The notes below the pieces were generated by a model. That model had not been told where the DNA came from, made no database searches, and saw nothing but the letters and a program-made list of their open reading frames with translations. The translations under genes were made by a program, and so were the position numbers. Positions 1-64,000 of a stretch of DNA of 64,000 nt are shown in pieces. Origin of the DNA: an uncultured Gammaproteobacteria bacterium (lineage in GTDB: Bacteria > Patescibacteriota > Patescibacteriia > Magasanikbacterales > GWA2-37-8); contig CAZHYG010000001.1 in NCBI GenBank assembly GCA_964536615.1, positions 6,200-70,199 of the forward strand, written 5' to 3'. How positions within the stretch are numbered: position 1 is the first letter of the stretch; every line of letters begins with the position of its first letter.

Positions 1-2
1 AT

Positions 3-683
3 GTTCGTATCACACATGGTCGCAGCATGTGTCTGAGCTGTCATCGCCAATTAGAATGGTTTGAGAATATTCCCGTGTTTAGTTTTTTGGCTCTCAAAGG
101 AAAGTGCAGGGTATGTAAAAATCATATTCCGTTTCATTATTTTTGTGTTGAAGTCTGTGTGGCGGCGCTATTTGTATACTTGGCCTGGTTTAATGCGCAT
201 AGTTTTAATCCAAATCTTGTTGTGTTGGTGCGCAACTTGATTTTTTTGTCGCTGCTGGTTGTTATTTTTATGTACGATTTGTTATATCAAGAAATTTTAT
301 CAAGCGTGGTGTGGTTTGGGGCGTTTACCGGATTATTTTTTAACGCATATCTACATTACGACTTAACCAGTTTGTTTATAGGCGCATTGGTGGCTGGCGG
401 TTTCTTTTTAGCTCAATTTATGATTTCAAAAGGGCAGTGGATTGGCGGTGGTGATGTTCGTTTGGGTGTGCTTATGGGTGTGTGGCTTGGCTGGCCTGTG
501 GTTGTTGTAGCTTTGGTGTTGGCGTATATCTCCGGATCAATTGTTGGTTTGTTGCTCATGGCTACAAAGAAAAAAACTTTAGGCAGCACCGTGCCATTTG
601 GTACATATCTGTCAGCAAGCACTCTTGTATGTTTATTGTGGGGAGAGGCGATAGTGCGTTGGTATGCTCAGTTTTTACGATAA
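3..683 (+). CDS. Type IV prepilin peptidase (A24 family), 5'-partial at the window edge
   Basis: Frame continues open from the window start. N-terminal Zn-binding CxxC...CxxC segment (CLSCHRQLEWFENIPVFS...CRVC) and the GGGDVRLGVLMGVWLGW motif are typical of PilD/A24 peptidases. Multi-TM hydrophobic profile. Confidence 0.75.
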   Translation, partial: VRITHGRSMCLSCHRQLEWFENIPVFSFLALKGKCRVCKNHIPFHYFCVEVCVAALFVYLAWFNAHSFNPNLVVLVRNLIFLSLLVVIFMYDLLYQEILSSVVWFGAFTGLFFNAYLHYDLTSLFIGALVAGGFFLAQFMISKGQWIGGGDVRLGVLMGVWLGWPVVVVALVLAYISGSIVGLLLMATKKKTLGSTVPFGTYLSASTLVCLLWGEAIVRWYAQFLR

Positions 684-2723
<2,040 letters not shown>

Positions 2724-2785
2724 TCACCAGTGTGCAAAATATAAAAAAAGTGATATAATAATATCGCTTACTTAAAATTCTCTGT

Positions 2786-5746
2786 ATGTACATTAGTTGG
2801 TTTAAAGATTTAACTATCAAAGATATTCCGAGCGTAGGCGGTAAAAACGCTTCGCTTGGTGAAATGTACGCTAAATTGACATCAAAAGGCATGAAAGTGC
2901 CAAATGGTTTTGCGTTAACCGCCGATGTGTATTGGGATTTTATCAAAGAAAATAAGTTGGATAAGAGAATAAAAGAAACACTTAAGGGTCTGGATAAAAA
3001 AAACGTGCACGAGTTGTCTGTGGTAGGAACCAAAATTCGCAAAATGATTTTGCAAGGCAAATTTTCTACAGAAGTAGAAAAGCAAATTGTTAGCGCTTAT
3101 AAAGAACTTTCCAAATTTTCCAAAAAATCAAATTTAGATGTAGCCGTGCGCAGCTCTGCTACAGCCGAAGATCTGCCAGACGCCAGTTTTGCCGGGCAGC
3201 AAGAAACATATTTAAATGTTCGTGGAGAAAAAGAATTGTTGCTAGCCAGCAAAAAATGTATTGCCTCGTTGTTTACCGATCGTGCCATTTCGTATCGTGA
3301 AGACAAAGGCTATGACCATACCGCCATTGCCTTGTCTGTAGGTGTTCAAGAAATGGTGCGTTCCGATCTTGGTGCCAGCGGGGTGATGTTTACCCTTGAT
3401 ACCGAATCTGGGTTTAAAGGTGCGGTACTTATTAACGCTGCGTATGGTTTGGGTGAATATGTGGTAAAGGGTCAGGTAACACCAGATCAGTTTTATGTAT
3501 TTAAAGATGGTCTAAAAAATGGTTTTAAATCTATTATTAGTAAACGTTTGGGCAGTAAGGAAGTTAAACTCATGTATGGCACAACAGGTACCAAGCAACA
3601 AAAAGTTAAAATATCTGAACAAAAAGTTTTTTGTTTAACAGACGATGAAGTCTTGCAATTGGCAAAATGGGGCGTGCTTATTGAAGATCACTATGGCCAT
3701 CCTATGGACATAGAATGGGCAAAAGATGGTGCTACTGGCCAGTTATATATCGTTCAAGCCAGATCCGAGACAGTTCGTTCTAAGGCAAATGTAAACATAA
3801 TTGAACAATACGAACTTAAACAAAAAGGCCCGGTAATGTTGACTGGTACCAGTGTTGGTCAAAAAATTGGCAATGGCAAGGCGCGAATCATCAACTCTCC
3901 AAAACAAATGAAGCAGTTTAAACCTGGTGAAGTTTTGGTAACTCGTATTACCGATCCAGATTGGGAACCAATCATGCGTATTGCCAGCGCTATTATTACC
4001 GAGCAGGGTGGAAAAACTTCTCATGCAGCTATTGTTAGTCGTGAGCTAGGCACGCCATGCATTGTGGGTGCGGCAAAAGCCAGGCAAATCATTAAAAATG
4101 GCCAAGATATTACCGCTTCCTGCGCTGAAGGTGATGTTGGGTATGTATATAAGGGTAAATTACCATTTGAGGTTCATAAAACCGAAATTAAAGAAGTTGC
4201 CAGCACTCGCACTAAAATAATGATGAATGTAGGCGATCCAGCTAGCGCTTTTGCATTGTCGGCAATCCCAAACAATGGTGTAGGTCTTGCTCGTGAAGAG
4301 TTTATTTTTACCAATTTTGTAAAGATTCATCCGCTTGCGCTGGTAAATTATAAAGACCAGCACAGCGAAACAAAAGCTAAAATAGACGCACTTACTGTGG
4401 GTTATAAAGACAAGGCTCAGTACTGTGTGGATAAGCTTGCCGAAGGCATTGCCTTTATTACCGCGGCGTTTCATCCTAATGACGTAATTGTTCGCTTGTC
4501 TGATTTTAAAACTAATGAATATGCCACTCTTATTGGCGGCGCGGCTTATGAACCAAAAGAAGAAAACCCAATGATCGGTTGGCGCGGCGCGTCTCGCTAT
4601 TATGATGAAAAATTTAAGCCAGGTTTCAAACTGGAATGCGAAGCCATTAAAAAAGTTCGTAATGAGTGGGGGATGAAAAACTTAATCGTGATGGTGCCGT
4701 TTTGCCGTACGGTAGAAGAAGGTAAAAAAGTTTTGGCAACCATGAAAGAATTTGGATTGGAACGTGGCAAAGACGGTTTAAAAGTATATGTGATGTGTGA
4801 AATTCCTGCCAATGTAATTTTAGCTAAAGAATTTTCCGAGATTTTTGATGGGTTTAGTATTGGTTCAAACGATCTTACTCAGCTTACTTTGGGAGTAGAT
4901 AGAGATTCCGCGCTGGTAAGCCATGTCTATGATGAAAAAAACGAAGCTGTAAAAACTTTGATACGCCAAGTAATTCGCGTAGCTCATGAAAACAAACGCA
5001 AAGTAGGTATTTGCGGACAGGCGCCGAGTGACTATCCGGAATTTGCCGAATTTTTGGTGCAAGAGGGGATAGACAGTATTTCGCTTAACCCAGACACGGT
5101 GCTCAAAACTCGTGAGCGAATTGCAGCCATGGAGAAAAAAGTTGCCGCCAAGCCAACCGGTAGTTTCAAGATGGGGATGGCTTCAAAATTATTGCTTATT
5201 TTTGGAGTGTTGGGTCTTACTACGGTTTTAGGCGGATACACCTGTCAAAATGTAAATGCCAATAAAATGTCGCCTGAAGAAGTAAAAGTTGAGGTTGCAA
5301 ATCAAGTGGCGGTAGCGCGACAAGAGATGAAAAAAGAGATGGAAGAAGCGTTTGAAAAAGAAAGAAAAGCTCAAAAATCCACATATGTTGAAAAGGGTGA
5401 TGATTTGCCAGAATTTACAATCTCGTATCCTTCAGGCTGGGCTGTAATGCGTCTAAAAAATCTAGCTACTTTTACCAATAATACTTTGCCTGAAAGCGCC
5501 TTTAGTGTAAGGGTATATCCGTTTACGCAGGGCAAGACAGAAAATTTGATTGGTACATCCACTTGGAATAACCTGCCAGTAGAAATATTTGAATTTCCCG
5601 GTGTAGATAATGTTAAAATTGGACGCAGAGTTATTGCTATATATCCGGATGGTTATAAAAAATCAAAATATATTATCTCTTTTGAAGGTACGCCAGATTA
5701 TTTTGATCAAATTTTCCAGAGTGTAAAAGATTTTAAAATTAATTAA
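2786..5746 (+). CDS. ppsA: Phosphoenolpyruvate synthase (pyruvate, water dikinase) with an in-frame ~200-aa C-terminal extension
   Basis: N-terminus MYISWFKDLTIKDIPSVGGKNASLGEMY is a classical PpsA start. The PEP-utilizing and mobile His domains end near aa 785 (SISLNPDTVLKTRERIAAMEKK), then comes a signal-peptide-like segment and a ~190-aa extra domain (see finding). Confidence 0.9.
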   Translation: MYISWFKDLTIKDIPSVGGKNASLGEMYAKLTSKGMKVPNGFALTADVYWDFIKENKLDKRIKETLKGLDKKNVHELSVVGTKIRKMILQGKFSTEVEKQIVSAYKELSKFSKKSNLDVAVRSSATAEDLPDASFAGQQETYLNVRGEKELLLASKKCIASLFTDRAISYREDKGYDHTAIALSVGVQEMVRSDLGASGVMFTLDTESGFKGAVLINAAYGLGEYVVKGQVTPDQFYVFKDGLKNGFKSIISKRLGSKEVKLMYGTTGTKQQKVKISEQKVFCLTDDEVLQLAKWGVLIEDHYGHPMDIEWAKDGATGQLYIVQARSETVRSKANVNIIEQYELKQKGPVMLTGTSVGQKIGNGKARIINSPKQMKQFKPGEVLVTRITDPDWEPIMRIASAIITEQGGKTSHAAIVSRELGTPCIVGAAKARQIIKNGQDITASCAEGDVGYVYKGKLPFEVHKTEIKEVASTRTKIMMNVGDPASAFALSAIPNNGVGLAREEFIFTNFVKIHPLALVNYKDQHSETKAKIDALTVGYKDKAQYCVDKLAEGIAFITAAFHPNDVIVRLSDFKTNEYATLIGGAAYEPKEENPMIGWRGASRYYDEKFKPGFKLECEAIKKVRNEWGMKNLIVMVPFCRTVEEGKKVLATMKEFGLERGKDGLKVYVMCEIPANVILAKEFSEIFDGFSIGSNDLTQLTLGVDRDSALVSHVYDEKNEAVKTLIRQVIRVAHENKRKVGICGQAPSDYPEFAEFLVQEGIDSISLNPDTVLKTRERIAAMEKKVAAKPTGSFKMGMASKLLLIFGVLGLTTVLGGYTCQNVNANKMSPEEVKVEVANQVAVARQEMKKEMEEAFEKERKAQKSTYVEKGDDLPEFTISYPSGWAVMRLKNLATFTNNTLPESAFSVRVYPFTQGKTENLIGTSTWNNLPVEIFEFPGVDNVKIGRRVIAIYPDGYKKSKYIISFEGTPDYFDQIFQSVKDFKIN

Positions 5747-5771
5747 TAAAATTATTCATTAACGTACATAT

Positions 5772-6089
5772 ATGTGCAATAACGGACAATGCGGACAAAA
5801 TCAGCAGGGTGGAGGATGTTGTGGCACTCATAAAATGGGTTGTGGCTGGGGGCATAAATCCGTTTGGTGCTGGCTTATCGGATTGGTAGTTTTAGTAATT
5901 GTATTTTGCACTGGTTACAAATTGGGTGTGTTGCGCGGATATTTTGGAGGGTATTATGGCATGTATAACGGCGGTATGTATTACCGGGGCGGGGTAGGTG
6001 GTAATTGGGGACCGGGTATGATGCGAAACTGGCAGTTTGATCAAACTGTTCAAGAACAGGGCAAGTCTGCCACCAATACTGAAAAATAA
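5772..6089 (+). CDS. Small Cys/Gly/Tyr-rich membrane protein, hypothetical
   Basis: Cys-rich N-terminus (CGQNQQGGGCCG), one TM helix, GY/GG-rich tail; followed directly by a hairpin terminator. Confidence 0.45.
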   Translation: MCNNGQCGQNQQGGGCCGTHKMGCGWGHKSVWCWLIGLVVLVIVFCTGYKLGVLRGYFGGYYGMYNGGMYYRGGVGGNWGPGMMRNWQFDQTVQEQGKSATNTEK

Positions 6090-6103
6090 AATATCTAAAA
6101 CAA

Positions 6104-6137
6104 AATATCCCGGTTATTCCGGGATATTTTTATTTTG
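6104..6137. terminator. Bidirectional rho-independent terminator (CCCGG-TTATT-CCGGG plus T-run)
   Basis: The sequence atcccggttattccgggatatttttatttt lies between the convergent genes 5772..6089(+) and 6114..6713(-). Confidence 0.6.
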
Positions 6138-6713
6138 TTTTCCGTATGCCATCTCAAGCAATAATTGCTTAGCTTTTCTTATGCGAGTGTTAATGGTGGC
6201 AATATTTATATTAAAATCTTTAGCAATATCTATAGGTCTTTTGCCTGTCATAAGCAGTTCCATGATAATTCGGTACCCCGATGGCAATTTTTCTATATCT
6301 GCTCTTAGAGCGCTGACTTCAAAATCTTGATTCTCCTTTTCTTCTTTTTCTATTACTATATCCTCAATTGTTTGGTCATCTCGGTTTGGTGTTGACGGAG
6401 AAAGTTTATCAATAATTTGGGTAAATCTTTTTCGTTTTCGTATTGCATCAATCGTAGTATTGTTTACAATTTGATGTAGCCAGGTGGTAAGAGACGCTTC
6501 GCCTCTATATTTTCCTTTTGATATCGCCTGAGCTGCTTTAGCTAACGTGGTTTGGATTATGTCTTCAATATCTGTTTCGGGAGGAAGATTGTTAAATTTT
6601 TTTCTGCATGCATTTATAAGAAAGTTTCTGGTTTCGGCGGATTGTAATTGTTTTAACAAATTTTCTGATTGTGGTTCTGTTGTCTCAGGCTGATGATGCG
6701 GCATTCGTTCCAT
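6114..6713 (-). CDS. ECF-type RNA polymerase sigma factor (sigma-70 family, regions 2 and 4)
   Basis: Region 2-like IEDIIQTTLAKAAQAI...TWLHQIVNNTTIDAIRKRKR and region 4 HTH LPSGYRIIMELLMTGKRPIDIAKDFNINIATINTRIRKAKQLL. Confidence 0.8.
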   Translation of the reverse strand: MERMPHHQPETTEPQSENLLKQLQSAETRNFLINACRKKFNNLPPETDIEDIIQTTLAKAAQAISKGKYRGEASLTTWLHQIVNNTTIDAIRKRKRFTQIIDKLSPSTPNRDDQTIEDIVIEKEEKENQDFEVSALRADIEKLPSGYRIIMELLMTGKRPIDIAKDFNINIATINTRIRKAKQLLLEMAYGKQNKNIPE

Positions 6714-6878
6714 AAAAATATATTATATATTTTGTAAATATATCTTAAAAAGAGGAGGTTGTAAACTGTAGTTTTATACAAAAACCTCGTTCGCATATTT
6801 CTCCTTGCCCAATATTCAATATGTTTGAAAACAGGGCAAGTAGAGCGAACGAGGGTTTTGATGTTTGCAGGAGGTTCG

Positions 6879-7064
6879 TCACATGTAGGAAGCCGAAAGG
6901 TCTTCACATAGGCGAACTTCCTTGGTAGTGAAGATGTGTTGACCACCCTCCATAGTGAAACCCAGCGTTTTCCCATCGCAACCGAGTATGCGAGTCGCAT
7001 GGACTAGCTGCCCCAATAGTTCCGGGGCAGTTGCGGGAGCGGTGTGGATTCGGATGATTACCAT
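6879..7064 (-). CDS. Candidate small protein (61 aa) in a GC-elevated structured region; could instead be part of an ncRNA
   Basis: AGGAAA Shine-Dalgarno ~8 nt upstream of the ATG. A long imperfect hairpin (aaaacctcgttcgc...gcgaacgagggtttt) with a T-run lies downstream. Local GC is ~50% against ~37% background. No recognised family. Confidence 0.25.
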   Translation of the reverse strand: MVIIRIHTAPATAPELLGQLVHATRILGCDGKTLGFTMEGGQHIFTTKEVRLCEDLSASYM

Positions 7065-7211
7065 TGGGATTTTTCCTGGTTGGGTTGCTGTTATTTATAG
7101 TAAACTAGATTGCCATTTTATTCAAATAGATTATAAACAGGGCGAGTTTGACAATTGGCTGAGTTTTTTGTATACTTTATAAAGTTAAATTAGTGTCAAA
7201 AAAGTACAATT

Positions 7212-7288
7212 TGGGTCGGTAGTTCAACTGGTTAGAGCACTGCCCTGTCACGGCAGAAGTTGCGGGTTCGAGTCCCGTCCGACCCGCC
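7212..7288 (+). tRNA. tRNA-Asp (anticodon GTC)
   Basis: Cloverleaf folds by hand: acceptor GGGTCGG/CCGACCC, anticodon loop CTGTCAC (GUC), T-loop TTCGAGT, encoded CCA; hairpin CCAC-ataa-GTGG plus T7 follows directly. Confidence 0.9.
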
Positions 7289-7402
7289 AGTTATTTCAAC
7301 ATAGAAACTCCACATAAGTGGTGTTTTTTTGTTTTAGTCTAGCGGAAATCGAGCTCACAACTTTTTTACTTTGAGATACCGAGAAGTTCCTCTCTTTGCT
7401 CC

Positions 7403-7424
7403 CTGTGTCCATTTTGTGTCCAAA
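7403..7424 (+). repeat. Tandem TGTGTCCA-N3-TGTGTCCAAA motif (copy 1)
   Basis: The sequence ctgtgtccattttgtgtccaaa recurs in the same orientation at 8501..8524, flanking ORF 7531..8412. Confidence 0.5.
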
Positions 7425-7530
7425 TCTTTGCCGAGCATGTCTGAAGGACATTAATAGCGTTTATTAATGTTTCGGAAGCAAGGTGCGCATCTAGACGAGA
7501 AGGGAGAATTATCTAAACAATCTGGCTTTA

Positions 7531-8412
7531 CTATAATTTAATTAGTTTTTTAAAGTATCTAAAAAGAAATAAGTCTAATTGGACTTTAAATTTATTCCAC
7601 CAGTTAAAATCGAGCCTTTTTATTTTTTGTTTGTCGACCATATTTTCTATAAATGGATAGATTATACTGATATGTTCAAATCCGCCATTTTTTAATGTTG
7701 CACCAGCGCCACCGTTCAAAGAAAAAGAAAGGGTTTCATCTTCTTTTTTATTACCTTTGGAGCTTATTCGTGTAAATATACCTATTATTCCTGGGCTTAT
7801 AGAGGGGCAGGGAATGTACTTTAAGGGTATTATTCCATAGTTAGGATGGTTAAAGGGTATAGTTCCCGTGCTTAAATTCAGCATTCTAATACTTTCTTTT
7901 GGAAGATAAAAAAATTCAAGATTGTAGCTGTAATCATTGTTGTTTCTTGGTTTATTATAAAAATCTACAATCTGTTCAAAGTCATTTATGATAATACTGC
8001 TTTTAATTTTATTTAACGGTGATATTAAATTTTTAGTATGGAAGATAAAAATTGGACCACCGTCGTTATTTCTTTTTTTAAGATCCATACTCTGACTGAA
8101 AATTCCTTTATGACCTTTAAAATATTTATAAAAGCCTGACATTATATCTGTGCCAGAAATATTCACTATTCCGTCAACGTGATGAGTTACTTTAGGTGAT
8201 TTTGAAACTAGCCAATATTTACAATCCTTCATTGGCACGGCGTAAAACCTAGACTTTCTTACATTTTCAGGCGGAATTATCATCTTGATGATAAGATATT
8301 CCTTTGCGTCATTTATTAAATCCTTTACAAAAAATCCACCTTCAGAAGTATAGCCGAGTTTAAAGATTTTATATATTTTTTCCTTACTTTTTATACAGAT
8401 ATCAAATTTCAT
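7531..8412 (-). CDS. Hypothetical protein (293 aa), very AT-rich, inside the tRNA-associated insert
   Basis: Long ORF with no recognisable motif. Its GC is lower than the backbone, consistent with foreign origin. Confidence 0.5.
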   Translation of the reverse strand: MKFDICIKSKEKIYKIFKLGYTSEGGFFVKDLINDAKEYLIIKMIIPPENVRKSRFYAVPMKDCKYWLVSKSPKVTHHVDGIVNISGTDIMSGFYKYFKGHKGIFSQSMDLKKRNNDGGPIFIFHTKNLISPLNKIKSSIIINDFEQIVDFYNKPRNNNDYSYNLEFFYLPKESIRMLNLSTGTIPFNHPNYGIIPLKYIPCPSISPGIIGIFTRISSKGNKKEDETLSFSLNGGAGATLKNGGFEHISIIYPFIENMVDKQKIKRLDFNWWNKFKVQLDLFLFRYFKKLIKL

Positions 8413-8500
8413 ATCCTATAAAGTATAACTTAGCATATTTAAAATCTATTTAAAACCCTCTCCACCACCTTTTCTATATCGCTGTTGGACATCTTAAAAT

Positions 8501-8524
8501 TTGTGTCCACCCTGTGTCCAAAAA
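8501..8524 (+). repeat. Tandem TGTGTCCA-N3-TGTGTCCAAAA motif (copy 2)
   Basis: The sequence ttgtgtccaccctgtgtccaaaa pairs with the motif at 7403..7424. Confidence 0.5.
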
Positions 8525-8640
8525 GTGATGAAATGAAGATTTTTTAACTGGATTTGATAGTGAACGAGAAGCGAATTATTTGCTAGAATTAGCAATAAAA
8601 TAAGGATTATTGCTAAAAATCACAAAATACCGCCCAGCGT

Positions 8641-8661
8641 TTCGAGTCCCGTCCGACCCGC
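8641..8661 (+). repeat. Direct repeat of the tRNA-Asp 3' end (TTCGAGTCCCGTCCGACCCGC), att-site-like
   Basis: Identical 21-mer to 7266..7286, with no tRNA body upstream of it. Confidence 0.7.
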
Positions 8662-8804
8662 ATAGCGGAAAAAATTCAAATTTCAGAATCCCTGCCACAT
8701 GCTGGTAGGGTTCTTTTTTGTATTTGTATGGAGCGTACTTGACCATACGCAAACTTTTTGCTAACATCTTTTGTTGTTGGAACAAACCATGGAGGCAAGA
8801 GGGT

Positions 8805-9053
8805 ATGCGCGCGCAAAAATCAAGATTCTCTAACCACCGCAACTGGCTTCAAGCCGTCGTTCACTGGAACGGCGGTCCGGTCGAGTGTGCCGACCACTTC
8901 AAGTTCGATGACGGTCGGCTCAGGGGGCGGGTCCAGGTCGCCATGACGGTGTACTTCCCGGGCCTCATCGAGCTCGGGGTGGGTGCAACCTTCGGCGAGT
9001 GTGTGGCAGAACTGGAGTCGCGATTTCCCGATCGCTTCAGCGCTTCAGCCTGA
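8805..9053 (+). CDS. Hypothetical small protein (82 aa) at the start of a high-GC block
   Basis: GGAGG SD-like sequence upstream (ggaggcaagagggtATG); GC-rich codon usage with GC3 bias. Confidence 0.35.
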   Translation: MRAQKSRFSNHRNWLQAVVHWNGGPVECADHFKFDDGRLRGRVQVAMTVYFPGLIELGVGATFGECVAELESRFPDRFSASA

Positions 9054-9205
9054 TCGCACCCTGTCATCCATCCGAAACCAACAAGGAGGCAGCCTGGCCT
9101 CGTCGCATTCGTGCGGCGGGGCCTTTTCAATATGTATTCGCAACCTTGACCACAAGGTTCTTTTTTAGTATAAATTTCAGTTAGGTTAACCCAAGGAGAA
9201 GTGCC

Positions 9206-10243
9206 ATGGCGATGATTGATAGTCTTCCGGATAGGATCAAGCCCTATTGTCAGAACCCCGAGCTTACGGAGGTTCTGATCTATAAGATGAGGCTGATGGC
9301 CGCAGGTGAGATGTGCAAGGGTGATGATGTCATTTTGGCGCTACTTGGTCTTGCTGGTTTGGAGATCAAGGATTATCAGGCGCGAGAGGTTGCTCGACAT
9401 CTCATTAAGGTAGGATGGCTTGAGTTGGTTGGGGAAGATGATCGCTACGCTTTCACCGCTCGTGCAAGAAAGTGTAGCCAAGACCCTGCGGTCAAGCAGC
9501 GGTTTGATGAAATCAGCGCCGCACAGGATCGTTCTAGCTCTCGAAACAAGGTTCCTTCACCCAAGTCTGCCCGACTCGATCTCATTAGGAGGGTGGCAAG
9601 CAGAGACGGATCCGCCCCAAACTCCACTAGATCTGGCGGTGTTCCAGGCCTTTCACAGGACAGACTGGATATGTTGTTGCCGTTGTTTGTGGCGACGGAG
9701 GGTGGGAGCTTTTTCGTTGAAGCTGCTCGGAGAGCTAAAGAGCTTGGTTTCAGCACAACTCAAGCGTTCAACGGTACGCTTATGCTGCTCAAGCAAGCAG
9801 GGTGGCTGACGAAAGTTGCATATGGTGTAGTGCAGTGGGATCTGGAGAAGGTCCCGCCGAAGTGGCGTGAAGCGCTGCCAAAAAAGAGCGAGCTGTCTGC
9901 TTCTGAACAGGTTGAGGAAGCTTCTGAAACCAGCGAAGGTGCGGAAGATGGTGGTGGCGCTGTGACAGTTGAAGGCGAGTCTGCACCTGTCTCCGAAGTA
10001 GAGGGGGGCGAGAAACCTGATAGCGAATCGTCTGGTGACGAAGAAGTTGATGAAGATGTTCAGGTAGAAGTTGTGGTTGAGTCAGCGTTGCAGACTGATC
10101 AAATCGGCGAGTCGGAACCGCAGCGATTGTTTGGGTTGTTGTTGGCGGTCACTGTTGAAGGTCTCTACCGTCAGATTGAGTGCATGCCAAGAGAACTCCA
10201 GATCATGGTTCTCAATGCGCTCAATCAGCGGATTAATGAGTGA
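9206..10243 (+). CDS. Hypothetical protein (345 aa) with two similar N-terminal helical modules and a strongly acidic E/D/S-rich C-terminal region; high-GC foreign gene
   Basis: AAGGAG SD 8 nt upstream of the ATG. GC3-rich codons. The internal segments ...VILALLGLAGLEIKDYQAREVARHLIKVGWLEL... and ...FVEAARRAKELGFSTTQAFNGTLMLLKQAGWLTKV... resemble each other and look winged-helix-like. Acidic tail EEASETSEGAEDGGG...DEEVDEDVQVEVVVE. Confidence 0.6.
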   Translation: MAMIDSLPDRIKPYCQNPELTEVLIYKMRLMAAGEMCKGDDVILALLGLAGLEIKDYQAREVARHLIKVGWLELVGEDDRYAFTARARKCSQDPAVKQRFDEISAAQDRSSSRNKVPSPKSARLDLIRRVASRDGSAPNSTRSGGVPGLSQDRLDMLLPLFVATEGGSFFVEAARRAKELGFSTTQAFNGTLMLLKQAGWLTKVAYGVVQWDLEKVPPKWREALPKKSELSASEQVEEASETSEGAEDGGGAVTVEGESAPVSEVEGGEKPDSESSGDEEVDEDVQVEVVVESALQTDQIGESEPQRLFGLLLAVTVEGLYRQIECMPRELQIMVLNALNQRINE

Positions 10244-10340
10244 AGCAGATCCAGAAGGGGTAATTCACTCGTGTTAGGAATTAGGAGGGGTGTGCGGCGA
10301 GCCACATTAAAGCGCTTAATTGGCGTGCTCGCATATCTCA

Positions 10341-10378
10341 AAAACAACTTTCTGTTAGAAGGTTGTTTTTGTTTTTTT
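10341..10378 (+). terminator. Rho-independent terminator
   Basis: aaacaactt-tctgttag-aaggttgttt hairpin followed by TTTTTGTTTTTTT. Confidence 0.6.
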
Positions 10379-10505
10379 ATTTTATCTAGATTTTATTTAT
10401 TTCTTATCTGTATTTGTATCTCAAAATGTATAATTAATTTATAAGGTTTTAAATATGAATATATAAGTATATAAAGGTCGAGTTTTTATTTTTAACTATT
10501 TTTAT

Positions 10506-11066
10506 ATGAGTAAAATAAAATATATTTTCCTAGCGGCAGGTTTTTTTATTGGTACAGCAACTATTTTGCTGATTCCAAAAGTATTTGCCCATGAAGGCAA
10601 TAGCGATCCAAATTTAATTCACGGATGTGTGAGTGATTTAACCGGCGCCTTAAGAGTTGTGTCCGCTACCACGACTAGTTGTGGTGCTTTGGAAACAGCT
10701 ATTCATTTTCCGGCAACTTTGTCTAGTGTACCGCCGCTTACATGTCCTGGGTGCGATATGACCGAATCAACACATTTGAGATATAAGGATTTAACAGGTG
10801 CGTGGTTGAGAGGGGCAATTTTATCATACGGCGATTACACAGGAGCTATTTTTACAGATGCGGATATGAGGGATGTCATTGCCGATGGGGCAAACTTTAG
10901 AGATGCAGATATGAGAAATGTGTTCTTTGAGCGCACGGCATTTACAGGTGCGATTGGTATGACCACAACGCTGTTAACGGGTGCCACATGGAGTTCTGTA
11001 AATTGCCCTGATGGTTCAAATAGCAGTGATCATGATAATACTTGTATCGGTCATCTTAGTCCATAA
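10506..11066 (+). CDS. Secreted pentapeptide-repeat protein
   Basis: Signal peptide MSKIKYIFLAAGFFIGTATILLIPKVFA. Tandem pentapeptide-like repeats (DLTGAWLRGAILSYGDYTGAIFTDADMRDVIADGANFRDADMRNVFFERTAFTGA). Confidence 0.65.
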   Translation: MSKIKYIFLAAGFFIGTATILLIPKVFAHEGNSDPNLIHGCVSDLTGALRVVSATTTSCGALETAIHFPATLSSVPPLTCPGCDMTESTHLRYKDLTGAWLRGAILSYGDYTGAIFTDADMRDVIADGANFRDADMRNVFFERTAFTGAIGMTTTLLTGATWSSVNCPDGSNSSDHDNTCIGHLSP

Positions 11067-11104
11067 TTTAAAAATAGAAGCGCATATTTTTATAATATTA
11101 TCAA

Positions 11105-11136
11105 ACTACCCAAACCATTGGGTAGTTTTAATTTTG
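11105..11136 (+). terminator. Rho-independent terminator
   Basis: ACTACCCAA-ACCA-TTGGGTAGT hairpin plus TTTAATTTTG. Confidence 0.65.
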
Positions 11137-11206
11137 TATATTTTAGAATGAGTTTAATATTGACAAAACAATTTATTTTTGCTAGCTTTGGCGTTAAGGG
11201 GGTGCT

Positions 11207-11572
11207 ATGAAAAAAAATCTTAGCGCAGGAGAGGTCCTTGATCTTCTGGTGCTTGACTTGCTGAAAAGATCCGGTGTAGAGCGCGTTGTGTTTCGGCAAG
11301 TGTACGGCAAGTACCAGTCGCTACTGCGCGAGCACATGCTCTATCCGCTCATTGATGCCATTCTGCTGAGGCTGGGAAAGCGATCTACCGGTCGGCGAAC
11401 CGGCGCAACTAGGCGGTTTCTGGCATTTCTCATGAAAGTTCTGGTGAGCGAGCGGGTTGGGATTGCGATACCGGATTTCAAACCCAATGATTTTTCGCGT
11501 TGGGTTGTCTGGGGGAGTCAGATAAAGACCTGGTTGGAAGCAAGGCAAGCCAAAGACGAGAAGGTGCTGTAG
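11207..11572 (+). CDS. Hypothetical protein (121 aa), GC-elevated
   Basis: GGGGGT SD before the ATG; R-rich central segment; followed by a long hairpin terminator. Confidence 0.45.
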   Translation: MKKNLSAGEVLDLLVLDLLKRSGVERVVFRQVYGKYQSLLREHMLYPLIDAILLRLGKRSTGRRTGATRRFLAFLMKVLVSERVGIAIPDFKPNDFSRWVVWGSQIKTWLEARQAKDEKVL

Positions 11573-11675
11573 TATGGTCGCGCAAAAGCCGCCACCATGC
11601 CAATTATGTTCTAAATATTTTGGAATATAATTGGCTGGCGGCTTTTTTGTTTTATTTATTAAACAGATTACTAGA

Positions 11676-11704
11676 TTGACAAAATTGTATGTTTTATTTA
11701 TATT
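11676..11704 (+). promoter_or_regulatory. Near-consensus sigma70-type promoter TTGACA-N17-TATATT
   Basis: gaTTGACAaaattgtatgttttattTATATTcat lies immediately upstream of ORF 11712..11969. Confidence 0.55.
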
Positions 11705-11711
11705 CATCCTT

Positions 11712-11969
11712 ATGAGCAATTCGTCATATTTTGAGCAGTTGGTGCAGAAGCTTATGGCAGGGATAACCAAGGAGACTGGCAGGAGGTTTTTCCCCAGCTA
11801 CATCCTAGGTGGATGGTTTCTGAAAGAGCTCAACAAGCGCTTGGCAACGGAGTTGGGGGTTAACCCAGGTTTGTTGCCGTCGCAACTGCAGGCTCTTGAA
11901 ACGTATTTGCCTTTGGCGGGTAACTGCCTGATGCTCGCAATGGTAGAGCGTCAGTATGGGGAGTTGTGA
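11712..11969 (+). CDS. Hypothetical small protein (85 aa); internal start chosen because the longer ORF begins inside the upstream terminator hairpin
   Basis: ATG at 11712 follows the consensus promoter. The upstream ATG at 11631 sits within the terminator stem. Confidence 0.4.
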   Translation: MSNSSYFEQLVQKLMAGITKETGRRFFPSYILGGWFLKELNKRLATELGVNPGLLPSQLQALETYLPLAGNCLMLAMVERQYGEL

Positions 11970-12048
11970 TGCGGTTGTGTCCAGGTCGCTGTAATTGCAA
12001 AGATTAGATGTGTATATAATTTTTGCAATAGCGATCTGGGTAAATATA

Positions 12049-12080
12049 AACACCTTGGCTAAAATAGCCAAGGTGTTTTA
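12049..12080 (+). terminator. Rho-independent terminator
   Basis: AACACCTTGGCT-aaaata-AGCCAAGGTGTT plus TTTA. Confidence 0.6.
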
Positions 12081-12094
12081 GCGTGTGTTGAAAA

Positions 12095-12117
12095 TGTGAT
12101 ATAATATATATGGAGGT
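12095..12117 (+). promoter_or_regulatory. Extended -10 promoter (TGaTATAAT) plus GGAGGT Shine-Dalgarno for the downstream small gene
   Basis: tgtgaTATAATatatatGGAGGTagcggtATG. Confidence 0.5.
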
Positions 12118-12123
12118 AGCGGT

Positions 12124-12321
12124 ATGCCCGAAGCAAACCAAGAGTATTTGCGGCAGTGCGCGCAAGCCATGTCCGGTGAAGATCTGCTTGCTGCATTTGA
12201 ACGCGAGCTCACACAAGACATCTTCTACAGGGATGGTGGAGAAGATTCTTTGCAGTTGCAATGCTTGCGTGAGGAGTTGTTGAGGCGACTGAAACCTGAA
12301 GGAGAGAGAGGGCGAAGATAG
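12124..12321 (+). CDS. Hypothetical small helical protein (65 aa)
   Basis: Textbook promoter and SD upstream; E/R-rich helical sequence; GC-elevated. Confidence 0.45.
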   Translation: MPEANQEYLRQCAQAMSGEDLLAAFERELTQDIFYRDGGEDSLQLQCLREELLRRLKPEGERGRR

Positions 12322-12442
12322 TGCCGCTAAACATTTGCGCGCACAGAGACTCTTCGCCGTTGTTGTTTAATAGCAAAAATTATTATTAATCATAGAATAA
12401 TTAAATACATTTAGTTATTCTAAATATCGTATTGTATATAAT

Positions 12443-12958
12443 ATGAAAAAAATAGCGTCTGGTTTATTAGTTGGAGCTGTGGTATTGTCTGCCGTTCCGT
12501 TTTTGGTAAAAACCGTATCTGCTAACGATGATGCCAGTTCGGTTTCTGCAAGTTCTTCCACTCAAGATGTGTTGGAGCAAAAAAAACAAGAAATGGAACA
12601 GTTGCGTGAAGCTCAGAAGCAAGAAATGGAACAGAAACGTGAAGAGATGAAACAAGCTCTTGAGCTTAAAAAACAAGAATTAGAAAAAGCGCGTGAAGCA
12701 AAGAAGCAGGAAATGGCACAGAAGCGCGAAGAGATAAAAAAGAAAGAAGAAGCACGCAAAGCTAGAAATGCCGCCTATCGTGCCGCAGTTAAAAAAGCTC
12801 AAGCAGACCACAGGGCTGCGATTGTCGCTGCTAACAAAGCATATCAAGAAGCGTTAAAAGAAGCTAAAAAGTTGCTCTCCGCACCGCTTGTAATAGAAGT
12901 GCCGACATCAACTATGCCAGCCACCAGCACAACTTCAGCATCTTCCACTGCTATCTAG
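12443..12958 (+). CDS. Secreted low-complexity coiled-coil protein with KQEMEQ(K/L)RE repeats
   Basis: Signal peptide MKKIASGLLVGAVVLSAVPFLVKTVSA. Tandem KKQEMEQLREAQKQEMEQKREEMKQ repeats. ST-rich C-terminus. Confidence 0.6.
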   Translation: MKKIASGLLVGAVVLSAVPFLVKTVSANDDASSVSASSSTQDVLEQKKQEMEQLREAQKQEMEQKREEMKQALELKKQELEKAREAKKQEMAQKREEIKKKEEARKARNAAYRAAVKKAQADHRAAIVAANKAYQEALKEAKKLLSAPLVIEVPTSTMPATSTTSASSTAI

Positions 12959-12976
12959 TTTTTAAAAAAATATCAA

Positions 12977-13010
12977 AAAACACCCCGTCAATATGATTGG
13001 GTGTTTTTTT
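12977..13010 (+). terminator. Rho-independent terminator
   Basis: ACACCC-gtcaatatgatt-GGGTGT plus T7. Confidence 0.65.
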
Positions 13011-13023
13011 GTAATAAAAAAGA

Positions 13024-13098
13024 TCCGGACAGTGCGTGGTAAGAGGAGAGGAAACGAAGGAGGGTACGTTTCCTCCTTATACCACACAATGTCCGGAC
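13024..13098. other. Long compound hairpin (~25-bp imperfect stem with a nested inner hairpin), GC-rich; likely bidirectional terminator or structured RNA
   Basis: tccggacagtgcgtggtaagaggag...ggaaacg-aaggagggta-cgtttcc...ctccttataccacacaatgtccgga, located downstream of rplT on the minus strand. Confidence 0.4.
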
Positions 13099-13160
13099 CT
13101 AGTTGTTAATGAAGATATATTACCGATTTTTTTATTTTTGTCAAGATATTCTGTTGTGGA

Positions 13161-13514
13161 TTATTTTTCTGATTTTACAGATTCAGCAATCTTAGCAAAA
13201 ATAGTTTCGTGATGTTGAGCAAGCTGGGAAAGAATTTTTCTATCAAGCTCGATATTGCTCTTTTTGAGGGCGTCTATAAAGCGGCTGTAGCTCATGCCAA
13301 ATTCTCTAACAGCAGCATTGATTTTTACGTTCCAAACGCCGCGGTTAAGGCGTTTTTTGATCTTGCGATCATTGAAAGCATATTGGCCAGCTTTCATTTT
13401 AGCAGGTTTTGCTAATTTGATTTTGGATTTTCTGCCCCAGCGGAAACCTTTTGTATGTTTGAGAATGCCGCGGCGGCGTTTTGCGTGGAGTAAACCACCT
13501 TTGATACGTGTCAT
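13161..13514 (-). CDS. rplT: 50S ribosomal protein L20
   Basis: MTRIKGGLLHAKRRRGILKHTKGFRWGRKS... is a canonical L20 N-terminus; 117 aa. Confidence 0.95.
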   Translation of the reverse strand: MTRIKGGLLHAKRRRGILKHTKGFRWGRKSKIKLAKPAKMKAGQYAFNDRKIKKRLNRGVWNVKINAAVREFGMSYSRFIDALKKSNIELDRKILSQLAQHHETIFAKIAESVKSEK

Positions 13515-13539
13515 AACGTTTTGGTGTTAGTAAGTATTA

Positions 13540-13737
13540 TTAAGCATTTGGTAAGTTGGTTGCCATGACGCGGTTGAGGGTGGTGCTGGCAATAACATCT
13601 GATTTTTTGTTGCGGCCGGTGTTGCCGTTTTCTCGTGCGTTGAAATGGTTTTGGCCAGCAGTGCGTTTAACAATTTTTCCTTTGCTGGTTAATTTATATC
13701 TTTTAGCCGTTGCTTTGTGAGTTTTTAATTTAGGCAT
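13540..13737 (-). CDS. rpmI: 50S ribosomal protein L35
   Basis: MPKLKTHKATAKRYKLTSKGKIVKR; 65 aa. Confidence 0.9.
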   Translation of the reverse strand: MPKLKTHKATAKRYKLTSKGKIVKRTAGQNHFNARENGNTGRNKKSDVIASTTLNRVMATNLPNA

Positions 13738-13766
13738 ATTGTTATAAACAATTATTATATTTAAAA

Positions 13767-14312
13767 TTATTTTTTGGCGATGATCGCGCTCACTTTATTC
13801 ATTTGAAATTCAATATCTTGATCTTTGCGTACCGGTAGGGAAGCATTGACGTTAGATACAAATTTTTCAATAACAGAGGCGGCCATTGGTTTTTGTTGCA
13901 TTTCTCGGCCTTTTAAAATGATTTCTGCTTTTACCTTATCGCCATCGTTTAAAAATTGAATTGTTTGATTTTGCCTGATTTCCATATCGTGCGGAGAAAT
14001 TCGGAGGGAAAGACGAACGCATTTAACTTCTGTTACATGCGCATGAGCTTGTTTTAAACGCTCTTCTTTTTCTTGTTGGTATTTAAATTGTCCAAAGTCC
14101 ATGATTTTTGCCACTGGAGGATTGGATTTTGGGTTGATAAGAACTAGGTCCAACTCCTGTTCTTTGGCCAATGTCATGCCTTTAGCCGGTGGCATAACAC
14201 CCAAATTTGAACCATCGCTATCAAGAACCATAACTTCAGGAACTGTGATGCCGAGGTTAAAAAAATAAGTTCGTTTCGGTTCTGGTTTATGTTTTTTATG
14301 TGAAATACGCAT
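13767..14312 (-). CDS. infC: Translation initiation factor IF-3 (start trimmed to the ATG at 14312; the longer track ORF overlaps tmRNA)
   Basis: IF-3 N- and C-domains present (EVMVLDSDGSNLGVMPPAKGMTLAKEQELDLVLINP...QQKPMAASVIEKF). Canonical infC-rpmI-rplT order. Confidence 0.85.
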   Translation of the reverse strand: MRISHKKHKPEPKRTYFFNLGITVPEVMVLDSDGSNLGVMPPAKGMTLAKEQELDLVLINPKSNPPVAKIMDFGQFKYQQEKEERLKQAHAHVTEVKCVRLSLRISPHDMEIRQNQTIQFLNDGDKVKAEIILKGREMQQKPMAASVIEKFVSNVNASLPVRKDQDIEFQMNKVSAIIAKK

Positions 14313-14354
14313 AAATAATATTTGTGCCACATGATGCCGTACAAGGCATTTCTG

Positions 14355-14772
14355 TGGAGGTGGCGAGAGTTGAACTCGCGTGTAGATAACTATGACTAAA
14401 CCGTCTACATACTTAGTGTCTCTTGGTGTGTCCTGGGCCAATAAAAGAGGACGAAAATTGGCTCAGCGAGCCGAGGAGACTTCACGATGCGATAATCGGC
14501 ATTACCGCCTCGCTACACTCAATGAATAACACCGTGGTTCGGTTATTGAGCATTGCCGATACGATGTCTCAAATCACGAAGGATCTGAGATAACCAGCAT
14601 GGTTCTTAGGCCATTACTGGAGCAAAGTTGGTGCTGAAAGCGTTAGCTACAGCAGACTTTACTTTTGATAACAAGTTTGCACTTATTATGTTGCTCCGTG
14701 TGATTTACGAGGAAAAGAGCTTCCTCGGTATGCAAGTGTAGCCAGAAGCTCCTATCGAAGCCCGGCACCCCC
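14355..14772 (-). ncRNA. ssrA: tmRNA (ssrA)
   Basis: On the minus strand the 5' end is GGGGGTGCCGGGCTTCGA... The 3' end ACGCGAG-TTCAACT-CTCGC-CACCTCC-A gives a tRNA-like T-arm plus acceptor stem pairing with the 5' GGGGGTG. An internal tag ORF starts at a GCA AAC resume context (ANLLSKVKSAVANAFSTNFAPVMA-stop). It lies immediately downstream of smpB. Confidence 0.85.
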
Positions 14773-14779
14773 GTGACCA

Positions 14780-15220
14780 TTAGTTTTTCATTGCTCTACC
14801 TAGCTCTCGTTTAAGCTCTCGTTTTTTGACAGACTCTCGTTTGTCGTAGAGCTTTTTTCCGCGAGCGATAGCCAGTTCAACTTTCACTAATCGTCCCTTA
14901 GTATACACATGCAAAGGCATAATTGTCAAGCCCTTTTCTTTGGATTTTTCCTGTAAATAAGCGATTTGTTTTTTATGGAGGAGAATTTCTCGTGATCTGG
15001 TGGGGTCGTAGTTTGGTAGGGGACCCGCCGCCTTATACTTGTTGATGTGCATGTTGAGTATATAAGCCCTGTTGTTATGAAAGGTAACATATGACCCTTT
15101 TAGGTTAATTTGGCCTGTTTTTGCCGACTTTACCTCTTGGCCAGTCAACACCAAACCAGCCTCCATTTTTTCAAGGATCTCAAATTCAAAAAATGCTTTT
15201 TTATTTTCCGCAAGGCTCAT
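14780..15220 (-). CDS. smpB: SsrA-binding protein SmpB
   Basis: MSLAENKKAFFEFEILEKMEAGLVLTGQEVKS...; 146 aa with a basic C-terminal tail. Confidence 0.95.
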   Translation of the reverse strand: MSLAENKKAFFEFEILEKMEAGLVLTGQEVKSAKTGQINLKGSYVTFHNNRAYILNMHINKYKAAGPLPNYDPTRSREILLHKKQIAYLQEKSKEKGLTIMPLHVYTKGRLVKVELAIARGKKLYDKRESVKKRELKRELGRAMKN

Positions 15221-15320
15221 ATTTATTTTTAATATTAGCAGAAAAATTGATTATTGACAAACAGGCAGGTGTTTTAAGGATAGTTTGCTTTTTCTTATTT
15301 TTTAGGATAAAATAAGAAAA

Positions 15321-16130
15321 ATGTATTCAAAAATAGATATGTTAAAATCTATCTCATTTCATCCCAAGCTGGCGGCCGTAATTGATGTTTTGGTAAATGT
15401 GGCCATGCTGTTTGTGTTTGGCAAGTTAAGTTCCTGGTGGATGGTTTGGGTATGGCTTGGTATACGAGTAGCCATCTGGGCTTTGCTGCTCTGGTCTGTA
15501 TATTATGCAAAAGAGATGAGTCGTGTTAAGCATCTTATTTCTTTAAGCGCTATGCTGGCTGGTATAACGCTTTTTCTATTATTTATAGAGTGGAGATTTG
15601 CCTGGTATGCCTCCGCAGCTCTTTTTTCCTTTTTTTCCTTTTTTAGTTTTTGGCTGCTGCCAGCCTCCGATCTTGGCTTGTCAGTATTTGTCAAACCGCA
15701 TTTGCGCTGGCGTTTTGTAATGTCAATTATTGGTCTGGCTGGAATTTTTCAAGGCATTCAAGCTATCATTTTATTGCAAATTTTACCCAACATTCATCAG
15801 TTAGTATGGTTATCTGTGTCGTCGCTTTGCGCGGCGTTGTTTGCAGGATGGTGGTGGTGGGAGTATAATCCGATGGTTGGTAAAAAAATATGGCTTTCCG
15901 TAGCACTGTGGTTTGTGTTAATATCGGAGTTAGTATGGGTGATAAATTTATTGCCGCTTGGTTATCTGACTGGAAGTTTGGCGCTGGTATGGGTTTGGTA
16001 TGTGCTCTGGCTTTTGTTTAGATTTAATCTTACTCCGGAAGGAGTTCATTGGAGAAAGCAAATTGTATTTTTAAGCAGTAACGCATTTTTATTTATATTA
16101 TTTTTATTTTTTATTTCGTTGTGGAAATAA
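15321..16130 (+). CDS. Hypothetical polytopic membrane protein (W-rich)
   Basis: Multiple hydrophobic helices; no recognised motif. Confidence 0.5.
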   Translation: MYSKIDMLKSISFHPKLAAVIDVLVNVAMLFVFGKLSSWWMVWVWLGIRVAIWALLLWSVYYAKEMSRVKHLISLSAMLAGITLFLLFIEWRFAWYASAALFSFFSFFSFWLLPASDLGLSVFVKPHLRWRFVMSIIGLAGIFQGIQAIILLQILPNIHQLVWLSVSSLCAALFAGWWWWEYNPMVGKKIWLSVALWFVLISELVWVINLLPLGYLTGSLALVWVWYVLWLLFRFNLTPEGVHWRKQIVFLSSNAFLFILFLFFISLWK

Positions 16131-16144
16131 AATTTTAACACGCT

Positions 16145-17206
16145 ATGAATCCTCCTCATCTTCCTCCTAAAAATAATCCAGCCGAATACAATCGTATGTG
16201 GTGGCGTCTTAAATTATTATTTAGCATTACCGCTATCAGTTTGGTGGTGGGTGCCAGCGGCGCTTCCATTATGATTGGCTGGATTTGGCCTCGGTTTGCC
16301 GAAGGTGATACCTGGATTGCGTCGTATACGCTTCAGGGAATTTCTCGTTCGCAGCTAGAGCTTCGGGTGCGAACGGAGGTTGGGGAGCGTATTTTTGCCC
16401 TATATAAAGGTTCTGCTTCAGTGGGCGGCACTAATTATTTAAATAAAAAAATAGGGGACGGCATTATGTTGAGTTCGGATGGCTGGCTTGCTGTGTATCA
16501 GCCCCATTATGATGGTGTTTATAAAAATATTTTTGTAACAGGGCAGAACGGTAATGTGTATCAGGTGGAAAATGCGCTATGGGACAAGTACACTGGCATA
16601 TTGTATATAAAAATTCCTAATGAACAATTTAAGGTTTTTGGATTTGAGGAAGAAAATTATAATCCAGATGAAATTTTTGTGTGGCACAATGACAATTGGT
16701 ATAGGACGCAGGCCTTATACCCGGTGCTTGGATATAAAATGCCTCACATAGATACGGCGCCCGTTGCGGCATATTCGCTTGATGGTAATTTTGTTGCTGG
16801 AAATGCTGCTATCAACAGCCAGGGCAGGTTTGCTGGGTTTGTTTCGGAAAATAATACGCTTGTGCCAAGTTATTACATCACCAGATTTTTATCAAAAATT
16901 TTAAGCGGCCAGCCGGTAGCGTACCCATCTTTAGGAGTTGAAGGCTGGTTTAGCGAAGAACAGAATATTTTTGTGCCAGTAGATGGTGAAAATAAAGTTG
17001 GTAAAAAGATACAAGGCTTTTTGGTAACCGGTTCAGTGGCGGCCAACAGTTTCCGCAAGGGCGATATTCTTATTGAGGTCAATGGAAAAATTGTTACCCA
17101 TGATGATCTGTGGTATACTATTTCTGATAAAGAAAGCGTAAGCGTGAAAATTCTTCGTAACGGCAAAGAACAGATAGTAACTGCTAAAGTACAGCTTGTA
17201 AAATAA
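16145..17206 (+). CDS. Hypothetical membrane-anchored or secreted protein with a C-terminal PDZ-like domain
   Basis: N-terminal TM segment. C-terminus KIQGFLVTGSVAANSFRKGDILIEVNGKIVTHDDL is PDZ-like. Confidence 0.5.
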   Translation: MNPPHLPPKNNPAEYNRMWWRLKLLFSITAISLVVGASGASIMIGWIWPRFAEGDTWIASYTLQGISRSQLELRVRTEVGERIFALYKGSASVGGTNYLNKKIGDGIMLSSDGWLAVYQPHYDGVYKNIFVTGQNGNVYQVENALWDKYTGILYIKIPNEQFKVFGFEEENYNPDEIFVWHNDNWYRTQALYPVLGYKMPHIDTAPVAAYSLDGNFVAGNAAINSQGRFAGFVSENNTLVPSYYITRFLSKILSGQPVAYPSLGVEGWFSEEQNIFVPVDGENKVGKKIQGFLVTGSVAANSFRKGDILIEVNGKIVTHDDLWYTISDKESVSVKILRNGKEQIVTAKVQLVK

Positions 17207-17225
17207 TCTTTAGATTATTAAACTT

Positions 17226-17843
17226 TTGCGTATGTTACATGTGTTGCAAAAACATCTTGCATTGCTAATTGTGTGGGGTTTGGTTTTTAGTTTGCTATCA
17301 ACTGTTACCTCTGTTTTTTTTCCAAAACAATATAGCGCCACCAGTCAAGTTTTAATTATTTCTCGCGATAAAGGCGGCGCAGATCCGTATACCCAGGCTC
17401 GTTCAGCAGAAAAAATAGGCGCCAATTTAGCGCAAATAATCAATACAACCGATTTTTACAACAAAGTAATCTCGGGAGCTTCGGAGCCGTTTGATAAAAC
17501 ACCGTGGACCAGTCTTACAGACCGCCAGCGCCGTAAAAAATGGGCGAAAGATGTCCAGGCAAGCATGCTCTATGGCGTTAGTATTATGAATGTAAAAATT
17601 TATAGTTATAGCCAAGCCGAGGCTGTTCGTTTGTCCAAAGCTGTGGCGCAGACTATGGTTTCGCAAGGATGGGAATATTTGGGTGGAGATGTTGCCATTA
17701 AACTTATTAGCGAACCTCTCGTTTCTCGTTGGCCGGTACGGCCTAACTTAGCAGTAAATGCCGGAATTGGTTTCGCGGCCGGGTTTTTACTGTCTGCATT
17801 ATGGGTGTTGCGCTACAAAAAACATAGTTTATTTGGAAATTAA
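17226..17843 (+). CDS. Wzz/chain-length-determinant-like membrane protein (two TM helices flanking a periplasmic domain)
   Basis: N-terminal TM followed by ...YSATSQVLI... C-terminal TM GIGFAAGFLLSALWVLRY. Topology resembles polysaccharide co-polymerase N-terminal domains. Confidence 0.4.
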   Translation: MRMLHVLQKHLALLIVWGLVFSLLSTVTSVFFPKQYSATSQVLIISRDKGGADPYTQARSAEKIGANLAQIINTTDFYNKVISGASEPFDKTPWTSLTDRQRRKKWAKDVQASMLYGVSIMNVKIYSYSQAEAVRLSKAVAQTMVSQGWEYLGGDVAIKLISEPLVSRWPVRPNLAVNAGIGFAAGFLLSALWVLRYKKHSLFGN

Positions 17844-17864
17844 TTATTTTAATTTTTACTGCAT

Positions 17865-18191
17865 ATGACACATCAATTTGATTTTTTAGAATCATTTATC
17901 CATAAAGTATTAGATGAGGCTGGTTTTGAAAATTTATCCGAAGAAACCAGGTCTCAGTTTGTGCCGATGTTTGTGGCTGAAGCTGAGCGTCGGCTGGGTA
18001 TGACGCTTTTACCATTGCTTTCTGAAAATCAAGCTAAGCAGCTCGTGGAACTCGCTGATCAAAACGGTTCTGCAGAAGAATTGGCTGCTTTTTGGCAAAC
18101 CAGTATTCCGGATTTTGAACAATTAGTCCAACAAACACTGTCTGCGTTCGCTCAAGAATTTAAAAAAACATTGGCCGGTATTGCCAAATAA
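17865..18191 (+). CDS. Hypothetical protein (108 aa)
   Basis: ORF with acidic helical sequence; no family recognised. Confidence 0.4.
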   Translation: MTHQFDFLESFIHKVLDEAGFENLSEETRSQFVPMFVAEAERRLGMTLLPLLSENQAKQLVELADQNGSAEELAAFWQTSIPDFEQLVQQTLSAFAQEFKKTLAGIAK

Positions 18192-18197
18192 TTTTTT

Positions 18198-18407
18198 ATG
18201 GGAGGACTGTTTCCACAATCAGAGTTAGAAGATAGGCAAAAAAAAGCGCAACAAAAATTGCTTCAGCTTAAAGAAGCTTATAATAATTTTATTTATTTTT
18301 GGAACCAGATGGAGCAAGAAGAGAAGGCGTTACTTAAAGATGTACACGAGCATATAGATGAGGAAAAATTGAAATCAGTCTTAAAAAATATTGAACAACA
18401 TAACTAA
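18198..18407 (+). CDS. Hypothetical small coiled-coil protein (69 aa)
   Basis: K/E-rich helical ORF immediately upstream of the giant gene. Confidence 0.35.
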   Translation: MGGLFPQSELEDRQKKAQQKLLQLKEAYNNFIYFWNQMEQEEKALLKDVHEHIDEEKLKSVLKNIEQHN

Positions 18408-18415
18408 ATAATTGT

Positions 18416-21400
18416 ATGCTTAGAGAGCGTGTTTCCAACTCTGACTTTAAAGGCGCAGAAATCGGTAAGTATAAAAAAGGCAAGCGAGTAGTCGTTAATA
18501 TTGAAGGTGAGTGGCAAGTGCGAGAACTGTTTGCGCCTGCGGCTGTTGAAAAAGGCAAGCTAAAATTGACTCTTGATAAAGGTGATGAAATTTTTGTCGA
18601 TTCTCCTCCGAGAATTGTAAAATTTTCCAAGTTAGACACTTTAACCGACGATCGAAAAGGCGGGGATTTTGTTGTTCATGGTGCATTCGCCACTCAGGAT
18701 GGTCGTTTGGAATATAATCTTACAACACCTGACGGCAAGATGTATAAGGGTATACCGGAAGAATTTTTGGATGTCTGGTCAAAAACTGTGGCTATGGAAG
18801 CTGAGGTTGAAGATTTAGAAAATAATATACAAGCATTAGGGGTAAAAGCACAGAAAGATTTACATGAAAAAATAAGCAAATTAAAAACTGCCTTGATGGG
18901 TACTTTTGAAAATTTACCCAAAGATTTTAAGGCAATGACAAAATCAGGAAAAAAAGATGTTGCTAGTGCAGTCAAAAAAATTAAATCTTTGCATGCCGAG
19001 GCCGCTCGGCATATTGATGATTTGAGATTAAAAATAGACGAAGCTAAAGTTAATGGTGCCGGTAAAAAATCAAAAATCGAGCACACAGAGACTGATACAG
19101 ACAAGCAAACTAGAAAAGCGCAGGAAGAAGGCTCTGCCGCGTTTAAAACAAAAAAAGCAAAATCAGTGAAAGAGTTCATGGGAAAACGGCTGGAACAGGA
19201 CAAAGAAGAAGCGTTGGCAGATAAAAAAAGATCTGTTCGCAATGAATACGAGAGTAAATTAAAAGAATGGGAAGATCAAAAAAGAGCCATGGCTCGTCCG
19301 GAACCAAAACAGCCAAATTATAAGGCTATTCAGCTTGACGCTGTTGAAGAAAACACTATTAGGCAAGATTACGATAAGCAACTTGCACTAATGCCTCAAA
19401 AAATGGAATACGAAAATGCTATGGATATTAATCGCCACCTCGAGGATGGTTTTAACAGTCGGCGTACGCAGAAGCTTGATGAAGCCCTTGATGCAAAAAG
19501 AAAAAACACTAAAGATCCTAAGGCTGCTTTGAGCAAGCGCGAAGTAGCGATGGTTGAGAAAGAATTGCGCACCACATTGATTGGAGAGGCGGTAGAAGAT
19601 TTTTCAGAATTGAGTGCTGCGTTAGAGCAAAAAAGAAAAGCAATGGCTGCAAAAGAAGCAGACCCGAAAGCTGCCGGGGTTGATCCAAATACAGGCGATT
19701 ATCTATCTACTCGGCAAGAAGAAATCAACGCTCGTTTGTACGATGCTTTTATAAAAGAAAGAATTAAGCAGTACGATGTTGCTCGAAAAGATTTAGAAAG
19801 AGAAGAAAAAGATGAAATTTTTAAAGCATTAGAAAATAAAAAAGAAGAAGCGTATAAAAAGTTTTTAGCAGACAGCGCCGAGTGGGATATAGAAAAAAGC
19901 AAGCTTAAGAAGCGGCCTGATGAGCCTGTGGAAAGCAGTGTTGTATTAACAAAAGACGAAGAAAAACAGGTGGCTGCAAAATCAAAATTTGAAACTATTA
20001 AATATTTGGTTGATCAAAATACAGACCTTAAGTTTAGTTTGGTTAAAAAAAGAATGGAGAAAGCAAAAACAGATCCAGATAAAGAAAATATCATTACATT
20101 ATCAAACGGTGAATCTGATTATAATGATGATAAAAAAGATGAAGTAAATGCCGAATTATTTGATGAGGTGTTGGCAGATTGGGAAAAAACCTATGAGTTT
20201 AAAGAGAAAGAACACGATGCCAATGCAGAAATTTTTGATTTTACAAATGAAATAAATAAAATAAATGCTGCTGCGCTGGACTGTGAACAGTCTATTCCGC
20301 AAACAAATGGAGTACCGGATAAGCCGTACCAGGGAGTGTATAAGGAGCTGTTAAAAAATAAAAAAGATTTTGCCAACACTCTGACAGCGTTAAGCGGTAT
20401 AGATGCTGCTAAAAAAGCAGGTTTCATTGGAGCGGCCGATGGGCAAGAAGAGTTGTATAAGGCGCGCGAGCGAGAGGCCGAAAAAATTAATAAAATTATA
20501 GATGGGCTTACTCAACAAATAGAAAAAATAAAAACCATTGAAAGCTTTGGCGAGAAATTCGAACAAACAGAAAAAATGACGCCAATAGATTTGCGGTCTT
20601 CTTTGGTGGAAAGAATTTTGAGTTTAAATGTTGATCAAGCCAAAAAAGCTATGAAAGCGTTGTATCGCGGTGATGCAACGGAAGAATTTAAACAACTAAT
20701 TGGCGATACGCCGCCGGCTGGAATTTCTGAAGTTGAGTTACGCAAGGCAGGCATCAAAGATTGGGCTGATTTTAAAGAATTGTGGGATGCAAGATTGGCC
20801 AAGGAGGTGGCGGTCAATATGGAAGAAATGGCTAAGCAAAGAATTTTACAAAAAGTGGCCGAAGCTATGGATAGCCTTAGTGGTGTTTGGGAAAAAATTA
20901 AAGCCATAAAAGGACAAATGACACTTCGGGCTGGCTTAAGTGCTCTGCTTGTGGGCGGATCGGCAATGACGGCTCGAACACTGCTGGGTAGTTTTTCTGA
21001 AGTGCTTCATAGTGCGGCGGTAATGGCAGGCGGCGCGGCAGGCGGCGCGGGAAAATGGTTGGTGGGCAGTAAGCTTTTTGGTAAAGACAGCGCCTGGGGA
21101 AAAGATGGCGCAAAAGCGATGCAAAAATTACAAGCCAAAACAGCAGATGATTTAGTTGATAGTATTGTGGACGAAGCTTTTGAATTTGCGTTTTCTCCGG
21201 TTCAGCCGCCAGTGCAAAAAGGATTTTTTAGAAAAATGTGGTCTTTTGTTTCTAAACCAAGCGAGCAGGAATTTACTAAAACGCAGCATAAAAAACACAT
21301 GCTTGACGGCATGCCAATGATGAGTTCGGTAATTGCCGGTACGATTAGAGATATAACCGGAGGCAGTCTTGAAGTAGAAACTGCTGAAGGCAAAGTTACC

Positions 21401-24127
21401 TTAAGTGGCGCAAATAGAATTAAGTTTGAAAAAGCATTAGGTCGTCTAGAAACCCAAAATCCCGAAGAAGAGCAGGTTAAAAATCTAGCTTTGGTTTTTG
21501 CAAAAATGTCTCAAAAAGGCGATGAGCTGCAAGCTCAAATGAAACATTTGGGACCAGGCAAGGCATCGCTTGGCGATACATGGCTGCAAAATTATTCTGG
21601 TCGCGGCAGTTTGGGCAAATCGGTGGCGATAAATTCCGCTTTAGCAGGTGTATTTTTGGCATCGAGTACAGCCAGGGCTGCGTTTGGCGCGGTTGTTGGT
21701 GCGTATAGTGGCTATAAAACCGGCGAAAGAATGTTTGCCAAAAAAGAACAGCAAGTTGCTAAAGAAAAATTGTTGGAAAAAATTTCTCATTTTACTTACG
21801 GAGTCCAATCATTTGAGGCGCTTACTCCTCAAGCAAAAATTGCGTTTAAAGCTGATTTAATATACCTTAAGAAATTCTTACACGGAAATGCCGCTCAGGA
21901 AGATCTATTGGCCGCAGTGCAAATTACCGAAGCTGGGCCAGTCGTAGACCAAATGCTTCTTTCGCAGATAGAAAGCTTGATTCACGAGGCGGAAGATATG
22001 GGTGCGTTAATAGAAAATAAAGAAGATGGGATGAATTTAGAAAAAGTATTGGCAGCCATGCAAGAATATCAGGGCAAAATTTCTGAAAAAGATAAGAAAA
22101 AAGTTGGTGAGCGATTTGCAAGATGGCTGGCAAAAGGAGTGTACAAGTTTGGCGGTGCCGCAGTCGGTGGCGCGGCAAGTGCTGGAATATATCTTGTTGG
22201 CGGGCCATTAATTGGAAAGGCTGTTGGAGCATTGCGTTCAAAACTTGGTTTGGGTGCAACACATGATCTTGTATCAACTGAGTCTGCAAAGAACATTGCT
22301 GTAGAACATATCGACGGATTAGAATCATACCAAGACAACTCCAGTGCTTTAGAGCGTGCAGATGGTTTGGTTTCGTATCCAGACGGTTCCGGTTTTGCAG
22401 AAAATATAAATCCAGATGTAGCAAACTTTGCAGCCGAACATCATTTAAGCGAACATTCAGCCCAATATCTAAATCAATTTGGTTCGTTGCAAACACACCC
22501 AGAATCGCTTAATAGAATTTTGGAAGCAAGCCATATTGGAGGTGATGGCCGCTCGCATTTTACCGGCAGTAAATTAGATAATCTTATAGAAGTTGGCGGT
22601 GAGCGTCGCGCTGTGATTTTTGAAGAGTTGTTAAAACATGATAAGCAAGCAGCGATTAAATTTTTGGAAGATCAAGATTTTAGCAAACAGCACCTTACCC
22701 ACCTGGCTGTTTTTGCAGACAAAAAAGGCCATGTTGACTTTGTTAAATTTGTAGAGAAATATAATCCAAATGATAAAAAAATGTCCTTGGCTTTGTTTAA
22801 AGCCATGCAAGGTAAAGAAAACACCGAGCTGGCCAATGCTGGGTTTGTCCGTGCAGCCACAGCTGATCATACAGGCCGAATAGTTCAAGTAAAAGGCGGG
22901 GTGGAATATTTCGGCTTGGATAAAAATGGTAAGCCAATTTTGAGCGGAGATGGCCAGGTGATGGTGAGAGAAACTATTTTGAGGACAGGTTCAGCAGCTG
23001 AACATAACGAAGGTTTAAGTACTGATGATAAATTATGGGCAAATGCCAATGTTATGCGCGGTATGCGGGCTGACGGCACCCCATTTGAAGGTGATACCAA
23101 AAATGTTTTGCCTGAATTTTCACCTAAAGGTATCGCTCAGTTTATGCAAGGCGAAGCAGATAAAGCTCAGTTTGCTAAAATGGGCGAAGAGCATATCAAT
23201 GCGTTGGACAGACCGATTGGTAGAAATGATGTTACTCTTACCAAATTTAACGTAACCCATTTACTGGATAAAGAGGGTAATCCAATTGAGCGAAGGACTT
23301 TTGCAGAACAGCCTGCCGAATCTCCGGTACCAGATAATGCGTTCAAACCACTTAAGAATCCTCAAACAAGCAAAGAAATTGCTGGTAAAACAGCCGCTAT
23401 CTATACTGCTGATAAACTAGTGGAAAGAGGGCAGGTTGTGGGAAATAGAGGGGTGAGAAGTAGTTCTCCTTCAGAAGAAATGGTTTCTCGAAGTGAATTT
23501 GCGCAAACTGAAGAAGTTAATTCTTCTCCTTTGGTTGAAGCTGGATCAGAAACAAAACCCGCAGCAAAAGTTGAAACTACACCCAATACTTTAGAGTTAA
23601 CGGAAGCGCAGAGAGATTATGTAGATAAGCTAAATAATGTATTTAGATCTCTTACTGAAAATGAAATCGGTCAAAAAATGGACTCATACACGTTTAAAAA
23701 TGATTCTGAAAATGTAATATATAATGCTATAACTAATGAGTCAGCTTTTAAAAACTTCAGAGACTATATTGAAAGCCTTTCAAATAATAAGCAACCAAGC
23801 TTAAGTCAGCAAGAAATAAGAGAGTTTGACAACCTGTTAAAAACTTACGATGCTGGTAACCAAAATTGGTACAAGATGATTAAAAATGACGAGCTTCGCT
23901 TGATGCTTGATCCTAGTGACGCATCTATGGTTGCAAATAATAGTCATGCAGTAAGAATTTGGGACCAGGAAAAACAGGAAGAGTTGTTTATTACCAACCC
24001 TCAGTATACTTTTGTAACAAAAGGTGATAGCCTCTTGAAAATGGATGGTGATAGAGTGGTGGATACATGGAAAAACTACAAAGAAGCGATTGCTACCGCT
24101 AGACAGTCTTCAAATATGAATAGATAA
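18416..24127 (+). CDS. Giant (1903 aa) K/E-rich coiled-coil low-complexity protein with Gly/Ala-rich amphipathic segments and a ~500-aa globular C-terminal region
   Basis: Uninterrupted 5.7-kb ORF in host-like codon usage. Segments such as AGGAAGGAGKWLVGSKLFGKDSAWGKDG and GGAAVGGAASAGIYLVGGPLIGKAVGAL. A strong hairpin terminator lies downstream. Confidence 0.75.
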   Translation: MLRERVSNSDFKGAEIGKYKKGKRVVVNIEGEWQVRELFAPAAVEKGKLKLTLDKGDEIFVDSPPRIVKFSKLDTLTDDRKGGDFVVHGAFATQDGRLEYNLTTPDGKMYKGIPEEFLDVWSKTVAMEAEVEDLENNIQALGVKAQKDLHEKISKLKTALMGTFENLPKDFKAMTKSGKKDVASAVKKIKSLHAEAARHIDDLRLKIDEAKVNGAGKKSKIEHTETDTDKQTRKAQEEGSAAFKTKKAKSVKEFMGKRLEQDKEEALADKKRSVRNEYESKLKEWEDQKRAMARPEPKQPNYKAIQLDAVEENTIRQDYDKQLALMPQKMEYENAMDINRHLEDGFNSRRTQKLDEALDAKRKNTKDPKAALSKREVAMVEKELRTTLIGEAVEDFSELSAALEQKRKAMAAKEADPKAAGVDPNTGDYLSTRQEEINARLYDAFIKERIKQYDVARKDLEREEKDEIFKALENKKEEAYKKFLADSAEWDIEKSKLKKRPDEPVESSVVLTKDEEKQVAAKSKFETIKYLVDQNTDLKFSLVKKRMEKAKTDPDKENIITLSNGESDYNDDKKDEVNAELFDEVLADWEKTYEFKEKEHDANAEIFDFTNEINKINAAALDCEQSIPQTNGVPDKPYQGVYKELLKNKKDFANTLTALSGIDAAKKAGFIGAADGQEELYKAREREAEKINKIIDGLTQQIEKIKTIESFGEKFEQTEKMTPIDLRSSLVERILSLNVDQAKKAMKALYRGDATEEFKQLIGDTPPAGISEVELRKAGIKDWADFKELWDARLAKEVAVNMEEMAKQRILQKVAEAMDSLSGVWEKIKAIKGQMTLRAGLSALLVGGSAMTARTLLGSFSEVLHSAAVMAGGAAGGAGKWLVGSKLFGKDSAWGKDGAKAMQKLQAKTADDLVDSIVDEAFEFAFSPVQPPVQKGFFRKMWSFVSKPSEQEFTKTQHKKHMLDGMPMMSSVIAGTIRDITGGSLEVETAEGKVTLSGANRIKFEKALGRLETQNPEEEQVKNLALVFAKMSQKGDELQAQMKHLGPGKASLGDTWLQNYSGRGSLGKSVAINSALAGVFLASSTARAAFGAVVGAYSGYKTGERMFAKKEQQVAKEKLLEKISHFTYGVQSFEALTPQAKIAFKADLIYLKKFLHGNAAQEDLLAAVQITEAGPVVDQMLLSQIESLIHEAEDMGALIENKEDGMNLEKVLAAMQEYQGKISEKDKKKVGERFARWLAKGVYKFGGAAVGGAASAGIYLVGGPLIGKAVGALRSKLGLGATHDLVSTESAKNIAVEHIDGLESYQDNSSALERADGLVSYPDGSGFAENINPDVANFAAEHHLSEHSAQYLNQFGSLQTHPESLNRILEASHIGGDGRSHFTGSKLDNLIEVGGERRAVIFEELLKHDKQAAIKFLEDQDFSKQHLTHLAVFADKKGHVDFVKFVEKYNPNDKKMSLALFKAMQGKENTELANAGFVRAATADHTGRIVQVKGGVEYFGLDKNGKPILSGDGQVMVRETILRTGSAAEHNEGLSTDDKLWANANVMRGMRADGTPFEGDTKNVLPEFSPKGIAQFMQGEADKAQFAKMGEEHINALDRPIGRNDVTLTKFNVTHLLDKEGNPIERRTFAEQPAESPVPDNAFKPLKNPQTSKEIAGKTAAIYTADKLVERGQVVGNRGVRSSSPSEEMVSRSEFAQTEEVNSSPLVEAGSETKPAAKVETTPNTLELTEAQRDYVDKLNNVFRSLTENEIGQKMDSYTFKNDSENVIYNAITNESAFKNFRDYIESLSNNKQPSLSQQEIREFDNLLKTYDAGNQNWYKMIKNDELRLMLDPSDASMVANNSHAVRIWDQEKQEELFITNPQYTFVTKGDSLLKMDGDRVVDTWKNYKEAIATARQSSNMNR

Positions 24128-24148
24128 TTGATAATAACTAAAAAGTTA

Positions 24149-24188
24149 GAAAAACCTTGGTGAAAACCTAAGGTTTTTCTTTTATTTT
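24149..24188 (+). terminator. Rho-independent terminator after the giant gene
   Basis: GAAAAACCTTGG-tgaaaa-CCTAAGGTTTTTC followed by a T-rich tract. Confidence 0.65.
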
Positions 24189-24220
24189 AGCCAAAAATAC
24201 CCAAAAATACCTTCTAGCTA

Positions 24221-24249
24221 TTGACAAAAATAACAATGTATGGTATAGT
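24221..24249 (+). promoter_or_regulatory. Near-consensus promoter TTGACA-N17-(TGg)TATAGT directed into the high-GC island
   Basis: ctaTTGACAaaaataacaatgtatggTATAGTg. Confidence 0.55.
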
Positions 24250-24277
24250 GCTCTATCGTTTGAAAGATGGCAGTATT

Positions 24278-24360
24278 GCGAGAGGTATTGCCAAACCTAT
24301 TAAACGAATGAATAGTCATGTTAGTTTTTTACAACCTCTCTCGCAAAGTGAGGTTTTACT
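24278..24360 (+). promoter_or_regulatory. Leader region with mutually exclusive hairpins (attenuator-like) and a possible 25-codon leader ORF
   Basis: GCGAGAGGT (24278-86) pairs with ACCTCTCTCGC (24334-44). This overlaps a terminator-like AACCTC-tctcgcaaagt-GAGGTT plus a U-run (24333-24360). The ORF ATGaatagtcat... (24308) spans both. Confidence 0.35.
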
Positions 24361-24492
24361 GTTTCTAATTAGCGCGTCAATGTAATAGTTGATGTGCGAA
24401 CCGGTAACGGTAACACTCGTGCGCTTCGTGTGGTCGAGTGACCTTGCGAAGCAAACGGGAGTGAGGCGCCTTAGATGCGCCTTGGAGGTTCC

Positions 24493-25224
24493 ATGCACAC
24501 GCCTTCCTCGGGTACGCAGCAGATCACTGGCCAGCAGGCCGCCGTCAAGACCCAGGTCATCGATCGTGGCGGCTGGTCGAGCTGGGCCAGGCTCGCCTTC
24601 GTCGCGCTGGCTGTGATGCTCATCACCGGGCTCATCGCCTGGTCGGTGGTGGGTGGCGGCAAGAAGCCGTCCGCCGCGGGTGGCAGCGTCCACCACGCCG
24701 CCGACGGTGGTGTTGCCAGCGACGACAAGCCGGTCGTCGAGGCCACGAAGCCGCCCACGGTCGCGCTCGACCTGAGCCCGCTCAACACGAGCTTGAACGA
24801 GCTCAACACCACCTTGGGTGGCATGGGCGATAGCATCGCCAGCAAGGTCGGCGAGAAGATGGACGAGAGCAACGAGGTGATCGTCCAGAAGCTCGACCAG
24901 CTGCTCGCGCAGCAGGCCAAGCCGGATGATTCGTCCGGTGGCTCGGCAGGGGACAAGACCGACGACACCAAGGTCAACGGTGGCAGTGATGCCAAGCCAC
25001 CGTGCGACGATCATCTCAAGGCGCTCACGATCGAAGATCGTGTTGGCGCGCTAGAGACGTGGCGTACCGGGGTCGACAAGACCCTCAAGCGCCACACCCG
25101 GCAGATTCGTCGGATCAACGACCGCCTCGGTCAGCTCAGTGGTGCGCAGGTCACCGACCTGCCCGGCTACAAGACCGCGGTGGCGACCCACAGCGCTGTC
25201 GTGCACCTGAAGTACGACAAGTAG
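24493..25224 (+). CDS. Membrane-anchored (single N-terminal TM) coiled-coil protein; high-GC foreign gene
   Basis: GGAGGT SD 5 nt upstream. GC3-rich codons. TM WARLAFVALAVMLITGLIAWSVV, then a hydrophilic helical region. The antisense ORFs on the other strand are R/D-rich and judged spurious. Confidence 0.6.
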   Translation: MHTPSSGTQQITGQQAAVKTQVIDRGGWSSWARLAFVALAVMLITGLIAWSVVGGGKKPSAAGGSVHHAADGGVASDDKPVVEATKPPTVALDLSPLNTSLNELNTTLGGMGDSIASKVGEKMDESNEVIVQKLDQLLAQQAKPDDSSGGSAGDKTDDTKVNGGSDAKPPCDDHLKALTIEDRVGALETWRTGVDKTLKRHTRQIRRINDRLGQLSGAQVTDLPGYKTAVATHSAVVHLKYDK

Positions 25225-25573
25225 ATTCCTCCTCAACCAGGCTGTCGTCAGATCGAGAAATCGAACTGACAACGCCTCAAGAGGGGAAGACGGGATGTTC
25301 TTCGCAAGAAGAGCATCCCGGGAGAAAATCATCTTCTTAAAACATATCATGTATTAGGAATATGATAAGCTCTAACAAAGCGAAAAGAAAATATAGTTCT
25401 TTAAAATTAAAAAACAAACAAAAGTAACCGTTGTTCCGTATTTATTATATTTATTAATATATATAAATAAATATATATAGTAAGTACGGAGCGACGGTTA
25501 AAAACACCGTCACCAACAACTCCCAGGCCCAACGGCCTGAAACCGGCCGTTGTGGCCAACCTTTGCCGGCTCT
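25217..25573 (+). repeat. 357-bp intergenic cassette, copy 1 (identical to 26458..26814)
   Basis: Begins at the last codons (caagtag) of the upstream gene. Contains two GNRA-tetraloop hairpins (GTCAGATCGA-GAAA-TCGAACTGAC; GGATGTTCTTC-GCAA-GAAGAGCATCC) and a TATCAT/ATGATA inverted repeat. A 44-bp AT-rich block is flanked by the imperfect inverted repeat aaccgttgttccgta/tacggagcgacggtt, followed by GACGGT-taaaaac-ACCGTC and CAACGGCC-tgaaacc-GGCCGTTG hairpins. Confidence 0.85.
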
Positions 25574-25601
25574 AATGGAGCCAGAATTGCGAGTTCAGTC
25601 A

Positions 25602-26465
25602 ATGAAGACGATCCTTTGCGTGATGATGCTTGCCATCGCAACCTTCGGCGGCAACGCCAAGGCACAGCCCCGGGTCACCGTGACGCAGGACGTGCCGCCC
25701 CCGGAGCCCTGTGCTCCGGGCCAGCCGCGTGACACGGTCTCGCACGACGCCTCGGGCGTCGACGAGACCATCAAGGTCAACGGCCTCGAGACCCCGTGTC
25801 TCGAGCTCACGGTCCACCTGCCCAAGGCGATGGATCCGGCGCTTGCGCCGATCATCCCCACGGCCCCCATCGACAACGATGGTGGCCTGGATCGCCACGG
25901 CACGAGCACCAACGATCTCATCGAGATCTCGCGCACGGCTGCCTCGGCGGCCAACGAGGTCGCAAAGGCTCAGGCGCGGTGGAACTTCGGGCTGGCGAGC
26001 CAGGTGCTCGCGGTCTCGCACAAGGGCACGACCGCCTCGTATGGCCTCCTCGGCCTGTACGGTGTACGTGCCACCCGGGCCACGCTCGTTCAGCTGCAGG
26101 GTGGTCTCGGCAAGGACAGCGAGGGGAATCTCGCTATCGGCGCCGCGCTCATGGCGGGATACAAGGTCGGTGAGCGTGCTGCTGTTGGCATCGCGCTCAC
26201 CGGCACCGATTCCATCGATCAGAGGGGAGACAAGGATCGCGAGGTCCTCATGCTCCGTTCGGTCGGGGTCGGCCCCAGCGTCACGATGACGTTGGGCAGC
26301 ACCGTCAACGTCACCATCGCTGGTGGCGTGGCATGGAGCGGTAAGCCCATTGATGGGCGTCGTGTGGACGGTGTCCTGGTCGAAGAGCCGGGGCGTTCTT
26401 ACGCCTTCGGTGGCTACGGCACGGTCACGCTGAACCTCGGCCTCAAGGGCCTGTTCAGCAAGTAG
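25602..26465 (+). CDS. Secreted protein (signal peptide, beta-rich C-terminal half); high-GC foreign gene
   Basis: MKTILCVMMLAIATFGGNAKA-QP signal peptide. Alternating hydrophobic beta-strand-like pattern (VTMTLGSTVNVTIAGGVAWSG...YGTVTLNLGLKGLFSK). GC3-rich. Confidence 0.6.
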   Translation: MKTILCVMMLAIATFGGNAKAQPRVTVTQDVPPPEPCAPGQPRDTVSHDASGVDETIKVNGLETPCLELTVHLPKAMDPALAPIIPTAPIDNDGGLDRHGTSTNDLIEISRTAASAANEVAKAQARWNFGLASQVLAVSHKGTTASYGLLGLYGVRATRATLVQLQGGLGKDSEGNLAIGAALMAGYKVGERAAVGIALTGTDSIDQRGDKDREVLMLRSVGVGPSVTMTLGSTVNVTIAGGVAWSGKPIDGRRVDGVLVEEPGRSYAFGGYGTVTLNLGLKGLFSK

Positions 26466-26814
26466 ATTCCTCCTCAACCAGGCTGTCGTCAGATCGAGAA
26501 ATCGAACTGACAACGCCTCAAGAGGGGAAGACGGGATGTTCTTCGCAAGAAGAGCATCCCGGGAGAAAATCATCTTCTTAAAACATATCATGTATTAGGA
26601 ATATGATAAGCTCTAACAAAGCGAAAAGAAAATATAGTTCTTTAAAATTAAAAAACAAACAAAAGTAACCGTTGTTCCGTATTTATTATATTTATTAATA
26701 TATATAAATAAATATATATAGTAAGTACGGAGCGACGGTTAAAAACACCGTCACCAACAACTCCCAGGCCCAACGGCCTGAAACCGGCCGTTGTGGCCAA
26801 CCTTTGCCGGCTCT
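26458..26814 (+). repeat. 357-bp intergenic cassette, copy 2
   Basis: Base-for-base the same as 25217..25573 by reading, again starting at the caagtag stop region of the preceding gene and ending at gccggctct just before the next gene's RBS. Confidence 0.85.
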
Positions 26815-26834
26815 TCGGAGCCATGGAGAAAGAC

Positions 26835-28185
26835 GATGAAGAAGCTGATGATGTATCTGGTGTGCGTGGCGGCCCTCACGGGCTGCCTCCTCGAGAATGG
26901 CAAGGTCGTCGACGAGACGACCGACGCTGGTGTCGACGCCTCCGAGAGCAAGTGTACGGTCACCATCCGAGCGACCGACAGCATCGCCAACGAGAACGGC
27001 GACACCGCCATGGTGCAGTTCGAGCGGAGCAACTGCTCCCTCGACAAGCAGCTCGAGGTCAAGTTCGACCTCAGCGGTACGGCCAGCAGCTCCGACTACG
27101 TGGGGCTCGCGGAGTGGTACGCCCTCATCCCTGCCGGTCAGACCGAGGCCACCATCGTGGTGGTCCCGTTCAACGACACGATCGACGAGAGCGACGAGAC
27201 CCTGATCTTCACCATCCGTCCGGAGCCCCACCTCATCGTGGGTGCGCCGGCCGCGGCGACGGTGACGATCACCGATGACGACAGCCCGCCGCCCACGCCG
27301 TTCCTGAACTTCAGCTGCAGCCCCAACGGCATCACTGCCGGCGGTAGCAGCACCTGCACGTGGACTTCGAACGCCACGGCGTGCACGCTCTCCGGTGGCC
27401 AGTTCGGCTCCGGGGTGGCTCAGGCGGGTAACGGTTCGGTCGTGGTGAGCAACATCACCACGACCACGACTTTCGGCATGACCTGTAACAACGGTCAGAC
27501 CAAGTCGTCGACGGTGACGGTCAATACGCAGCAGCAGTGCACTGGCAACGGTACCCTGACGGCGAACACCCTGTTCATCGTCGTGGGGAGCCCCATCGAC
27601 TTGGACGCGACGTTCAACTGTCCGTCCGGTACGATCGCCCGAGTCGAGTTCAAGGTGGGTAGCACCACCCTCTGCACCGACACGAGCGCGGCCTACCACT
27701 GCGACTGGGACAATGCCACTGTCGGCACGCACACCGTCATCGCGACGGCGTACTCGGCGAGTGGCACCCAGCTCCAGCAGACCAACCCCCTCCAGATCGA
27801 GGTGGCGCAGACGTCGCAGCAGGTGTCGTGTCACGGCCTCGGCCTCTACTTCTCCAACACCCAGGTGAACAACATCACCCGGTGCACGAAGTGGAGCGCT
27901 ACGGGGTCGGGTACCGACATCGCCAAGTCGACGTTCGTGGATGGCGGTCTGGGCGCTTGCGCCCTGACCTGCTACGACCTCACGGGTAACACGGTCCTGC
28001 CGCTGGCGGTGACCGGTGTCTGGCTGCAGAACGGAACGAGCGACGTCACCCGGTGGTACACCAGTGGCTGCGCGCGGCTCCCGTGGCACCCCGCTGCCGA
28101 GCCCGACCAGGCTGGTGGCGCCTGGGACCGGCTTTGCGATCGTTCGGTCGCCAGCCTGAGTGGTCCGCCCAACACCAACCAGTAG
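26835..28185 (+). CDS. Lipoprotein with a Calx-beta-like domain and Cys-rich Ig-like repeats; high-GC foreign gene
   Basis: GGAG SD. MKKLMMYLVCVAALTGC lipobox (LTGC). Calx-beta-like motif DYVGLAEWYALIPAGQTEATIVVVPFNDTIDESDETLIFTI. Many Cys and Thr/Ser-rich beta segments. Confidence 0.6.
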
Positions 28186-28502
28186 TGGTGGACAAAGGTT
28201 CCCGAACCTAAAAAATCGGAAATGTCCGCGCCATTGATGTGAATCGAGGGTGTGGCAAGAGTCTTATCCGCGGGTTCTTCGGAACCCGCGCGATTGAATC
28301 AGTTTCTTACTTGTATAGAATAGGGAACTGATACTGATCGAAAACAATTAATACTAGTGTCAAAAAATAGAAAGTAGGTTACAATAGACCTACTTTAAAA
28401 TTATCATTCGAGATTTGAAAATAGTTTATTTTTAAATCTCGGGCAATAATACCCGACAAGTTCGGCTCATTTCCCGCCTGATGCGGGTGAATCGGGGTTG
28501 CA

Positions 28503-29249
28503 ATGAAGATTTTCTGCTGTCTGGTGCTAGTCATCACCGCTTGCTCCTTTAACCCGTCGGGTTCGCTCGACGGAGAGGTAGATGCAATGGGTGATGGAGT
28601 AGTCCTCACCCCCGACGCCCAGATCGATGCGCCCATCGATGCTCCGCCGCCCTTGGTGGCGAGCATTGTGGGAGACTGCTACGTCCGCCCGCAGGCTCCG
28701 CCTGCCGACGGGGTGACCGTGGGTCGTCCCAAGACCCTGGTCTGCCTCGCGGAAGCGAGGCAGTGTACGGCGACCAACAGCCGCGTTCCGAGCGCTCCGC
28801 TTCCCATGACCCCACCGGTCCAACCTGGTGTGGGCGAGTGGGAGGTTTCGTTCACCCCGGTGTTCACCGGTGTGAACGAGTTCACCTTCACCTGTGAAGG
28901 TGATGTGGGTAGTGTGGCGACTGCAGGACCGCTGGCACTTCATGCCATGTCCTTGCAGATCACCGAAGGAGTTTCGGTGATCGACCAGAGCCTCGGGCAG
29001 TACCAACTGCTCAATCGCAACGGTCGAATCCGGCTCGTCTGGGGTATCCCGGACGATCCAACGCCCCAAACGTGCGGCAACTCGGTTTCCGGGCTGCCAA
29101 CGGTCAACATCGGAAGTGGAGGGCGTCCGTGCGTGGGCGAAATCTACGACCTGCTTGTTCCAACGAACGGACCAGCGGGGACAGTGGTTCTTCGCTTCTC
29201 GTCGGCGTTGTATGTGGGGTCTGTGTCTGTTGCAGTGCCGGCCTCGTAG
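28503..29249 (+). CDS. Lipoprotein, paralog 1 of a tandem pair; high-GC
   Basis: MKIFCCLVLVITAC lipobox-like signal. 611 bp (28604..29214) are identical to 29474..30084. Confidence 0.6.
   Translation: MKIFCCLVLVITACSFNPSGSLDGEVDAMGDGVVLTPDAQIDAPIDAPPPLVASIVGDCYVRPQAPPADGVTVGRPKTLVCLAEARQCTATNSRVPSAPLPMTPPVQPGVGEWEVSFTPVFTGVNEFTFTCEGDVGSVATAGPLALHAMSLQITEGVSVIDQSLGQYQLLNRNGRIRLVWGIPDDPTPQTCGNSVSGLPTVNIGSGGRPCVGEIYDLLVPTNGPAGTVVLRFSSALYVGSVSVAVPAS
28604..29214 (+). repeat. Tandem duplication unit, copy 1 (611 bp identical to 29474..30084)
   Basis: Direct comparison of the two blocks shows identity through ...cggcgttgtatg, then divergence; the period is 870 bp. Confidence 0.85.
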
Positions 29250-29387
29250 GGTTGGAGGGTGTAGTAAGAGGAAGAAATTCGAGGTGTAGACAGTGTTGGC
29301 AGGGTATCTTCCTCACAGAAATTTTTCCATCATTATTTGGTGGTGGAAAATAAGCTGTGCAAATCAAGCAAGAGGCCAGGAGGCCAC

Positions 29388-30119
29388 ATGTCTCTCAGAA
29401 CATTGTTTGCAGTGTTGTTGACGATAGTTTGTGGTGGCGGATGTAATCTGGTCTTCGGACTGGATGAGGTTCGCCTCACCCCCGACGCCCAGATCGATGC
29501 GCCCATCGATGCTCCGCCGCCCTTGGTGGCGAGCATTGTGGGAGACTGCTACGTCCGCCCGCAGGCTCCGCCTGCCGACGGGGTGACCGTGGGTCGTCCC
29601 AAGACCCTGGTCTGCCTCGCGGAAGCGAGGCAGTGTACGGCGACCAACAGCCGCGTTCCGAGCGCTCCGCTTCCCATGACCCCACCGGTCCAACCTGGTG
29701 TGGGCGAGTGGGAGGTTTCGTTCACCCCGGTGTTCACCGGTGTGAACGAGTTCACCTTCACCTGTGAAGGTGATGTGGGTAGTGTGGCGACTGCAGGACC
29801 GCTGGCACTTCATGCCATGTCCTTGCAGATCACCGAAGGAGTTTCGGTGATCGACCAGAGCCTCGGGCAGTACCAACTGCTCAATCGCAACGGTCGAATC
29901 CGGCTCGTCTGGGGTATCCCGGACGATCCAACGCCCCAAACGTGCGGCAACTCGGTTTCCGGGCTGCCAACGGTCAACATCGGAAGTGGAGGGCGTCCGT
30001 GCGTGGGCGAAATCTACGACCTGCTTGTTCCAACGAACGGACCAGCGGGGACAGTGGTTCTTCGCTTCTCGTCGGCGTTGTATGGCGGATCAATCAGTGT
30101 GGAGGTCCCGGCCTCGTGA
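29388..30119 (+). CDS. Lipoprotein or secreted protein, paralog 2 of the tandem pair; high-GC
   Basis: AGGAGG SD 5 nt upstream of ATG (MSLRTLFAVLLTIVCGGGC). The body is identical to paralog 1 except the N-terminal signal region and the last ~10 residues. Confidence 0.6.
   Translation: MSLRTLFAVLLTIVCGGGCNLVFGLDEVRLTPDAQIDAPIDAPPPLVASIVGDCYVRPQAPPADGVTVGRPKTLVCLAEARQCTATNSRVPSAPLPMTPPVQPGVGEWEVSFTPVFTGVNEFTFTCEGDVGSVATAGPLALHAMSLQITEGVSVIDQSLGQYQLLNRNGRIRLVWGIPDDPTPQTCGNSVSGLPTVNIGSGGRPCVGEIYDLLVPTNGPAGTVVLRFSSALYGGSISVEVPAS
29474..30084 (+). repeat. Tandem duplication unit, copy 2
   Basis: Identical to 28604..29214. Confidence 0.85.
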
Positions 30120-30327
30120 TTCGCACAAGGAGAAGCACCGAGGTTGAGGTTGTATATGGCAAGCGCTTCTCCTGTCTCGCAATATTATTATCAAAAATTG
30201 GTAATAATATCTGAGATAAAAAAACAGACAAACCAATCTATAATTGTTCATCAAACTTGGTGAATAACCATAGACAGATTTATCTGCCTAACAAAATTAC
30301 CATCCGATTACCCGAATAAATAATTTA

Positions 30328-31845
30328 TTACTTATTTAGGTGACTCTCCCGGATGGTTTTTTGTTGTGAAATCCAATATCCCCATATTGCCCATAACCAC
30401 CAGATTACTGGTGTGTGGCGCAGCATGTTATCGGAAACGCTTAGGGTAAGATAGATAAAAATACTGGCAATAAAAATAATATTAAGCCAGTTATTTTTTA
30501 AACCAAATATAATTTGTTGATAGAGTAGAGTAATAAAAATAAAAACAAACAATACCAAACCAACAACCCCTGATTCAAAAGCAACTTTAATGTAGTCGTT
30601 GTGAGCTTCGGAAGTGTTATCCCATAGATTTTCAACATCTTTATTATCGTCCCAAACGCGAGAAAATGTTCCGTATCCATAACCAACTATCCAATGTTCT
30701 TTAAATAACGGTATGATTTTTGCCGCCAAATTGGTGCGCCAGCGAATGGAATCGGCATCTTGGTTGCGACTGGTAAGACGAGCAATGAGTGTATTTGCTT
30801 GCAAGTTTACATTAAAATTATTTATTAGATATCTATTTGCTGGATAAAACAGACCATAAAACAGCACAATTGCCGCGCACGTATAAAACAATAGTTTTCT
30901 GTAGTACATTGCACCAACAAAACAGCCAAGTATAACTGTTCCAATCCAAGCAATCCGTGTGTACGTAAGGGCAATTATGCAAATCAGGGTAAAAATAATG
31001 AGTTTTATTTCCGGTTCTTGTTTTAAATCAAAAAAGTCCATTTTTTTAAATCCATGTATGCTGATTCTTGAAATCAGTTCGGATACTGCCAGCAATAATA
31101 GCGTAAGCGCAAAAGTTGCTAAGACGTTGGGGTGGGCAAAGGTGCCGTAGATGCGGTTTGCCACATCGTCAATATCCACACCTGTTTTGGTTATAAATTG
31201 GTATGCGCCAACGGCAAAAGGAATAATGGCTGCGCCAATAGCGCTGGCAAGAAAATATTTTTTAAATGCCAGTGGGTTTTTTTGGGACATGACATATGTA
31301 ATGGCAAGCAAACCGAATAAATTGCTTAGTTTAAGTGTTTCAATTATAGTTGCGGACATTGAATATGTATAGAATACCGAGATGCCGCACCAGAGAATAA
31401 ATGCTGCCCAGATGCTGGCTAGCGGCAATTTTTTTGCATACTGGTAATTTTGCGCGATAAATAAAATTGTCCATACTAGTAGAAATACCGATAGCGCCGC
31501 GTTAATATTAAAATTAAAAAATCGGATAGAAAATAAGTTGTAATCTCGCCAATAATCCATGGCCGGACGCAGCGCTAACAGAATTAAAATAAAATATTCT
31601 CCTAGTATTTTTTGTAAAATAATAAAACCGGCCATCAAAAATGCCAGAGTATCAAGGTTGGTAAAAGGATTGATTAAAATAAACAACAATAAAAATATGA
31701 CAAGTATCGCGCTGTAAGAAAAGTTTTTTATATGCATCATATATAGATAATCTTTTCTTGAGTATAGCATAATAATATGATAAACTAAAGATATTAAAGA
31801 GATATGCCTGTGCAGAGAAAAAAACATAAAAAAGCCGCACGACAT
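30328..31845 (-). CDS. O-antigen ligase/polymerase family (Wzy_C-like) polytopic membrane protein
   Basis: ~12 TM helices. A conserved-looking ...SEAHNDYIKVAFESGVVGLVLFVFIF... segment (HN...E.G..G) is typical of the O-antigen ligase family. Confidence 0.55.
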   Translation of the reverse strand: MSCGFFMFFSLHRHISLISLVYHIIMLYSRKDYLYMMHIKNFSYSAILVIFLLLFILINPFTNLDTLAFLMAGFIILQKILGEYFILILLALRPAMDYWRDYNLFSIRFFNFNINAALSVFLLVWTILFIAQNYQYAKKLPLASIWAAFILWCGISVFYTYSMSATIIETLKLSNLFGLLAITYVMSQKNPLAFKKYFLASAIGAAIIPFAVGAYQFITKTGVDIDDVANRIYGTFAHPNVLATFALTLLLLAVSELISRISIHGFKKMDFFDLKQEPEIKLIIFTLICIIALTYTRIAWIGTVILGCFVGAMYYRKLLFYTCAAIVLFYGLFYPANRYLINNFNVNLQANTLIARLTSRNQDADSIRWRTNLAAKIIPLFKEHWIVGYGYGTFSRVWDDNKDVENLWDNTSEAHNDYIKVAFESGVVGLVLFVFIFITLLYQQIIFGLKNNWLNIIFIASIFIYLTLSVSDNMLRHTPVIWWLWAIWGYWISQQKTIRESHLNK

Positions 31846-33852
31846 ACGCGGCGGTATATAGTTACCGCTGCTTTTATGTTAGTGCTGGGCGGGTACATAG
31901 CTCTGCTATTTCCACATTTTTCTTCAGCTATCCGAACTTCGCCGCGGCGCGCCAATTATTTTTTATGGTGGGATATTCCCAGCTCAAAAATTGCTGAGTT
32001 GGCGAGATACGATCTGCTAGTGCTTGATATGGAAACACAGGTTACCAGTCCTGCCGCCCTTAAAAAAATAAAAGAGCTTAACCCAGATATTATTCTGTTG
32101 GCATATATAACGCCGCAAGAAATCAAATCAGATGCAGCTTCAGGGTCAAGTGTTATGCGCCGTAAATTGGCCGCCGGCATTGATCAGCAATGGTATATAA
32201 CAGACTTAGCTCAGCAAAAAAAATCTTTTTGGCCGGGCACCTGGATGCTAAATGTGGCGGACAATGCGCCGCAAATAAACGGAGTTAGATTTAACCAATA
32301 TTTAGCTCAATTTGTAAGCAAAGAAATTTTAGCCACCGGTATGTGGAGCGGCGTATTTTACGATAATGCCTGGCGAGAAGTGCAGTGGGTTATTGGTCCT
32401 GATGCCGATCTTGATAAAGATGGACAAAAAGATAGTGATATTGATGCGCATTGGCAAGAGGGTATGCGCGCGCTGTTTCGCGAAACACGTCGTTTAGCAG
32501 GTAATCCGTACTATATTGTCGGAAATGCGCCAAATGACGCGTATAAAAATGACTTAAATGGTATTATGCTGGAAAGTTTTCCCGCTTCTGGCTGGAAAGA
32601 AACTATGCGTATTTATGCTTCCACAGCCCAGGGTGGTCCGTTGCCTCGATTTATGATTATAAATGCTAATAACGGCAACAAAGGAACTCAGGCTAGCAAT
32701 TTAAAAAAATTTCGTTTTGGTTTGGCTAGCACGCTCATGGTGGATGGATATTACTCGTTTGATTATGGCGACCAAAATCATGGCCAGACTTGGTGGTATG
32801 ATGAATACGATGTTGAGCTTGGTAAAGCTATTTCGCCACCGCTTTCTTTAAACAATAAAGCGCAGTTTGAAGAAGATGTCTGGAGAAGAGAGTATGAAAA
32901 TGGTATCGCCATTGTTAATCCTACCGGACAAGCCCAGGATATTGATTTGGGCGGTGAGTATGAAAAATTAAGCGGCGTTCAAGATAAAACCGCTAATAAT
33001 GGCGCTATAGTCAGCCAGGTAAACTTACCATCTAAAGACGGGCTTATCATGTTGCGCACATTTCAAACTTTAAAAAATTTAGTTTTTGGCAATGGTAATT
33101 TTGTACGATTTTTCAACGCAGCAGGAAATCGCGCCCGCAACGGTTTGTTTATTTACGAAGATGATATTGCCGGCGGCGCGAGCATTTATTATGGCGATTT
33201 GGATGCCGATGGTTTGGAAGAAAAAATTGTTGCTAACGGTCCAAAATTGCAGATATTTAATAATGTCGGACAGATTTGGTTTGAAGGATTTCCGTTTGGA
33301 AATTATAAAGGTGAACTACGAATTGCAATTGGAACACTGGCTGGATCAAAAACAAAATCTATTGTTGTAACGCAGGCCAGTGGTGGGCAGGCGGTGATTT
33401 ATAATTATCACGGCGGTGTAATAAAAGAAAATATTTTTCCGTTGGGTAAAAATTACAAAGGCGGGTTATCTGTAGCGGTGTTGGAAGATAGAAATACAAA
33501 CCCCGATAAAAATGGCCAGATTGTGGTAGGAAAAGCAGGTGGCAGTCGGCCGGAAGTTATTATATATAACAATACATTTTCAAAAATTAACAAACGGTTC
33601 TTTATTGATACAACAAAATTAAAAGGGGAGCTTAGCGTAACAGCAAGTGATCTAAACGGAGATAAGACGAAAGAAATAATTGTCGCCTATGACTACGGGC
33701 GATTCAAACAAGTTAAAATTTATCAGCCTTCAGGCAAGCTTATTTCTCAATTTAAAACTTCTATTAGTTTCGCCAATGGACATGTGTCGGTTGGAGCGGT
33801 AGATGTAGATTTTGACGGCAAAGATGAGATAGTACTGATGAATAAACAGTAG
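31804..33852 (+). CDS. Membrane-anchored glycoside-hydrolase-like (GHL TIM-barrel) protein with C-terminal FG-GAP/VCBS-like repeats
   Basis: N-terminal TM. WWDIPSSKIAELARYDLLVLDMET... block resembles putative GH114/GHL-type barrels. Repeated GDLDADGLEEKIV / DLNGDKTKEIIVA / VDVDFDGKDEIVL motifs. Confidence 0.45.
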   Translation: MPVQRKKHKKAARHTRRYIVTAAFMLVLGGYIALLFPHFSSAIRTSPRRANYFLWWDIPSSKIAELARYDLLVLDMETQVTSPAALKKIKELNPDIILLAYITPQEIKSDAASGSSVMRRKLAAGIDQQWYITDLAQQKKSFWPGTWMLNVADNAPQINGVRFNQYLAQFVSKEILATGMWSGVFYDNAWREVQWVIGPDADLDKDGQKDSDIDAHWQEGMRALFRETRRLAGNPYYIVGNAPNDAYKNDLNGIMLESFPASGWKETMRIYASTAQGGPLPRFMIINANNGNKGTQASNLKKFRFGLASTLMVDGYYSFDYGDQNHGQTWWYDEYDVELGKAISPPLSLNNKAQFEEDVWRREYENGIAIVNPTGQAQDIDLGGEYEKLSGVQDKTANNGAIVSQVNLPSKDGLIMLRTFQTLKNLVFGNGNFVRFFNAAGNRARNGLFIYEDDIAGGASIYYGDLDADGLEEKIVANGPKLQIFNNVGQIWFEGFPFGNYKGELRIAIGTLAGSKTKSIVVTQASGGQAVIYNYHGGVIKENIFPLGKNYKGGLSVAVLEDRNTNPDKNGQIVVGKAGGSRPEVIIYNNTFSKINKRFFIDTTKLKGELSVTASDLNGDKTKEIIVAYDYGRFKQVKIYQPSGKLISQFKTSISFANGHVSVGAVDVDFDGKDEIVLMNKQ

Positions 33853-33853
33853 T

Positions 33854-34747
33854 TTACGGTCCGGTAATTAAGCACGCAACTGATCCGGCTGGCTTCCAAT
33901 TATTTTTTAGCGCAACCATCAGTCCAGCTACGGACAGAGCGCTGTTAGGAGAAAGCGCGAGCGGTTTTTCTTGGTCTGTAATTTTTTCTTCCGTAATAAT
34001 TTTTTGTATTTGTAAAATATCTTCGTCCGTTGCTATCCAGCCTGACCCGTGGCTGTCGTGTAAAGTTTGCATGATGTAATTTTTACGATTACCAACCATA
34101 TCCACAATAGCATGCGCCATTGATTGGCCGGTTTGTTTGGAATCAATAAAAGGATGGCATGCTGGAGTTTGAACAATATGAATCTCCGGATTAATGCCTA
34201 TTTTTTTAAACCCTTCAAATAATCCTTGAGCAGTTGTGCCGCTGGAAGTGGGAATAAAAACCGCGCTTAAATTTGGTATGGCAGAAAGCTCTTTAGCCAA
34301 AGTGTGATATCCGATTAAGGCCAGGTCATCGGTTGATTGGCGTAAGTTTTTTGAAAGGCCTTGTTTATCCAATAAAAACGCGCTTTGTTTTGGGTTATCT
34401 GTTTGCGCAATATGAATGTGAGAATTTTGTTGTGTTAAGGCAAATAGCGTTGTAAGTTTTTCTCGAGCAATATGCTTGCCAATAAAAATTTGCAGGCTAA
34501 TAGGTTTAGCTGGGTTTTGCGTGTTATAATTTTTAATGTAAGTAGCGGCGGCAATAGCAGAGTTTCCAGAAGATGAAATACAAAAATCGCGTACCCCTTG
34601 TTCGTAGTATGCACCAATCATAAGCGGAATTGAACGGCCTTTGTGCGAATGGTAATCAGGCATCACATCCTCTCGTTTAAGATAAAGATCTTGTGATAAG
34701 CCCAAGGCGGCAGCTAATTTTGGTGAAGTAGATTGAGGGGTAAGCAT
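33854..34747 (-). CDS. PLP-dependent enzyme of the threonine synthase / Trp-synthase beta fold
   Basis: Lys-containing N-terminal motif (KREDVMPDYHSHKGRS, in place of SFKDRG) and SSGNSAIAAATY glycine-rich loop. 297 aa. Confidence 0.45.
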   Translation of the reverse strand: MLTPQSTSPKLAAALGLSQDLYLKREDVMPDYHSHKGRSIPLMIGAYYEQGVRDFCISSSGNSAIAAATYIKNYNTQNPAKPISLQIFIGKHIAREKLTTLFALTQQNSHIHIAQTDNPKQSAFLLDKQGLSKNLRQSTDDLALIGYHTLAKELSAIPNLSAVFIPTSSGTTAQGLFEGFKKIGINPEIHIVQTPACHPFIDSKQTGQSMAHAIVDMVGNRKNYIMQTLHDSHGSGWIATDEDILQIQKIITEEKITDQEKPLALSPNSALSVAGLMVALKNNWKPAGSVACLITGP

Positions 34748-34824
34748 ATATAGTTTATGTAGCTTGTTTTTATAGTCGTTTTATACTATAATCTATCTAT
34801 TCTTAAATTTATATTATTTCTATT

Positions 34825-34989
34825 ATGAAACTTACATGCCCAGAATGTCAAAACGAGGTTGATCTTTCTTCGTATATAAATCTTGAGGTCGGTAATGTTA
34901 TTGAATGTAATGTCTGTGGTATTACTCTGATGGTGCAATCTATAGAAAACGAAATTGTCAGTGCCGAGGTGGTGGACGAAGGCAAATAG
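34825..34989 (+). CDS. LysW-like zinc-ribbon amino-group carrier protein (54 aa; absent from the ORF track)
   Basis: MKLTCPECQNEVDLSSYINLEVGNVIECNVCGITLMVQSIENEIVSAEVVDEGK has the CPxC...CxxCG ribbon and acidic C-terminal tail of LysW/ArgW carriers. Confidence 0.45.
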   Translation: MKLTCPECQNEVDLSSYINLEVGNVIECNVCGITLMVQSIENEIVSAEVVDEGK

Positions 34990-36399
34990 CTATTGCTCCT
35001 GATAACGGCGAACCAATTCATCTATCATCCCTCTAAAACCATGTGAACCCAAGAAGACGATAACGTCTTCTTTTTTTGCATCTTGCATAATACGATTGAT
35101 AAGATCTGTATCCTTTTCTATATACAGTACTTGCGAGTGGTCTTTAGATATAACCTGTGAAAGAGCGGTGCCGTCAAAGGGAGGGTTTTCGTTTTTTTCG
35201 TCTACCTTTAATTTTGTAAGAGTTGGAATTAAAACAGTGTCTGCATCCGTAAATGCCTGAGCGTATCCCGGAATTGATTGCTGGGTTCGGTTGCCTGTAT
35301 TTGGTTCAAAGATAGCAAAAATATGCTGGTTTGGATAAATGGCGCGCAATGTTTTTAGGGTGGCGGCAGCTTTGGTGGGTGAGTGAGCCAGGTCGTCAAA
35401 GATAGTAACAAATCCTTCGTATCGTTTTTCCAAGCGTCGTTTAACTCCTGCAAATCGTGATATGGACGCAATAACTTGATCTGGATCAATGCCGATTTCT
35501 ACAGCCAAGGCAAAAGCGCCGCAAATATTTTCCGCCATATGAGCGCCTAGTATTGGCGCTGATACCATATATGCTTTGCTGTCGTGAGAAATAGTAAACT
35601 GTAACCCGGCGCGTGTTTGGTTAACATTGTTATATATATAATCGGCCTTACTATTTTTTCCATAAGTAATAACGTGAGCTTGTGCTTGCGAAGCTGCCTG
35701 TGAAACGGCTTCAGAATCTGAGCAAGCCACAATTATTCCGGTTTGCGGTATGTTTTTAACAAGCTCATTAAAGACATTAATATATAAATCTTCGGTAGGG
35801 TATAAATCCGCATGATCCCAAGAGATTGAGGTTAGCAGCAAGTGAGTAGGGCGGTACAGAGCAAACTTTGGACGATTATCCCAGCGGGCAATTTTATACT
35901 CGTCGCCTTCAAGAACGCTCCAGGCGGTATCGGTTTCCTTCAAGCGAGCACTAGTTGAAATATTGGCGCTCAGGCCTCCAAACATATAACTTGGTGCCAT
36001 CTGTGCCTCTTGTAAAATATGTGTAAGCAGTACCGATGAAGAAGTTTTACCATATGTGCCTGCGCACACAATAGAATTTTCTGCTACAATTTTTTCGGCT
36101 ACTACTTCTGGATACGATGCGTACGTAATATTATTTTGTTGGACAAATACATATTCTGGATTGGTTGATCCGGCTACATTTCCCACTACAACCAAATCCG
36201 GTATGCCGCCCGCAATCATTTTGTCTACATGCCAGCCTGGATAGAAATCAACGTTATTTTTTTGTAAATATGTAGAAATTGGCGGAAAAAAACCCACATC
36301 ACTGCCGGTAACATGCCAACCCGCATTTTTAAACGCCGCAGCCAAAGCGCTCATAGCCACGCCGCAAATGCCGATAAAGTGTATTCGTTTCGCTTCCAT
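34990..36399 (-). CDS. Mur ligase family protein, Mpl/MurC-like
   Basis: N-terminus RIHFIGICGVAMSALAAAFKNAGWHVTGSD...FFPPIS matches the Mpl/MurC Rossmann start, followed by Mur ligase middle and C-terminal domains. Confidence 0.7.
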   Translation of the reverse strand: MEAKRIHFIGICGVAMSALAAAFKNAGWHVTGSDVGFFPPISTYLQKNNVDFYPGWHVDKMIAGGIPDLVVVGNVAGSTNPEYVFVQQNNITYASYPEVVAEKIVAENSIVCAGTYGKTSSSVLLTHILQEAQMAPSYMFGGLSANISTSARLKETDTAWSVLEGDEYKIARWDNRPKFALYRPTHLLLTSISWDHADLYPTEDLYINVFNELVKNIPQTGIIVACSDSEAVSQAASQAQAHVITYGKNSKADYIYNNVNQTRAGLQFTISHDSKAYMVSAPILGAHMAENICGAFALAVEIGIDPDQVIASISRFAGVKRRLEKRYEGFVTIFDDLAHSPTKAAATLKTLRAIYPNQHIFAIFEPNTGNRTQQSIPGYAQAFTDADTVLIPTLTKLKVDEKNENPPFDGTALSQVISKDHSQVLYIEKDTDLINRIMQDAKKEDVIVFLGSHGFRGMIDELVRRYQEQ

Positions 36400-36407
36400 A
36401 AGATAAT

Positions 36408-37022
36408 TTATTTTGATAAAAATCCTGATTTTTGCAACTGCTTATTATGTAATTTTGTAAGCAGAGCCAGCGCCAGAATTGCTCCAGTCAGACAAAGCGC
36501 CATATCGGATTGGGTGTCCCAGATATAACCCTGTGTTCCCAAAAAAGCATCTCCTGCCGAACCGACGGCTATTGCTACCAGCCATTCAATTATTTCGTAT
36601 AAAGCGGTAATAAGTCCGGCAATAGATATTATAATGAAGTTAAGCCATTTTCCTGGCTTGAGCGGGGAAGTGCGCAATAAAATTTCACGAGCTACAATTG
36701 CAGGTATAAAACCTTGAGCCAGATGACCTATTTTATCGTAGTTGTTTCGTTCAAATATGCCGATGTCGCGCAACCAATTAAACAATGGCACTTCCGCATA
36801 TGTGGAGTGGCCTCCGACCATTAAGATTGCCGCATGAATTGCAATAAGAGTATATGTTAAATTGGTGAAACGAAATTTTTTATTGGTGATCGCCAAGAAA
36901 ATAAAACCCATTATGGCAGGCGCTACTTCTAAAAACCAGGTAAAATAATCATGGGGATTGATGGCTGACCATGTAAAAACTACAAGTACTAGCACAAGCA
37001 ATATTTTTTGATATGTTGACAT
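36408..37022 (-). CDS. Hypothetical polytopic membrane protein (YjdF/DUF2238-like)
   Basis: 6 TM helices; conserved-looking HLAQGFIPA and YEIIEWL segments. Confidence 0.45.
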   Translation of the reverse strand: MSTYQKILLVLVLVVFTWSAINPHDYFTWFLEVAPAIMGFIFLAITNKKFRFTNLTYTLIAIHAAILMVGGHSTYAEVPLFNWLRDIGIFERNNYDKIGHLAQGFIPAIVAREILLRTSPLKPGKWLNFIIISIAGLITALYEIIEWLVAIAVGSAGDAFLGTQGYIWDTQSDMALCLTGAILALALLTKLHNKQLQKSGFLSK

Positions 37023-37027
37023 AAAAA

Positions 37028-37684
37028 TTAAGAAAGGTTATTCAGAATTTGTTTTAATTTTTCCGTATCCTTAGTCCAGGTTGCGCCATCAAACCATTCT
37101 AGGCCGGAAAACTGCAGTTTGTATGTGTCGGTGGGGCGTTGAGCAGAGCCAAGATATACGTATTGTTTGCCTTGTTCTTGCGCCCAAACAATTGCCCGAA
37201 GCATCATGCCCATGCCAGTATTAGTTGGTGCAGTTTGCAAATTATAAAACGGATAGCAATAATGAAAAATATGTTGAGTTTCCAAAGCAATGCAATAGCC
37301 AAGCTGTTCGTTATTTTGTGTGTATATAAACAGGCGGTTAAAATTACTTTGGGTAGAATCGGTGATAAGCTCTTTTATTTTTTGGGCGCTAAAAGTTTTT
37401 TCACCAAATTTTTGTTCGTAAAAATCTTTTCCCAGTTTATGAATTTGCCAGCTGTAGTTTGCGTAGGGGATAGGCGAGACGGTTAATTGTAAATCTTCTG
37501 TTTTTTTTAAGATTCTTTTATTTTCGGAAGAGAGAGCGAAAGTTTTTAAATCCAAACGGAGGCTGCGTGTTTGGTTCAGGTCGCCATAGCCTGTACGCGT
37601 AAAAACATAACCTTCGTTATACAAGGTTTCGATATTTTTTTCAGAAAAATCCGTTATAGTTTGTTTATTCCAAGATAAATACAT
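37028..37684 (-). CDS. Putative aminoacyl-tRNA-protein transferase (ATE/Bpt-like) or FemAB-like GNAT-fold protein
   Basis: GYVFTRTGYG and YVYLGSAQ segments resemble ATE_N/ATE_C motifs. Assignment is weak. Confidence 0.3.
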   Translation of the reverse strand: MYLSWNKQTITDFSEKNIETLYNEGYVFTRTGYGDLNQTRSLRLDLKTFALSSENKRILKKTEDLQLTVSPIPYANYSWQIHKLGKDFYEQKFGEKTFSAQKIKELITDSTQSNFNRLFIYTQNNEQLGYCIALETQHIFHYCYPFYNLQTAPTNTGMGMMLRAIVWAQEQGKQYVYLGSAQRPTDTYKLQFSGLEWFDGATWTKDTEKLKQILNNLS

Positions 37685-37685
37685 A

Positions 37686-38801
37686 TTATTTATGCAAACT
37701 CATCCAAACCGCCGCGATGACAAAAAAACCATGAATAAGCCAGAAACGCATCACAATTTTTTCTTCGCCCCAGCCTTTAAATTCAAAATGATGATGCAGC
37801 GGTGCCATTTTGAAAAAACGCTTGCCGATTAGTCGGCGGAAAAATACTTGTATAATTACGGAAAATATTTCTATGTAGAAAATAAAGCCTAAGAAAGGTA
37901 TAAGTAAAATACGGTTTATCGCAATGGCGTTTATGGCCAGAAGCGCTCCCAGCCCAAGCGAACCCACGTCGCCCATCTGAAAACGCGCCGGTTTAATATT
38001 AAAATATGTATAAGCGATTAAAGCGCCGACTGTAGTGGCATTTAAATATGTAAACGAAATGCGCCCTTCGGTCCAGCTTATAATAGTAAGCCCTAAAAAA
38101 GTGAGGATAAGCGATCCGCCCACTAAACCGTCAAGGCCGTCGGCAAAATTTACGGCATTAGCGGTAAACATTACAAAAAATATTACCAGAGGGATAATCC
38201 ACCAGCCAATGTATGGCGTGCCATCAAAGGGAATCCAAACCGAATGCCAGGCAATGCCGAGTTTGTAATAGATCCACCAGGCGGTAACTGCTCCGGCGAT
38301 AAATTGAAATAATAATTTTTCATGCACATGAATGCCGCGGCCCGGGTGCGAACCAAAAATTGAAACAGATCGATGAAATATTTCCCATGGCAAAATTAAG
38401 GCGTACCATAATTTCATGTGCCACTTTTTATGCACGCGAATTAAATGGACAATATGGCTAATTTTTCGATCGCGTCTTTTCTTGCCAAAAATATTAAGCA
38501 GGTCATCGGCTGCGCCAAGCAGTGCGGCAATACTCATTACGCCAATTGGAACATAGGTGTTTTCGCGGTTCCAGTTCCAAATCATGGTAACCACGGTGAC
38601 GGTTATAATAACAAGTAATCCGCCCATGATAGGGGTGCCAACTTTTTGCTGGCGATCGCCGCGCAAGGTGAAATCAAATTCGTTGCGGCGGGTAATGTTG
38701 TATGAGTATAAAAATTTTGTCAGAAGCGGCGCCCAAATAAACGCGCCAATGGCTGCAAAAATAATATAGAATAAAGCGTTTTGAATGACTGTTATTTCCA
38801 T
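37686..38801 (-). CDS. mraY: Phospho-N-acetylmuramoyl-pentapeptide transferase MraY
   Basis: Polytopic; conserved PLHHHFE motif near the C-terminus; DD motifs in cytoplasmic loops. Confidence 0.9.
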   Translation of the reverse strand: MEITVIQNALFYIIFAAIGAFIWAPLLTKFLYSYNITRRNEFDFTLRGDRQQKVGTPIMGGLLVIITVTVVTMIWNWNRENTYVPIGVMSIAALLGAADDLLNIFGKKRRDRKISHIVHLIRVHKKWHMKLWYALILPWEIFHRSVSIFGSHPGRGIHVHEKLLFQFIAGAVTAWWIYYKLGIAWHSVWIPFDGTPYIGWWIIPLVIFFVMFTANAVNFADGLDGLVGGSLILTFLGLTIISWTEGRISFTYLNATTVGALIAYTYFNIKPARFQMGDVGSLGLGALLAINAIAINRILLIPFLGFIFYIEIFSVIIQVFFRRLIGKRFFKMAPLHHHFEFKGWGEEKIVMRFWLIHGFFVIAAVWMSLHK

Positions 38802-39571
38802 ATATGCAATCTTTTAATTTCTAAGGTGGCGGCGCCAGTTGCCTCCAGGAAAGTTTCGTTTTCTGTATTTATTTTACCGTTCTCAGTCCAAATTTGTTCG
38901 GTTAGAGGTTTGTTAATGTCGGCAATAGTGATAGTGCCGCGCGAAACACCGTGGCCATATCTGCCTTCGCTAGACCATGCTCGCGCATGCGCATACGAAA
39001 TTGTGTTATTTTCAGTGGCAGTTATAAGAAGTATATGATCTCTTTTTTTCTGAGGTCCGGTTTGGAGCATGATAATTAAATCTCCGGCAGCAATATTTTG
39101 TAAATTTACTGTGTGGCTATTTTTTTCACTTGTATATACCTTAACACTGATTTGTTCGGTGGGACGGAGCCGGCTAATAAGCCAGCGCAGCAATCTTCGT
39201 TTTGGCGCGATAAAAATAGTATGTAAAAAATTAATTGACTGCGCAGCAAAGTGCGCCTGAAAAACATTGCTAATAAATCCGGAGCAATCAATGCCTAAAT
39301 TATTATCAACGAGAAACGCCCGTATTTCATCTGAGGAAATGTCAGAATTACTGAAAATTGGCTGTTTGTATTGAATAGAAATAATTTTTGCTTCCTCAAC
39401 TATTTCTTGCGGCGTGCCTTTGCCTGCCAACACTTTGAGCTGCCCGCGATGACCTGTTTTTGCGTTATTAAAATACGGACAGCGAATGCCGGCATGATTG
39501 GGAAAAGGCAGGTTAAAATAGGCATCAATTGCCTGTTGGGCGTTTTGTGAAATTTTAGTATGTTTTAACAT
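38792..39571 (-). CDS. NlpC/P60-like putative cell-wall peptidase
   Basis: GIDCSGF segment resembles the catalytic Cys region of NlpC/P60; overlaps the mraY start by 10 nt. Confidence 0.35.
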   Translation of the reverse strand: MLKHTKISQNAQQAIDAYFNLPFPNHAGIRCPYFNNAKTGHRGQLKVLAGKGTPQEIVEEAKIISIQYKQPIFSNSDISSDEIRAFLVDNNLGIDCSGFISNVFQAHFAAQSINFLHTIFIAPKRRLLRWLISRLRPTEQISVKVYTSEKNSHTVNLQNIAAGDLIIMLQTGPQKKRDHILLITATENNTISYAHARAWSSEGRYGHGVSRGTITIADINKPLTEQIWTENGKINTENETFLEATGAATLEIKRLHIWK

Positions 39572-40824
39572 AGAGCGGTGCGAATATTTTTTCCGAATGT
39601 ATTTAATTTATTATGCTGTTGCATAATTGATTGAGAGCTTTGTATGCGAAGCAGGTCTGCTCCCGGTTTTGTGTTTTGATAGGAAATTGCCTTGATAAGA
39701 GCAGGGTTTTGCAATCGCAGGCGCGCGTCTGTAATTTTTTTTGTTACACGCTGCACAATTTGCGCGCCATCTGTAATCGTGATTATGCTGTTGTCTTTTG
39801 TTTTTATGTTAAGCAAGGCAGCCAGATGCGCTAAAAATACGGTATTGCCATTTGAGTTTGCGCGTGTTTGCAGCCAAGATTCAAACATGCTTGAAGCGGG
39901 TTGGCGCGCATTTATTTCCAGCAGATGCAGTTCGCCGGTCTTTTGGTTTAAAATAACATCTACGCCAAATAAACCTTTCCAGCCGCGAGCGTGTAATTTT
40001 ACCCCAACCGCACGAACCAATTTTTTATACTGCGCAAATTGTTTTTTGGAAAGTAACATATGCGGTAATGCCCAATCATTGCCGATAGTGCTAAATTGAT
40101 TATCGGTAAATGGTTTCAAGCCGGTAATTTGGTAGCTAATATTGCCTATAATTACACTCTTGTTCCAAATAATATTGTTATTGGTAAAAACCGGTCCGGA
40201 AATAAATTGCACAGCACGCACTGGACGCTTAGGGAATTGTTGTTGCAAACGCGATAAAGCGCGCGCGTTGTTAATAAAAAAAGTGCCGCTGCCAGTATGA
40301 GAATGATTAAATTGTAATATAAACGGTTTTTGTTTCCATTGTACTTTTTCACAGGCTGTAACTTGGTGCGCAGGCATGTATTTTTTTGCTGTCGCGCCAA
40401 GCCAGGTAATCTGTGATATTTTTCCTTCAATCATATCTGCAAGCTGGGCGGCAGGGTTGAGAAGGCGCCATTTTTGCTGTGCGCAAATTTTTTCAATAAG
40501 TGCGTTATTTTTAAATACCAATACAAAATGTTTTGATGGAATTGTGTTGGTTGCCGCTGCCCATTGCAACAGCTCGTCGGTATCCATCGGCTTGTTATTT
40601 TCAACTAGTATGATATTTGAAAATTTCCGTGCCAGATCTGCGGCATAGCTTGTTTTATTGGTAATGATGTAGTAGTTAGCCAGGTCTGTTTCAGGAATAA
40701 ACGCGCGTTCAATATCCCGGCAAACATAAAATAAATGGTATTTTGTTAACCGTTTGGATATCATCTTGCCAAGGGTATTTGAGTTTACCATGGATTTGCT
40801 ATATACTAAGGCGTAATAAGGCAT
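39565..40824 (-). CDS. ATP-grasp domain ligase
   Basis: C-terminal ATP-grasp signature GLFGVDVILNQKTGELHLLEINARQ; 419 aa. Confidence 0.6.
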   Translation of the reverse strand: MPYYALVYSKSMVNSNTLGKMISKRLTKYHLFYVCRDIERAFIPETDLANYYIITNKTSYAADLARKFSNIILVENNKPMDTDELLQWAAATNTIPSKHFVLVFKNNALIEKICAQQKWRLLNPAAQLADMIEGKISQITWLGATAKKYMPAHQVTACEKVQWKQKPFILQFNHSHTGSGTFFINNARALSRLQQQFPKRPVRAVQFISGPVFTNNNIIWNKSVIIGNISYQITGLKPFTDNQFSTIGNDWALPHMLLSKKQFAQYKKLVRAVGVKLHARGWKGLFGVDVILNQKTGELHLLEINARQPASSMFESWLQTRANSNGNTVFLAHLAALLNIKTKDNSIITITDGAQIVQRVTKKITDARLRLQNPALIKAISYQNTKPGADLLRIQSSQSIMQQHNKLNTFGKNIRTALC

Positions 40825-40862
40825 AGTATAGCCTAAAAAGTACTATAAAGCAAGCATAATAT

Positions 40863-41810
40863 ATGGAAGATTTGCAGCCTAAACTTAAAGAATTTGGCGA
40901 TGTAAAAATTAATGAAATAATGGCAAATCACCTCACTTTTAAGATTGGCGGCCCGGCCAGTCTGTTTGTGAATGTCAGTGAAACTGAAAAACTGGTAGAT
41001 CTGTTGAATTTTCTTAAAAATCAGAGTCTGGCGTACTTTGTAATCGCTGGCGGCTCAAATTTGCTTATGAATGACGCTGGCTTTAATGGCTTGGTGATTA
41101 AGGTTGCAACCAATGAGCCTCCAAAAATATCGCAAGCAGGTTCTGGTTTTGAAATTGAAGTTGAGGCTGGGGTGACATTAAGCGCGGTTGTAAACACTGC
41201 TTTTAAAAATAGTTTGGCGGGAATGAGTTGGGCAGTGGGAATTCCTGGGACTTTTGGCGGCGCCATACGAGGTAATGCCGGTGCCATGGGTAAAGAGATC
41301 GTAAACGTGCTTCGCTGGGTGGATGTTTGGAGAAATGGAGAAGTGATGCGCTTAAAACCGGAGGATTGCGCATTTTCATATAGAGACAGTGTTTTTAAGC
41401 ACAACCAAGATGTTATTTTGCGCGGTTGTATATATTTAGAGCCAGGCGACCAGAAAGAAATCATGGAAAATATGCAGGCAAACCTCAAACAGCGAAAGCA
41501 TACACCATTTCCTTCAGCCGGCAGTTTTTTTAAGAATATTAAAATGCATAAATGGACAGGTGATAAAGCTGAATTACCAGAGCTTTTTGTGCAGCGAGGC
41601 ACTGTGCCGGTTGGCTGGCTTACGGAATCGCTCGGGCTTCGAGGTTTTTCTGTAGGAGGCGCAAAAATTGCCGACGAGCACGGTAATTATATTGTAAATT
41701 TTAATCATGCCACTCAAGAGGATGTGCTTAAGTTGGTTGAAGAAATAAAAGCCAAGGTATATAATAGATTTAGTGTGATGCTGGAACCGGAAGTGCAGAT
41801 TGTTCCGTAA
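40863..41810 (+). CDS. murB: UDP-N-acetylenolpyruvoylglucosamine reductase MurB
   Basis: FAD-binding domain (KIGGPASLFV...AGGSNLL) and GIPGTFGGAIRGNAGAMG motif. Confidence 0.85.
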   Translation: MEDLQPKLKEFGDVKINEIMANHLTFKIGGPASLFVNVSETEKLVDLLNFLKNQSLAYFVIAGGSNLLMNDAGFNGLVIKVATNEPPKISQAGSGFEIEVEAGVTLSAVVNTAFKNSLAGMSWAVGIPGTFGGAIRGNAGAMGKEIVNVLRWVDVWRNGEVMRLKPEDCAFSYRDSVFKHNQDVILRGCIYLEPGDQKEIMENMQANLKQRKHTPFPSAGSFFKNIKMHKWTGDKAELPELFVQRGTVPVGWLTESLGLRGFSVGGAKIADEHGNYIVNFNHATQEDVLKLVEEIKAKVYNRFSVMLEPEVQIVP

Positions 41811-41841
41811 ATTATATTATTAATTCTTAACGCATGCGTAT

Positions 41842-42201
41842 ATGGATATTCAAATTACAGGCAGGGGAATAGAATTAACTGAGGCGATAAAAGAATATGC
41901 GGCAAAAAAAGCGAATGCCCTCAACAAATTCTACAACAATCGTATTACGCGCACAGAAGTTATTGTTGGCATTAACCATCGCCATAGCCGCAAAGGTGAT
42001 ATGTTTGTGGCAGAATTTAAGCTTGATGTGCCTGGCAATACAATTTTTGCTTCCAAGCAGGAAGAAAATTTATACAAAGCTATAGATGCGGTGCGAGATT
42101 ATTTGGAATTAGAGCTAAAAAAATATAAATTGAAACAACGCGTCAATGAGAAAGATAAAAAAATTGCTCGTAAAAATAAAGAGTATAGAGTGGAGTTATA
42201 A
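41842..42201 (+). CDS. hpf: Ribosome hibernation promoting factor / RaiA family
   Basis: MDIQITGRGIELTEAIKEYAAKKANALNKFY...; 119 aa. Confidence 0.85.
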   Translation: MDIQITGRGIELTEAIKEYAAKKANALNKFYNNRITRTEVIVGINHRHSRKGDMFVAEFKLDVPGNTIFASKQEENLYKAIDAVRDYLELELKKYKLKQRVNEKDKKIARKNKEYRVEL

Positions 42202-42436
42202 CGCTCTTACTGTTAGGCAAAAACTATACGTCGGTTCTGCGCTAGTTGGAATTATAATAATACTCATCATTTCCCGGATCAATCATTCTTTAGCTCAGAC
42301 ATGTGCCGAAGTTAATTCGTTTAGAGGCTGTGTGGCAAAGCCGGGTTTTTGTCGCACCAAAACTTTGCCTTGCCCACAAGGCAACTCTTGTCAGTCGGCT
42401 AACATACATAAATGTGTGCCAGTGTATTATTTTTAA
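42146..42436 (+). CDS. Candidate small secreted Cys-rich peptide (overlaps the 3' end of hpf; start uncertain)
   Basis: Hydrophobic signal-like LYVGSALVGIIIILIISRINHSLA, then a 45-aa tail with six Cys (QTCAEVNSFRGCVAKPGFCRTKTLPCPQGNSCQSANIHKCVPVYYF). Confidence 0.3.
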   Translation: MRKIKKLLVKIKSIEWSYNALTVRQKLYVGSALVGIIIILIISRINHSLAQTCAEVNSFRGCVAKPGFCRTKTLPCPQGNSCQSANIHKCVPVYYF

Positions 42437-44730
42437 TATTTTTGTGTTTTGTGTGGCAGAAATTGCATAATAAATCATTGTGGGGGTGGGGGGAAGTTCA
42501 GGCAATTATAGCGTCTTTTATAATTTCTGCTGGGTGGAATTGGTATCATACGCCATATCGTCCGCATAGCCGTTTTGTGTTTATTTCCATAGCAACATGG
42601 TTAGCGGTGTTGGCCGGCTATTATATCAGCAAACATATATACGGTTTTTTGGTCCGCCGTTTCAATCGCCATGCATTCTGGCGCGAAAACTTCTTTCAGT
42701 CTCTTGATGGGCTTTTTTTTCATCTCTCGCTGTTCTTTTTGGTTTTTTTCTGTCGAAACCAAATTGCCGGGGTGGTATTATTTTTTTTAGCGCTGGCTTT
42801 GTTGTTTCGTAAAACTCAGCAGTATTTAAGCGGGCATCCGCACGCGGCTTGGTGGAAGCGGGTAAACATGTATATGTTTACCTTGGTAACTTTTTTATTT
42901 TCTTTTTTGATAATAGTGCAGTATATCGCATTTCGCACTGCCAATTTTGATGCGTATTTAAAATTTCATAACATTATATTATTTCGAGCTTGGGCAATGA
43001 GCATGTTTTTTATGCTCGGTTTTTCTATTTCAACATTGCTGTTTGCCCTCTGTAAAAAACCATGGCGGTATTTTGCGGTTGCAATATGGGTGCTGTTATT
43101 TTTTAGTCTAGTTCTATTATGGTGTGTCAATATCGCGATCATGTATTTTACCGGGTTATATTTCAACCCGCTCATGATAGAGGTGGCGCGAGGTTCAAGC
43201 AGTGTTATTTTTAACTGGCTAAGCCTTGTTTTAGGATGTGCGGCCTTGTTGGTGATTGTTGGTTTTGGAGTGCTGACAAGTCGCATCTTTTCTACTGTTC
43301 ACACAGATTCGTTTAGGCAATGGGTATACTATTGTCTGCTTATAATTCCAATCGCGCTTGGGTCTTTATTTGGCCTCAGTTCTTTTAAAAATACTCCCGA
43401 GTATGTCATAGTTCGTAATTTTATTGCTTATGCCAGACATACTAACAAAACAGCAGAAATTGACCCGGTCATTTTGCAAAAATTGGAAAGATTCGGTTTG
43501 AGTTACAATACCAGTACTTTTGCGGTGGCGCGCAAAGACGTTATTTTTTCATCTGATCAGAATGCTAAAACCATAACTCCTAATATTATTATAGTTTTTT
43601 TTGAATCTTTCTCCTCAGATTTAACCAGTGTTTACAATAAAGTATTTCCAAACCTCACGCCATATTTGGAAGATATGGCTAATAATTCCACTACATTTGA
43701 ATTCACAAATTTTTTTAACGCTTCCACTCCCACCATCAATGGCATAATTGCCCAGCTTTGCTCGTTTTTGCCTCCGACAGGATATTCAGAAATAGAGGAA
43801 AATAAAAACTTGCAGCGGCTGCGCTTACTGTGTTTGCCGGATATTTTAAAACAACACGGGTATGCTACCAGCTATATTACTGCTGTAAAAAAAGAATTTG
43901 AGAATAAAAATTCTATTTTTAAAAGCATGGATACTGATTATATATATGGACAAGATGAATTGGCAAGCGTAATTTCAGGCGAGCCGCTGTCATGGGGCTA
44001 TTCGGATCACCAGCTTTTTCCTGCTATGTGGAAACTGGTGCAGCAGCAAAAAAAAGAGCCGTTTTTAATGATGCTTTCAACAGTTGACACGCACCCGCCG
44101 TTTGATTTGGCGCGCGATATGGTTAAATATGGCGATGGTAAAAACAACGTACTCAACTCCTACCATACTGCCGATGATGCTTTTGGTATTTGGTGGCAAC
44201 AGTTTACACAAAGTCAATACGCTTCAAATACAATTGTAATAGCTGTGGCTGATCATGCTACATTTCCCGGTGCTGAAATTAAAAAATTATTACCAAACAG
44301 AGCCGGTGATTTAAGCTTTTATGATCGTAATTTGTTTTTAATGTATATACCGCCGGCATTTTTATCTCAGATTGCGCCTTTGCAAAGCATGGAGAATCGC
44401 AAAATTGATACATACGCATCTTCTATAGATGTGGCGCCAACCGTACTGCATTTACTTGGCGTAAACGCCACTACCAGTTTTGAAGGGCATTCTATTTTTG
44501 CTCAACGAAAGCAATTTCCTAACGTGCTCGGCATGCATGAATATGGGTTGTATATCAATCAAGAAACAAAATCTGGGCGAGCTGTGTCATACCAGATTCC
44601 AAGTGAATTGAGCTGCGACTCTAATCATGGTATACTTACTAGTAGTACGCCTCTTACTTTGTGTGAGTACATGCAATTTTATGCGTGGAAAAGAAAAATG
44701 TTTGAGGAAGGGCGGTTTTGGGAGAAATAA
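42412..44730 (+). CDS. LtaS/sulfatase-family polytopic membrane protein (alkaline phosphatase superfamily; lipoteichoic-acid-synthase-like)
   Basis: ~10 N-terminal TM helices, then a sulfatase-like domain (IIIVFFESFSSD...VDTHPPF...AVADHATF). Confidence 0.6.
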   Translation: MCASVLFLIFLCFVWQKLHNKSLWGWGEVQAIIASFIISAGWNWYHTPYRPHSRFVFISIATWLAVLAGYYISKHIYGFLVRRFNRHAFWRENFFQSLDGLFFHLSLFFLVFFCRNQIAGVVLFFLALALLFRKTQQYLSGHPHAAWWKRVNMYMFTLVTFLFSFLIIVQYIAFRTANFDAYLKFHNIILFRAWAMSMFFMLGFSISTLLFALCKKPWRYFAVAIWVLLFFSLVLLWCVNIAIMYFTGLYFNPLMIEVARGSSSVIFNWLSLVLGCAALLVIVGFGVLTSRIFSTVHTDSFRQWVYYCLLIIPIALGSLFGLSSFKNTPEYVIVRNFIAYARHTNKTAEIDPVILQKLERFGLSYNTSTFAVARKDVIFSSDQNAKTITPNIIIVFFESFSSDLTSVYNKVFPNLTPYLEDMANNSTTFEFTNFFNASTPTINGIIAQLCSFLPPTGYSEIEENKNLQRLRLLCLPDILKQHGYATSYITAVKKEFENKNSIFKSMDTDYIYGQDELASVISGEPLSWGYSDHQLFPAMWKLVQQQKKEPFLMMLSTVDTHPPFDLARDMVKYGDGKNNVLNSYHTADDAFGIWWQQFTQSQYASNTIVIAVADHATFPGAEIKKLLPNRAGDLSFYDRNLFLMYIPPAFLSQIAPLQSMENRKIDTYASSIDVAPTVLHLLGVNATTSFEGHSIFAQRKQFPNVLGMHEYGLYINQETKSGRAVSYQIPSELSCDSNHGILTSSTPLTLCEYMQFYAWKRKMFEEGRFWEK

Positions 44731-44742
44731 TTTTTATAAAAT

Positions 44743-45003
44743 ATGACAAAAGAAGGAAATGGAAGAAGCGGGGAAGTAAGAAGAAAAAATTTTAGCAGGG
44801 TCGGCTTTACATTTACGAGAGATAGGTATGGCAACATTACTGAGTTTACAGATAACAATGGCGATGCTTTTCTTTTGGAGCCTGGTGAACAAGTGGTCTT
44901 CACACAAGCGTCAGATGGAAATAGCCGACAAGTTTCTATACGCCTAACATCAGGACAAGAAATACCATTTGAAGAATGGAAGGAAGATAAATTACCAAAT
45001 TAA
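44743..45003 (+). CDS. Hypothetical protein (86 aa)
   Basis: ORF only; no family recognised. Confidence 0.35.
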   Translation: MTKEGNGRSGEVRRKNFSRVGFTFTRDRYGNITEFTDNNGDAFLLEPGEQVVFTQASDGNSRQVSIRLTSGQEIPFEEWKEDKLPN

Positions 45004-45018
45004 TTTAATACTGTTTTT

Positions 45019-45414
45019 ATGTCTTCGTCTGAGCGTGGAGGTGAAGGAGGAAAAGTAGTAGATTTTAAATTTGATGGAAAAAAAACCAAAAGTCCTTTAG
45101 TTGAAAAAAATCCAACTAGTGGAGCAATGGCCGATTTAGCCAGTTTTCGTTTAAAAAAAGAAATTGAAGAGGGTGGAATAGAAATCTTAGTAGAAAAAGC
45201 TCGAGCATTTTTGCGAGAACATCAAAAACCTGCGGATATTTCAGCTACTGCATCTATGATTGATGTCTATACAAAAAAACCATATGAAGCGCTCATTAAA
45301 TCAGTACGTACTTTTTTGATGAATCCTAATGGAATAACAGCTGGTAATATTCTGCAAGTTAAAGCAGTAATGCATGCGTTTATCTTAGAATCAAATAATC
45401 AAAAAAATACTTAA
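45019..45414 (+). CDS. Hypothetical protein (131 aa)
   Basis: ORF only; no family recognised. Confidence 0.35.
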   Translation: MSSSERGGEGGKVVDFKFDGKKTKSPLVEKNPTSGAMADLASFRLKKEIEEGGIEILVEKARAFLREHQKPADISATASMIDVYTKKPYEALIKSVRTFLMNPNGITAGNILQVKAVMHAFILESNNQKNT

Positions 45415-45421
45415 AAATCCC

Positions 45422-47641
45422 ATGTTGAAAAACATGTTACCAAAAAAAATTACAAACAAATTGGAGGTTAGGCAGCGTGTTGTAGAAGGGGAGTATATTC
45501 AGATAAAAGATCGGGGCGCAAAAATGCCCCCAGATATTGATGTTGATAAAATGGAAAAATTTGCTCGCGTTTTGCGAGGCCTTATTTTTGCGTCCGTTGA
45601 AGCAGGGCAATCTGGGCATCCCGGCAGCAGCAGCAAGACAGAGCAATTTTTGGCGCTTACTTTAAGTAATATTCTGGCTTTCAATCCGTTGCTTCCCAAA
45701 AATCCAGGCCGTGATCGGGTTGTTTGGAGTGCAGGACATTGCACACCGCTATTATTTGCCGGCCAAGCTCTCTACTATGAAGTGTTGCGCCGCACTGGTC
45801 GCCAATTTTCCGAAGCAGTTGTTAAACCTGTATTTCCGGAACATCTGATTCGTTTCCGCCATGCGGATGGTCCGCAAGGACACGCTGAATCAAGCTTTCC
45901 TTTCTCCGATGTGACCACCGGTCCCTCAGGGCATGGTTTTTCTGCGGCTGTAGGTTTGGCACTATCGCACCGTGGCGCAGGTTTGGATACAAAAATTTGG
46001 GTATTTATGGGTGATGCGGAAAGCGAAGAGGGTTTAACATATGAAGCACGAAATTTGGCAGCGGCCAATGGGTTAAAAAATTTGATAGTTAGTTTGGATT
46101 ATAATCATTTTGGCATTGATGAAGAAATAGAACAGGTGATTGCTTCGCCATACGCAAATCATTGGCGCGGTTTGGGATGGAATGTTATTGAGGTGGATGG
46201 TCATAACTTGCCCCAACTTATCAACGCATATCACCTGGCCGCTCGTGGGTTTGAAAACAATTCGCCAACCATGGTTTTATGCCACACTCGCAAAGGCAAG
46301 GGTTATGGTTCTCTGGAAAATACGGCTGCTTCTCATGGCACACCGGTTGGACATGAAGAGTATGTGCAGATCATGAAAAAATTAGGTTTTGATATCGCCG
46401 GAAACAAAAATGACGTTATGTCCGACATAGAAGTTGTTTTACAAGAAATAACATCCGAAGATGAAATATATATTGCGCAACAGTTAGAAAAAGGGGCTCA
46501 GAAAATTTCTACGGAACATCAATTGGTTTCCAAAATAAAAACCAGCCTGGCTAAACGCCCAATTATTAATCCGCTACATATTAAGCGTCCGGAAATTTTA
46601 CCACCGGAACTAGTTTTTAAACCAGGAGAAAAAGTAGCCACTCGCACCGCAGCCCAGGCGTGGATGAATTGGTTTATGAAACAGACTGCTTTTTTCTATG
46701 TTGGCGCAGGAGATTTGGCTCGATCTGTATATACCAATACTGCCGAAAATGTATATGGGCTCATTAACCGCCAAAATCCGTATGGCCGCGGCATACGATT
46801 TGGCATTGCCGAGCAGAATATGGCTATGGCCGGTGCGGGTATGACCCAGGATATTTTACCGGGCGGTTTTCAACCAGTTTGCATGTTTGGCACATTTGCC
46901 GTGTTTACCACCATGATGGGTAATGCCATAAGATTAGCCGCAATCGGCAACCAGCTTAACCCGGAACTTAAAGGTTTTTTTATCGCCCTAGCTTCGCACG
47001 ATGGGCCTGAAACCGGAGAAGACGGTCCAACACACCAAGGAATGTATTGGATGTCTTTATATAATGCCTTACCAGGAGTAAAGGTATATAAGCCGCTTGA
47101 TGCTAATGAAACAATTGAGATGCTTTTTGGCGCGTTAGAAAAAGGTGAGCCTATTATTTTATCCGTGTCTCGCCCAGCAGTACCAGTAATAGCACGAGGA
47201 GCAGCGGGTGTTCCTGAAGCCAAAGAAGCAAATAATGGCGCGTATGTTTATAGAAATTTTTCAGGCAAAGGACAGAAAGTTATCTTGGCAGTTTCAGGTT
47301 CCTATCTACTGCACAACACTATGGCAATTGTGCCTGAATTGGAAAAACAAAGGCTGGATATAAAAATTGTTGCCGTTACTTCTCCCGAATTATTTGCAGA
47401 ACTTAGAAAAACAAACCCAGACAAAGCAGCTGCGATTTTTTCTGATGAAGATAGAAAGTCAGCAATCACGCTTCATAATGGCTGGCCCGGATTTTTGCAC
47501 CCATTTTTACTTCCATCACAATACGAAAAAAGAGCCATTGGCATCACTTCATATTTAAAATCCGGCACCGTAGAAGAAGTATATGATCTGGCTCGATTAT
47601 CTCCGCAAGATATTAAAGAGAAAATCCTGCGCGCAATTTAG
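45422..47641 (+). CDS. tkt: Transketolase (with ~45-aa N-terminal extension)
   Basis: SGHPGSS ThDP motif; GDAESEEG...NLIVSLDYNHFGID (GDG-X-EG...N motif); Pyr and C-terminal domains. 739 aa. Confidence 0.8.
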   Translation: MLKNMLPKKITNKLEVRQRVVEGEYIQIKDRGAKMPPDIDVDKMEKFARVLRGLIFASVEAGQSGHPGSSSKTEQFLALTLSNILAFNPLLPKNPGRDRVVWSAGHCTPLLFAGQALYYEVLRRTGRQFSEAVVKPVFPEHLIRFRHADGPQGHAESSFPFSDVTTGPSGHGFSAAVGLALSHRGAGLDTKIWVFMGDAESEEGLTYEARNLAAANGLKNLIVSLDYNHFGIDEEIEQVIASPYANHWRGLGWNVIEVDGHNLPQLINAYHLAARGFENNSPTMVLCHTRKGKGYGSLENTAASHGTPVGHEEYVQIMKKLGFDIAGNKNDVMSDIEVVLQEITSEDEIYIAQQLEKGAQKISTEHQLVSKIKTSLAKRPIINPLHIKRPEILPPELVFKPGEKVATRTAAQAWMNWFMKQTAFFYVGAGDLARSVYTNTAENVYGLINRQNPYGRGIRFGIAEQNMAMAGAGMTQDILPGGFQPVCMFGTFAVFTTMMGNAIRLAAIGNQLNPELKGFFIALASHDGPETGEDGPTHQGMYWMSLYNALPGVKVYKPLDANETIEMLFGALEKGEPIILSVSRPAVPVIARGAAGVPEAKEANNGAYVYRNFSGKGQKVILAVSGSYLLHNTMAIVPELEKQRLDIKIVAVTSPELFAELRKTNPDKAAAIFSDEDRKSAITLHNGWPGFLHPFLLPSQYEKRAIGITSYLKSGTVEEVYDLARLSPQDIKEKILRAI

Positions 47642-48045
47642 TTTGTTTTTAACATGCTCGCAACTGCCATCACGGCTTTGTGAGCGCCCGGAAGCAGGCG
47701 AGAAGGAATTTGGCTCGGCAGAATTTCCGGACCCAAGATACCAACACCAATCGGTTTCATATATTCAAGCTCTAGATTTAAAATAGCTTGCATAACGGTA
47801 ATTCCCATGACCATGCCGTGTTTTGTTTCACCTCGTTCAATGATTCCCAAAGTTACCACCGCGTCAATATTTTCTTTTTGCAAAAGCCGTTTCACTGCCA
47901 GCGGTGTTTCGTACGAACCATCCACCCAAACTTCTTCAACCACAGTCAAATCGTTTAAAGAAGCGGTTTTTTTTGCTTCTTCCAGCATGGCAGAAACTTC
48001 TTTTTTATGAAATGATCCGCAAACTATAGCGATGTTTTTTGACAT
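47638..48045 (-). CDS. ribH: 6,7-dimethyl-8-ribityllumazine synthase-like protein
   Basis: IAIVCGSFHKKEV...WVDGSYETPLAVKRL...DAVVTLGIIERGETKH...IGVGILGPE matches RibH conserved blocks. Confidence 0.75.
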   Translation of the reverse strand: MSKNIAIVCGSFHKKEVSAMLEEAKKTASLNDLTVVEEVWVDGSYETPLAVKRLLQKENIDAVVTLGIIERGETKHGMVMGITVMQAILNLELEYMKPIGVGILGPEILPSQIPSRLLPGAHKAVMAVASMLKTN

Positions 48046-48133
48046 AAAATGACAGGTTATATTGATATGTTCAATATTTCTTTCTTATGATATAGTATTT
48101 CCGTAAAATAGCAAGTAATCAGACTCTACACGT

Positions 48134-48715
48134 ATGTCAAATGAAATTATATTTGATATCGAAACTATTGGCGATATCACGGATTTAAGCACAATGGAAA
48201 TCACAGTGGTCTCTATATACGAATACGAACATGATAAATACAGTTCGTATGAAAAACACGAGCTGGGCAAATTGTGGCCTATTTTGGAAAAAAGCAGCCG
48301 TTTAATAGGGTACAACAGCGAACACTTTGATTTGCCGATTTTAAACAAATATTATCCGGGCGACTTAACGGTATTTCCGCATCTAGATTTATTAAAAGCC
48401 ATAAAAGATTCTTTGGGGCGGCGCTTAAAACTTAATGATGTGGCCGAAGCTACACTTGATATTACCAAAAGCGCGGATGGTTTGCAGGCTATGAAATGGT
48501 GGAAAGAAGGCAAAGTTGATGAAATTAAAAAATATTGCGAACAAGATGTAAAAGTTACCAAAGAAGTGTACGAATTTGGCAGAAACAACAAACAATTATT
48601 TTACAAATCGCTGGTTGGTGAAGTGGTGCCATTTGCTGTTAATTTTGATTTGCCTGGCAGCAGCGCTCAAGCATCGCAAGCGAAAAAAAATATAAATTTA
48701 ACCTTGCCATTTTAA
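48134..48715 (+). CDS. DEDD-family 3'-5' exonuclease (DnaQ-like)
   Basis: Exo I motif IFDIETIG, Exo II YNSEHFDLPIL, Exo III YCEQDVKVTKEVY. Confidence 0.7.
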   Translation: MSNEIIFDIETIGDITDLSTMEITVVSIYEYEHDKYSSYEKHELGKLWPILEKSSRLIGYNSEHFDLPILNKYYPGDLTVFPHLDLLKAIKDSLGRRLKLNDVAEATLDITKSADGLQAMKWWKEGKVDEIKKYCEQDVKVTKEVYEFGRNNKQLFYKSLVGEVVPFAVNFDLPGSSAQASQAKKNINLTLPF

Positions 48716-48720
48716 ACTAT

Positions 48721-49917
48721 ATGGCTGTTCGTGCTAAAAAAACAGTATATCTTGATCATGCGGCCGCTACCCCAATGGACTCCCGTGTTTTTTTGGCCAT
48801 GAAACCGTTCTTGCAAAACACGTACGGTAATCCTTCTTCACTGCATTCTCAGGGCCAAAATGCTGCCAAAGCGCTTGCAAAACATCGCACGCAAATCGCT
48901 GGTATTCTAGGGGCTAATCCAGATAATATTATTTTTACCGCCAGCGGTACCGAGTCTGATAATTTGGCCATCACGGGCTCAGCATTGGCGCATGCAAAGC
49001 CCAGACATATTGTTTCGACGGCTATAGAGCATCATGCTGTGCTGCACCCTTTGCAACAACTGGAACAAAAAGGCTGGAAGGTAACATATCTTCGTCCACG
49101 CGCTGCCGATGGATTGTTTTCTGCCGAAGATATTATGCGCGCCGTTACACCGGATACAGTTTTAGTTTCTGTAATGTTTGCCAATAACGAAATCGGCAGT
49201 ATAGCGCCTATAGCGGAACTCGGCCGAAAAATTTTGCAATACAGAAAAACACACAATACTATTTACCCGCTGTTTCACACCGATGCCTGCCAAGCGGCAA
49301 GTTTTTATGATCTCTCCGTAGATAAACTGCATGTTGATCTGCTCACTATCAATGGCAGTAAAATATATGGGCCAAAAGGCACTGGCTTGCTGTATGTACG
49401 TCATAAACACCTGCTTAAAGCTGTCATTTTGGGCGGCGGGCAAGAGTTTGATCTTCGTTCAGGCACAGAAAATAGCGCGGGGATCGCCGGTCTAGCGCAA
49501 GCATTGCAGATTTGCCAAAAACAGTCTGCCAAAGACAGCGCTCGTTTACGATCTCTTACCGAATACTTTTGGAAAAATATTCAAAAAAAGATTTCTGGCG
49601 TTTCTCTTACCGGGCCAGCCATAGGCGAACAGCGCTTGCCAAATAATTTACATGTTCATTTTGCGGGCATTGAAGCCGAGGCGCTTTTGTTATATCTCGA
49701 CGCGCGCGGAATAATGGCTTCAATCGGCTCCGCATGCTCCAGCAAAACTATGCAAGCGTCGCATGTGCTGGCTGCGCTTGGAAAAAATTACGAAGAAGCA
49801 AAAGGCAGTATCAGATTTTCTTTAGGCCGAAACAATACAAAATCAAATATAGATTATGTTATGAAGTATTTGCCGGAGATTGTATCGCAGCTGCGCGCCT
49901 TAAACACATTGCAATAA
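48721..49917 (+). CDS. iscS: Cysteine desulfurase (NifS/IscS family)
   Basis: LDHAAATPMD...SGTESDNLAI...PLP-Lys region SGSKIYGPKG; 398 aa. Confidence 0.9.
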   Translation: MAVRAKKTVYLDHAAATPMDSRVFLAMKPFLQNTYGNPSSLHSQGQNAAKALAKHRTQIAGILGANPDNIIFTASGTESDNLAITGSALAHAKPRHIVSTAIEHHAVLHPLQQLEQKGWKVTYLRPRAADGLFSAEDIMRAVTPDTVLVSVMFANNEIGSIAPIAELGRKILQYRKTHNTIYPLFHTDACQAASFYDLSVDKLHVDLLTINGSKIYGPKGTGLLYVRHKHLLKAVILGGGQEFDLRSGTENSAGIAGLAQALQICQKQSAKDSARLRSLTEYFWKNIQKKISGVSLTGPAIGEQRLPNNLHVHFAGIEAEALLLYLDARGIMASIGSACSSKTMQASHVLAALGKNYEEAKGSIRFSLGRNNTKSNIDYVMKYLPEIVSQLRALNTLQ

Positions 49918-49919
49918 TT

Positions 49920-50234
49920 ATGAAAAAAAGAACTGAAGTCCGCGTCTGCCAAAACTATTCATGCATAGAAAATGGCGCCGAAGCGGTGGTAAAAAAAATC
50001 AAACAAGAAACAGGCTTGGAGCCGGGCGAGCAAAACAAAGAAATTGATTTTGACTACGCCTGCTGTTTAGGTTGTTGTGATTTTGGGCCAAATATGCTGG
50101 TAAATGAAAACCTGGTTTTGGGCGTTACTCCCGAAAACGTAATGGGGGAGATAGAAAAAAATGCCCAGAAAAAAGCAAAAACTGCAGCTGAAAAAAGCAA
50201 AGATCTGGATAATGTCCTTGAAAACATGTTTTAA
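49920..50234 (+). CDS. Thioredoxin-like [2Fe-2S] ferredoxin (NuoE-like)
   Basis: VRVCQNYSC...ACCLGCCDFGPNMLV Cys pattern. Start trimmed to the ATG overlapping the iscS stop. Confidence 0.6.
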   Translation: MKKRTEVRVCQNYSCIENGAEAVVKKIKQETGLEPGEQNKEIDFDYACCLGCCDFGPNMLVNENLVLGVTPENVMGEIEKNAQKKAKTAAEKSKDLDNVLENMF

Positions 50235-50235
50235 T

Positions 50236-50658
50236 ATGCGTTTTTCTTTTAAAGATCTCTTTCATATCTGCGTCCCGCCTTTTATGGTGTTTCTAGTCGC
50301 AGATTCTCTTAATAATTTTTACGAACCCTACAGCACAGTGTGGTGGTGGAATGTTTTGTTTCATTTTCTGGGCGGGTTTAGCATGGCAATCAGCGGTTTG
50401 TATATACTTAGTTTTTTTAAACGCATCGGCACCATGAGCACAACCAGCGCAGTAGTAGATGCTGTTCTGGTAATTTTGTTTACCATGTCCATGGCCGTAT
50501 GCTGGGAATTTTATGAATTTTTATCGGATACTTTTTTATATACCCATGCTCAAGCCAGTAATTTTGACACTATGAAGGATCTGTTTATGGGCACTTTGGG
50601 CGCTACGGTTTTTTCTGTTTCAAATTTAGTCTGGACTCGCGCTGGGTTCAAAAAATAA
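50236..50658 (+). CDS. Hypothetical small membrane protein (VanZ-like?)
   Basis: 4 predicted TM helices. Start trimmed to the ATG after the ferredoxin stop. Confidence 0.4.
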   Translation: MRFSFKDLFHICVPPFMVFLVADSLNNFYEPYSTVWWWNVLFHFLGGFSMAISGLYILSFFKRIGTMSTTSAVVDAVLVILFTMSMAVCWEFYEFLSDTFLYTHAQASNFDTMKDLFMGTLGATVFSVSNLVWTRAGFKK

Positions 50659-50703
50659 TAATCTTTGCTTTTTTGGCTAGTTTTTGCTAGTATTACCTGT
50701 ATT

Positions 50704-51375
50704 ATGACAGGTACGCTATACATAGTAGCCACGCCGATTGGTAATTTAGGCGATATAACTTTGCGCGCTTTAGAAACACTTAAAAGCGTAGATATTGTGT
50801 TATGCGAAGATACTCGTGTAACCAAAAATCTGCTAGAGCACTTTCAGATTAGCAAAACACTTTCTAGCTACCACCAGCACTCAGACATGAAAAAAATAAA
50901 AGAAATTGTGTCTATGTTGGAAGAGGGAAAAAATATGGCTCTGGTTACCGATGCTGGCACGCCTGGAATCAGCGACCCGGGCGGCGTGCTTATTGCCCAA
51001 ATTGTAAAGTTTGCCCCACAAATCGCGGTTATATCAATTCCTGGACCATCGGCAATTGTAGCAGCTTTGTCTATCTCAGGTTTTCCTACGGACAAGTTTG
51101 TTTTTATGGGTTTTCCTCCGCACAAAAACAAGCGACAAAAATTTTTTAAAGAAGCTGCTGCTACTGAGCATACGGTGGTATTTTATGAATCCGGACATAG
51201 AATAAAAAAATGTTTGCAAGAATTAAAAGAAGTTCTTGATCCAAAAAGACAGCTTATGGTATGTAGAGAAATTACCAAAAAATTTGAAACGGTTTATAGA
51301 GGCACGATTGATCAGGTAGTAGAAAGCATGCAAGATGAGCGAGGGGAGTTTGTGGTTGTGATTAATTCTAAGTAA
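50704..51375 (+). CDS. rsmI: 16S rRNA (cytidine1402-2'-O)-methyltransferase RsmI
   Basis: TLYIVATPIGNLGDITLRALETLKSVDIVLCEDTR is the classical RsmI N-terminus (tetrapyrrole-methylase fold). Confidence 0.85.
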   Translation: MTGTLYIVATPIGNLGDITLRALETLKSVDIVLCEDTRVTKNLLEHFQISKTLSSYHQHSDMKKIKEIVSMLEEGKNMALVTDAGTPGISDPGGVLIAQIVKFAPQIAVISIPGPSAIVAALSISGFPTDKFVFMGFPPHKNKRQKFFKEAAATEHTVVFYESGHRIKKCLQELKEVLDPKRQLMVCREITKKFETVYRGTIDQVVESMQDERGEFVVVINSK

Positions 51376-51381
51376 AAATAC

Positions 51382-51813
51382 ATGAATAAAGAACACGAAA
51401 AATTTACCGTCAGTCAGTGGGGTGCATTAATCCGTGATAAAAAATGCTTAATTATTCGTGCTCCTGGTAATGATTACTGGGAATTGCCTGGAGGTAGGAT
51501 AGAGGTGGAAGAGTTAGACAGCTCAACCGCCGAAGAGGCGTTTCGCCGAGAAATCAAAGAAGAATTAGGCCTGGATGATTTTGAGATTATGCGCCCGCTT
51601 GGATCTATGATTGGCTATACGTTAAAAAACCATACTCCAACCTGCCGCATAATTTATGAAATTAAAAATAATACTGCGGACATTAAATTAAGTAGTGAAC
51701 ACGAAGAATCTTATTGGGTTAGTCTGGAAGAGCTGGAGAATTTTATATATAGTCCACTGAAAAATTCGGTTGAGTTAAAAGATATCATAAAAAACGCACT
51801 TGCTGAAAATTAA
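51382..51813 (+). CDS. NUDIX hydrolase
   Basis: Nudix box GGRIEVEELDSSTAEEAFRREIKEELGL. Confidence 0.75.
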   Translation: MNKEHEKFTVSQWGALIRDKKCLIIRAPGNDYWELPGGRIEVEELDSSTAEEAFRREIKEELGLDDFEIMRPLGSMIGYTLKNHTPTCRIIYEIKNNTADIKLSSEHEESYWVSLEELENFIYSPLKNSVELKDIIKNALAEN

Positions 51814-51839
51814 AATAAGTTTTATTTCACTCACTTTGT

Positions 51840-53369
51840 ATGAAAAATAAATATTATCTCACCACTGCCATTCCATACGCCAATGCCAAGCCGCATATTG
51901 GCCATGCCTTAGAATTTTTGTATACCGATGTGATGGCCCGCTACCAGCGCCTGCTGGGCAAGGATGTGTATTTTCTTACTGGCACCGATGAGCATGGCCA
52001 GAAAATGCTTAAAACTGCCAAAGAAGACGGTAAAACCGTAGAAGAATTTGCCGCAGAAAAATCCGCGCAGTTTTTGCGCTTAGCCGATGAGTGGAATATT
52101 TCCAATAATGATTTTATTCGTACGACCGAAAATCGCCACATGCAATCTGCACAAGAGCTCTGGAAAAAATCTCTGGCCAATGGTGATATCTATAAAAAAA
52201 CCTATACCGGCTTATACTGCGTTGGCTGTGAATCGTTTAAGGTAGAAAAAGATTTGGTAGATGGCAAATGCCCAGACCATAACCGCGTGCCGGAAACTTT
52301 GTCCGAAGAAAATTATTTTTTTAAACTTTCTAAGTACCAAAAACAAATAGAGGGTTTATTTGAACAAAATCCAAATTTTGTCTATCCGGAACATCGTTAT
52401 AAAGAAATGAAAAATATTCTTAAAAATGGCTTGGAAGACGTGAGCATCTCAAGAGTAAAAGAAAAACTGCCATGGGGCGTGCCGGTGCCAGATGACGAAA
52501 ATCAGGTGATGTATGTTTGGTTTGACGCGCTTACCAATTATATCTCCGCGCTGGGGTGGGGAAGGCAAGACAACGAGCTGCTTAACAAATTTTGGCCGGC
52601 CGATGCTCATGTAATTGGAAAAGAAATTAATCGGTTCCATTCGCTCTTATGGCCAGCGATGCTTTTGTCTGCAGGTGTGGAAGTGCCAAAACAAATTGCG
52701 GTGCATGGCTGGATAACCGTAGATGGTCAGAAAATGAGCAAAAGCGTAGGTAATGTAATTGACCCTCTGGAACTAGTGCAAAAATATCCTTTGGAAGCCG
52801 TGCGATATTTTTTGATGCGTGAAATATTGTTTGATAATGATGGTGATTTTTCGTATGCCAAATTTAATGAACGTTACCAGGCAGATTTAGCAAATGGTTT
52901 GGGCAACCTTACCAATCGCGTACTTGTTATGATTGAAAAATATTGCGACAGCACAATTCCGGAAACATCCAAAGTAGACAACGAAATTATTGAACAGGTA
53001 TCTAAAATTTATGCGGAATACCAGCAGGGCATGGAAGCTTGGCGGTTTGACCGAGCCTTGGAATCAGTTTGGAAATTTATTACATATTGCGATCAAATGA
53101 TTTCAGACAGGCAGCCATGGGCAATGATAAAAGCAGGCAAAGAAGACGAAGTAAAAGATTTGTTGCATCATTTGGCAGAAGGGCTTCGTCATATTGCTGT
53201 AATGATTTTGCCTATCATGCCTGAAACAGCCGAAAAAATCATGACACAGCTAGGTTTGGATTTTGCCGCTGAATGCGCTAAGCCTTTATCTGAATTGCAA
53301 AATTGGGTACAATTAGTGGTAGGAAATACTATTAAAAAACCCGAACAGCTCTTCCCGCGTTTGGGATAA
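51840..53369 (+). CDS. metG: Methionyl-tRNA synthetase
   Basis: HIGH (PHIGHA), KMSKS (QKMSKSVGN), and a Zn knuckle CVGC...C. Confidence 0.95.
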   Translation: MKNKYYLTTAIPYANAKPHIGHALEFLYTDVMARYQRLLGKDVYFLTGTDEHGQKMLKTAKEDGKTVEEFAAEKSAQFLRLADEWNISNNDFIRTTENRHMQSAQELWKKSLANGDIYKKTYTGLYCVGCESFKVEKDLVDGKCPDHNRVPETLSEENYFFKLSKYQKQIEGLFEQNPNFVYPEHRYKEMKNILKNGLEDVSISRVKEKLPWGVPVPDDENQVMYVWFDALTNYISALGWGRQDNELLNKFWPADAHVIGKEINRFHSLLWPAMLLSAGVEVPKQIAVHGWITVDGQKMSKSVGNVIDPLELVQKYPLEAVRYFLMREILFDNDGDFSYAKFNERYQADLANGLGNLTNRVLVMIEKYCDSTIPETSKVDNEIIEQVSKIYAEYQQGMEAWRFDRALESVWKFITYCDQMISDRQPWAMIKAGKEDEVKDLLHHLAEGLRHIAVMILPIMPETAEKIMTQLGLDFAAECAKPLSELQNWVQLVVGNTIKKPEQLFPRLG

Positions 53370-53378
53370 AATATTTTT

Positions 53379-53903
53379 ATGTCATTATTTGACATTATTC
53401 TGCTTCTTATCATTGCCGGATTTGCTTTGTTTGGTTTGTGGTTTGGCTTAGTGCGTACAGTTGGTTCGCTGATCGGCACTGCGGTTGGCGTATATGTAGC
53501 CAGTCGATACTACGAACAGCTGGCTAATTGGATTATCAATCTTACCGGTTGGAACCAAAATTATGTTAAAGTCATAATATTCATTGTTTCGTTTCTTCTC
53601 ATTACTCGCATAGTTGGTTTAATTTTCTGGCTCATAGAAAAAGTATTATCAATTTTTACTCGATTGCCTTTTTTGCACAGCATAGATCGAATACTCGGCT
53701 TTGTTTTAGGGGCGCTTGAAGGCGCGCTCATGGTCGGTGTATCATTATTTTTCATCGCTCGTTTTCCTATTGGTTTGCCGTTTATGGAGGGTTTGGCACA
53801 GTCACAGGTGGCGCCGCCGCTCGTTCGTTTAGCCTCTATTCTTATTCCTTTGTTTCCCGAAGCGTTGCGCATACTGCGCAGCACCGTAGACAGTATTTTG
53901 TAA
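53379..53903 (+). CDS. CvpA-family membrane protein
   Basis: MSLFDIILLLIIAGFALFGLWFGLVRTVGSLIG... is a typical CvpA start; 4 TM helices. Confidence 0.55.
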   Translation: MSLFDIILLLIIAGFALFGLWFGLVRTVGSLIGTAVGVYVASRYYEQLANWIINLTGWNQNYVKVIIFIVSFLLITRIVGLIFWLIEKVLSIFTRLPFLHSIDRILGFVLGALEGALMVGVSLFFIARFPIGLPFMEGLAQSQVAPPLVRLASILIPLFPEALRILRSTVDSIL

Positions 53904-53906
53904 TCT

Positions 53907-54761
53907 ATGTTTGACACTCATTGCCACGTTCAATTTAACGGATTTAAAAACGATGCTTTGGAAGTTGTAAAAAAATGCGGAGAAAAAAAGATGGTTTTAA
54001 ATTTAGTTGGTACGCAAAAAGATACCAGCCGCGCCGGAGTAGAGATGGCCGAAAAATTTCCATTTACATATGCTAGCATTGGTTTACATCCGGTCCATTT
54101 ATTTTCTACCCATATAGACGAAGAAGAGAGCAGTTTTTTGTCGCGTGAAGAAGATTTTGATTACGATTATTATAAACAGCTAGGGCAGAGCAAAAAAGTT
54201 ATTGCTGTAGGGGAGTGCGGTTTGGATTTGTACCGTATGCCCGAAGGCAGGACGCGTGAAGAAGTTTTGGAAAAACAAAAGAAAACATTTGCTTTGCAGT
54301 TTAAACTCGCTCAGGAGCTTGGAGTGGCGCTGGTAATTCATGTTCGGGAAGCGCATGCGGAAATGATAGAACTGCTTAAAAGTTTAATGCAAGAATATAA
54401 CATGCTATCAGTGCGCGGAACGGTGCATTGCTATACCGGAGATTGGAAATTTGCTGAACAATACTTAAGCTTAGGGTTGCATATTGGTTTTACCGGTGTA
54501 ATAACATTTCCTCCTAAAAAATCAGATCCTCAGACTCAGACTGATCTACTAGAAGCGGTAAAAAATATTCCGCTAGAAAAAATTGTGGTGGAAACCGACG
54601 CTCCGTATTTGGCGCCAATTCCTTTTAGAGGCAGGCGCTGCGAGCCGCTAATGGTAGAACATACCATCAGAAAAATTGCCGAATTAAAACACGTGTCTTT
54701 TGAAGATGCTGAGCGTGCAACTACGGACAATGCGCTTAAGCTGTTTAATATTACTCTATAA
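53907..54761 (+). CDS. tatD: TatD-family metal-dependent hydrolase
   Basis: MFDTHCHV... plus conserved His/Glu/Asp positions (HVRE, HCYTG, ETDAPY). Confidence 0.85.
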   Translation: MFDTHCHVQFNGFKNDALEVVKKCGEKKMVLNLVGTQKDTSRAGVEMAEKFPFTYASIGLHPVHLFSTHIDEEESSFLSREEDFDYDYYKQLGQSKKVIAVGECGLDLYRMPEGRTREEVLEKQKKTFALQFKLAQELGVALVIHVREAHAEMIELLKSLMQEYNMLSVRGTVHCYTGDWKFAEQYLSLGLHIGFTGVITFPPKKSDPQTQTDLLEAVKNIPLEKIVVETDAPYLAPIPFRGRRCEPLMVEHTIRKIAELKHVSFEDAERATTDNALKLFNITL

Positions 54762-54772
54762 AAATGCGAATG

Positions 54773-54800
54773 CCCTGCCTCGAGAATCGAGAGCAGGGCG
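54773..54800. terminator. Bidirectional hairpin terminator (GCCCTGC-ctcgagaatcgaga-GCAGGGC)
   Basis: Serves tatD (+) and the convergent small minus-strand gene; an A/T-run lies on the minus-strand side. Confidence 0.55.
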
Positions 54801-54826
54801 AGGGACGACAGGTGGGGCGGTAGGGC

Positions 54827-54982
54827 CTAGTCCAGGTAGGTGCGCGGAGTGTCACCTTTCTTGTTGCGGATTGCTCCGTAAAAGAATAGAACCCCCACTA
54901 CCGCGCAGAACGTAGCTACCTGCGCACCGTCGAGCAGGAACTGCACTGCTCGGTGCCTCAAATTGTCTATGGTCGTCGCCAT
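54827..54982 (-). CDS. Small hydrophobic peptide (51 aa, one TM helix); type-I-toxin-like or holin-like candidate, absent from the ORF track
   Basis: Strong SD AAGGAGGA 3 nt before the ATG. MATTIDNLRHRAVQFLLDGAQVATFCAVVGVLFFYGAIRNKKGDTPRTYLD. Hairpin terminator downstream. GC-elevated segment. Confidence 0.4.
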   Translation of the reverse strand: MATTIDNLRHRAVQFLLDGAQVATFCAVVGVLFFYGAIRNKKGDTPRTYLD

Positions 54983-55274
54983 GGATCCTCCTTGTGTTTC
55001 TACCGTAGCACAACCAAGATAGAGAAGTAAATAGCCATAAAATCGCTTAAAAGCAAAAAACCCGCACCAATCTTTCTGGCTGTATGGTACAGCACTAGAT
55101 TGATGCGGTCGGAGCAGCCTTGGAAAAGCTGGTCCACTTTGTCATGCCGGGTTCTTCTACCTTCCCTTGATGAGGCAGAGGAAGAAGAGCGCCCAGTCTT
55201 TCATGGTATTTGGCCACATGAGCATGTATCCCATATATCATATTTTACCAAAAAAGTCAATACCTAAACCAAAC

Positions 55275-55304
55275 AAAAAACCACGCCTTTAAGCGTAGTT
55301 TTTT
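55275..55304. terminator. Bidirectional rho-independent terminator
   Basis: aaaaaCCACGCctttaaGCGTAGtttttt. Confidence 0.55.
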
Positions 55305-55408
55305 GTTATGTTTGTTCTTTAACGAAGTTCGCCGTCATCGCTTTGTAGACAATATAATTATCTATAAAGCGACTCGTGACGGCGAACATGTTAATTGGTC
55401 TGAAGCAT

Positions 55409-55711
55409 TCAGCCGATGACTGGCTGATCGCCCGCAGGAACCCGCCGGCCATTGACCTCCCGGGCCACCACCACCGTTCCCACATCCACCACCGTTGTCT
55501 CCCCCCAGTCATCACCCCAGAGATCGTCGATCGGAGGCTCCTCCGCCTCCATTTCGATCACCACCATTGCCGGAGGCGAAGGGGGAGAGTGCAGAGGGGT
55601 AGGCTTCTTTTCCGCAGAGAAAGTGACAAAATCGCCACTTCTCGCACGCGGCATCTCATCGTCGAGAGCCGCATCAACAAACCAGTCCAGTTCTAGATCG
55701 ATGTCTTCCAT
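55409..55711 (-). CDS. Hypothetical acidic protein (100 aa; DDLWGDDWGE-type acidic/Pro-rich sequence)
   Basis: GAGGAG upstream. Preceded on the minus strand by a consensus promoter and a leader with alternative hairpins. GC-elevated. Confidence 0.4.
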   Translation of the reverse strand: MEDIDLELDWFVDAALDDEMPRARSGDFVTFSAEKKPTPLHSPPSPPAMVVIEMEAEEPPIDDLWGDDWGETTVVDVGTVVVAREVNGRRVPAGDQPVIG

Positions 55712-55851
55712 CTTTATCTTTTCTCCTCAAACTGAAGATGCGTGCATCCCCTTGGGTGCGCGCGGGATCGGGTTAAAGTAACCTAAGGGGAGAAAAAGCG
55801 TTAAATTACCGCTCTTTTTCCCCTTGACTACTCATTGTTAAAGAACAACTC

Positions 55852-55880
55852 AATATATAGCTATTTTGCTATTTTGTCAA
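55852..55880 (-). promoter_or_regulatory. Near-consensus promoter TTGACA-N17-TATATT on the minus strand
   Basis: The reverse complement reads cTTGACAaaatagcaaaatagctaTATATTg, directed toward the gene at 55409..55711. Confidence 0.5.
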
Positions 55881-55952
55881 TAGATATATACCCATAATAG
55901 GTTTAAAAGTTACATTTTTGGCTAAAATAAGCAATTTTAGCTCTGTTTAAAC

Positions 55953-55984
55953 AAAAAAAGCCTTGACTTTCAAAGCTTTTTTTG
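55953..55984. terminator. Bidirectional rho-independent terminator
   Basis: aaaaaaAGCCTTGActtTCAAAGCTttttttg, located downstream of the minus gene 56029..56427. Confidence 0.55.
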
Positions 55985-56028
55985 TCTTGTGGGTGCCCGT
56001 GAACCCTTGTTCACCGAAGCACCCAACC

Positions 56029-56427
56029 CTATTTGCCACCAAGCACCTGGCGCAAGCATGCAGTCCTGATCCGACTAGCATCAGGCAGACCTTCACCTCG
56101 CAAGATTTGCCAAATGCCCATTGAACCACCTTCCAAAAGCGTAGTCAGGCTAAAGATCTTGCCCTTTTTAGGGCCTTCCAAGATCTTACACCCGATCCTA
56201 GCCTCTCCAGGGGGTTGTGGAATGCCAGCAGATTCTGAGCTCAAGAACTCAATTTCAATCAGACAACTCCATTCGGGAGGGGTAATTTCCCCAATCAGGA
56301 TTTGCGCTGCACCACCTTCTTGAGCGGAGCGAACACTGGCCTCCAAACCGTAACCACGAAAAGTCTTCAGAATTTTTTCCAGCATACTCCCTCGCATTGT
56401 TGCGGGTTTTTGGTAGGGTTTTACCAT
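56029..56427 (-). CDS. Hypothetical protein, possibly GlnB/P-II-like fold
   Basis: C-terminal GEARIGCKILEGPKKGKIFSLTTL weakly resembles the P-II T-/B-loop region (GKIGDGKIFV). Low confidence. Start among several in-frame Met codons. Confidence 0.3.
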   Translation of the reverse strand: MVKPYQKPATMRGSMLEKILKTFRGYGLEASVRSAQEGGAAQILIGEITPPEWSCLIEIEFLSSESAGIPQPPGEARIGCKILEGPKKGKIFSLTTLLEGGSMGIWQILRGEGLPDASRIRTACLRQVLGGK

Positions 56428-56570
56428 TCAAAGCCATCACTGGCCAGAACAGATTATCTTGAAACTAGCAAAAAAACTGCCTCTGGTCAATATATGGGGG
56501 TAGATTTTTCAAAATCCTTGACTTTGTCAAGAAATATATGTAAAATAATCGCGTCATTTGTTTCTTAGGT

Positions 56571-56870
56571 ATGCAAGATTCACAATCACCCAAACCAACA
56601 AGTCGAGACTATCAAATTCTCGGCCTAAAGATAGTAGGGGATTTTGGCGCTTCTATTGCCATACCGGTAGTAGTATTTGTTCTCATCGGTCAATATTTTG
56701 ATAAGAAATATAACACTGGGCCCTGGTTAACAATTTTGGCCTTCATTATCTCGGCTTGCATTTCAGCAAAAATAATACACCAAAAAGCCAAGAGATATGG
56801 AGCGGAATACAAAACACTCAATGACGCAAGCAGAATAAATAAAGATATTTCAGAAAAAAATAATTTTTAG
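56571..56870 (+). CDS. AtpZ/AtpI-like small membrane protein preceding the ATP synthase operon
   Basis: Two TM helices; position immediately upstream of atpB. Confidence 0.5.
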   Translation: MQDSQSPKPTSRDYQILGLKIVGDFGASIAIPVVVFVLIGQYFDKKYNTGPWLTILAFIISACISAKIIHQKAKRYGAEYKTLNDASRINKDISEKNNF

Positions 56871-56885
56871 CAGCATTGCCTTACT

Positions 56886-57674
56886 ATGGAATCACATATC
56901 CCAACCCTTGCTCCGGAAACATTATTTCATATTGGAAAATTGCCTATTACTAACACCATAATCAATACATGGTTGGCGCTCTTGATTTTTTTACTCATCG
57001 GTTTATCTCTACGAAAAAAAATAAAATTAAAACCAGGAAAAACTCAAAACTTCATTGAGTTTTTTTTGGAAAAATTATTTGTTTATTTTGACCAAGTAAC
57101 AGGGGATCGTAAAAAAACCATGCAGTTTTTGCCGATTGTCGGTTCTATCTTTTTCTTCATCCTATTATCCAACTGGCTTGGCCTGCTTCCCGGAACAGGC
57201 AGTATTATTGCCGGAGAAGCTCCTTTGCTTCGCCCAGCCAACACCGATCTGAATTTAACCGTCGCCATGGCCTTAGTATCAGTAATTTCTTCGCATATTT
57301 TTGGATTGTTTAGTGTTGGATTTTTTACTCATATAAATAAATTTATTCAGATCGGCACTTTTGTTAAAAGTTTAACAAAAGGACCTGTGGCTATTTTCAC
57401 CGCAGTCATTGAACTGGCAGTCGGTCTTATTGAAATCGTCAGCGAAATGGCCAAGGTTCTTTCGTTATCACTCAGATTATTCGGAAATATTTTTGCCGGT
57501 GAAGTTCTAATCTCTGTTATTAGCAGTATCGCCGCAGCGTTTGTCCCTGCGCCATTTATGATGTTAGAAATTTTAGTTGGACTTATCCAGGCCAGCGTAT
57601 TCACCATGCTTACGCTCGTATACTTAACAGTTATGACCACCAAACCGCATGGCTCTCACGAAGAAAAACATTAA
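56886..57674 (+). CDS. atpB: F0F1 ATP synthase subunit a
   Basis: Conserved LSLRLFGNIFAGE motif containing the essential Arg; 5-6 TM helices. Confidence 0.9.
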   Translation: MESHIPTLAPETLFHIGKLPITNTIINTWLALLIFLLIGLSLRKKIKLKPGKTQNFIEFFLEKLFVYFDQVTGDRKKTMQFLPIVGSIFFFILLSNWLGLLPGTGSIIAGEAPLLRPANTDLNLTVAMALVSVISSHIFGLFSVGFFTHINKFIQIGTFVKSLTKGPVAIFTAVIELAVGLIEIVSEMAKVLSLSLRLFGNIFAGEVLISVISSIAAAFVPAPFMMLEILVGLIQASVFTMLTLVYLTVMTTKPHGSHEEKH

Positions 57675-57792
57675 TTCCTTTTTTTAGCCTGTTATTTTAT
57701 AACAAGCTGAAATATTAATTAATTTAAGATATTGCCCGCGAGGTAAAATTCCCAACCCCCTCGACCGGCGTCAATATCAGAAAGGCAAACAT

Positions 57793-58014
57793 ATGGATCA
57801 TGAATCCATTGTAACATTGGCCAAAGGTTTAACTATGGCCATCGGCGGTTTGGCACCAGCATTGGCCATCGGCAGCTTGGTTTCAAAAGCTATGGAAGCT
57901 ATTGGACGCAATCCAGAAGCTTCAGATAAATTATTCGTACCGATGCTTCTTGGCGCAGCTTTCGCTGAAGCTATCGCTATTTACGCCCTCGTGGTTGTAT
58001 TTACTTTGAAGTAA
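57793..58014 (+). CDS. atpE: F0F1 ATP synthase subunit c
   Basis: 73-aa two-helix hairpin with polar loop GRNPE and a carboxylate-bearing second helix. Confidence 0.9.
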   Translation: MDHESIVTLAKGLTMAIGGLAPALAIGSLVSKAMEAIGRNPEASDKLFVPMLLGAAFAEAIAIYALVVVFTLK

Positions 58015-58080
58015 TTTGATCAATTTGATCTGTCATTTTGGCAGGTCAAATTGCATGGAGTTATTTAATACAAAATATTT

Positions 58081-58641
58081 ATGTTTACAGAAATTGCATA
58101 CGCATCCAAAACAGCCGTTCGCGCCACCGAAACAGCCGCCGCTGATGAAACAGTGTTAAGCTCGCTCGGAATCAACAGCACTTTGTTTATTTTTCAACTT
58201 ATCAACTTTGCATTAGTAGCATCAATTGTTTGGTTTTTAATTTTAAAACCACTTACCAAGAAAATGGCTGAACGCCAAAAAATGATTGATGACAGTATTG
58301 ATAATGCAAAAAAAATTGAAACCAATCTTGGTATGAGCGAGCGAAAATACCAGGAAAAAATTGACCAGGCAAAAGTTGATGCCAATAAAATTATTGAAAA
58401 GGCTCAGCAAGAATCTGTGCTGGTTGCCGAAGCGGCAAAAGAAAAAACACGCAAAGAAATTGAAGCATTAGTCGAAACTGCGCGCAAGAATATTAAAAGC
58501 GAACGCGACGAATCTATTCGTGAAATTAAAGAACAGGCAGCGGCTGTTATTGTTTCTGCTGCGGAAAAAATTATCGGCTCCAGCCTAAGCGTTGAAAAAG
58601 ACAATAAGATAATCGAAGAAGCGATTAAAAAAATGAACTAA
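58081..58641 (+). CDS. atpF: F0F1 ATP synthase subunit b
   Basis: Single N-terminal TM, then a long charged helix. Operon position. Confidence 0.8.
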   Translation: MFTEIAYASKTAVRATETAAADETVLSSLGINSTLFIFQLINFALVASIVWFLILKPLTKKMAERQKMIDDSIDNAKKIETNLGMSERKYQEKIDQAKVDANKIIEKAQQESVLVAEAAKEKTRKEIEALVETARKNIKSERDESIREIKEQAAAVIVSAAEKIIGSSLSVEKDNKIIEEAIKKMN

Positions 58642-58645
58642 TTTT

Positions 58646-59035
58646 ATGGCAAAACAAAGCAATATACAATTTGCCAAAGCGTTATACGAGGTTACGGAAC
58701 ACGCCCCGCAATCTGCTTTACCTGAAATTGTAAAACAGTTTTTACTTGTACTGCAAAAAAATAACAGGCTAAAAAAAATAAATTATATCCTAGATGAATT
58801 TATTGCCTATTCAAAAAAACAATCGGGTATTACCACAGTAGAGTTGGAGACAGCGCAATCAATATCCGATCAGGTTATCCAGCAAATAAAGAAAAAATTT
58901 GGCAATAAAGTTGAAATAGAACATGCCATAAACCCAAAACTGCTCGGCGGAATAAAGATAAAGATAGAAGACAGCGTATACGACGCGAGCGTGCAAACTC
59001 AACTTAATAAATTAAAGAAAACCTTACAAGCATAA
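58646..59035 (+). CDS. atpH: F0F1 ATP synthase subunit delta (short OSCP-like)
   Basis: C-terminal [22 protein letters not shown] matches the delta/OSCP C-terminus. Operon position. Confidence 0.75.
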
Positions 59036-59046
59036 TTAAAATCCGT

Positions 59047-60543
59047 ATGTCCACAAATAATATCATTGAAGAGATAAAGAAAAATATTTCTCTGTTTCAA
59101 AAAGAAGCAGAAATGGAAGAAGTCGGAAAAGTAATAGAAGTAGGCGATGGTATCGCGCGCCTTTCTGGTTTGGGCAAATGCCAAGCGAGTGAAATGCTTG
59201 AGTTCGGCAGCGGTGAAAATATTACCTATGGTTTGGCATTAAACTTGGAAGAAGAAACTGTTGGCTGCGTATTGCTTGGTGAATATAAGCACATCAAGGA
59301 AGGGGATACCGTAAAACGAACGAACCGTATTTTGTCCGTACCAGTTGGCGAAGAGTTAGTAGGCCGTGTTGTTAATCCGCTTGGCCAGGCAATTGACGGA
59401 GGTAAGGATATTAAAACCAAAACATTTTATCCAATTGAAAAAATTGCTCCGGGTGTAATGACTCGCGAAAGAGTAAACCAACCTTTACAGACTGGTATTA
59501 AAGCTATTGATGCGCTTATTCCAGTTGGCCGCGGCCAGCGCGAGCTTATTATCGGCGACCGCCAAACTGGTAAAACTGCTGTAGCCATTGACACTATCAT
59601 CAATCAAAAAGGCAAAGATGTCATTTGTGTATACGTAGCCATCGGTCAGAAAGAATCAAAAATTGCTCGTATTGTGGCCAAACTTAAAGAAACTGGCGCA
59701 ATGGATTACACTATCGTAGTTGTCGCCGGCGCTTCACAGCCAGCTGCGCTTTCATATATCGCTCCATACGCTGGCGTATCTATGGCTGAATACTTCATGG
59801 ACAAAGGCAAAGATGTGTTATGTGTCTATGACGATCTTTCCAAGCAAGCTTGGGCTTATCGTGAAATTTCTCTTTTGCTCCGCAGACCTCCAGGCCGTGA
59901 AGCCTATCCGGGTGATGTGTTCTACTTACATTCTCGCTTATTAGAACGCGCTTGCCGCCGCAACAAAGAATTCGGCGGAGGCTCAATTACCGCGCTTCCT
60001 ATTATTGAAACTCAAGCCGGTGACGTTACCGCATATATTCCTACCAACGTAATTTCCATTACCGACGGTCAGATTTTCTTGGAAACAGATCTGTTCTATA
60101 AAGGTATTCGTCCTGCTTTAAACGTTGGTATCTCCGTGTCCCGCGTCGGTGGTGATGCTCAGATCAAACCAATGAAAAAAGTTGCTGGTAAATTAAAATT
60201 GGCTATGGCTCAATTCCGTGAAATGGAAGCATTTGCGCAATTTTCTTCTGATTTAGATGCGGAAACCAAGAATCAAATTGATTTGGGTCAGCGCTTGGTA
60301 GAAGTTCTCAAACAGCCTCAATACGAACCAATGTCGGTTGCCCACCAGGTAGCGGTTATTTACGCAGTCAGTAACGGATTTACAAACCATGTGGCTGTAA
60401 AAGATATAAGACAATGGGAAAATGATTTCCACGCGTTCCTTGACACTTCCAAAGCTCTGCTTTTAGAAAAAATTGAAGCAGGGGAATGGAATGAAGAAAT
60501 TGAAAAAGAATTAAAAGAAGCATGCGGGCAGTTTAAAAAATAG
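59047..60543 (+). CDS. atpA: F0F1 ATP synthase subunit alpha
   Basis: P-loop GDRQTGKTA; 498 aa. Confidence 0.95.
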
Positions 60544-60586
60544 TTTGAAAAGTTAACGTAATGTATTCTGCTTAGTCAAATTAAAT

Positions 60587-61540
60587 ATGGCAATTAACAC
60601 AAAAGTAATCAAACGCCGCATAAAATCCATTAGCAGCACTAAAAAAATTACCAAAGCTATGGAAATGATTGCAGCCGCCAAAATGCGCAAAGCCGTAAAC
60701 GCTGCTTTGGATACGCGCGCCTACGCCAGTGTAGCATGGGAACTTTTGGTGCAGCTTTCAAAGATGCAAAAAACTCAAGCCCCTCTTTTGGAAACTCGTC
60801 CGGTAGAAAAAATGTTGGTAATAATGATTACTTCAAACAGAGGTCTTTGCGGCAGTTTTAATGCCAACATAATCAAAAAAACCGCTGCTCAAATGAACAA
60901 TCCAAAAAAGATTGCTGTTCAATTTGCAGACGGAAAAGAAATTAACCCGCATGATAATATCTCCATAGACGTGATAGGAATTGGCAAAAAAGGTGCTGAT
61001 TTTGCCAAAAAAATGGGATACAACCTCATTGCCGCCTTTAGCGACATGAGCGACACACCGACTTTTGAAAATGCTTTACCAATTGCAAAAATGGTAATAC
61101 GCGCGTACGAAGAAAAGAAATACGATAAAGTTGTAGTGGCCTATACGGATTTCAAGTCAGCTTTATCGCAAACTGCGCGCTTGCGCCAAGTATTACCGGT
61201 TTCAGAGCGAGATTTGGAAGCAACTATTTCCGAACTAAAAGATCTTTCCGGGCAAGGTAACACAAATTTACAAACAAAATTAAATGACTATCTTTTTGAG
61301 CCAAATAAAACCGAGGTCTTGCAAGTAATTTTGCCTCGCTTAGTTGAAACACAAGTATACCAAACACTGCTTGAGTCTTCGGCCAGCGAACACAGTAGCC
61401 GTATGGTAGCCATGAAAAATGCCAGTGAAGCCGCGAAAGATATGATAAATGAGCTTAATCTAACATTTAACAAGGCCAGACAAGCAGGTATTACCCAAGA
61501 AATTGCGGAGATTGCCGGCGGAGCGGCTGCGTTGGAATAA
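60587..61540 (+). CDS. atpG: F0F1 ATP synthase subunit gamma
   Basis: N-terminal IKRRIKSISSTKKITKAMEMIAAAKMRKA and C-terminal ITQEIAEIAGGAAAL helices. Confidence 0.9.
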   Translation: MAINTKVIKRRIKSISSTKKITKAMEMIAAAKMRKAVNAALDTRAYASVAWELLVQLSKMQKTQAPLLETRPVEKMLVIMITSNRGLCGSFNANIIKKTAAQMNNPKKIAVQFADGKEINPHDNISIDVIGIGKKGADFAKKMGYNLIAAFSDMSDTPTFENALPIAKMVIRAYEEKKYDKVVVAYTDFKSALSQTARLRQVLPVSERDLEATISELKDLSGQGNTNLQTKLNDYLFEPNKTEVLQVILPRLVETQVYQTLLESSASEHSSRMVAMKNASEAAKDMINELNLTFNKARQAGITQEIAEIAGGAAALE

Positions 61541-61561
61541 TCTTACTAATAATACATTTAA

Positions 61562-62938
<1,377 letters not shown>

Positions 62939-63018
62939 TCGTTCTGCGCTTGAAATTACATCGACATTTGAGAAAGAAAATTTGTTTTTCTGCTCAGGTC
63001 TAGTAATTATAAACATAT

Positions 63019-63447
63019 ATGCTTAAATTAAAAATTGTCACACCGGAAAAGACAGTATATCAAAATGAAGTTTTTCAGATTTCTGTTCCAACTACAGAAG
63101 GCGAAGTAACTATTTTGCCTCACCACATACCTCTCATTTCGGTTCTAAAAGCAGGGGAAATGCGCTTCAAAGATGCTTCCGGAGACCAGAGTATGGCCGT
63201 ATCTGGAGGGTTTTTAGAAGTCCGAGGTAAAGAGGAAATAGTGGTTTTAGCCGATCACGCTGAACGCTCAGCAGAAATTGATCTTGCTCAAACCGAAGCA
63301 GCTCATAAAAAAGCGCTGGAACAGATGGAAAAACTAAAAAATTCTGAGAATGCAGACTTTGCCAGGTTGCAAGCTGCCATAGATCGCGAAACAAATAAAT
63401 TAAAAGTTGCAAAAAAATATCGTGCTATTTCTATAAACCAACAATAA
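63019..63447 (+). CDS. atpC: F0F1 ATP synthase subunit epsilon
   Basis: N-terminal beta-sandwich LKLKIVTPEKTVY... and C-terminal helices. End of operon. Confidence 0.85.
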   Translation: MLKLKIVTPEKTVYQNEVFQISVPTTEGEVTILPHHIPLISVLKAGEMRFKDASGDQSMAVSGGFLEVRGKEEIVVLADHAERSAEIDLAQTEAAHKKALEQMEKLKNSENADFARLQAAIDRETNKLKVAKKYRAISINQQ

Positions 63448-63462
63448 TATCTATATATTACT

Positions 63463-63597
63463 ATGGAAAAATGCCAAAAATGCCGAACACACTTAGAAGA
63501 TTCAGACATGGCCTGCCTATGCGATGAAAGCATCTGTGTATCTTGCTGCCAATGTGAAGAAACGTGTGGTTGCGAATGTGTAGACAAGCAAGGGTAA
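63463..63597 (+). CDS. Candidate 44-aa Cys-rich peptide (11 Cys; metallothionein-like or RiPP-precursor-like); absent from the ORF track
   Basis: MEKCQKCRTHLEDSDMACLCDESICVSCCQCEETCGCECVDKQG, located directly after atpC. Confidence 0.3.
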   Translation: MEKCQKCRTHLEDSDMACLCDESICVSCCQCEETCGCECVDKQG

Positions 63598-63670
63598 GCC
63601 GTTGCCAAACAAGATATCATCAATTATAATAAATACAGCCAAAAAGGCTGTTTTTATTATAATTGGCGCT

Positions 63671-64000
63671 ATGACCCAACGCATCCTTAACCAGGCGCAA
63701 CAACAAGCGGTGTCTTACTTTGACGGACCGCTCATTATTGTGGCTGGAGCGGGCACCGGAAAAACTACGGTTATTACAGAAAAAATTACCCATATTCTTA
63801 AGAGCAAGCGAGCGCGCACTTCAGAAGTTCTAGCTCTCACTTTTACCGAGAAAGCTGCAGCCGAAATGCAGGAACGAGTTGACGCCAATATTGATTCTGG
63901 CTATGTTGAGCTTCACATTTCAACTTTTCATTCTTTTTGTCAAAAAATTTTGGAGGAGTTTGCGCTGCATATTGGACTAGGCACCTCATTTACTCTGTTA
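63671..64000 (+). CDS. UvrD/PcrA/Rep-family ATP-dependent DNA helicase, 3'-partial at the window end
   Basis: N-terminus LNQAQQQAVSYFDGPLIIVAGAGTGKTTVITEKI (Walker A), then LALTFTEKAAAEMQERV. Confidence 0.8.
   Translation, partial: MTQRILNQAQQQAVSYFDGPLIIVAGAGTGKTTVITEKITHILKSKRARTSEVLALTFTEKAAAEMQERVDANIDSGYVELHISTFHSFCQKILEEFALHIGLGTSFTLL

Follow-up and report, generated by a model that had tools for sequence, protein, structure and literature searches.

The eps-associated RNA (EAR) of the Bacillales is a structured intergenic RNA of about 120 nt that occurs once, within an exopolysaccharide operon, where it acts in processive antitermination, and to our knowledge it has not been linked to boxA. 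Further intercistronic comparators are the REP/BIME elements, of which REP elements are present in hundreds of dispersed copies, and the RNase III sites of phage T7. We know of almost nothing on RNA-level gene control in the Candidate Phyla Radiation (CPR). The boxA signal is carried by rRNA operons in both the leader and the spacer (PMC4807359), and outside rRNA it has been described in the leaders of CRISPR arrays (PMC7665894) and in the 5' UTR of suhB as well as in other genes (PMC5725501). Here we describe a structured cassette with a boxA-like motif that occurs twice within an operon of protein-coding genes in an uncultured AT-rich CPR (Patescibacteria-like) bacterium, based on a 64 kb window, by which we mean the whole stretch of DNA analysed, and on related loci. 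Its LigA protein puts this host close to Candidatus Magasanikbacteria.

A duplicated cassette in a five-gene operon

The cassettes sit in a five-gene same-strand operon (24.2-30.2 kb) with a GC3 of 0.68-0.89 in comparison with ~0.35 for the host genome, and third-position A makes up only 1-3% in the coding sequence of this island. The island's sole strong plus-strand promoter-like site is TTGACA-17-TATAGT with a TG extension (24221-24249, 11/12 positions), which is followed by a conserved structured leader (24250-24474) containing a terminator-like hairpin, CCUCUCUCGCAAAGUGAGG and then UUUU (about 24335-24362). The same operon promoter is present in two related loci, L004 and L006, and in L004 it is again the single plus-strand promoter-like site of the island, TTGACA-17-TG-TATAGT, located 5' of the first gene. 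Gene 1 (24475-25224, plus strand) encodes 249 aa as listed with a GC3 of 0.85 and is followed on the same strand by gene 2 (25602-26465), which encodes a 287-aa orphan-family protein with a signal peptide and lies between the two cassettes, and gene 3 (26836-28185), encoding a lipoprotein of 449 aa that matches Big_7 and, weakly, Calx-beta. Homologues of gene 2 numbered six among 5.8 billion clusters and one cluster among 1.84 billion representatives, all from this clade, to which full-length homologues of gene 3 are likewise confined, and these homologue searches detected no GC-rich donor of the island. A Pfam scan of the island genes and their immediate flanks found no transposase or integrase. 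A neighbouring Wzy-like gene had no record by exact sequence.

Positions 25218-25573 (copy 1) and 26459-26814 (copy 2) of the plus strand form an exact repeat of 356 bp with 100% identity and zero mismatches. A preliminary description had reported an identical cassette of 357 bp and had made the near-identity of the copies its own test; the identity holds at 100% and the length is one less, since 25217 is a and 26458 is g. As it noted, the repeat starts in the last codons of the upstream gene (caagTAG), with identity beginning 4 nt 5' of each stop codon (cAAG TAG; stops at 25222-25224 in gene 1 and 26463-26465 in gene 2), and ends just before the next ribosome-binding site, with identity stopping within the loop of the final hairpin that precedes it. 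The two final hairpins differ in this loop, reading GGCUC-UAAUG-GAGCC in copy 1 and GGCUC-UUCG-GAGCC in copy 2. The cassette folds at -148.9 kcal/mol, far below the -77.3 +/- 5.4 of shuffled sequences (z = -13), and no chance matches to a 23-mer from the cassette are expected in the window. An assembly artefact is excluded, as gene 2 with cassette ends on both sides was recovered at 100% identity in three independent metagenome assemblies, whose contigs break within the repeat as expected of a true repeat. The observation of a duplicated structured cassette is confirmed.

Seven lineages carry the cassette (the window, L004/5, L006/7, L008, L009/10/18, L011/12/16/17 and L019), each time between the same genes of one strand, and gene 2 has it to its left and right in every case in which both of its sides can be seen. 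L004 and the window share synteny in the flanks, where host proteins are 56-75% identical, which indicates that the arrangement is old. Two copies from one genome are either identical or, as in L006 and L008 with their mosaic tracts, mosaic, whereas copies from different genomes share 62-87%, a pattern that points to gene conversion. Searches with nhmmer and covariance models found no further copies, whether in the 64 kb window, in 20 kb of L004 or in the other related loci, and the window and four related loci had no match in Rfam 15 at the gathering threshold, in agreement with the earlier remark that no described family with this layout was recognised; the sub-threshold hits were to miRNA models only, which scored 24-38 bits where 81-200 were required and fell on the AT-rich hairpin.

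Secondary structure and a conserved boxA-like motif

The predicted helices, P1 to P7, lie on the plus strand and are given in copy 1 coordinates with those of copy 2 in brackets. The 5' domain consists of P1 at 25226-25288 (26467-26529), a CCUCC/GGAGG outer helix around a GNRA-capped hairpin (GAAA here), P2 at 25291-25320 (26532-26561), a 13-bp hairpin with a GCAA loop in which compensatory changes affect 11 of the 13 pairs across lineages, and P3 at 25321-25373 (26562-26614), where an outer GGAG/CUCU helix accompanies an inner AUCAUCUUCUUAAA/UUUAAGAAGAUGAU helix. The two tetraloop hairpins had been picked out in the preliminary description, the GAAA-capped one at 25247-25270 and the GCAA-capped one as P2 itself. 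P4 at 25425-25500 (26666-26741) is a long stem of about 32 bp, which measures 27-33 bp in six of the lineages and some 22-30 bp in L019. Its 19-bp base is invariant and contains three U.G wobbles, whereas the upper stem, of A and U only, is hypervariable in sequence but stays paired; P4 is the long imperfect inverted repeat in which the AT-rich core noted earlier, a 48-nt block of 96% A+T, is contained. The alternative GACGGU/ACCGUC hairpin, also noted earlier, corresponds to P5 at 25493-25511 (26734-26752; GACGGUU...ACCGUC), which draws on the 3' end of P4 and cannot coexist with the P4 base, and this alternative pairing can form in all lineages, even in the most divergent, whose sequence differs. 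After a C-rich linker (25512-25525) comes the previously described GC-rich hairpin, CAACGGCC/GGCCGUUG, here P6 at 25526-25557 (26767-26798), which reads GGCCCAACGGCC-UGAAACC-GGCCGUUGUGGCC and is invariant in six lineages. The short hairpin P7 at 25568-25582 (26809-26822) lies just 5' of the gene 2 start codon and is the one in whose loop the repeat ends. A diverged third copy of the 5' domain follows the stop of gene 3 (28205-28342, plus strand), in which the P1-like hairpin is capped by GUGA and the P2-like one by UUCG, and AAUCAGUUUCUUA forms a P3-like helix. The 5' domain is thus found after three consecutive stop codons, which fits a role at cistron 3' ends.

RNAalifold recovers P1, P2, P3, the P4 base and P6. 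In the 5' domain 31 of 54 pairs are changed on both sides, in comparison with 4-7 when partners are slid, and pairing holds in 93.8% of cells against 36-52% with slid partners, these statistics being taken from a covariance-model alignment, which leans toward the model structure; the observed pairing and covariation were reached by none of 500 shuffles. The 3' domain is almost invariant in sequence with only two informative pairs in its covariance model, which aligns L019 weakly. As the P4 base and P6 are invariant in six lineages these contribute no covariation, and their pairing is predicted from thermodynamics and the single divergent lineage L019.

The motifs are oriented on the plus strand. 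The GNRA and UUCG loops are correct on this strand only, G.U pairs outnumber A.C by 28 to 4 in the 3' domain, and the cassette is co-oriented with the genes and their Shine-Dalgarno sequences. The 5' domain does not discriminate between strands (24 G.U against 20 A.C) and the folding energies of the plus and minus strands are similar and so uninformative.

A number of other candidate features were considered and rejected. P4 with the A-rich tract does not make a minus-strand terminator, as its three invariant U.G pairs would be A.C mismatches on that strand. A 20-aa ORF starting from an AUG within P2 was dismissed because this triplet is ACG or CCG elsewhere and covaries as a stem position, and a sigma-54-like TGGCC-N-TTGC before P7 is off by one in its spacing and shows no conservation.

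Between the two domains lies a boxA-like motif, GUUCUUUAAAA, at 25396-25406 (26637-26647 in copy 2), a perfect match on the plus strand to the consensus GYTCTTTAANA (PMC5725501). This consensus is gamma-proteobacterial and may not be that of the CPR host, given that boxA drifts with phylogenetic distance (PMC7665894). The same pattern retrieves the real boxA of E. coli rrnB, which is also located just after a hairpin. The best-conserved unpaired block of the cassette is G[C/U]UCUUUAAAA, and this boxA-like block survives in L019 where nearly all stem sequences have changed. All 10 specified positions of the 11-nt consensus are matched in six lineages, including L004-L010 and L019, with one mismatch at position 9 in L017. 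In the minimum-energy folds of all lineages the box, which is on the gene strand, is unpaired or in a weak 6-bp helix, with its first bases overlapping the outer P3 helix in L004, and it is followed by an A-rich spacer (25407-25424) that is predicted to be unpaired and sets an 18-nt gap between the box and P4. Within the window there are three matches to the consensus against 0.65 expected, two of which are the repeat, and this is not significant in the window alone; the weight of the match lies in its conservation. The third perfect match, on the minus strand at 55836-55846, lies 5 nt after a TTGACA-17-TATATT promoter and is followed by a 17-bp hairpin and then another GC-rich ORF, a recurrence of the same grammar of promoter, box, hairpin and GC-rich ORF. 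The spacer after gene 3 has a partial boxA match only (CUACUUUAAAA), and there is no rRNA operon in the window or the related loci.

Proposed function and competing explanations

We favour, with a probability of roughly one half, a reading in which the cassette is a conserved multi-hairpin intercistronic RNA that combines Nus/boxA antitermination with mRNA processing and stabilisation. It would act in cis as a roughly 370-nt spacer inside a polycistronic mRNA started at the 24221-24249 promoter, with P1-P3 after the stop codon followed in the 5' to 3' direction by the single-stranded boxA and A-rich spacer, P4, the C-rich linker, P6 and P7 and the ribosome-binding site. The box may recruit NusB/S10 and other Nus factors to the elongating polymerase, and transcription modified in this way could survive the long untranslated C-rich spacer and the rare-codon gene that follows, as in antitermination at rRNA leaders, lambda nut sites and CRISPR leaders. 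P4, which is long enough for RNase III with its need for about two turns (20 bp or more) of near-perfect double-stranded RNA, is a candidate substrate for a double-strand-specific nuclease of this type, after whose cut P1-P3 would shield the 3' end of the upstream cistron while P5, P6 and P7 would do the same for the 5' end of the downstream one and shape it. Gene conversion would keep the two copies alike, and nothing suggests movement of the unit. The idea in the preliminary description of a modular structured unit copied between genes is supported, the unit being non-coding and strongly structured, and the favoured reading also suits its suggestion of a structured 5'-UTR or cis-regulatory RNA. 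The sequence conservation of the 3' domain and the P4/P5 alternative exceed what this model needs, a hint of an additional specific partner or switch.

The cassette may alternatively be a pure mRNA processing and stabilisation module without Nus, in which cleavage takes place in the A/U-rich single strand and/or P4, the terminal hairpins set the half-lives of the cistrons and the conserved box, resembling boxA by chance, is a recognition site for a nuclease or another protein. We regard this as unlikely. In its favour, the architecture of 3' hairpins, A/U-rich single strand, long double-stranded stem and 5' hairpins fits, as does the return of the 5' domain after each of three stop codons, and the boxA match lacks significance within the window. 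Operons are documented to undergo selective RNA processing and stabilisation as well as programmed decay (PMC10667835, PMC5927463). Against it stand the fit of the box to every specified consensus position in six lineages and the box at the second locus, which follows a promoter by 5 nt and has no cistron upstream of it that would need processing. Nuclease sites are also usually much less constrained in sequence than the box.

Less probable again is a switch or docking site, in which the P4 base, P5, the linker and P6 sense a protein, small RNA or ligand and toggling between P4 and P5 controls the downstream gene. The P4-base/P5 alternative can form in all lineages and L019 keeps it with another sequence and a longer helix, the sequence of the 3' domain is conserved far beyond what pairing requires, and CCGUUG/CAACGG, found in the arms of P4, recurs in those of P6, which would permit more alternative pairings. 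However P5, at 6-7 bp, is much less stable than P4 with its 27-33 bp, and a full-length transcript is therefore not expected to hold the two in equilibrium, neither fold sequesters the Shine-Dalgarno sequence or forms a U-tract terminator, no Rfam riboswitch matches, and the same sensor before two unrelated genes is not obviously useful.

The main idea of the preliminary description was a terminator, promoter and 5'-UTR unit, in which P1-P3 end the upstream transcript and an AT-rich promoter, for instance TATAGT in the 3' half of P4, restarts transcription so that P5 comes first. This now appears very unlikely. Under it P5 would naturally serve as the hairpin at the 5' terminus, a TATA(GT/AC/AA) hexamer is found at a fixed distance before the P4 3' arm in most lineages, and weak promoter-like matches occur at 25337-25366 and 25454-25481 (9/12 positions). 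The terminator part nevertheless finds no plus-strand hairpin with a U-tract in either cassette of the window or of L004, although canonical intrinsic terminators are used elsewhere in the window (e.g. 24148-24180). As for the promoter part, the weak matches lie in AT-rich stems and at the same threshold are absent from the L004 cassettes, there is no conserved -35, the hexamer is TATAAC without the key final T in three lineages, and the organism's real promoters (24221 and about 55870) come close to the consensus.

A mobile or recombination element (a MITE, an attC-like or hairpin site) or repeat-driven deletion or amplification of the enclosed gene is scarcely credible, for while perfect 356-bp direct repeats flank one gene, the copies are homogenised by recombination and the DNA is rich in hairpins, the RNA-type tetraloops, boxA and Shine-Dalgarno context point to function at the RNA level, the scan for transposases and integrases was empty, every lineage has exactly two co-oriented copies at the same orthologous positions, and the mobile cassette once suggested would be one without terminal inverted repeats or target-site duplications and with no copy elsewhere in the plasmid, viral and genome collections searched. 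In these searches blastn of the cassette against plasmids returned nothing, as did the exact P6 23-mer in genome contigs and the P4-base pattern in metagenome or viral contigs, the same P4-base pattern found a single MAG contig (L008) among genome contigs, and a degenerate P2-P3 pattern found only two metagenome contigs, both from one sample.

Beyond the favoured combination of antitermination and processing, we tentatively raise, as a rather improbable extension, a dedicated expression grammar for a few orphan secreted and lipoprotein genes, composed of a near-consensus promoter, boxA, a long hairpin and tetraloop-capped hairpins around the cistrons, with a GC3 of 0.7-0.9 that is actively held. 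Rare codons would slow translation and uncouple transcription from it, which could create a reliance on repeated Nus/boxA antitermination, and the maintained composition would either be under selection itself or result from strong biased gene conversion at a recombining locus. The GC3 of the island is kept across family-level divergence, and the puzzle is one of five orphan surface-protein genes at a GC3 of ~0.85 in a genome of ~0.35 where the housekeeping genes on the flanks have meanwhile drifted apart to 56-75% identity. Such persistence is not what standard amelioration theory would predict.

Comparison with described systems

At about 370 nt, with seven helices, covariation over half its length and no counterpart in Rfam, the cassette is a candidate new RNA family, and it may provide a naturally occurring part for insulating cistrons from one another. 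If the favoured reading is true, boxA/Nus signals would be built repeatedly into the intercistronic spacers of a protein operon and fused to processing and stabilisation hairpins in the CPR.

The cassette resembles the leaders and spacers of rRNA operons (boxB, boxA, boxC) in that a hairpin is followed by a boxA, here predicted to be largely single-stranded, fitting GYUCUUUAANA, a long processing-type stem starts shortly downstream of it, and a transcription unit carries boxA more than once. It differs in lying between protein-coding cistrons, in that P4 is a local hairpin and not a gene-enclosing helix, and in that no boxC is recognised in it. The order of boxA, spacer and hairpin is also that of lambda nut sites, and unlike for lambda we know of no N-like protein for this system. 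The non-rRNA boxA elements already described share the same consensus and shield long untranslated RNA from Rho or regulate a downstream gene; they lie in 5' leaders, whereas the boxes here, two identical and a partial third, are operon-internal and the identical pair sits in spacers of roughly 370 nt. EAR provides a parallel as a structured intergenic RNA in a long cell-surface operon, with read-through by the polymerase proposed for the cassette, and no similarity was seen between the two in sequence or structure, EAR being in Rfam where the cassette has no match. With elements of selective RNA processing and stabilisation (PMC10667835, PMC5927463) the cassette has in common hairpins at the 3' ends of cistrons and at what would be new 5' ends, as well as a putative cleavage-prone region or double-stranded site between cistrons. 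Those intercistronic elements consist of one or two weakly conserved hairpins, in contrast with the seven helices and boxA that the cassette carries in about 370 nt at one locus.

A homogenised spacer repeat in one operon

The spacers on either side of island gene 2 (a 287-aa orphan), at 25218-25573 and 26459-26814, are the same 356 bp with zero differences. A preliminary description had reported identical copies of 357 bp; the identity is real, while the extra 5' base is not shared by the two. In both copies the identity sets in 4 nt ahead of a TAG stop and is lost within the loop of a small hairpin, 20-30 nt short of the following start codon. As gene 2 and both cassette ends were present at 100% identity in three independent metagenome assemblies, whose contigs end within the repeat, this is no artefact of assembly. 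Assemblies from short reads are interrupted at the 356-bp repeat.

Contigs of gene 2 and gene 3 (449-aa lipoprotein) homologues yielded six further lineages, and each lineage has the homologous spacer behind gene 1 and again behind gene 2 where both are visible. Within a genome the two copies are 100% identical over 356 bp in the window, 100% over 381 bp in L004 (a related 109-kb contig), 98% in L009/L010 and 82-84% overall in L006 and L008, with the L006 copies alike in their 5' half and the L008 copies alike in their 3' half and the first 40 nt of coding sequence. Between genomes cassette identity is 62-87%. As read from these sequences, the pattern bears the mark of gene conversion between a fixed pair of copies and not of transposition. 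The suggestion of a small mobile or recombination cassette found no terminal repeats, target duplications, recombinase or dispersed copies to sustain it, and neither nhmmer nor two covariance models detected a further full copy in the window or the related loci. RecA-mediated recombination between the direct repeats (25218-26814) should be able to delete or amplify gene 2. Genes 4 and 5 are tandem paralogues (28593-29230 and 29463-30100) with near-identical DNA over ~640 bp, differing in their N-terminal signal/lipobox regions and last residues, and their near-identity is a second case of homogenisation at the locus.

A single near-consensus promoter (TTGACA-17-TATAGT with a TG extension; 24221-24249, + strand) precedes the block and is the sole strong + strand promoter-like site in the window island; the L004 island has just one + strand promoter-like site, likewise ahead of gene 1. 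Downstream of it lies a conserved structured leader (window 24250-24380, L004 8665-8800, L006 1525-1660). It holds a long stem (UCGUUUGAAAGAUGGCAGUAUUGCGAGAGG...UUAAACGA) as well as a hairpin resembling a terminator, CCUCUCUCGCAAAGUGAGG with UUUU behind it; alternatively, UUGCGAGAGG could pair with CCUCUCUCGCAA. With this alternative pairing the leader, which has no Rfam match, looks like an attenuator in its sequence. The cassettes had themselves been proposed to act as terminator and promoter; however, no + strand cassette hairpin has a U-tract behind it and canonical terminators exist close by, and the weak promoter-like matches of the window cassettes are missing from those of L004.

Age and host of the GC-rich island

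The cassettes sit in a 6-kb block (24.4-30.15 kb; 24400-30150) of five same-strand genes with 61-66% GC and a GC3 of 0.68-0.89, third-position A accounting for just 1-3% in genes 1-3; GC3 is 0.32-0.41 in the flanking genes and ~0.35 in the genome. The products carry signal peptides or lipoboxes, and Pfam domains were found only in gene 3 (Big_7 and a weak Calx-beta match). A search of 5.8 billion protein clusters gave six homologues of gene 2, one of 1.84 billion representatives gave a single cluster, and full-length gene 3 homologues are equally restricted. As neither gene 2 nor gene 3 has a homologue that we could find outside the clade, no GC-rich donor is visible.

L004 has the same flanks, with a giant ORF upstream, Wzy-like and GHL15-like genes downstream and, between them, counterparts of all five GC-rich genes (8950-14450, syntenic with window 24400-30150). 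Flanking proteins are 56-75% identical between L004 and the window and island proteins 34-69%, and synteny at this level of flank identity makes the island as old as the split of the two genomes. Despite this age its composition has not drifted to the host's. This unexplained retention of extreme GC3 by orphan genes is, in our view, more surprising than the cassettes themselves, and may have a functional link to the boxA grammar described below. The 1903-aa ORF directly upstream of the island (18416-24127) has no Pfam domain, and its L004 counterpart of 1481 aa shares 58% identity with it across 616 residues.

The window is bacterial chromosome of ~40% GC encoding ligA, ppsA, a murC-like gene, metG, ATP synthase genes, a tRNA (7213-7286, + strand) and tmRNA (14352-14772, - strand, ~420 nt, 110 bits); in L004 smpB lies at the corresponding end of the synteny block. 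The best named relatives of LigA are from Candidatus Magasanikbacteria (79% and 75%), with others from Parcubacteria/Patescibacteria, and the host is therefore a CPR bacterium. The single species-representative MAG with a cassette (L008, contig CAZLNR010000008.1) is titled 'uncultured Gammaproteobacteria bacterium', a record that was probably labelled or binned wrongly.

Structure of the cassette RNA

The cassette RNA folds at -148.9 kcal/mol compared with -77 +/- 5 in shuffles (z = -13), and folding recovered all of the hairpins listed in the preliminary description, which had recognised no described family in this layout; the cassette is indeed absent from Rfam. Numbering the helices 5' to 3', RNAalifold (9 rows) recovered P1, P2, P3, the P4 base and P6, with 12 pairs showing compensatory changes. 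A covariance model of the 5' domain (P1-P3) built from four lineages aligns all lineages including the highly divergent L019. On this alignment 93.8% of cells pair as against 36-52% with slid partners, and both partners have changed in 31 of 54 pairs as against 4-7; the observed values were reached in 0 of 500 shuffles, and while an alignment fitted to the model leans these numbers toward the model, the margin is large. The P1 loop is mostly GNRA across lineages (GAAA, GCAA, GCGA), that of P2 is GCAA and that of P7 is often UUCG.

The P1-P3 model also matches the spacer after gene 3 in the window (28205-28342) and likewise in L006, L008 and L018, where GUGA caps P1, UUCG caps P2 and P3 has the same AAUCA-UUUCUUA sequence, so that the 5' domain is a module behind three successive stop codons. 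The rest of this spacer (28343-28502) has a layout like that of the cassette 3' half with no sequence homology to it, running from a hairpin through CUACUUUAAAAUUA (a partial boxA) to a long AU-rich hairpin (28409-28444), an overlapping CGGG...CCCG hairpin and a CCCGC...GCGGG hairpin ahead of the start codon.

In the 3' domain the P4 base is 19 bp with three invariant U.G pairs, and across six lineages there is next to no sequence variation in the P4 base, its P5 partner, the C-rich linker or P6, which leaves covariation near-absent. The upper part of P4 is AU-only and varies freely in sequence and length with pairing kept, and in L019 the P4 base, P6 and P7 are rebuilt from other sequences. 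The alternative in which the P4 base pairs into P5 is possible in all lineages, the L019 version being a different, longer helix. This alternative and the invariance of the domain suggest a further specific partner. The P6 arms repeat the P4-arm motif CCGUUG/CAACGG (25425-25434, 25491-25500, 25505-25511, 25529-25537, 25545-25553), and the P4 5' arm could therefore pair with the P6 5' arm; several other mutually exclusive helices are also possible.

The tetraloops, boxA motif, Shine-Dalgarno sequences and 3'-domain wobble pairs (28 G.U versus 4 A.C) all point to the + strand as the RNA strand, whereas the strands cannot be told apart by 5'-domain wobble counts (24 versus 20) or by total folding energy.

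A boxA-like element and a proposed function

The best-conserved unpaired block, [A/U]AG[C/U]UCUUUAAAAUUAAAA, lies between P3 and P4 and is kept even in L019. Within it is a boxA-like element (25396-25406 and 26637-26647), 18 nt upstream of the 32-bp P4 stem. Six lineages fit the boxA consensus of Baniulyte et al. (GYTCTTTAANA; PMC5725501) at every specified position, and L017 departs from it at one; this consensus is gamma-proteobacterial and perhaps not that of the host. The pattern also finds the genuine boxA of E. coli rrnB, likewise just behind a hairpin. Three sites occur in the window where 0.65 are expected, two being the cassette copies. At the third (55836-55846, - strand), within 55700-55910, GTTCTTTAACA lies 5 nt past the -10 of a TTGACA-17-TATATT promoter and is followed by a 17-bp hairpin, a Shine-Dalgarno sequence and a GC-rich ORF (55409-55711, - strand, 100 aa, GC3 0.64). 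More small GC-rich ORFs lie at 54.8-56.4 kb, every one of them having promoter-like and terminator-like signals of its own.

BoxA recruits NusB/S10 and with other Nus factors gives Rho-resistant elongation in rRNA operons, lambda nut sites, CRISPR leaders and some mRNAs (PMC7665894, PMC5725501). From the structure, conservation, orientation and motif match observed in the cassette we infer factor binding, antitermination and cleavage, and give roughly even odds to the whole proposal that it is an antitermination and processing spacer within one operon transcript. Under this proposal one transcript would span the operon and at each spacer P1-P3 would cap the upstream cistron. BoxA would load Nus factors, allowing polymerase to get through ~370 nt of C-rich, untranslated spacer and then the next gene, which uses codons that are rare for the host. 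P4 would serve as a double-strand nuclease site, and P5, P6 and P7 would shape the new 5' end ahead of the ribosome-binding site. The parts so read would be of known kinds, namely boxA, stabiliser hairpins and an RNase III-type stem; their assembly is new in three respects, in that it lies inside a protein-coding operon, is duplicated and homogenised, and occurs in CPR bacteria.

Follow-up and report, generated by a model that had tools for sequence, protein, structure and literature searches.

A tandem pair of putative envelope lipoprotein genes whose shared core probably evolves in concert, within a GC-rich gene island of an uncultured bacterium

The 64,000-nucleotide stretch of DNA analyzed here (the window) carries two adjoining genes that are, in all probability, an old pair of tandem paralogues in which a 611-bp internal block evolves in concert by homologous recombination while both gene ends stay distinct. 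The duplication predates the splits among the lineages we compared, and homogenization has taken place in at least two of them. Concerted evolution of prokaryotic paralogues, tandem ones included, is an established process (PMC6053082), and the pair described here illustrates it cleanly, if in a fairly ordinary way, within an oddly GC-rich gene island.

The gene pair and its products

Copy 1 (28503–29249, + strand) encodes 248 amino acids starting MKIFCCLVLVITAC, its leader of lipoprotein type and acidic tether being followed by two predicted beta-sandwich domains; copy 2 (29388–30119, + strand) encodes 243 amino acids starting MSLRTLFAVLLTIVCGGGC, in which a derived signal peptide and a shorter tether precede the same body. 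Within these complete open reading frames lie the two cores, 28604–29214 and 29474–30084 (both + strand), which a base-by-base comparison finds to be the same at 611/611 positions with an offset of 870 bp. The pairwise alignment that the initial annotation had called for was run as a self-BLAST of the window and recovered the repeat as 28604–29247 against 29474–30117, at 98.1% over 644 bp. Accordingly, the identical 611-bp blocks, the 870-bp period and the tandem paralogues proposed by that annotation all stand, and an exact run of this length in 64 kb is not attributable to chance. The claim of exact identity depends on short-read-type assembly, in which a few real differences between copies could be merged away; because bubble-merging in metagenome assemblies could mask differences, “identical” may mean about 98% or more.

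Outside the homogenized tract the two genes part company, much as had been noticed from the letters alone. The coding parts for the two N-termini can hardly be aligned at all (37/77), the copy-1-specific part (28503–28603, + strand) comprising the signal peptide and the start of the tether. The C-terminal tips, at 29215–29249 (+ strand; ...VGSVSVAVPAS and stop) and 30085–30119 (+ strand; ...GGSISVEVPAS and stop), read YVGSVSVAVPAS and YGGSISVEVPAS and are identical at 21/35 nucleotides; both variants are present among distant homologues. A hairpin-rich leader had also been described before each copy, and the + strand RNA is indeed strongly structured at both. Ahead of copy 1, the AT-rich region 28186–28502 (+ strand; GC 0.27–0.45) folds into several stable hairpins (z = -7.0) and contains sigma-70-like promoter matches at 28294–28321, 28357–28385 and 28378–28407. 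The inter-copy spacer (29250–29387, + strand) likewise forms hairpins (z = -3.6) and places a strong Shine-Dalgarno sequence, AGGAGG, ahead of the copy 2 ATG. No promoter-like site was found on the + strand of this spacer, and copy 2 is presumably co-transcribed with copy 1.

The description of both leaders as those of lipoproteins fits copy 1, whose FCCLVLVITAC matches the lipobox at Cys14 under our own regular expression modeled on the PROSITE pattern PS51257, the features sought being a short positively charged N-region, a hydrophobic core and a lipobox [LVI..][..][AGS]-Cys no more than about 35 residues in. For copy 2 the match is less direct: in the window its leader (...LLTIVCGGGC; TIVC/GGGC) fails the strict pattern, but its orthologues pass in lineages A and J (Cys20) and E (Cys15), which are introduced below. 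The same pattern is matched in homologues P0002, P0014, P0018 and P0019 and in ORF3. The N-terminal type of copy 1 (Cys followed by F-N/S-P-S/G-G) is common to the distant homologues P0002, P0014, P0016 and P0019, with a C-A-F-E-P-R-G variant in P0018. Judged by these sequences, the copy 1 N-terminus is the ancestral family type and that of copy 2 a derived one. Simple tandem duplication would predict that the copy 2 leader came from the ancestral 3' flank; this origin was rejected, as the junction showed no significant similarity to the region downstream of copy 2 (12/500 shuffles reach the score).

An AF2 model of copy 1 is all-beta and two-domained (pLDDT 76–92 over residues 45–248), and Foldseek places it near generic tandem Ig/FN3 pairs (E 4e-5 to 1e-3, TM about 0.25–0.3), a resemblance at the level of fold only. 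Searches of Pfam (E <= 0.01) and NCBIfam with both copies matched no family. The family is a rare orphan, with 9 matches in 1.84 billion representatives; the exact copy 2 protein is already on record as P0003. Its alignment conserves the cysteines and the C-terminus, where the motif Y-x-G-x-V-x-V-x-V-P-A-S is specific to this small family. In addition, residues 89–164 match 25 repeats (E = 4e-20) of P0015, a 3793-residue protein resembling type IX secretion substrates, with PKD/Big/cadherin-like repeats of adhesin type. What the two have in common is the repeat alignment and a predicted Ig-like beta-sandwich; the similarity is confined to the domain level at roughly 25% identity, whereas the two-domain, 250-residue lipoprotein architecture, the genomic context and the C-terminal motif belong to the small family. 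Taken at the level of predicted structure, the product is probably a two-domain Ig-like envelope protein, lipid-anchored. A surface or adhesin-like function is suggested, and the differing leaders may carry functional meaning, such as the diversified targeting or anchoring that the initial annotation proposed for the swapped ends.

An old duplication with homogenized cores

We compared the window lineage (W) with lineage A, represented by a related species-level metagenome-assembled genome (L004), with lineage J, found in three JGI samples on contigs of 133–754 kb (L005–L007), and with lineage E. The related genome comes from a Polish wastewater/river study and bears the submitter's label “uncultured Gammaproteobacteria bacterium”. 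The tmRNA tag is unusual, and we place no reliance on that label. A search for further lineages in the JGI metagenome_contigs, by a peptide-pattern scan and a junction-specific 34-mer, found none.

Lineage A carries both genes, and its two cores are again identical at 611/611 sites with the same boundaries as in the window. Within-genome core differences thus stand at 0/611 in both W and A, against 79/611 between them, with 59 of the 79 at third codon positions. Expressed as core dS, this is 0 within either genome and 0.52 between them; dN/dS between W and A is 0.084, and the cores are under purifying selection. Measured against their lineage J orthologues, both copies show substitutions concentrated in the third codon position (13/11/70 by position for copy 1 and 17/6/58 for copy 2). 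In W and A, then, paralogues within a genome are closer to each other than orthologues are between genomes.

In the flanking parts, position rather than genome decides which sequences cluster. Between W and A, tip 1 is identical at 35/35 nucleotides and tip 2 at 30/35, and the copy-1-specific 5' part is 84% identical to its L004 orthologue. The 259-bp junction, made up of tip 1, the spacer and signal peptide 2, agrees at 241/259 sites between W and A (93%) and at 263/263 between A and J; the inter-copy spacer by itself is 93.5% identical between W and J. Tract ends are sharp and fall at the same nucleotides in W and A. Lineage J also has both copies, with cores that differ at 57/611 sites and proteins that differ by 14 amino acids. 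The core of copy 1 in J lies 6 differences from the A core, and the copy 2 cores of J and E are mosaics of W-like and A-like segments.

These comparisons date the pair. Since junction, tips and leaders are orthologous by position in W, A and J, and core dS is about 0.5, the duplication is older than those lineages. More distant relatives (L003, L015–L017 and L019) have a single gene at the same site beside the Wzy gene, which places the duplication inside this clade. The diverged cores of lineage J imply that identity is not universal and was gained lineage by lineage. The initial annotation had offered very recent duplication or gene conversion as alternatives, and it is gene conversion that these data favor. 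A very recent tandem duplication, separate in each lineage and with no conversion, would account for the 611-bp perfect identity and the tandem arrangement, and it is the standard rival for tandem pairs (PMC6053082). We regard it as exceedingly improbable, because it cannot generate 259 bp of unique junction (another tip and a spacer, together with a start codon and signal peptide that are both new), still less a junction that is orthologous, at 93–100%, in three lineages whose cores differ by dS 0.5; moreover, lineage J shows the same architecture with cores that are 9% diverged.

In the preferred reading, concerted evolution, homologous recombination between the two direct repeats would overwrite one core with the other, either by interlocus gene conversion (for example, break repair templated by the sister copy) or by equivalent cycles of unequal crossing-over; the pathway itself is our inference from these patterns. 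A tract would reach only as far as the paralogues align. Such a limit would yield the same end nucleotides in every lineage, and would keep apart the 5' ends, which are not homologous, and the tips, which are 40% diverged. In lineage A the event probably ran from copy 1 to copy 2. As an alternative to conversion in A, lineage J could owe its heterogeneous state to imported foreign DNA; the difference between A and J at copy 2 adjoins a downstream block that has diverged as well, by about 3.5%. Whether or not J imported DNA, the identity of the two cores in A, and likewise in W, needs intragenomic homogenization.

One might suppose that identity is kept chiefly by selection for two uniform proteins, as has been proposed for tuf, with recombination as its vehicle only. 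Purifying selection on the core is strong (dN/dS 0.08) and the identity reaches all synonymous sites in two lineages, but synonymous identity requires recombination rather than selection, and lineage J tolerates its 14 amino-acid differences between copies. We therefore give this idea little chance. Antigenic variation of the pilS or vls type, in which silent cassettes (truncated donors that lack promoters) feed a single expression site, was rejected: each copy is a complete gene with its own Shine-Dalgarno sequence, start and stop codons and leader peptide, and purifying selection acts on each.

Among the closest counterparts of the pair are the tufA/tufB genes and the tandem fla and mtrA pairs. 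There too, paralogues in one genome resemble each other more than orthologues in different genomes do, duplication came before the lineages separated, and homogenization is recurrent, lineage-specific and bounded by homology (PMC6053082). It differs from those systems in being a tandem pair of 870-bp period that encodes an orphan envelope lipoprotein rather than core machinery, in its confinement to a narrow uncultured clade, and in that only an internal block is homogenized while both gene ends remain distinct.

Among surface proteins, LigA and LigB of Leptospira are lipoproteins composed of bacterial Ig-like domains in tandem. The two paralogues have the same N-terminal half but different C-termini, the identical block being attributed to partial duplication and recombination. 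Our pair resembles them in its lipobox leader and Ig-like beta-sandwich domains, and in having a long identical block with divergent remainders. There is no sequence relationship (the pair has no Big_2 or other Pfam match), the Lig proteins are far larger, and in them the leader falls within the identical part; in our pair it is the body that is identical, and the leaders are distinct. In Helicobacter pylori, the bab/sab outer-membrane adhesin paralogues swap segments by RecA-dependent gene conversion to give chimeras. These too are surface-protein paralogues that exchange segments, but bab genes are dispersed and their exchange diversifies or switches expression, whereas the outcome seen here is homogenization of a tandem pair.

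Assembly collapse and copy number

The initial annotation had feared that an assembler had duplicated one real gene. What is seen is the opposite, namely collapse of the pair by short-read assemblers. Five short-read contigs (L001, L002, L008, L009 and L014) carry a single hybrid gene—signal peptide 1, core and tip 2—directly adjoining Wzy, and two MEGAHIT contigs (L010 and L011) emit the unit as a closed 870-bp loop, their 1011 bp being 870 + 141 with the first 141 nucleotides equal to the last 141. At face value the five single-gene contigs would favor an assembly artefact; they are, however, the exact product expected of tandem-repeat collapse. The junction is recovered by independent assemblers and from independent samples, with the core closing it on either side (L010, L011), and loops from independent samples match the window with 0 mismatches. 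In lineage J, where the cores have diverged, both copies assemble unambiguously on contigs of up to 754 kb. An artefactual second copy is thus scarcely credible. Copy number in the window lineage could even exceed two, as a loop in the assembly graph leaves the count unfixed.

The hybrids invite another interpretation, namely a recombination-driven variation device in which frequent unequal crossing-over between the identical cores alters copy number (1, 2, 3 and so on) and makes hybrid genes within populations, changing surface-protein dosage or swapping ends, such that the “collapsed” contigs would in part be real one-copy cells. For RecA, a perfect direct repeat of 611 bp makes a good substrate, the surrounding island shows mosaicism and a second homogenized repeat, and in-frame hybrids have been recorded in either arrangement: leader 1 with tip 2 in P0001, P0007 and P0010, and leader 2 with tip 1 in P0009. 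Assembly collapse explains every hybrid equally well, P0009 being found only on the 1011-bp loop contigs; neither an invertase nor a recombinase gene turned up nearby in the Pfam lists, and the two genes are intact, unlike silent cassettes. We consider such a device unlikely. P0001, P0007, P0009 and P0010 are most likely assembly chimeras that now sit in public protein databases, a practical warning that short-read metagenome assembly turns such tandem pairs into hybrid genes with no real existence as such.

A GC-rich island beside a Wzy-like gene

The pair closes an island of about 6 kb (24475–30119, + strand) comprising five same-strand genes for exported or membrane proteins with AT-rich structured spacers between them. 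The first three genes lie at 24475–25224, 25605–26465 and 26836–28185 (all + strand), the third with Calx-beta/Big_7 matches in Pfam. Island GC is 0.61–0.66 and GC3 0.68–0.89, against a host GC3 of 0.32–0.36. A spacer module at 25218–25583 (+ strand), with terminator-like hairpins, a long AT-rich hairpin and a structured leader (fold z = -12.8), recurs at 26459–26823 (+ strand) with 99.2% identity, and a diverged copy of the module shows compensatory changes. Neither this second repeat nor the GC-rich context figured in the initial annotation. No RNA family was found in the structured spacers at gathering thresholds; a permissive scan returned sub-threshold miRNA-precursor look-alikes of the AT-rich hairpin, which we dismissed as meaningless. 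To the right lies a conserved neighbor on the - strand (30328–31845), an O-antigen-ligase-like Wzy_C gene (Pfam PF04932, E = 1.4e-21) that anchors synteny in relatives (L001, L005–L009, L015–L017 and L019).

Several origins for the island were considered and set aside. A mobile element or prophage is disfavored by finding no viral-contig relative, no integrase or recombinase among the neighbors and no tRNA at the island borders. An integron-type or mobile cassette array fares no better, with no integrase or recombinase in the scanned neighbors or in the Pfam lists of the syntenic loci, and with spacers that differ save for the one duplicated module. Nor does a high-GC donor genome fit, as all placed members (P0001, P0002, P0014, P0016 and P0019) sit in low-GC context beside Wzy; P0015, the repeat-domain relative, belongs to a 41% GC genome. 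Domain modules common to the island genes were also rejected, BLASTP of copy 1 or P0002 against ORF3 giving nothing significant (best E = 0.058).

The island is also present in relatives, persisting where the backbone is only 65–75% identical; its composition switches at ORF boundaries, its spacers are more conserved than its genes, and it shows recombination mosaicism between close lineages. It is conceivable, though we hold it as a rather doubtful proposition, that the pair is one symptom of a specialized, recombination-active surface-protein locus beside the Wzy-like gene, in which some force keeps GC-richness ORF-precise and homogenizes cores and spacers. Such a force could be GC-biased recombination or repair focused on the island genes, or selection acting through codon or mRNA properties where a protein is exported; alternatively, an unseen GC-rich partner organism could be re-seeding the locus continually. 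If true, the island would be a compartment, both compositional and genetic, of a kind not described before; if not the work of repeated horizontal transfer, a persistent ORF-precise GC-rich island has a bearing on how base composition is determined inside a genome.

In the preferred account, the pair is a well-resolved case, from nature, of tandem bacterial genes evolving in concert: two lineages were caught in the converted state and one in the unconverted state, and the limits of homology fix the tract ends to the nucleotide. The protein family is uncharacterized and restricted to one uncultured clade, and because it always adjoins envelope-biosynthesis genes, it is a candidate surface or host-contact factor.

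The lipoprotein pair across lineages

Two complete + strand genes, copy 1 (28503-29249, 248 aa) and copy 2 (29388-30119, 243 aa, starting at an ATG after AGGAGG), share a core that base comparison of the window finds identical at 611/611 bases (28604-29214 and 29474-30084, offset 870 bp); a repeat search and self-BLAST of the window recover the same pair. The initial annotation had described these tandem cores and their 870-bp period, together with differing N-termini and C-terminal tips, and on both points it is borne out: coding sequence 5' of the core is essentially unalignable between the copies (37/77), and the last 35 nt are identical at only 21 positions, encoding YVGSVSVAVPAS in copy 1 and YGGSISVEVPAS in copy 2. 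Its remark on a hairpin-rich leader upstream of each copy is also correct, because both regions are unusually structured as + strand RNA (28186-28502, fold z = -7.0; 29250-29387, z = -3.6).

Four related lineages were compared, drawn from the members of the 90% cluster, their contigs and one GTDB-representative MAG (L004, here lineage A). Lineage A is syntenic with the window over 14 kb at 87% identity and carries the same two genes. Its cores are identical to each other at 611/611 bases, with tract ends at nucleotides homologous to the window's; core identity is read from assemblies, and bubble merging could mask a few real core differences. Between the window and A, by contrast, 79/611 core sites differ, and 59 of these are third codon positions (dS 0.52, dN/dS 0.084). 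The flanks cluster by position and not by genome: tip 1 is identical in the window and A (35/35), tip 2 nearly so (30/35), and the 259-bp junction comprising tip 1, spacer and signal peptide 2 matches at 241/259 positions between the window and A and at 263/263 between A and J, a lineage found in three JGI samples on contigs 133-754 kb long. Lineage J has the same two-gene architecture, but its cores differ from each other at 57/611 sites (dS 0.31). Its copy 1 core is close to that of A (6 differences), and its copy 2 core, like that of the fourth lineage, E (contigs L012 and L013), is a mosaic of window-like and A-like segments.

With paralogues identical within genomes, orthologues diverged, flanks positional and a sister lineage unconverted, the pair shows the classic pattern of paralogues that evolve in concert by recombining with each other. 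Such evolution is known but not common in prokaryotes, with the tuf, fla, mtrA and amo genes as examples, and the rival needing exclusion in such cases is independent tandem duplication (PMC6053082). Independent recent duplications are ruled out here, since duplication cannot make the unique junction that all lineages share. Of the earlier proposal of "very recent duplication or gene conversion", gene conversion thus stands and recent duplication falls.

Direction of conversion and collapse in assemblies

The simplest reading is that copy 1 overwrote copy 2 of lineage A after the A/J split, because these lineages are very similar in other respects. The source of core heterogeneity in J may instead be a foreign copy 2 segment imported into that lineage: A and J form a recombination mosaic, with diverged stretches interspersed among stretches free of differences (8.3% at the core, 0% at the junction), and divergence is also ~3.5% in the stretch downstream of copy 2. 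Whichever origin that heterogeneity has, the identity of the two cores in the window and again in A needs intragenomic homogenisation. The tract ends of the window and A coincide because the paralogues are alignable only between those points; given the homology that recombination is known to require, we infer that intermediates would stop at the heterologous leaders and 40%-diverged tips.

The concern that the duplication was induced by an assembler is not borne out, as short-read assemblers collapse the pair instead, and the assemblies place at least two copies in both the window and A. Five short-read contigs (L001, L002, L008 and L009 of window type, L014 of A type) carry a single hybrid gene, consisting of leader 1, core and tip 2, adjoining the Wzy-like gene (30328-31845, -) that neighbours the pair. 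The reciprocal hybrid, protein P0009 (leader 2, core, tip 1), is confined to two MEGAHIT contigs (k=141), each exactly 1011 bp long and ending in a repeat of its first 141 nt; these are closed loops of 870 bp that match window positions 28604-29473 without a mismatch. A closed loop is the form that a collapsed tandem repeat takes in a de Bruijn graph, and the hybrid proteins in public databases are therefore most likely chimeras, though some could be real one-copy deletion variants.

A small family of probable envelope lipoproteins

This is nearly an orphan protein: among 5.8 billion proteins, a word-indexed search matched two clusters, an exhaustive HMMER search of 1.84 billion representatives gave nine matches, and Pfam and NCBIfam hold no model for the family. 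Full-length distant homologues (P0014, P0016, P0017 and P0019; 33-42% identity) and partial matches (P0002 and P0018) define a small family with a lipoprotein-type leader (Cys then F-N/S-P-S/G-G), an acidic tether rich in D/A/P, conserved cysteines and a remarkably well-conserved extreme C-terminus, Y-x-G-x-V/I-x-V/L-A/E-V-P-A/G-S. The distant homologues include examples of either tip, …VAVPAS or …VEVPAS. The N-terminus of copy 1 is the ancestral one, and the leader of copy 2 is derived. A PROSITE-like lipobox pattern is matched by copy 1 at Cys14 and by copy 2 of A/J and E; copy 2 of the window has no strict match to it. In the NCBI annotation, copy 1 (P0012, 220 aa) begins at an internal Met, which cuts off the signal peptide.

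An AlphaFold2 model (pLDDT 76-92 over residues 45-248, tether disordered) predicts an all-β fold of two sandwich domains, for which Foldseek against the PDB returned only generic tandem Ig/FN3 pairs. Residues 89-164 can be aligned with 25 repeats in an adhesin-type protein of 3793 aa, which contains PKD/Big/cadherin-like domains and CHU_C and whose gene adjoins PorP/SprF. These features suggest an Ig-like envelope protein, anchored by lipid and stabilised by disulfides, with a role resembling that of an adhesin or receptor; its two versions would differ in leader and tether length. Because the 138-bp inter-copy spacer holds no + strand promoter-like site, copy 2 probably shares a transcript with copy 1 that runs through this hairpin-rich stretch.

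The GC-rich island and its structured spacers

The window is bacterial chromosome of ~40% GC, with genes for NAD-dependent DNA ligase, PPDK, MetRS, F-type ATPase, MurB, a Mur ligase, a GT4/MraY-like enzyme, a prepilin peptidase and tmRNA. The tmRNA (14352-14772, -; Rfam RF00023, 110 bits) has an unusual predicted tag, ANLLSKVKSAVANAFSTNFAPVMA, which does not look typical of Gammaproteobacteria, although the related MAG bears the label "uncultured Gammaproteobacteria bacterium". A raised-GC patch at 8800-10300 (52-60%), ~1.5 kb downstream of tRNA-Asp (7213-7289), contains two ORFs on the + strand, at about 8806-9053 and at about 9206-10243, neither with a Pfam match; this patch, too, is possibly a foreign or atypical insert. 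Self-BLAST also detects a 78-bp tandem repeat (12575-12652 and 12662-12739, 81% identity) within ORF 12443-12958.

The lipoprotein pair forms the end of a 5.6-kb island (24475-30119) of five + strand genes that all encode membrane or exported proteins, one of them with Calx-beta/Big_7 domains (Pfam). Island genes have a GC of 0.61-0.66 and a GC3 of 0.68-0.89, against a GC3 of 0.32-0.36 in neighbouring genes and ~0.35 in the genome; island spacers are 23-45% GC, and composition changes at the ORF boundaries. Directly upstream lies a 1903-aa ORF (18416-24127, +) of host-like composition with no match in Pfam or NCBIfam, kept in lineage J (1925 aa). Relatives carry the GC-rich island at L004 1-5100, L005 5800-11650, L015 200-4170 and L019 1-3741. 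The + strand for ORF1 (24475-25224), ORF2 (25605-26465) and ORF3 (26836-28185) is backed by signal peptides, Pfam matches and substitutions by codon position. Long antisense ORFs occur in GC-rich DNA, and several public assemblies have the equivalents annotated on the minus strand in error (L005 5940-6881 and 6938-8080 for ORF1 and ORF2; L008 5752-6726 and 6848-8242 for ORF2 and ORF3). Between A and J, which are identical over long stretches elsewhere, the orthologues of ORF2 and the 5' part of ORF3 (L004 500-2300, L005 7050-8850) diverge by as much as 13-35 substitutions per 100 bp, as though recombination had replaced alleles within the island.

Island spacers are 94-99% conserved between lineages, compared with 77-91% for the ORFs, fold far better than shuffles (z down to -12.8) and contain stem-loops with compensatory changes. 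Behind ORF1 and ORF2 stands a 366-bp module (25218-25583 and 26459-26823, 99.2% identical in the window) composed of two terminator-like hairpins, a ~75-nt AT-rich hairpin that has U-G pairs and works on the + strand only, and a structured leader, with a fold z of -12.8 and compensatory changes in its stems; its two copies in lineage A are only 85.6% identical, so the module too has been homogenised in the window lineage. Just past the 3' end of the Wzy-like gene, 30237-30327 is 82-83% conserved in distant relatives (L015 4265-4356; L019 3870-3934) whose coding backbone is 65-75% identical, and may be a conserved terminator or 3' element.

Between lineages, the island has diverged about as much as the backbone, and in the distant relatives the site beside Wzy again holds GC-rich lipoprotein genes with AT-rich spacers, among them a single-copy homologue of the family (GC3 0.72). 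On both grounds the island is not a recent acquisition; no high-GC donor genome for it was found. What the pair presents is well-documented concerted evolution of tandem paralogues in an uncharacterised, clade-restricted lipoprotein family. The finding would gain in interest if the island proved to be a maintained compartment and not a transfer hot spot.

Follow-up and report, generated by a model that had tools for sequence, protein, structure and literature searches.

In the genome of an uncultured member of the Parcubacteria (CPR), a cassette of small genes occupies the interval from tatD to the ATP synthase operon, and the evidence presented below identifies this cassette as a natural, vertically maintained accessory module limited to one genus-level Parcubacteria clade. 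In the stretch of DNA that we analysed (64,000 nt, hereafter the window) the cassette spans 54762-56570 and is predicted to contain four minus-strand monocistronic units, ORF1, ORF2, unit C and ORF3; as read from the sequence, each of these four co-oriented genes would have its own sigma-70-type promoter and its own intrinsic terminator. The preliminary description of this region had counted three minus-strand genes, and the three ORFs are indeed there (54827-54982, 55409-55711 and 56029-56427), while a fourth transcription unit between ORF2 and ORF3, unit C (55260-55055), had been overlooked. Its broader picture, that of a compositionally distinct cassette of independently expressed small genes between tatD and the atp operon, has stood up, the expression being predicted. 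The reading that we favour, tentatively, is that these four orphan micro-genes form a genuine clade-specific module with structured mRNAs and an inferred conflict or accessory role; that such a module would be controlled after transcription is proposed with low confidence.

The cassette is not peculiar to one assembly. ORF1 is identical on 6 contigs from several samples, and the same DNA is found in several independent metagenomes. The same architecture is present in the related loci L005, L006, L008 and L016, and also in L013-L015 and L017, whose tatD, atpB and cvpA genes differ from those of the window by a dS of 1.2-2.4; the adjacency to atp is retained in every cassette-bearing locus. The cassette is absent at L009-L012, which are more distant Parcubacteria loci. 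Some Parcubacteria have the same tatD-atpZ-atpB synteny and no cassette, the site being taken by unrelated genes (an ORF of 67 aa in L011, one of 205 aa in L010), and more distant Parcubacteria have either other small genes or nothing comparable at the tatD/atp site.

These observations bear on a concern raised previously, contamination by a cloning vector or construct, and on the related possibility of an assembly artefact. The restriction sites behind this concern are real: CCATGG, GGATCC and CTCGAG are all present, the overlapping NcoI and BamHI sites at the start codon of ORF3 and the XhoI site in its terminator. However, we consider contamination practically inconceivable: (i) no DNA match was found among 72,556 plasmids (PLSDB, megablast) or 50,697 phages; (ii) the same sequence has been assembled independently from several samples; (iii) the cassette occurs in relatives at 75-91% identity, and there the sites vary, being GGAGGACCCATGG in L008 and GGAGGATCCTATGG in L005, L006 and L016; and (iv) the window as a whole holds 19 NcoI, 5 BamHI and 8 XhoI sites.

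The compositional contrast is milder than had been described (50-55% GC against about 37%). We measured 47.5% GC for 54762-56570 against 40.7% and 37.9% for the flanks, and the rise is patchy, with ORF bodies at 50-60% and the promoter/terminator spacers between them at 25-30%. Owing to far stronger islands (60-67%) at 24.4-30 kb, 11% of the equal-sized segments of the 64 kb equal or exceed this GC content. The GC3 of ORF2 and ORF3 is 0.64-0.76 versus 0.31-0.42 for neighbouring genes, with 0.63-0.68 for ORF2 taken by itself; metG, cvpA, tatD and the atp operon are the neighbours of the cassette. Elsewhere in the genome, further GC-rich orphan genes sit within AT-rich frames. The GC-rich ORF bodies, the high GC3, the orphan proteins and the variability of the site among Parcubacteria could all be explained by a recent foreign fragment, be it a prophage, plasmid or host-derived remnant, with no adapted function, and horizontal acquisition had been suggested before. 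We find this quite improbable: the cassette and its GC bias are retained in lineages with saturated housekeeping dS, so the bias has not ameliorated, and its genes are under purifying selection. Moreover, promoters and terminators alike are rich in AT, resemble those of the host and show strong conservation, phage, plasmid and IMG/VR collections yielded neither a nucleotide nor a protein match, and the GC-rich orphan genes in AT-rich frames elsewhere in the genome also count against it.

The proteins themselves have no recognisable relatives outside this clade in the collections searched. ORF1-3 had no match in Pfam, NCBIfam, PADLOC or PHROGs, and none in the PDB apart from the weak motif mentioned below; at E<=1, Pfam returned no family for ORF1 and PADLOC-DB 0 families for all 7 proteins searched, the PHROG profiles gave no significant match, and among 1.8 billion protein representatives no match to a cassette protein lay outside this clade. 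The preliminary description had thought of defence modules, toxins and holin-like peptides; no known family of these kinds was matched. A holin or phage lysis cassette was also considered and rejected, there being no adjacent endolysin, spanin or phage genes and no phage DNA or protein match.

Judging from substitution patterns, purifying selection acts on the cassette ORFs, as ORF1, ORF2 and ORF3 all have an excess of third-position substitutions and an omega below 1. Their omega of ~0.1-0.5, versus 0.01-0.05 for atpB, tatD and cvpA, corresponds to an evolution 3-10 times faster. The promoters, the leader hairpins, the palindrome after ORF2 and the terminators, which make up the non-coding framework, are better conserved than the proteins: non-coding segments are 90-98% identical versus 75-89% for ORF1 and ORF3, with ORF2 unalignable. 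The folding z-scores are -9.2 for the ORF2 transcript, -5.4 for ORF1, -2.7 for unit C and -2.3 for ORF3, against -0.1 and -1.9 for the controls cvpA and atpZ, and from folding and conservation the cassette mRNAs are predicted to have an unusual degree of structure, with 5'-3' pairing that closes them. MFE folding often yields such end-to-end pairing. A hairpin and U-run after each ORF, as had been claimed, were seen by folding and by conservation with compensatory changes; a simple terminator scan flagged none of them, either on account of overlarge loops or because A-runs further upstream are base-paired with the U-runs.

Could the GC-rich bodies then be mainly structured non-coding RNAs, with ORFs that are incidental or secondary? 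The two strongest z-scores, a scaffold conserved beyond the ORFs and the ORF-free conservation of the 3' two-thirds of unit C would agree with this. We nevertheless give it little credence, given the third-position excess with omega below 1 in three ORFs, the maintenance of the ORFs in all lineages despite saturated divergence, the protein motifs common to ORF2 alleles whose DNA cannot be aligned, the strong SD before ORF3 and the lack of any Rfam family.

The cassette lies directly upstream of atpZ-atpB in divergent orientation, and the unit nearest to the atp genes, that of ORF1, consists of the following features:

56518-56546: atp promoter, which the ORF1 promoter region abuts.
56462-56490, minus strand: candidate promoter P_A, TTGACC-17-TAGTTT, read from the sequence.
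56029-56385, minus strand: ORF1, a 118-aa orphan alpha/beta protein with its start at 56385.
55948-56024, minus strand: terminator region A (inverted repeat I3), a GC-rich hairpin (56024-55991), then an A/U hairpin (55985-55951) and a U-run.

P_A is kept as TTGACC-17-TAACTT in the distant locus L013, and is no more than a candidate, its score being below the promoter-scan threshold. Both hairpins of terminator region A are in the MFE fold and are conserved in L005-L008 and L013. The protein had been given a length of 119-132 aa. A 132-aa frame (56029-56427) does exist; the residues before 56385 are an upstream extension, and the true length of ORF1 is 118 aa: this is the length called in its relatives, and the frame of the extension is disrupted by an indel of 1 nt. 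The dN/dS of ORF1 is 0.11-0.31. Its AF2 model, of moderate confidence (pLDDT 70.9), has the topology alpha-beta5-alpha3 (H2-11, E16-21, E27-31, E41-47, E64-70, E77-79, H80-85, H87-96, H103-114); no family or fold match was obtained, a weak S28e motif being the sole match in the PDB sequence search. The resemblance to P-II proteins (GlnB/GlnK) proposed earlier comes down to length (about 112-118 aa): ORF1 matches neither PF00543 nor any other Pfam family, its predicted topology is not the ferredoxin-like beta-alpha-beta-beta-alpha-beta with T-loop of P-II, no P-II appears in the PDB Foldseek search with this model (pLDDT 71), and neither amtB nor glnA is nearby.

The second unit combines a conserved RNA scaffold with a highly variable gene:

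55852-55880, minus strand: promoter P_B, TTGACA-17-TATATT, agreeing with the consensus at 11/12 positions.
55837-55848, minus strand: 5' arm of the closing stem, UUGUUCUUUAAC, 100% complementary to 55323-55312 (inverted repeat I5).
55776-55833, minus strand: leader hairpin H1, AAGGGGAAAAAGAGCG ... CGCUUUUUCUCCCCUU, in the MFE fold of all alleles.
55740-55763, minus strand: small hairpin 5' of the ORF2 RBS, with loop CCCAAGGGGA, identified by stem covariation.
55409-55711, minus strand: ORF2, a 100-aa very acidic, hypervariable orphan protein.
55327-55387, minus strand: H2, a 61-nt imperfect palindrome directly 3' of ORF2, in every MFE fold.
55312-55323, minus strand: 3' arm of the closing stem, GUUAAAGAACAA, from the inverted repeat, folding and conservation.
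55271-55305, minus strand: terminator B (A-run, hairpin, U-run), from the folds and one compensatory pair.

The promoter reported earlier is present and is identical in all relatives, L013 and L017 included. From folding and conservation, the ORF2 transcript is predicted to carry an invariant 12-nt stem that brackets two hairpins and the variable ORF. Both arms of this stem are invariant in every locus, and five alleles whose ORF bodies are unrelated all form it with a pair probability of ~1.0; the predicted TSS, at about 55846, may remove 1-3 nt, and a 9-bp stem still forms. An invariant stem offers no covariation, and an inverted repeat at the DNA level is equally possible. In the scaffold as a whole 96.7% of cells are paired (slid controls, about 48%) and 4 pairs are compensatory: H1 has 95% of cells paired and one compensatory pair, and H2 has 98% and two compensatory pairs relative to L013 (C-G to U-A, both halves). 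The small hairpin has a covarying stem (GCGCGCA/UGCACGC in the window, GCACGCA/UGCGUGC in L016, GCGCA/UGCGC in L013) around a constant loop; the L005/L006/L008 allele group has another hairpin in its place. Two mutually exclusive leader hairpins sharing AAGGGGA, as once envisaged, are not predicted: CCCCUU pairs with the upstream AAGGGG (55825), within H1, with a probability of ~1.0 and with the downstream copy (55753) with a probability of ~0, and that copy is missing in one allele group; a riboswitch-like pair of alternative hairpins is not supported. At terminator B, weak sub-threshold Rfam matches were dismissed as terminator look-alikes. In its layout the scaffold is reminiscent of RNase III stems and retroregulation (rRNA-flanking stems, lambda sib, T7 early mRNAs), with a 5'-3' stem stacked on a hairpin of ~27 bp after ORF2, which, as deduced from folding, would give a long double-stranded element around the message.

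The protein encoded within this scaffold is very acidic, as described (pI 4.1, net charge -16), and its AF2 model (pLDDT 47) is unusable. The block 55775-55388 cannot be aligned as DNA with L005, L006 and L008, whereas its flanks are 95-98% identical. Three allele types, 33-40% identical in amino acids, have the motif GW(D/G)(D/E)E(T/K)T.VD in common, and within types the dN/dS is 0.38-0.42. The allele types are older than the strains that carry them. The breakpoints are mosaic, L005 having more of the leader in common with the window than L008 does, and such differing breakpoints fit homologous, rather than site-specific, recombination at ORF2. An integron gene cassette was considered, as the variable ORF is followed by an attC-sized imperfect palindrome with GTTAAAG / CTTTAAC motifs near; it was rejected because H2 is constant across ORF2 alleles, whereas attC travels with its cassette, and because each unit has its own promoter and the breakpoints differ among strains; in addition, the core-like motifs are inverted around ORF2, 513 nt apart. 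A diverged segment in near-identical flanks, with mosaic breakpoints and allele types that predate strains, resembles allelic specificity loci (agr, comQXP pherotypes, bacteriocin-immunity, capsule), although here only one small acidic protein varies and no cognate enzyme or receptor co-varies with it.

Unit C, the unit added here, comprises:

55232-55260, minus strand: promoter P_C, TTGACT-17-TATATG, read from the sequence.
55055-55225, minus strand: unit C, an RNA of ~170 nt with three hairpins, a long terminator hairpin (55108-55062) and a U-run (55060-55055).
55157-55225, minus strand: mini-ORF of 22 aa, probably leaderless, MLMWPNTMKDWALFFLCLIKGR.

P_C is conserved in all loci, in the form TTGACT-17-TATTTT in L013 and L017, and unit C is 92-96% identical among strains with a housekeeping dS of 0.3-0.6; one compensatory pair lies in its fold. 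The ATG of the mini-ORF is 7-8 nt past the -10 box, an offset shared by the two divergent groups; although an indel of 1 nt falls on the stop codon (TAG versus TGA), ORF and stop are both retained, and the changes are mostly synonymous or conservative, the ORF being too short for a dN/dS test. This pattern suggests that unit C encodes a leaderless hydrophobic peptide of 22 aa, with a hydrophobic stretch shorter than a TM helix. In L013 and L017 unit C has a different ORF, of 48 aa; the L013 and L017 copies differ from each other by 4 synonymous changes and 1 conservative change. A structured RNA with its own promoter and terminator, a conserved 22-codon 5' ORF and a conserved ORF-free 3' domain is what dual-function sRNAs (RNAIII/hld, SR1/SR1P, SgrS/SgrT) also present; unlike them, unit C has an apparently leaderless ORF, no base-pairing target that we could find and no Rfam family, and in the L013/L017 lineage the 48-codon ORF replaces its body.

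Taken together, ORF2 and unit C raise the possibility of a peptide-signalling or bacteriocin-like system, with ORF2 as its precursor or specificity determinant, the alleles as 'pherotypes' and the hydrophobic peptides as active or immunity parts. Pherotype and immunity loci have a hypervariable gene, conserved flanks and old, diverged alleles, which is what is seen at ORF2 together with the mosaic breakpoints and the conserved Trp-acidic motif, and the cationic, Trp-containing, probably leaderless 22-mer recalls leaderless bacteriocins. In our judgement such a system is very unlikely, since the cassette encodes neither a transporter nor a receptor nor a processing enzyme, signal and double-glycine leaders are lacking, the ORF2 allele types and the peptides do not co-segregate, and no family was matched.

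The last unit, that of ORF3, is made up as follows:

54998-55010, minus strand: palindrome TGCTACGGTAGAA, a possible -10 region or operator of ORF3, the promoter assignment being uncertain.
54827-54993, minus strand: ORF3, with SD AAGGAGGA (54993-54986) and a 51-aa single-TM peptide (54982-54827).
54800-54812, minus strand: 3'UTR fold-back element CCUGUCGUCCCUC, a predicted pairing partner of the SD and start region of ORF3.
54761-54799, minus strand: terminator D, from the fold, a hairpin (54799-54772) with CTCGAG, then a U-run.

The palindrome is conserved in 9 sequences, with the perfect form TGCTACTGTAGCA in L013 and L017, and terminator D in L005, L008, L016, L021 and L022. As reported earlier, the start of ORF3 has the arrangement AAGGAGGA-TCC-ATG, and the peptide has one TM-grade stretch, residues 20-38 (Kyte-Doolittle 19-residue maximum 1.94), followed by RNKK; the motif FFYG.IRNKK is common to the window and L013. 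The reading frame is kept in 9 sequences, with a dN/dS of 0.35-0.56, the first four codons are nucleotide-invariant in 7, and homologues, 82-84% identical, are found only within the clade. In the window, CCUGUCGUCCCUC pairs with the G of the start codon and the next six bases (GGCGACG) with a probability of 0.5-1.0, and with bases 2-5 of the SD with a probability of 0.6. Pairing between start region and 3'UTR occurs, in silico, in 5/5 sequences (window, L016, L008, L005 and L013), L013 masking the start by a different sequence, ACAAUGA:UCAUUGU. Folding and conservation thus predict that the full-length ORF3 mRNA is translationally masked until it is refolded or 3'-processed.

In type I toxin mRNAs, a sequestered SD and a long-distance 5'-3' interaction count as hallmarks, and the mRNA determinants used to define type I toxin loci include a terminator stem-loop (PMC8594479). 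The likeness of ORF3 to type I systems (hok/sok, aapA/isoA, tisB/istR, fst) suggested in the preliminary description is borne out for the peptide and the predicted mRNA design: ORF3 has fewer than 60 aa and one predicted TM segment, is monocistronic with a strong SD and its own terminator stem-loop, and has the predicted 5'-3' pairing over its start region. The likeness ends there: no antisense or adjacent complementary sRNA was found, ORF3 has no sequence relation to any toxin family, and the conserved cassette to which it belongs has four genes where a type I locus has two. The search for an antisense or trans-acting antitoxin RNA was negative by promoter scan (no plus-strand promoter within the cassette), by Rfam and by complementarity tests, that between unit C and the ORF3 mRNA not exceeding shuffles (P 0.7-0.98). 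Read-through from tatD may supply an antisense RNA.

Under the conflict or accessory reading that we favour, one or two membrane-active peptides (ORF3 and unit C) would be kept silent post-transcriptionally, with ORF1 and the acidic, rapidly evolving ORF2 as their partners or as determinants of specificity; homologous recombination within the conserved scaffold would exchange the ORF2 alleles, on which diversifying or balancing selection might act. Among the few strains at hand, no co-segregation is seen between the allele type of ORF2 and the alleles of ORF1, unit C or ORF3, which argues against a tight cognate pair. A more specific version, in which the ORF2 'panhandle' RNA scaffold (promoter, closing stem, two hairpins and terminator), with anciently diverged alleles swapped in by recombination and retained through balancing selection, is a host, phage or kin specificity locus of an episymbiotic CPR bacterium, linked to two membrane-active peptides gated solely by fold-back of their mRNAs, type I-like and with no antisense RNA, seems to us unlikely. 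The position of the cassette would also allow another reading, a role in the neighbouring F-type ATP synthase, which its small membrane peptides and an inhibitor-like protein would serve as accessory subunits or regulators: other bacteria do have small peptides with a regulatory effect on ATP synthase, and the cassette adjoins atpZ-atpB divergently in all loci that bear it. This too is improbable, as Parcubacteria with the same synteny lack the cassette (L010 and L011, with their unrelated ORFs), the cassette proteins outpace atpB, tatD and cvpA 3-10 times in their evolution, and ancient allelic replacement of ORF2 would be unexpected for a subunit of a conserved machine.

Since CPR genomes are tiny, a 1.8-kb orphan block kept intact across saturated divergence probably has a useful function. 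The cassette is noteworthy for an RNA framework that is better conserved than the proteins it encodes, for an acidic gene that constitutes an ancient polymorphism, for a probable leaderless gene of 22 codons and for a TM peptide with an mRNA in which the start codon is predicted to be masked. Should the peptides act on membranes and ORF2 determine specificity, the cassette would represent a new type of compact module, for conflict or host interaction, in an uncultured lineage, and an example of toxin-like gating without antisense RNA. Otherwise, it provides well-delimited small proteins and RNA structures for the metatranscriptomic and small-protein annotation of CPR genomes.

The region between tatD and the ATP synthase operon carries a natural cassette of four small minus-strand genes, each with expression signals of its own (units A to D, with ORF1, ORF2 and ORF3 in A, B and D), set in an unusually constrained RNA framework and including one anciently polymorphic member; it is confined to this clade and selectively maintained. 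The three minus-strand ORFs, the AAGGAGGA-N3-ATG site and the TTGACA-17-TATATT promoter of the preliminary description are all present as stated; unit C was absent from it. Among one-genome-per-species GTDB contigs, the relatives of TatD include a 'Parcubacteria group bacterium' MAG (71% identity) and another, near-identical MAG (96%), which places the window in a CPR/Patescibacteria chromosome.

Features of the cassette and its neighbourhood
51840-53369: MetRS
no coordinates listed: CvpA-family protein gene
53907-54761, plus: TatD
54799-54761, minus: unit D terminator
54982-54827, minus: ORF3, after a Shine-Dalgarno sequence (SD)
55010-54998, minus: conserved palindrome TGCTACGGTAGAA of unit D
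55108-55055, minus: long terminator hairpin and U-run ending the unit C RNA (about 170 nt)
55260-55232, minus: unit C promoter, TTGACT-17-TATATG
55305-55271, minus: unit B terminator
55848-55837 and 55323-55312, minus: arms of the unit B closing stem (12 nt, exact complements)
55387-55327, minus: H2, 61-nt palindrome after ORF2
55711-55409, minus: ORF2
55763-55740, minus: small hairpin with loop CCCAAGGGGA
55833-55776, minus: H1, 20-bp leader hairpin of ORF2
55880-55852, minus: unit B promoter, TTGACA-17-TATATT
56024-55951, minus: two hairpins after ORF1 (unit A)
56385 (start), minus: ORF1, 118 aa, behind GAGGGAG
56490-56462, minus: unit A candidate promoter, TTGACC-17-TAGTTT, conserved in the distant carrier L013
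56518-56546, plus: atp promoter, TTGACT-17-TAAAAT
56571-56870, plus: AtpZ-like gene, first in the F-type ATP synthase operon

The rise in GC attributed to this segment is real, 47.5% over 54762-56570 vs 40.7% and 37.9% in its flanks and about 42% in the whole window, but it does not reach 50-55% overall: it is limited to the gene bodies (50-60%), with spacers of 25-30% between them, and no Rfam family explains these GC-rich bodies. The composition is not unique to the cassette, since stronger GC islands exist in the same genome, and lineage-specific genes that are GC-rich within AT-rich frames seem to be typical of the genome as a whole. A much stronger island (24400-30000, 60-67% GC) holds plus-strand orphan genes with AT-rich spacers between them; spacer 25218-25517 is an exact repeat of 26459-26758, spacers 28593-28892 and 29463-29762 are 98% identical, a single product (26791-28185) has Pfam domains (Big_7 and a weak Calx-beta), and at least one N-terminus has the look of a signal peptide (MKTILCVMMLAIATFG). 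Two further patches, 8800-10400 and 11200-11600, have 52-57% GC, and the orphan ORFs in them (8718-9053, 9206-10243 and 11207-11572) belong to no Pfam family. With such bodies found elsewhere in the same genome, we consider it quite unlikely that the GC-rich cassette is an unadapted foreign fragment.

The synteny check proposed in the preliminary description found the cassette order in relatives both close and distant. The same cassette lies between tatD and atpZ in five close relatives (L005, L006, L007, L008 and L016; DNA identity 75-91%), and the same gene order occurs in a distant lineage (L013-L015/L017) with a TatD 87% identical and a housekeeping dS of 1.2-2.4. Other, more distant Parcubacteria retain the tatD-atpZ-atpB synteny with different genes in the gap (L010, L011), so the cassette is lineage-specific and the site variable, which suggests that the region after tatD is a hot spot for accessory genes.

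Genes found in the gap in other Parcubacteria
L010, 1024-1641: 205 aa, unrelated to the cassette
L011, 6847-7050: 67-aa charged protein, unrelated to the cassette
L009, 6932-9655: 907-aa surface-type protein; locus rearranged

Restriction sites at the start of the 51-aa peptide had raised the concern of construct contamination. The cassette had no match in PLSDB or phage genomes (megablast and blastn), nor did ORF2 and ORF3 by tblastn; 6 contigs, assembled from several samples in ENA and Logan, carry ORF1 in its exact 132-aa reading (cassette contigs come from ERZ3756520, SRR6837566, SRR11567520 and Ga0154020, among others); and the CCATGGATCC overlap (NcoI/BamHI) varies, being GGAGGACCCATGG in L008 and GGAGGATCCTATGG in L005, L006 and L016. 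The independent samples, the relatives that carry the cassette and the non-conserved overlap rule out contamination for practical purposes, and an artefact is the one explanation to which we give practically no credence. Two other readings were rejected: (i) the scaffold as a repeat or mobile element, its motifs occurring only once in the window, and the exact occurrences of the 20-nt leader motif TTGAGTTGTTCTTTAACAAT in three IMG/VR viral contigs (L018-L020) being due to chance, since they fall within genes of AT-rich phages that are unrelated; and (ii) an integron attC reading of H2, dismissed by an attC membership test.

Between strains, substitutions in the three ORFs are concentrated at third codon positions, and this excess, together with omega values (Nei-Gojobori) of 0.11-0.31 for ORF1, 0.38-0.42 within allele types of ORF2 and 0.35-0.56 for ORF3, establishes ORF1, ORF2 and ORF3 as real genes. 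Their rate of evolution is 3-10 times that of tatD, atpB or cvpA (neighbour omega: tatD 0.04-0.05, cvpA 0.04-0.06, atpB 0.01-0.05, atpZ 0.09-0.23). In close strains the non-coding segments are 86-98% identical vs 75-89% for ORF1 and ORF3, and in L013/L017 the promoters, H1, H2, 12-nt arms and terminators are still recognisable despite saturated synonymous divergence. Fold z-scores are -9.2 for the ORF2 transcript, -5.4 for ORF1, -2.3 for ORF3 and -2.7 for unit C, vs -0.1 and -1.9 for the control mRNAs of cvpA and atpZ. That the bodies are primarily non-coding RNAs would agree with this folding; weighed with the codon-position signal, we regard it as very unlikely.

Across a five-sequence alignment of the unit B scaffold, 96.7% of cells hold standard pairs (slid partners, 43-53%), and compensatory double changes occur at four positions of pairing, one apiece in H1, lower H2, upper H2 and the terminator. 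The predicted closing stem, which would pair the 5' and 3' ends of the ORF2 mRNA, is invariant in this alignment; when five full-length transcripts whose ORF bodies are unrelated are folded thermodynamically, its pair probability is ~1.0. The transcripts are predicted to be closed end to end. Folding does not support the two mutually exclusive leader hairpins proposed earlier: CCCCUU pairs with an upstream AAGGGG (probability ~1.0), which had been overlooked, and never with the downstream copy; with the upstream copy blocked, the fold loses 15 kcal/mol and the alternative still fails to appear.

Inside this scaffold, the block 55775-55388 of the window cannot be aligned at the DNA level with L005, L006 or L008, whose flanks are 90-96% (upstream leader) and 95-98% (downstream palindrome and terminator) identical. 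The ORF2 products fall into three allele types (window/L016; L005/L006/L008; L013/L017), 33-40% identical to one another, all strongly acidic (acidic minus basic residues 11-19) and with a GC3 of 0.63-0.68. They share an N-terminal helix motif, (E/A)(L/F)(E/D).E(V/I)(E/D)(A/N)A(F/L), and the motif GW(D/G)(D/E)E(T/K)T.VD; the L008 and L013 types are significantly similar (E 3e-7), and the window type only marginally so (E 0.06). The AF2 model of ORF2 is unusable (pLDDT 47). Since strains with different ORF2 differ by a housekeeping dS of just 0.3-0.6, the polymorphism predates the strains or was imported; the block breakpoints vary from strain to strain, a pattern that fits homologous recombination in the conserved flanks.

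ORF1, first described as 119-132 aa and possibly P-II-like, is neither: relatives are called at 118 aa, a 1-nt indel breaks the longer reading, and the AF2 model (pLDDT 71), of alpha-beta5-alpha3 topology, resembles nothing in PDB or BFVD significantly. When 1.84 billion representatives were searched exhaustively with an ORF1 profile (HMMER), the only additions were an L013-type homologue and one spurious repeat protein. The sole PDB lead is a resemblance of residues 60-80 (window ~56208-56146; GEARIGCKILEGPKKGKIFS) to the beta-hairpin motif GEA.QIQCRVLEGRDKGRVIT of S28e, an archaeal/eukaryotic ribosomal protein (PDB sequences); spanning ~20 residues with E 0.7-1.1 in a PDB profile search, it is not significant, and is at most suggestive of an RNA-binding hairpin. 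Folding predicts that the ORF1 5'UTR (..CCCUACC..) pairs with the region of the stop codon (..GGUGG.AA.UAGGG..), and the strain series C:G, U:G, U:A agrees with such a pairing. Within this 5'UTR, a short way ahead of the atp promoter, a plus-strand hairpin with a U-run (56391-56406) resembles a terminator and could block antisense read-through of the cassette before it reaches the atp genes; a TTGACA on the minus strand (56530-56525) overlaps the spacer of that promoter. That the cassette genes are ATP-synthase accessory factors, as their position might suggest, is unlikely.

In ORF3, a segment of TM-grade hydrophobicity (Kyte-Doolittle 1.94) precedes a conserved FFYG.IRNKK motif. The first four codons of the gene are nucleotide-invariant in 7 sequences, and in all five sequences tested, folding has a 3'UTR element immediately ahead of the terminator pair with the start region (GGCGACG:UGUCG(U/C)C in the window group, ACAAUGA:UCAUUGU in the L013 group), a predicted masking of the start codon. 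Among the recognised determinants of type I toxin mRNAs is sequestration of the SD or start through a long-distance interaction between 5' and 3' parts (PMC8594479). The suggested search for an antisense sRNA revealed no evident gene. The plus-strand hairpin after tatD (54762-54830) is followed by no U-run, so tatD transcripts may run on into ORF3 in antisense, and such read-through may be a candidate source of antisense RNA.

In unit C, an ATG at 55225 lies 7 nt past the -10 hexamer (8 nt past the equivalent in L013/L017). It opens a 22-codon ORF in the window group, MLMWPNT(M/A)KDWALF(F/I)LCLIKG(R/K), whose stop (TAG or TGA) survives a 1-nt indel, and a different, 48-codon ORF in the L013 group, where four synonymous changes and one Arg/Lys exchange separate L013 from L017. 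The simplest reading of this arrangement, though unproven, is a leaderless micro-ORF. Unit C as an antitoxin or regulator was rejected: against the mRNAs of ORF1, ORF2 and ORF3, neither its duplex energies nor the lengths of its longest complementary runs improved on those of shuffled sequences. The 3' arm of its terminator (55056-55071) is 94% complementary over 16 nt to the ORF1 5'UTR (56396-56411), just upstream of the ORF1 SD; this match is probably due to chance, since it is not conserved in L013.

No component of the cassette is in a described family. Pfam, NCBIfam, PADLOC and PHROGs gave no meaningful match for ORF1-3, the unit C peptides or the L013 versions; word-indexed searches of 5.8 billion clusters returned clade members only; and a literature search on small or hypervariable CPR proteins yielded nothing relevant. 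Rfam (E-value scan over 53.5-57.5 kb, gathering-threshold scan over the entire window) gave just two sub-threshold terminator look-alikes in the cassette region and, as the window's sole RNAs of Rfam level, a tmRNA and a tRNA-Asp.

14352-14772, minus: tmRNA, tag ANLLSKVKSAVANAFSTNFAPVMA
7213-7289, plus: tRNA-Asp

We propose, tentatively, that this natural, constrained cassette, with its predicted closed transcripts and predicted masked start, would act in conflict or interaction, through toxin-like peptides or at a phage or host interface, and would be regulated mainly post-transcriptionally; taken as a whole, this has a reasonable chance of being right but falls short of an even one, the bulk of the doubt concerning function, and the support for the mechanism is in silico only. 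A peptide-signalling or bacteriocin-like locus, which could also involve such small products, seems to us very improbable. The closest analogies are type I toxin mRNAs, dual-function sRNAs and allelic specificity loci, each of them partial; the antisense RNA, a defining trait of type I systems, was looked for in the cassette and not found. The cassette stands as a clean, well-delimited oddity of an uncultured lineage.
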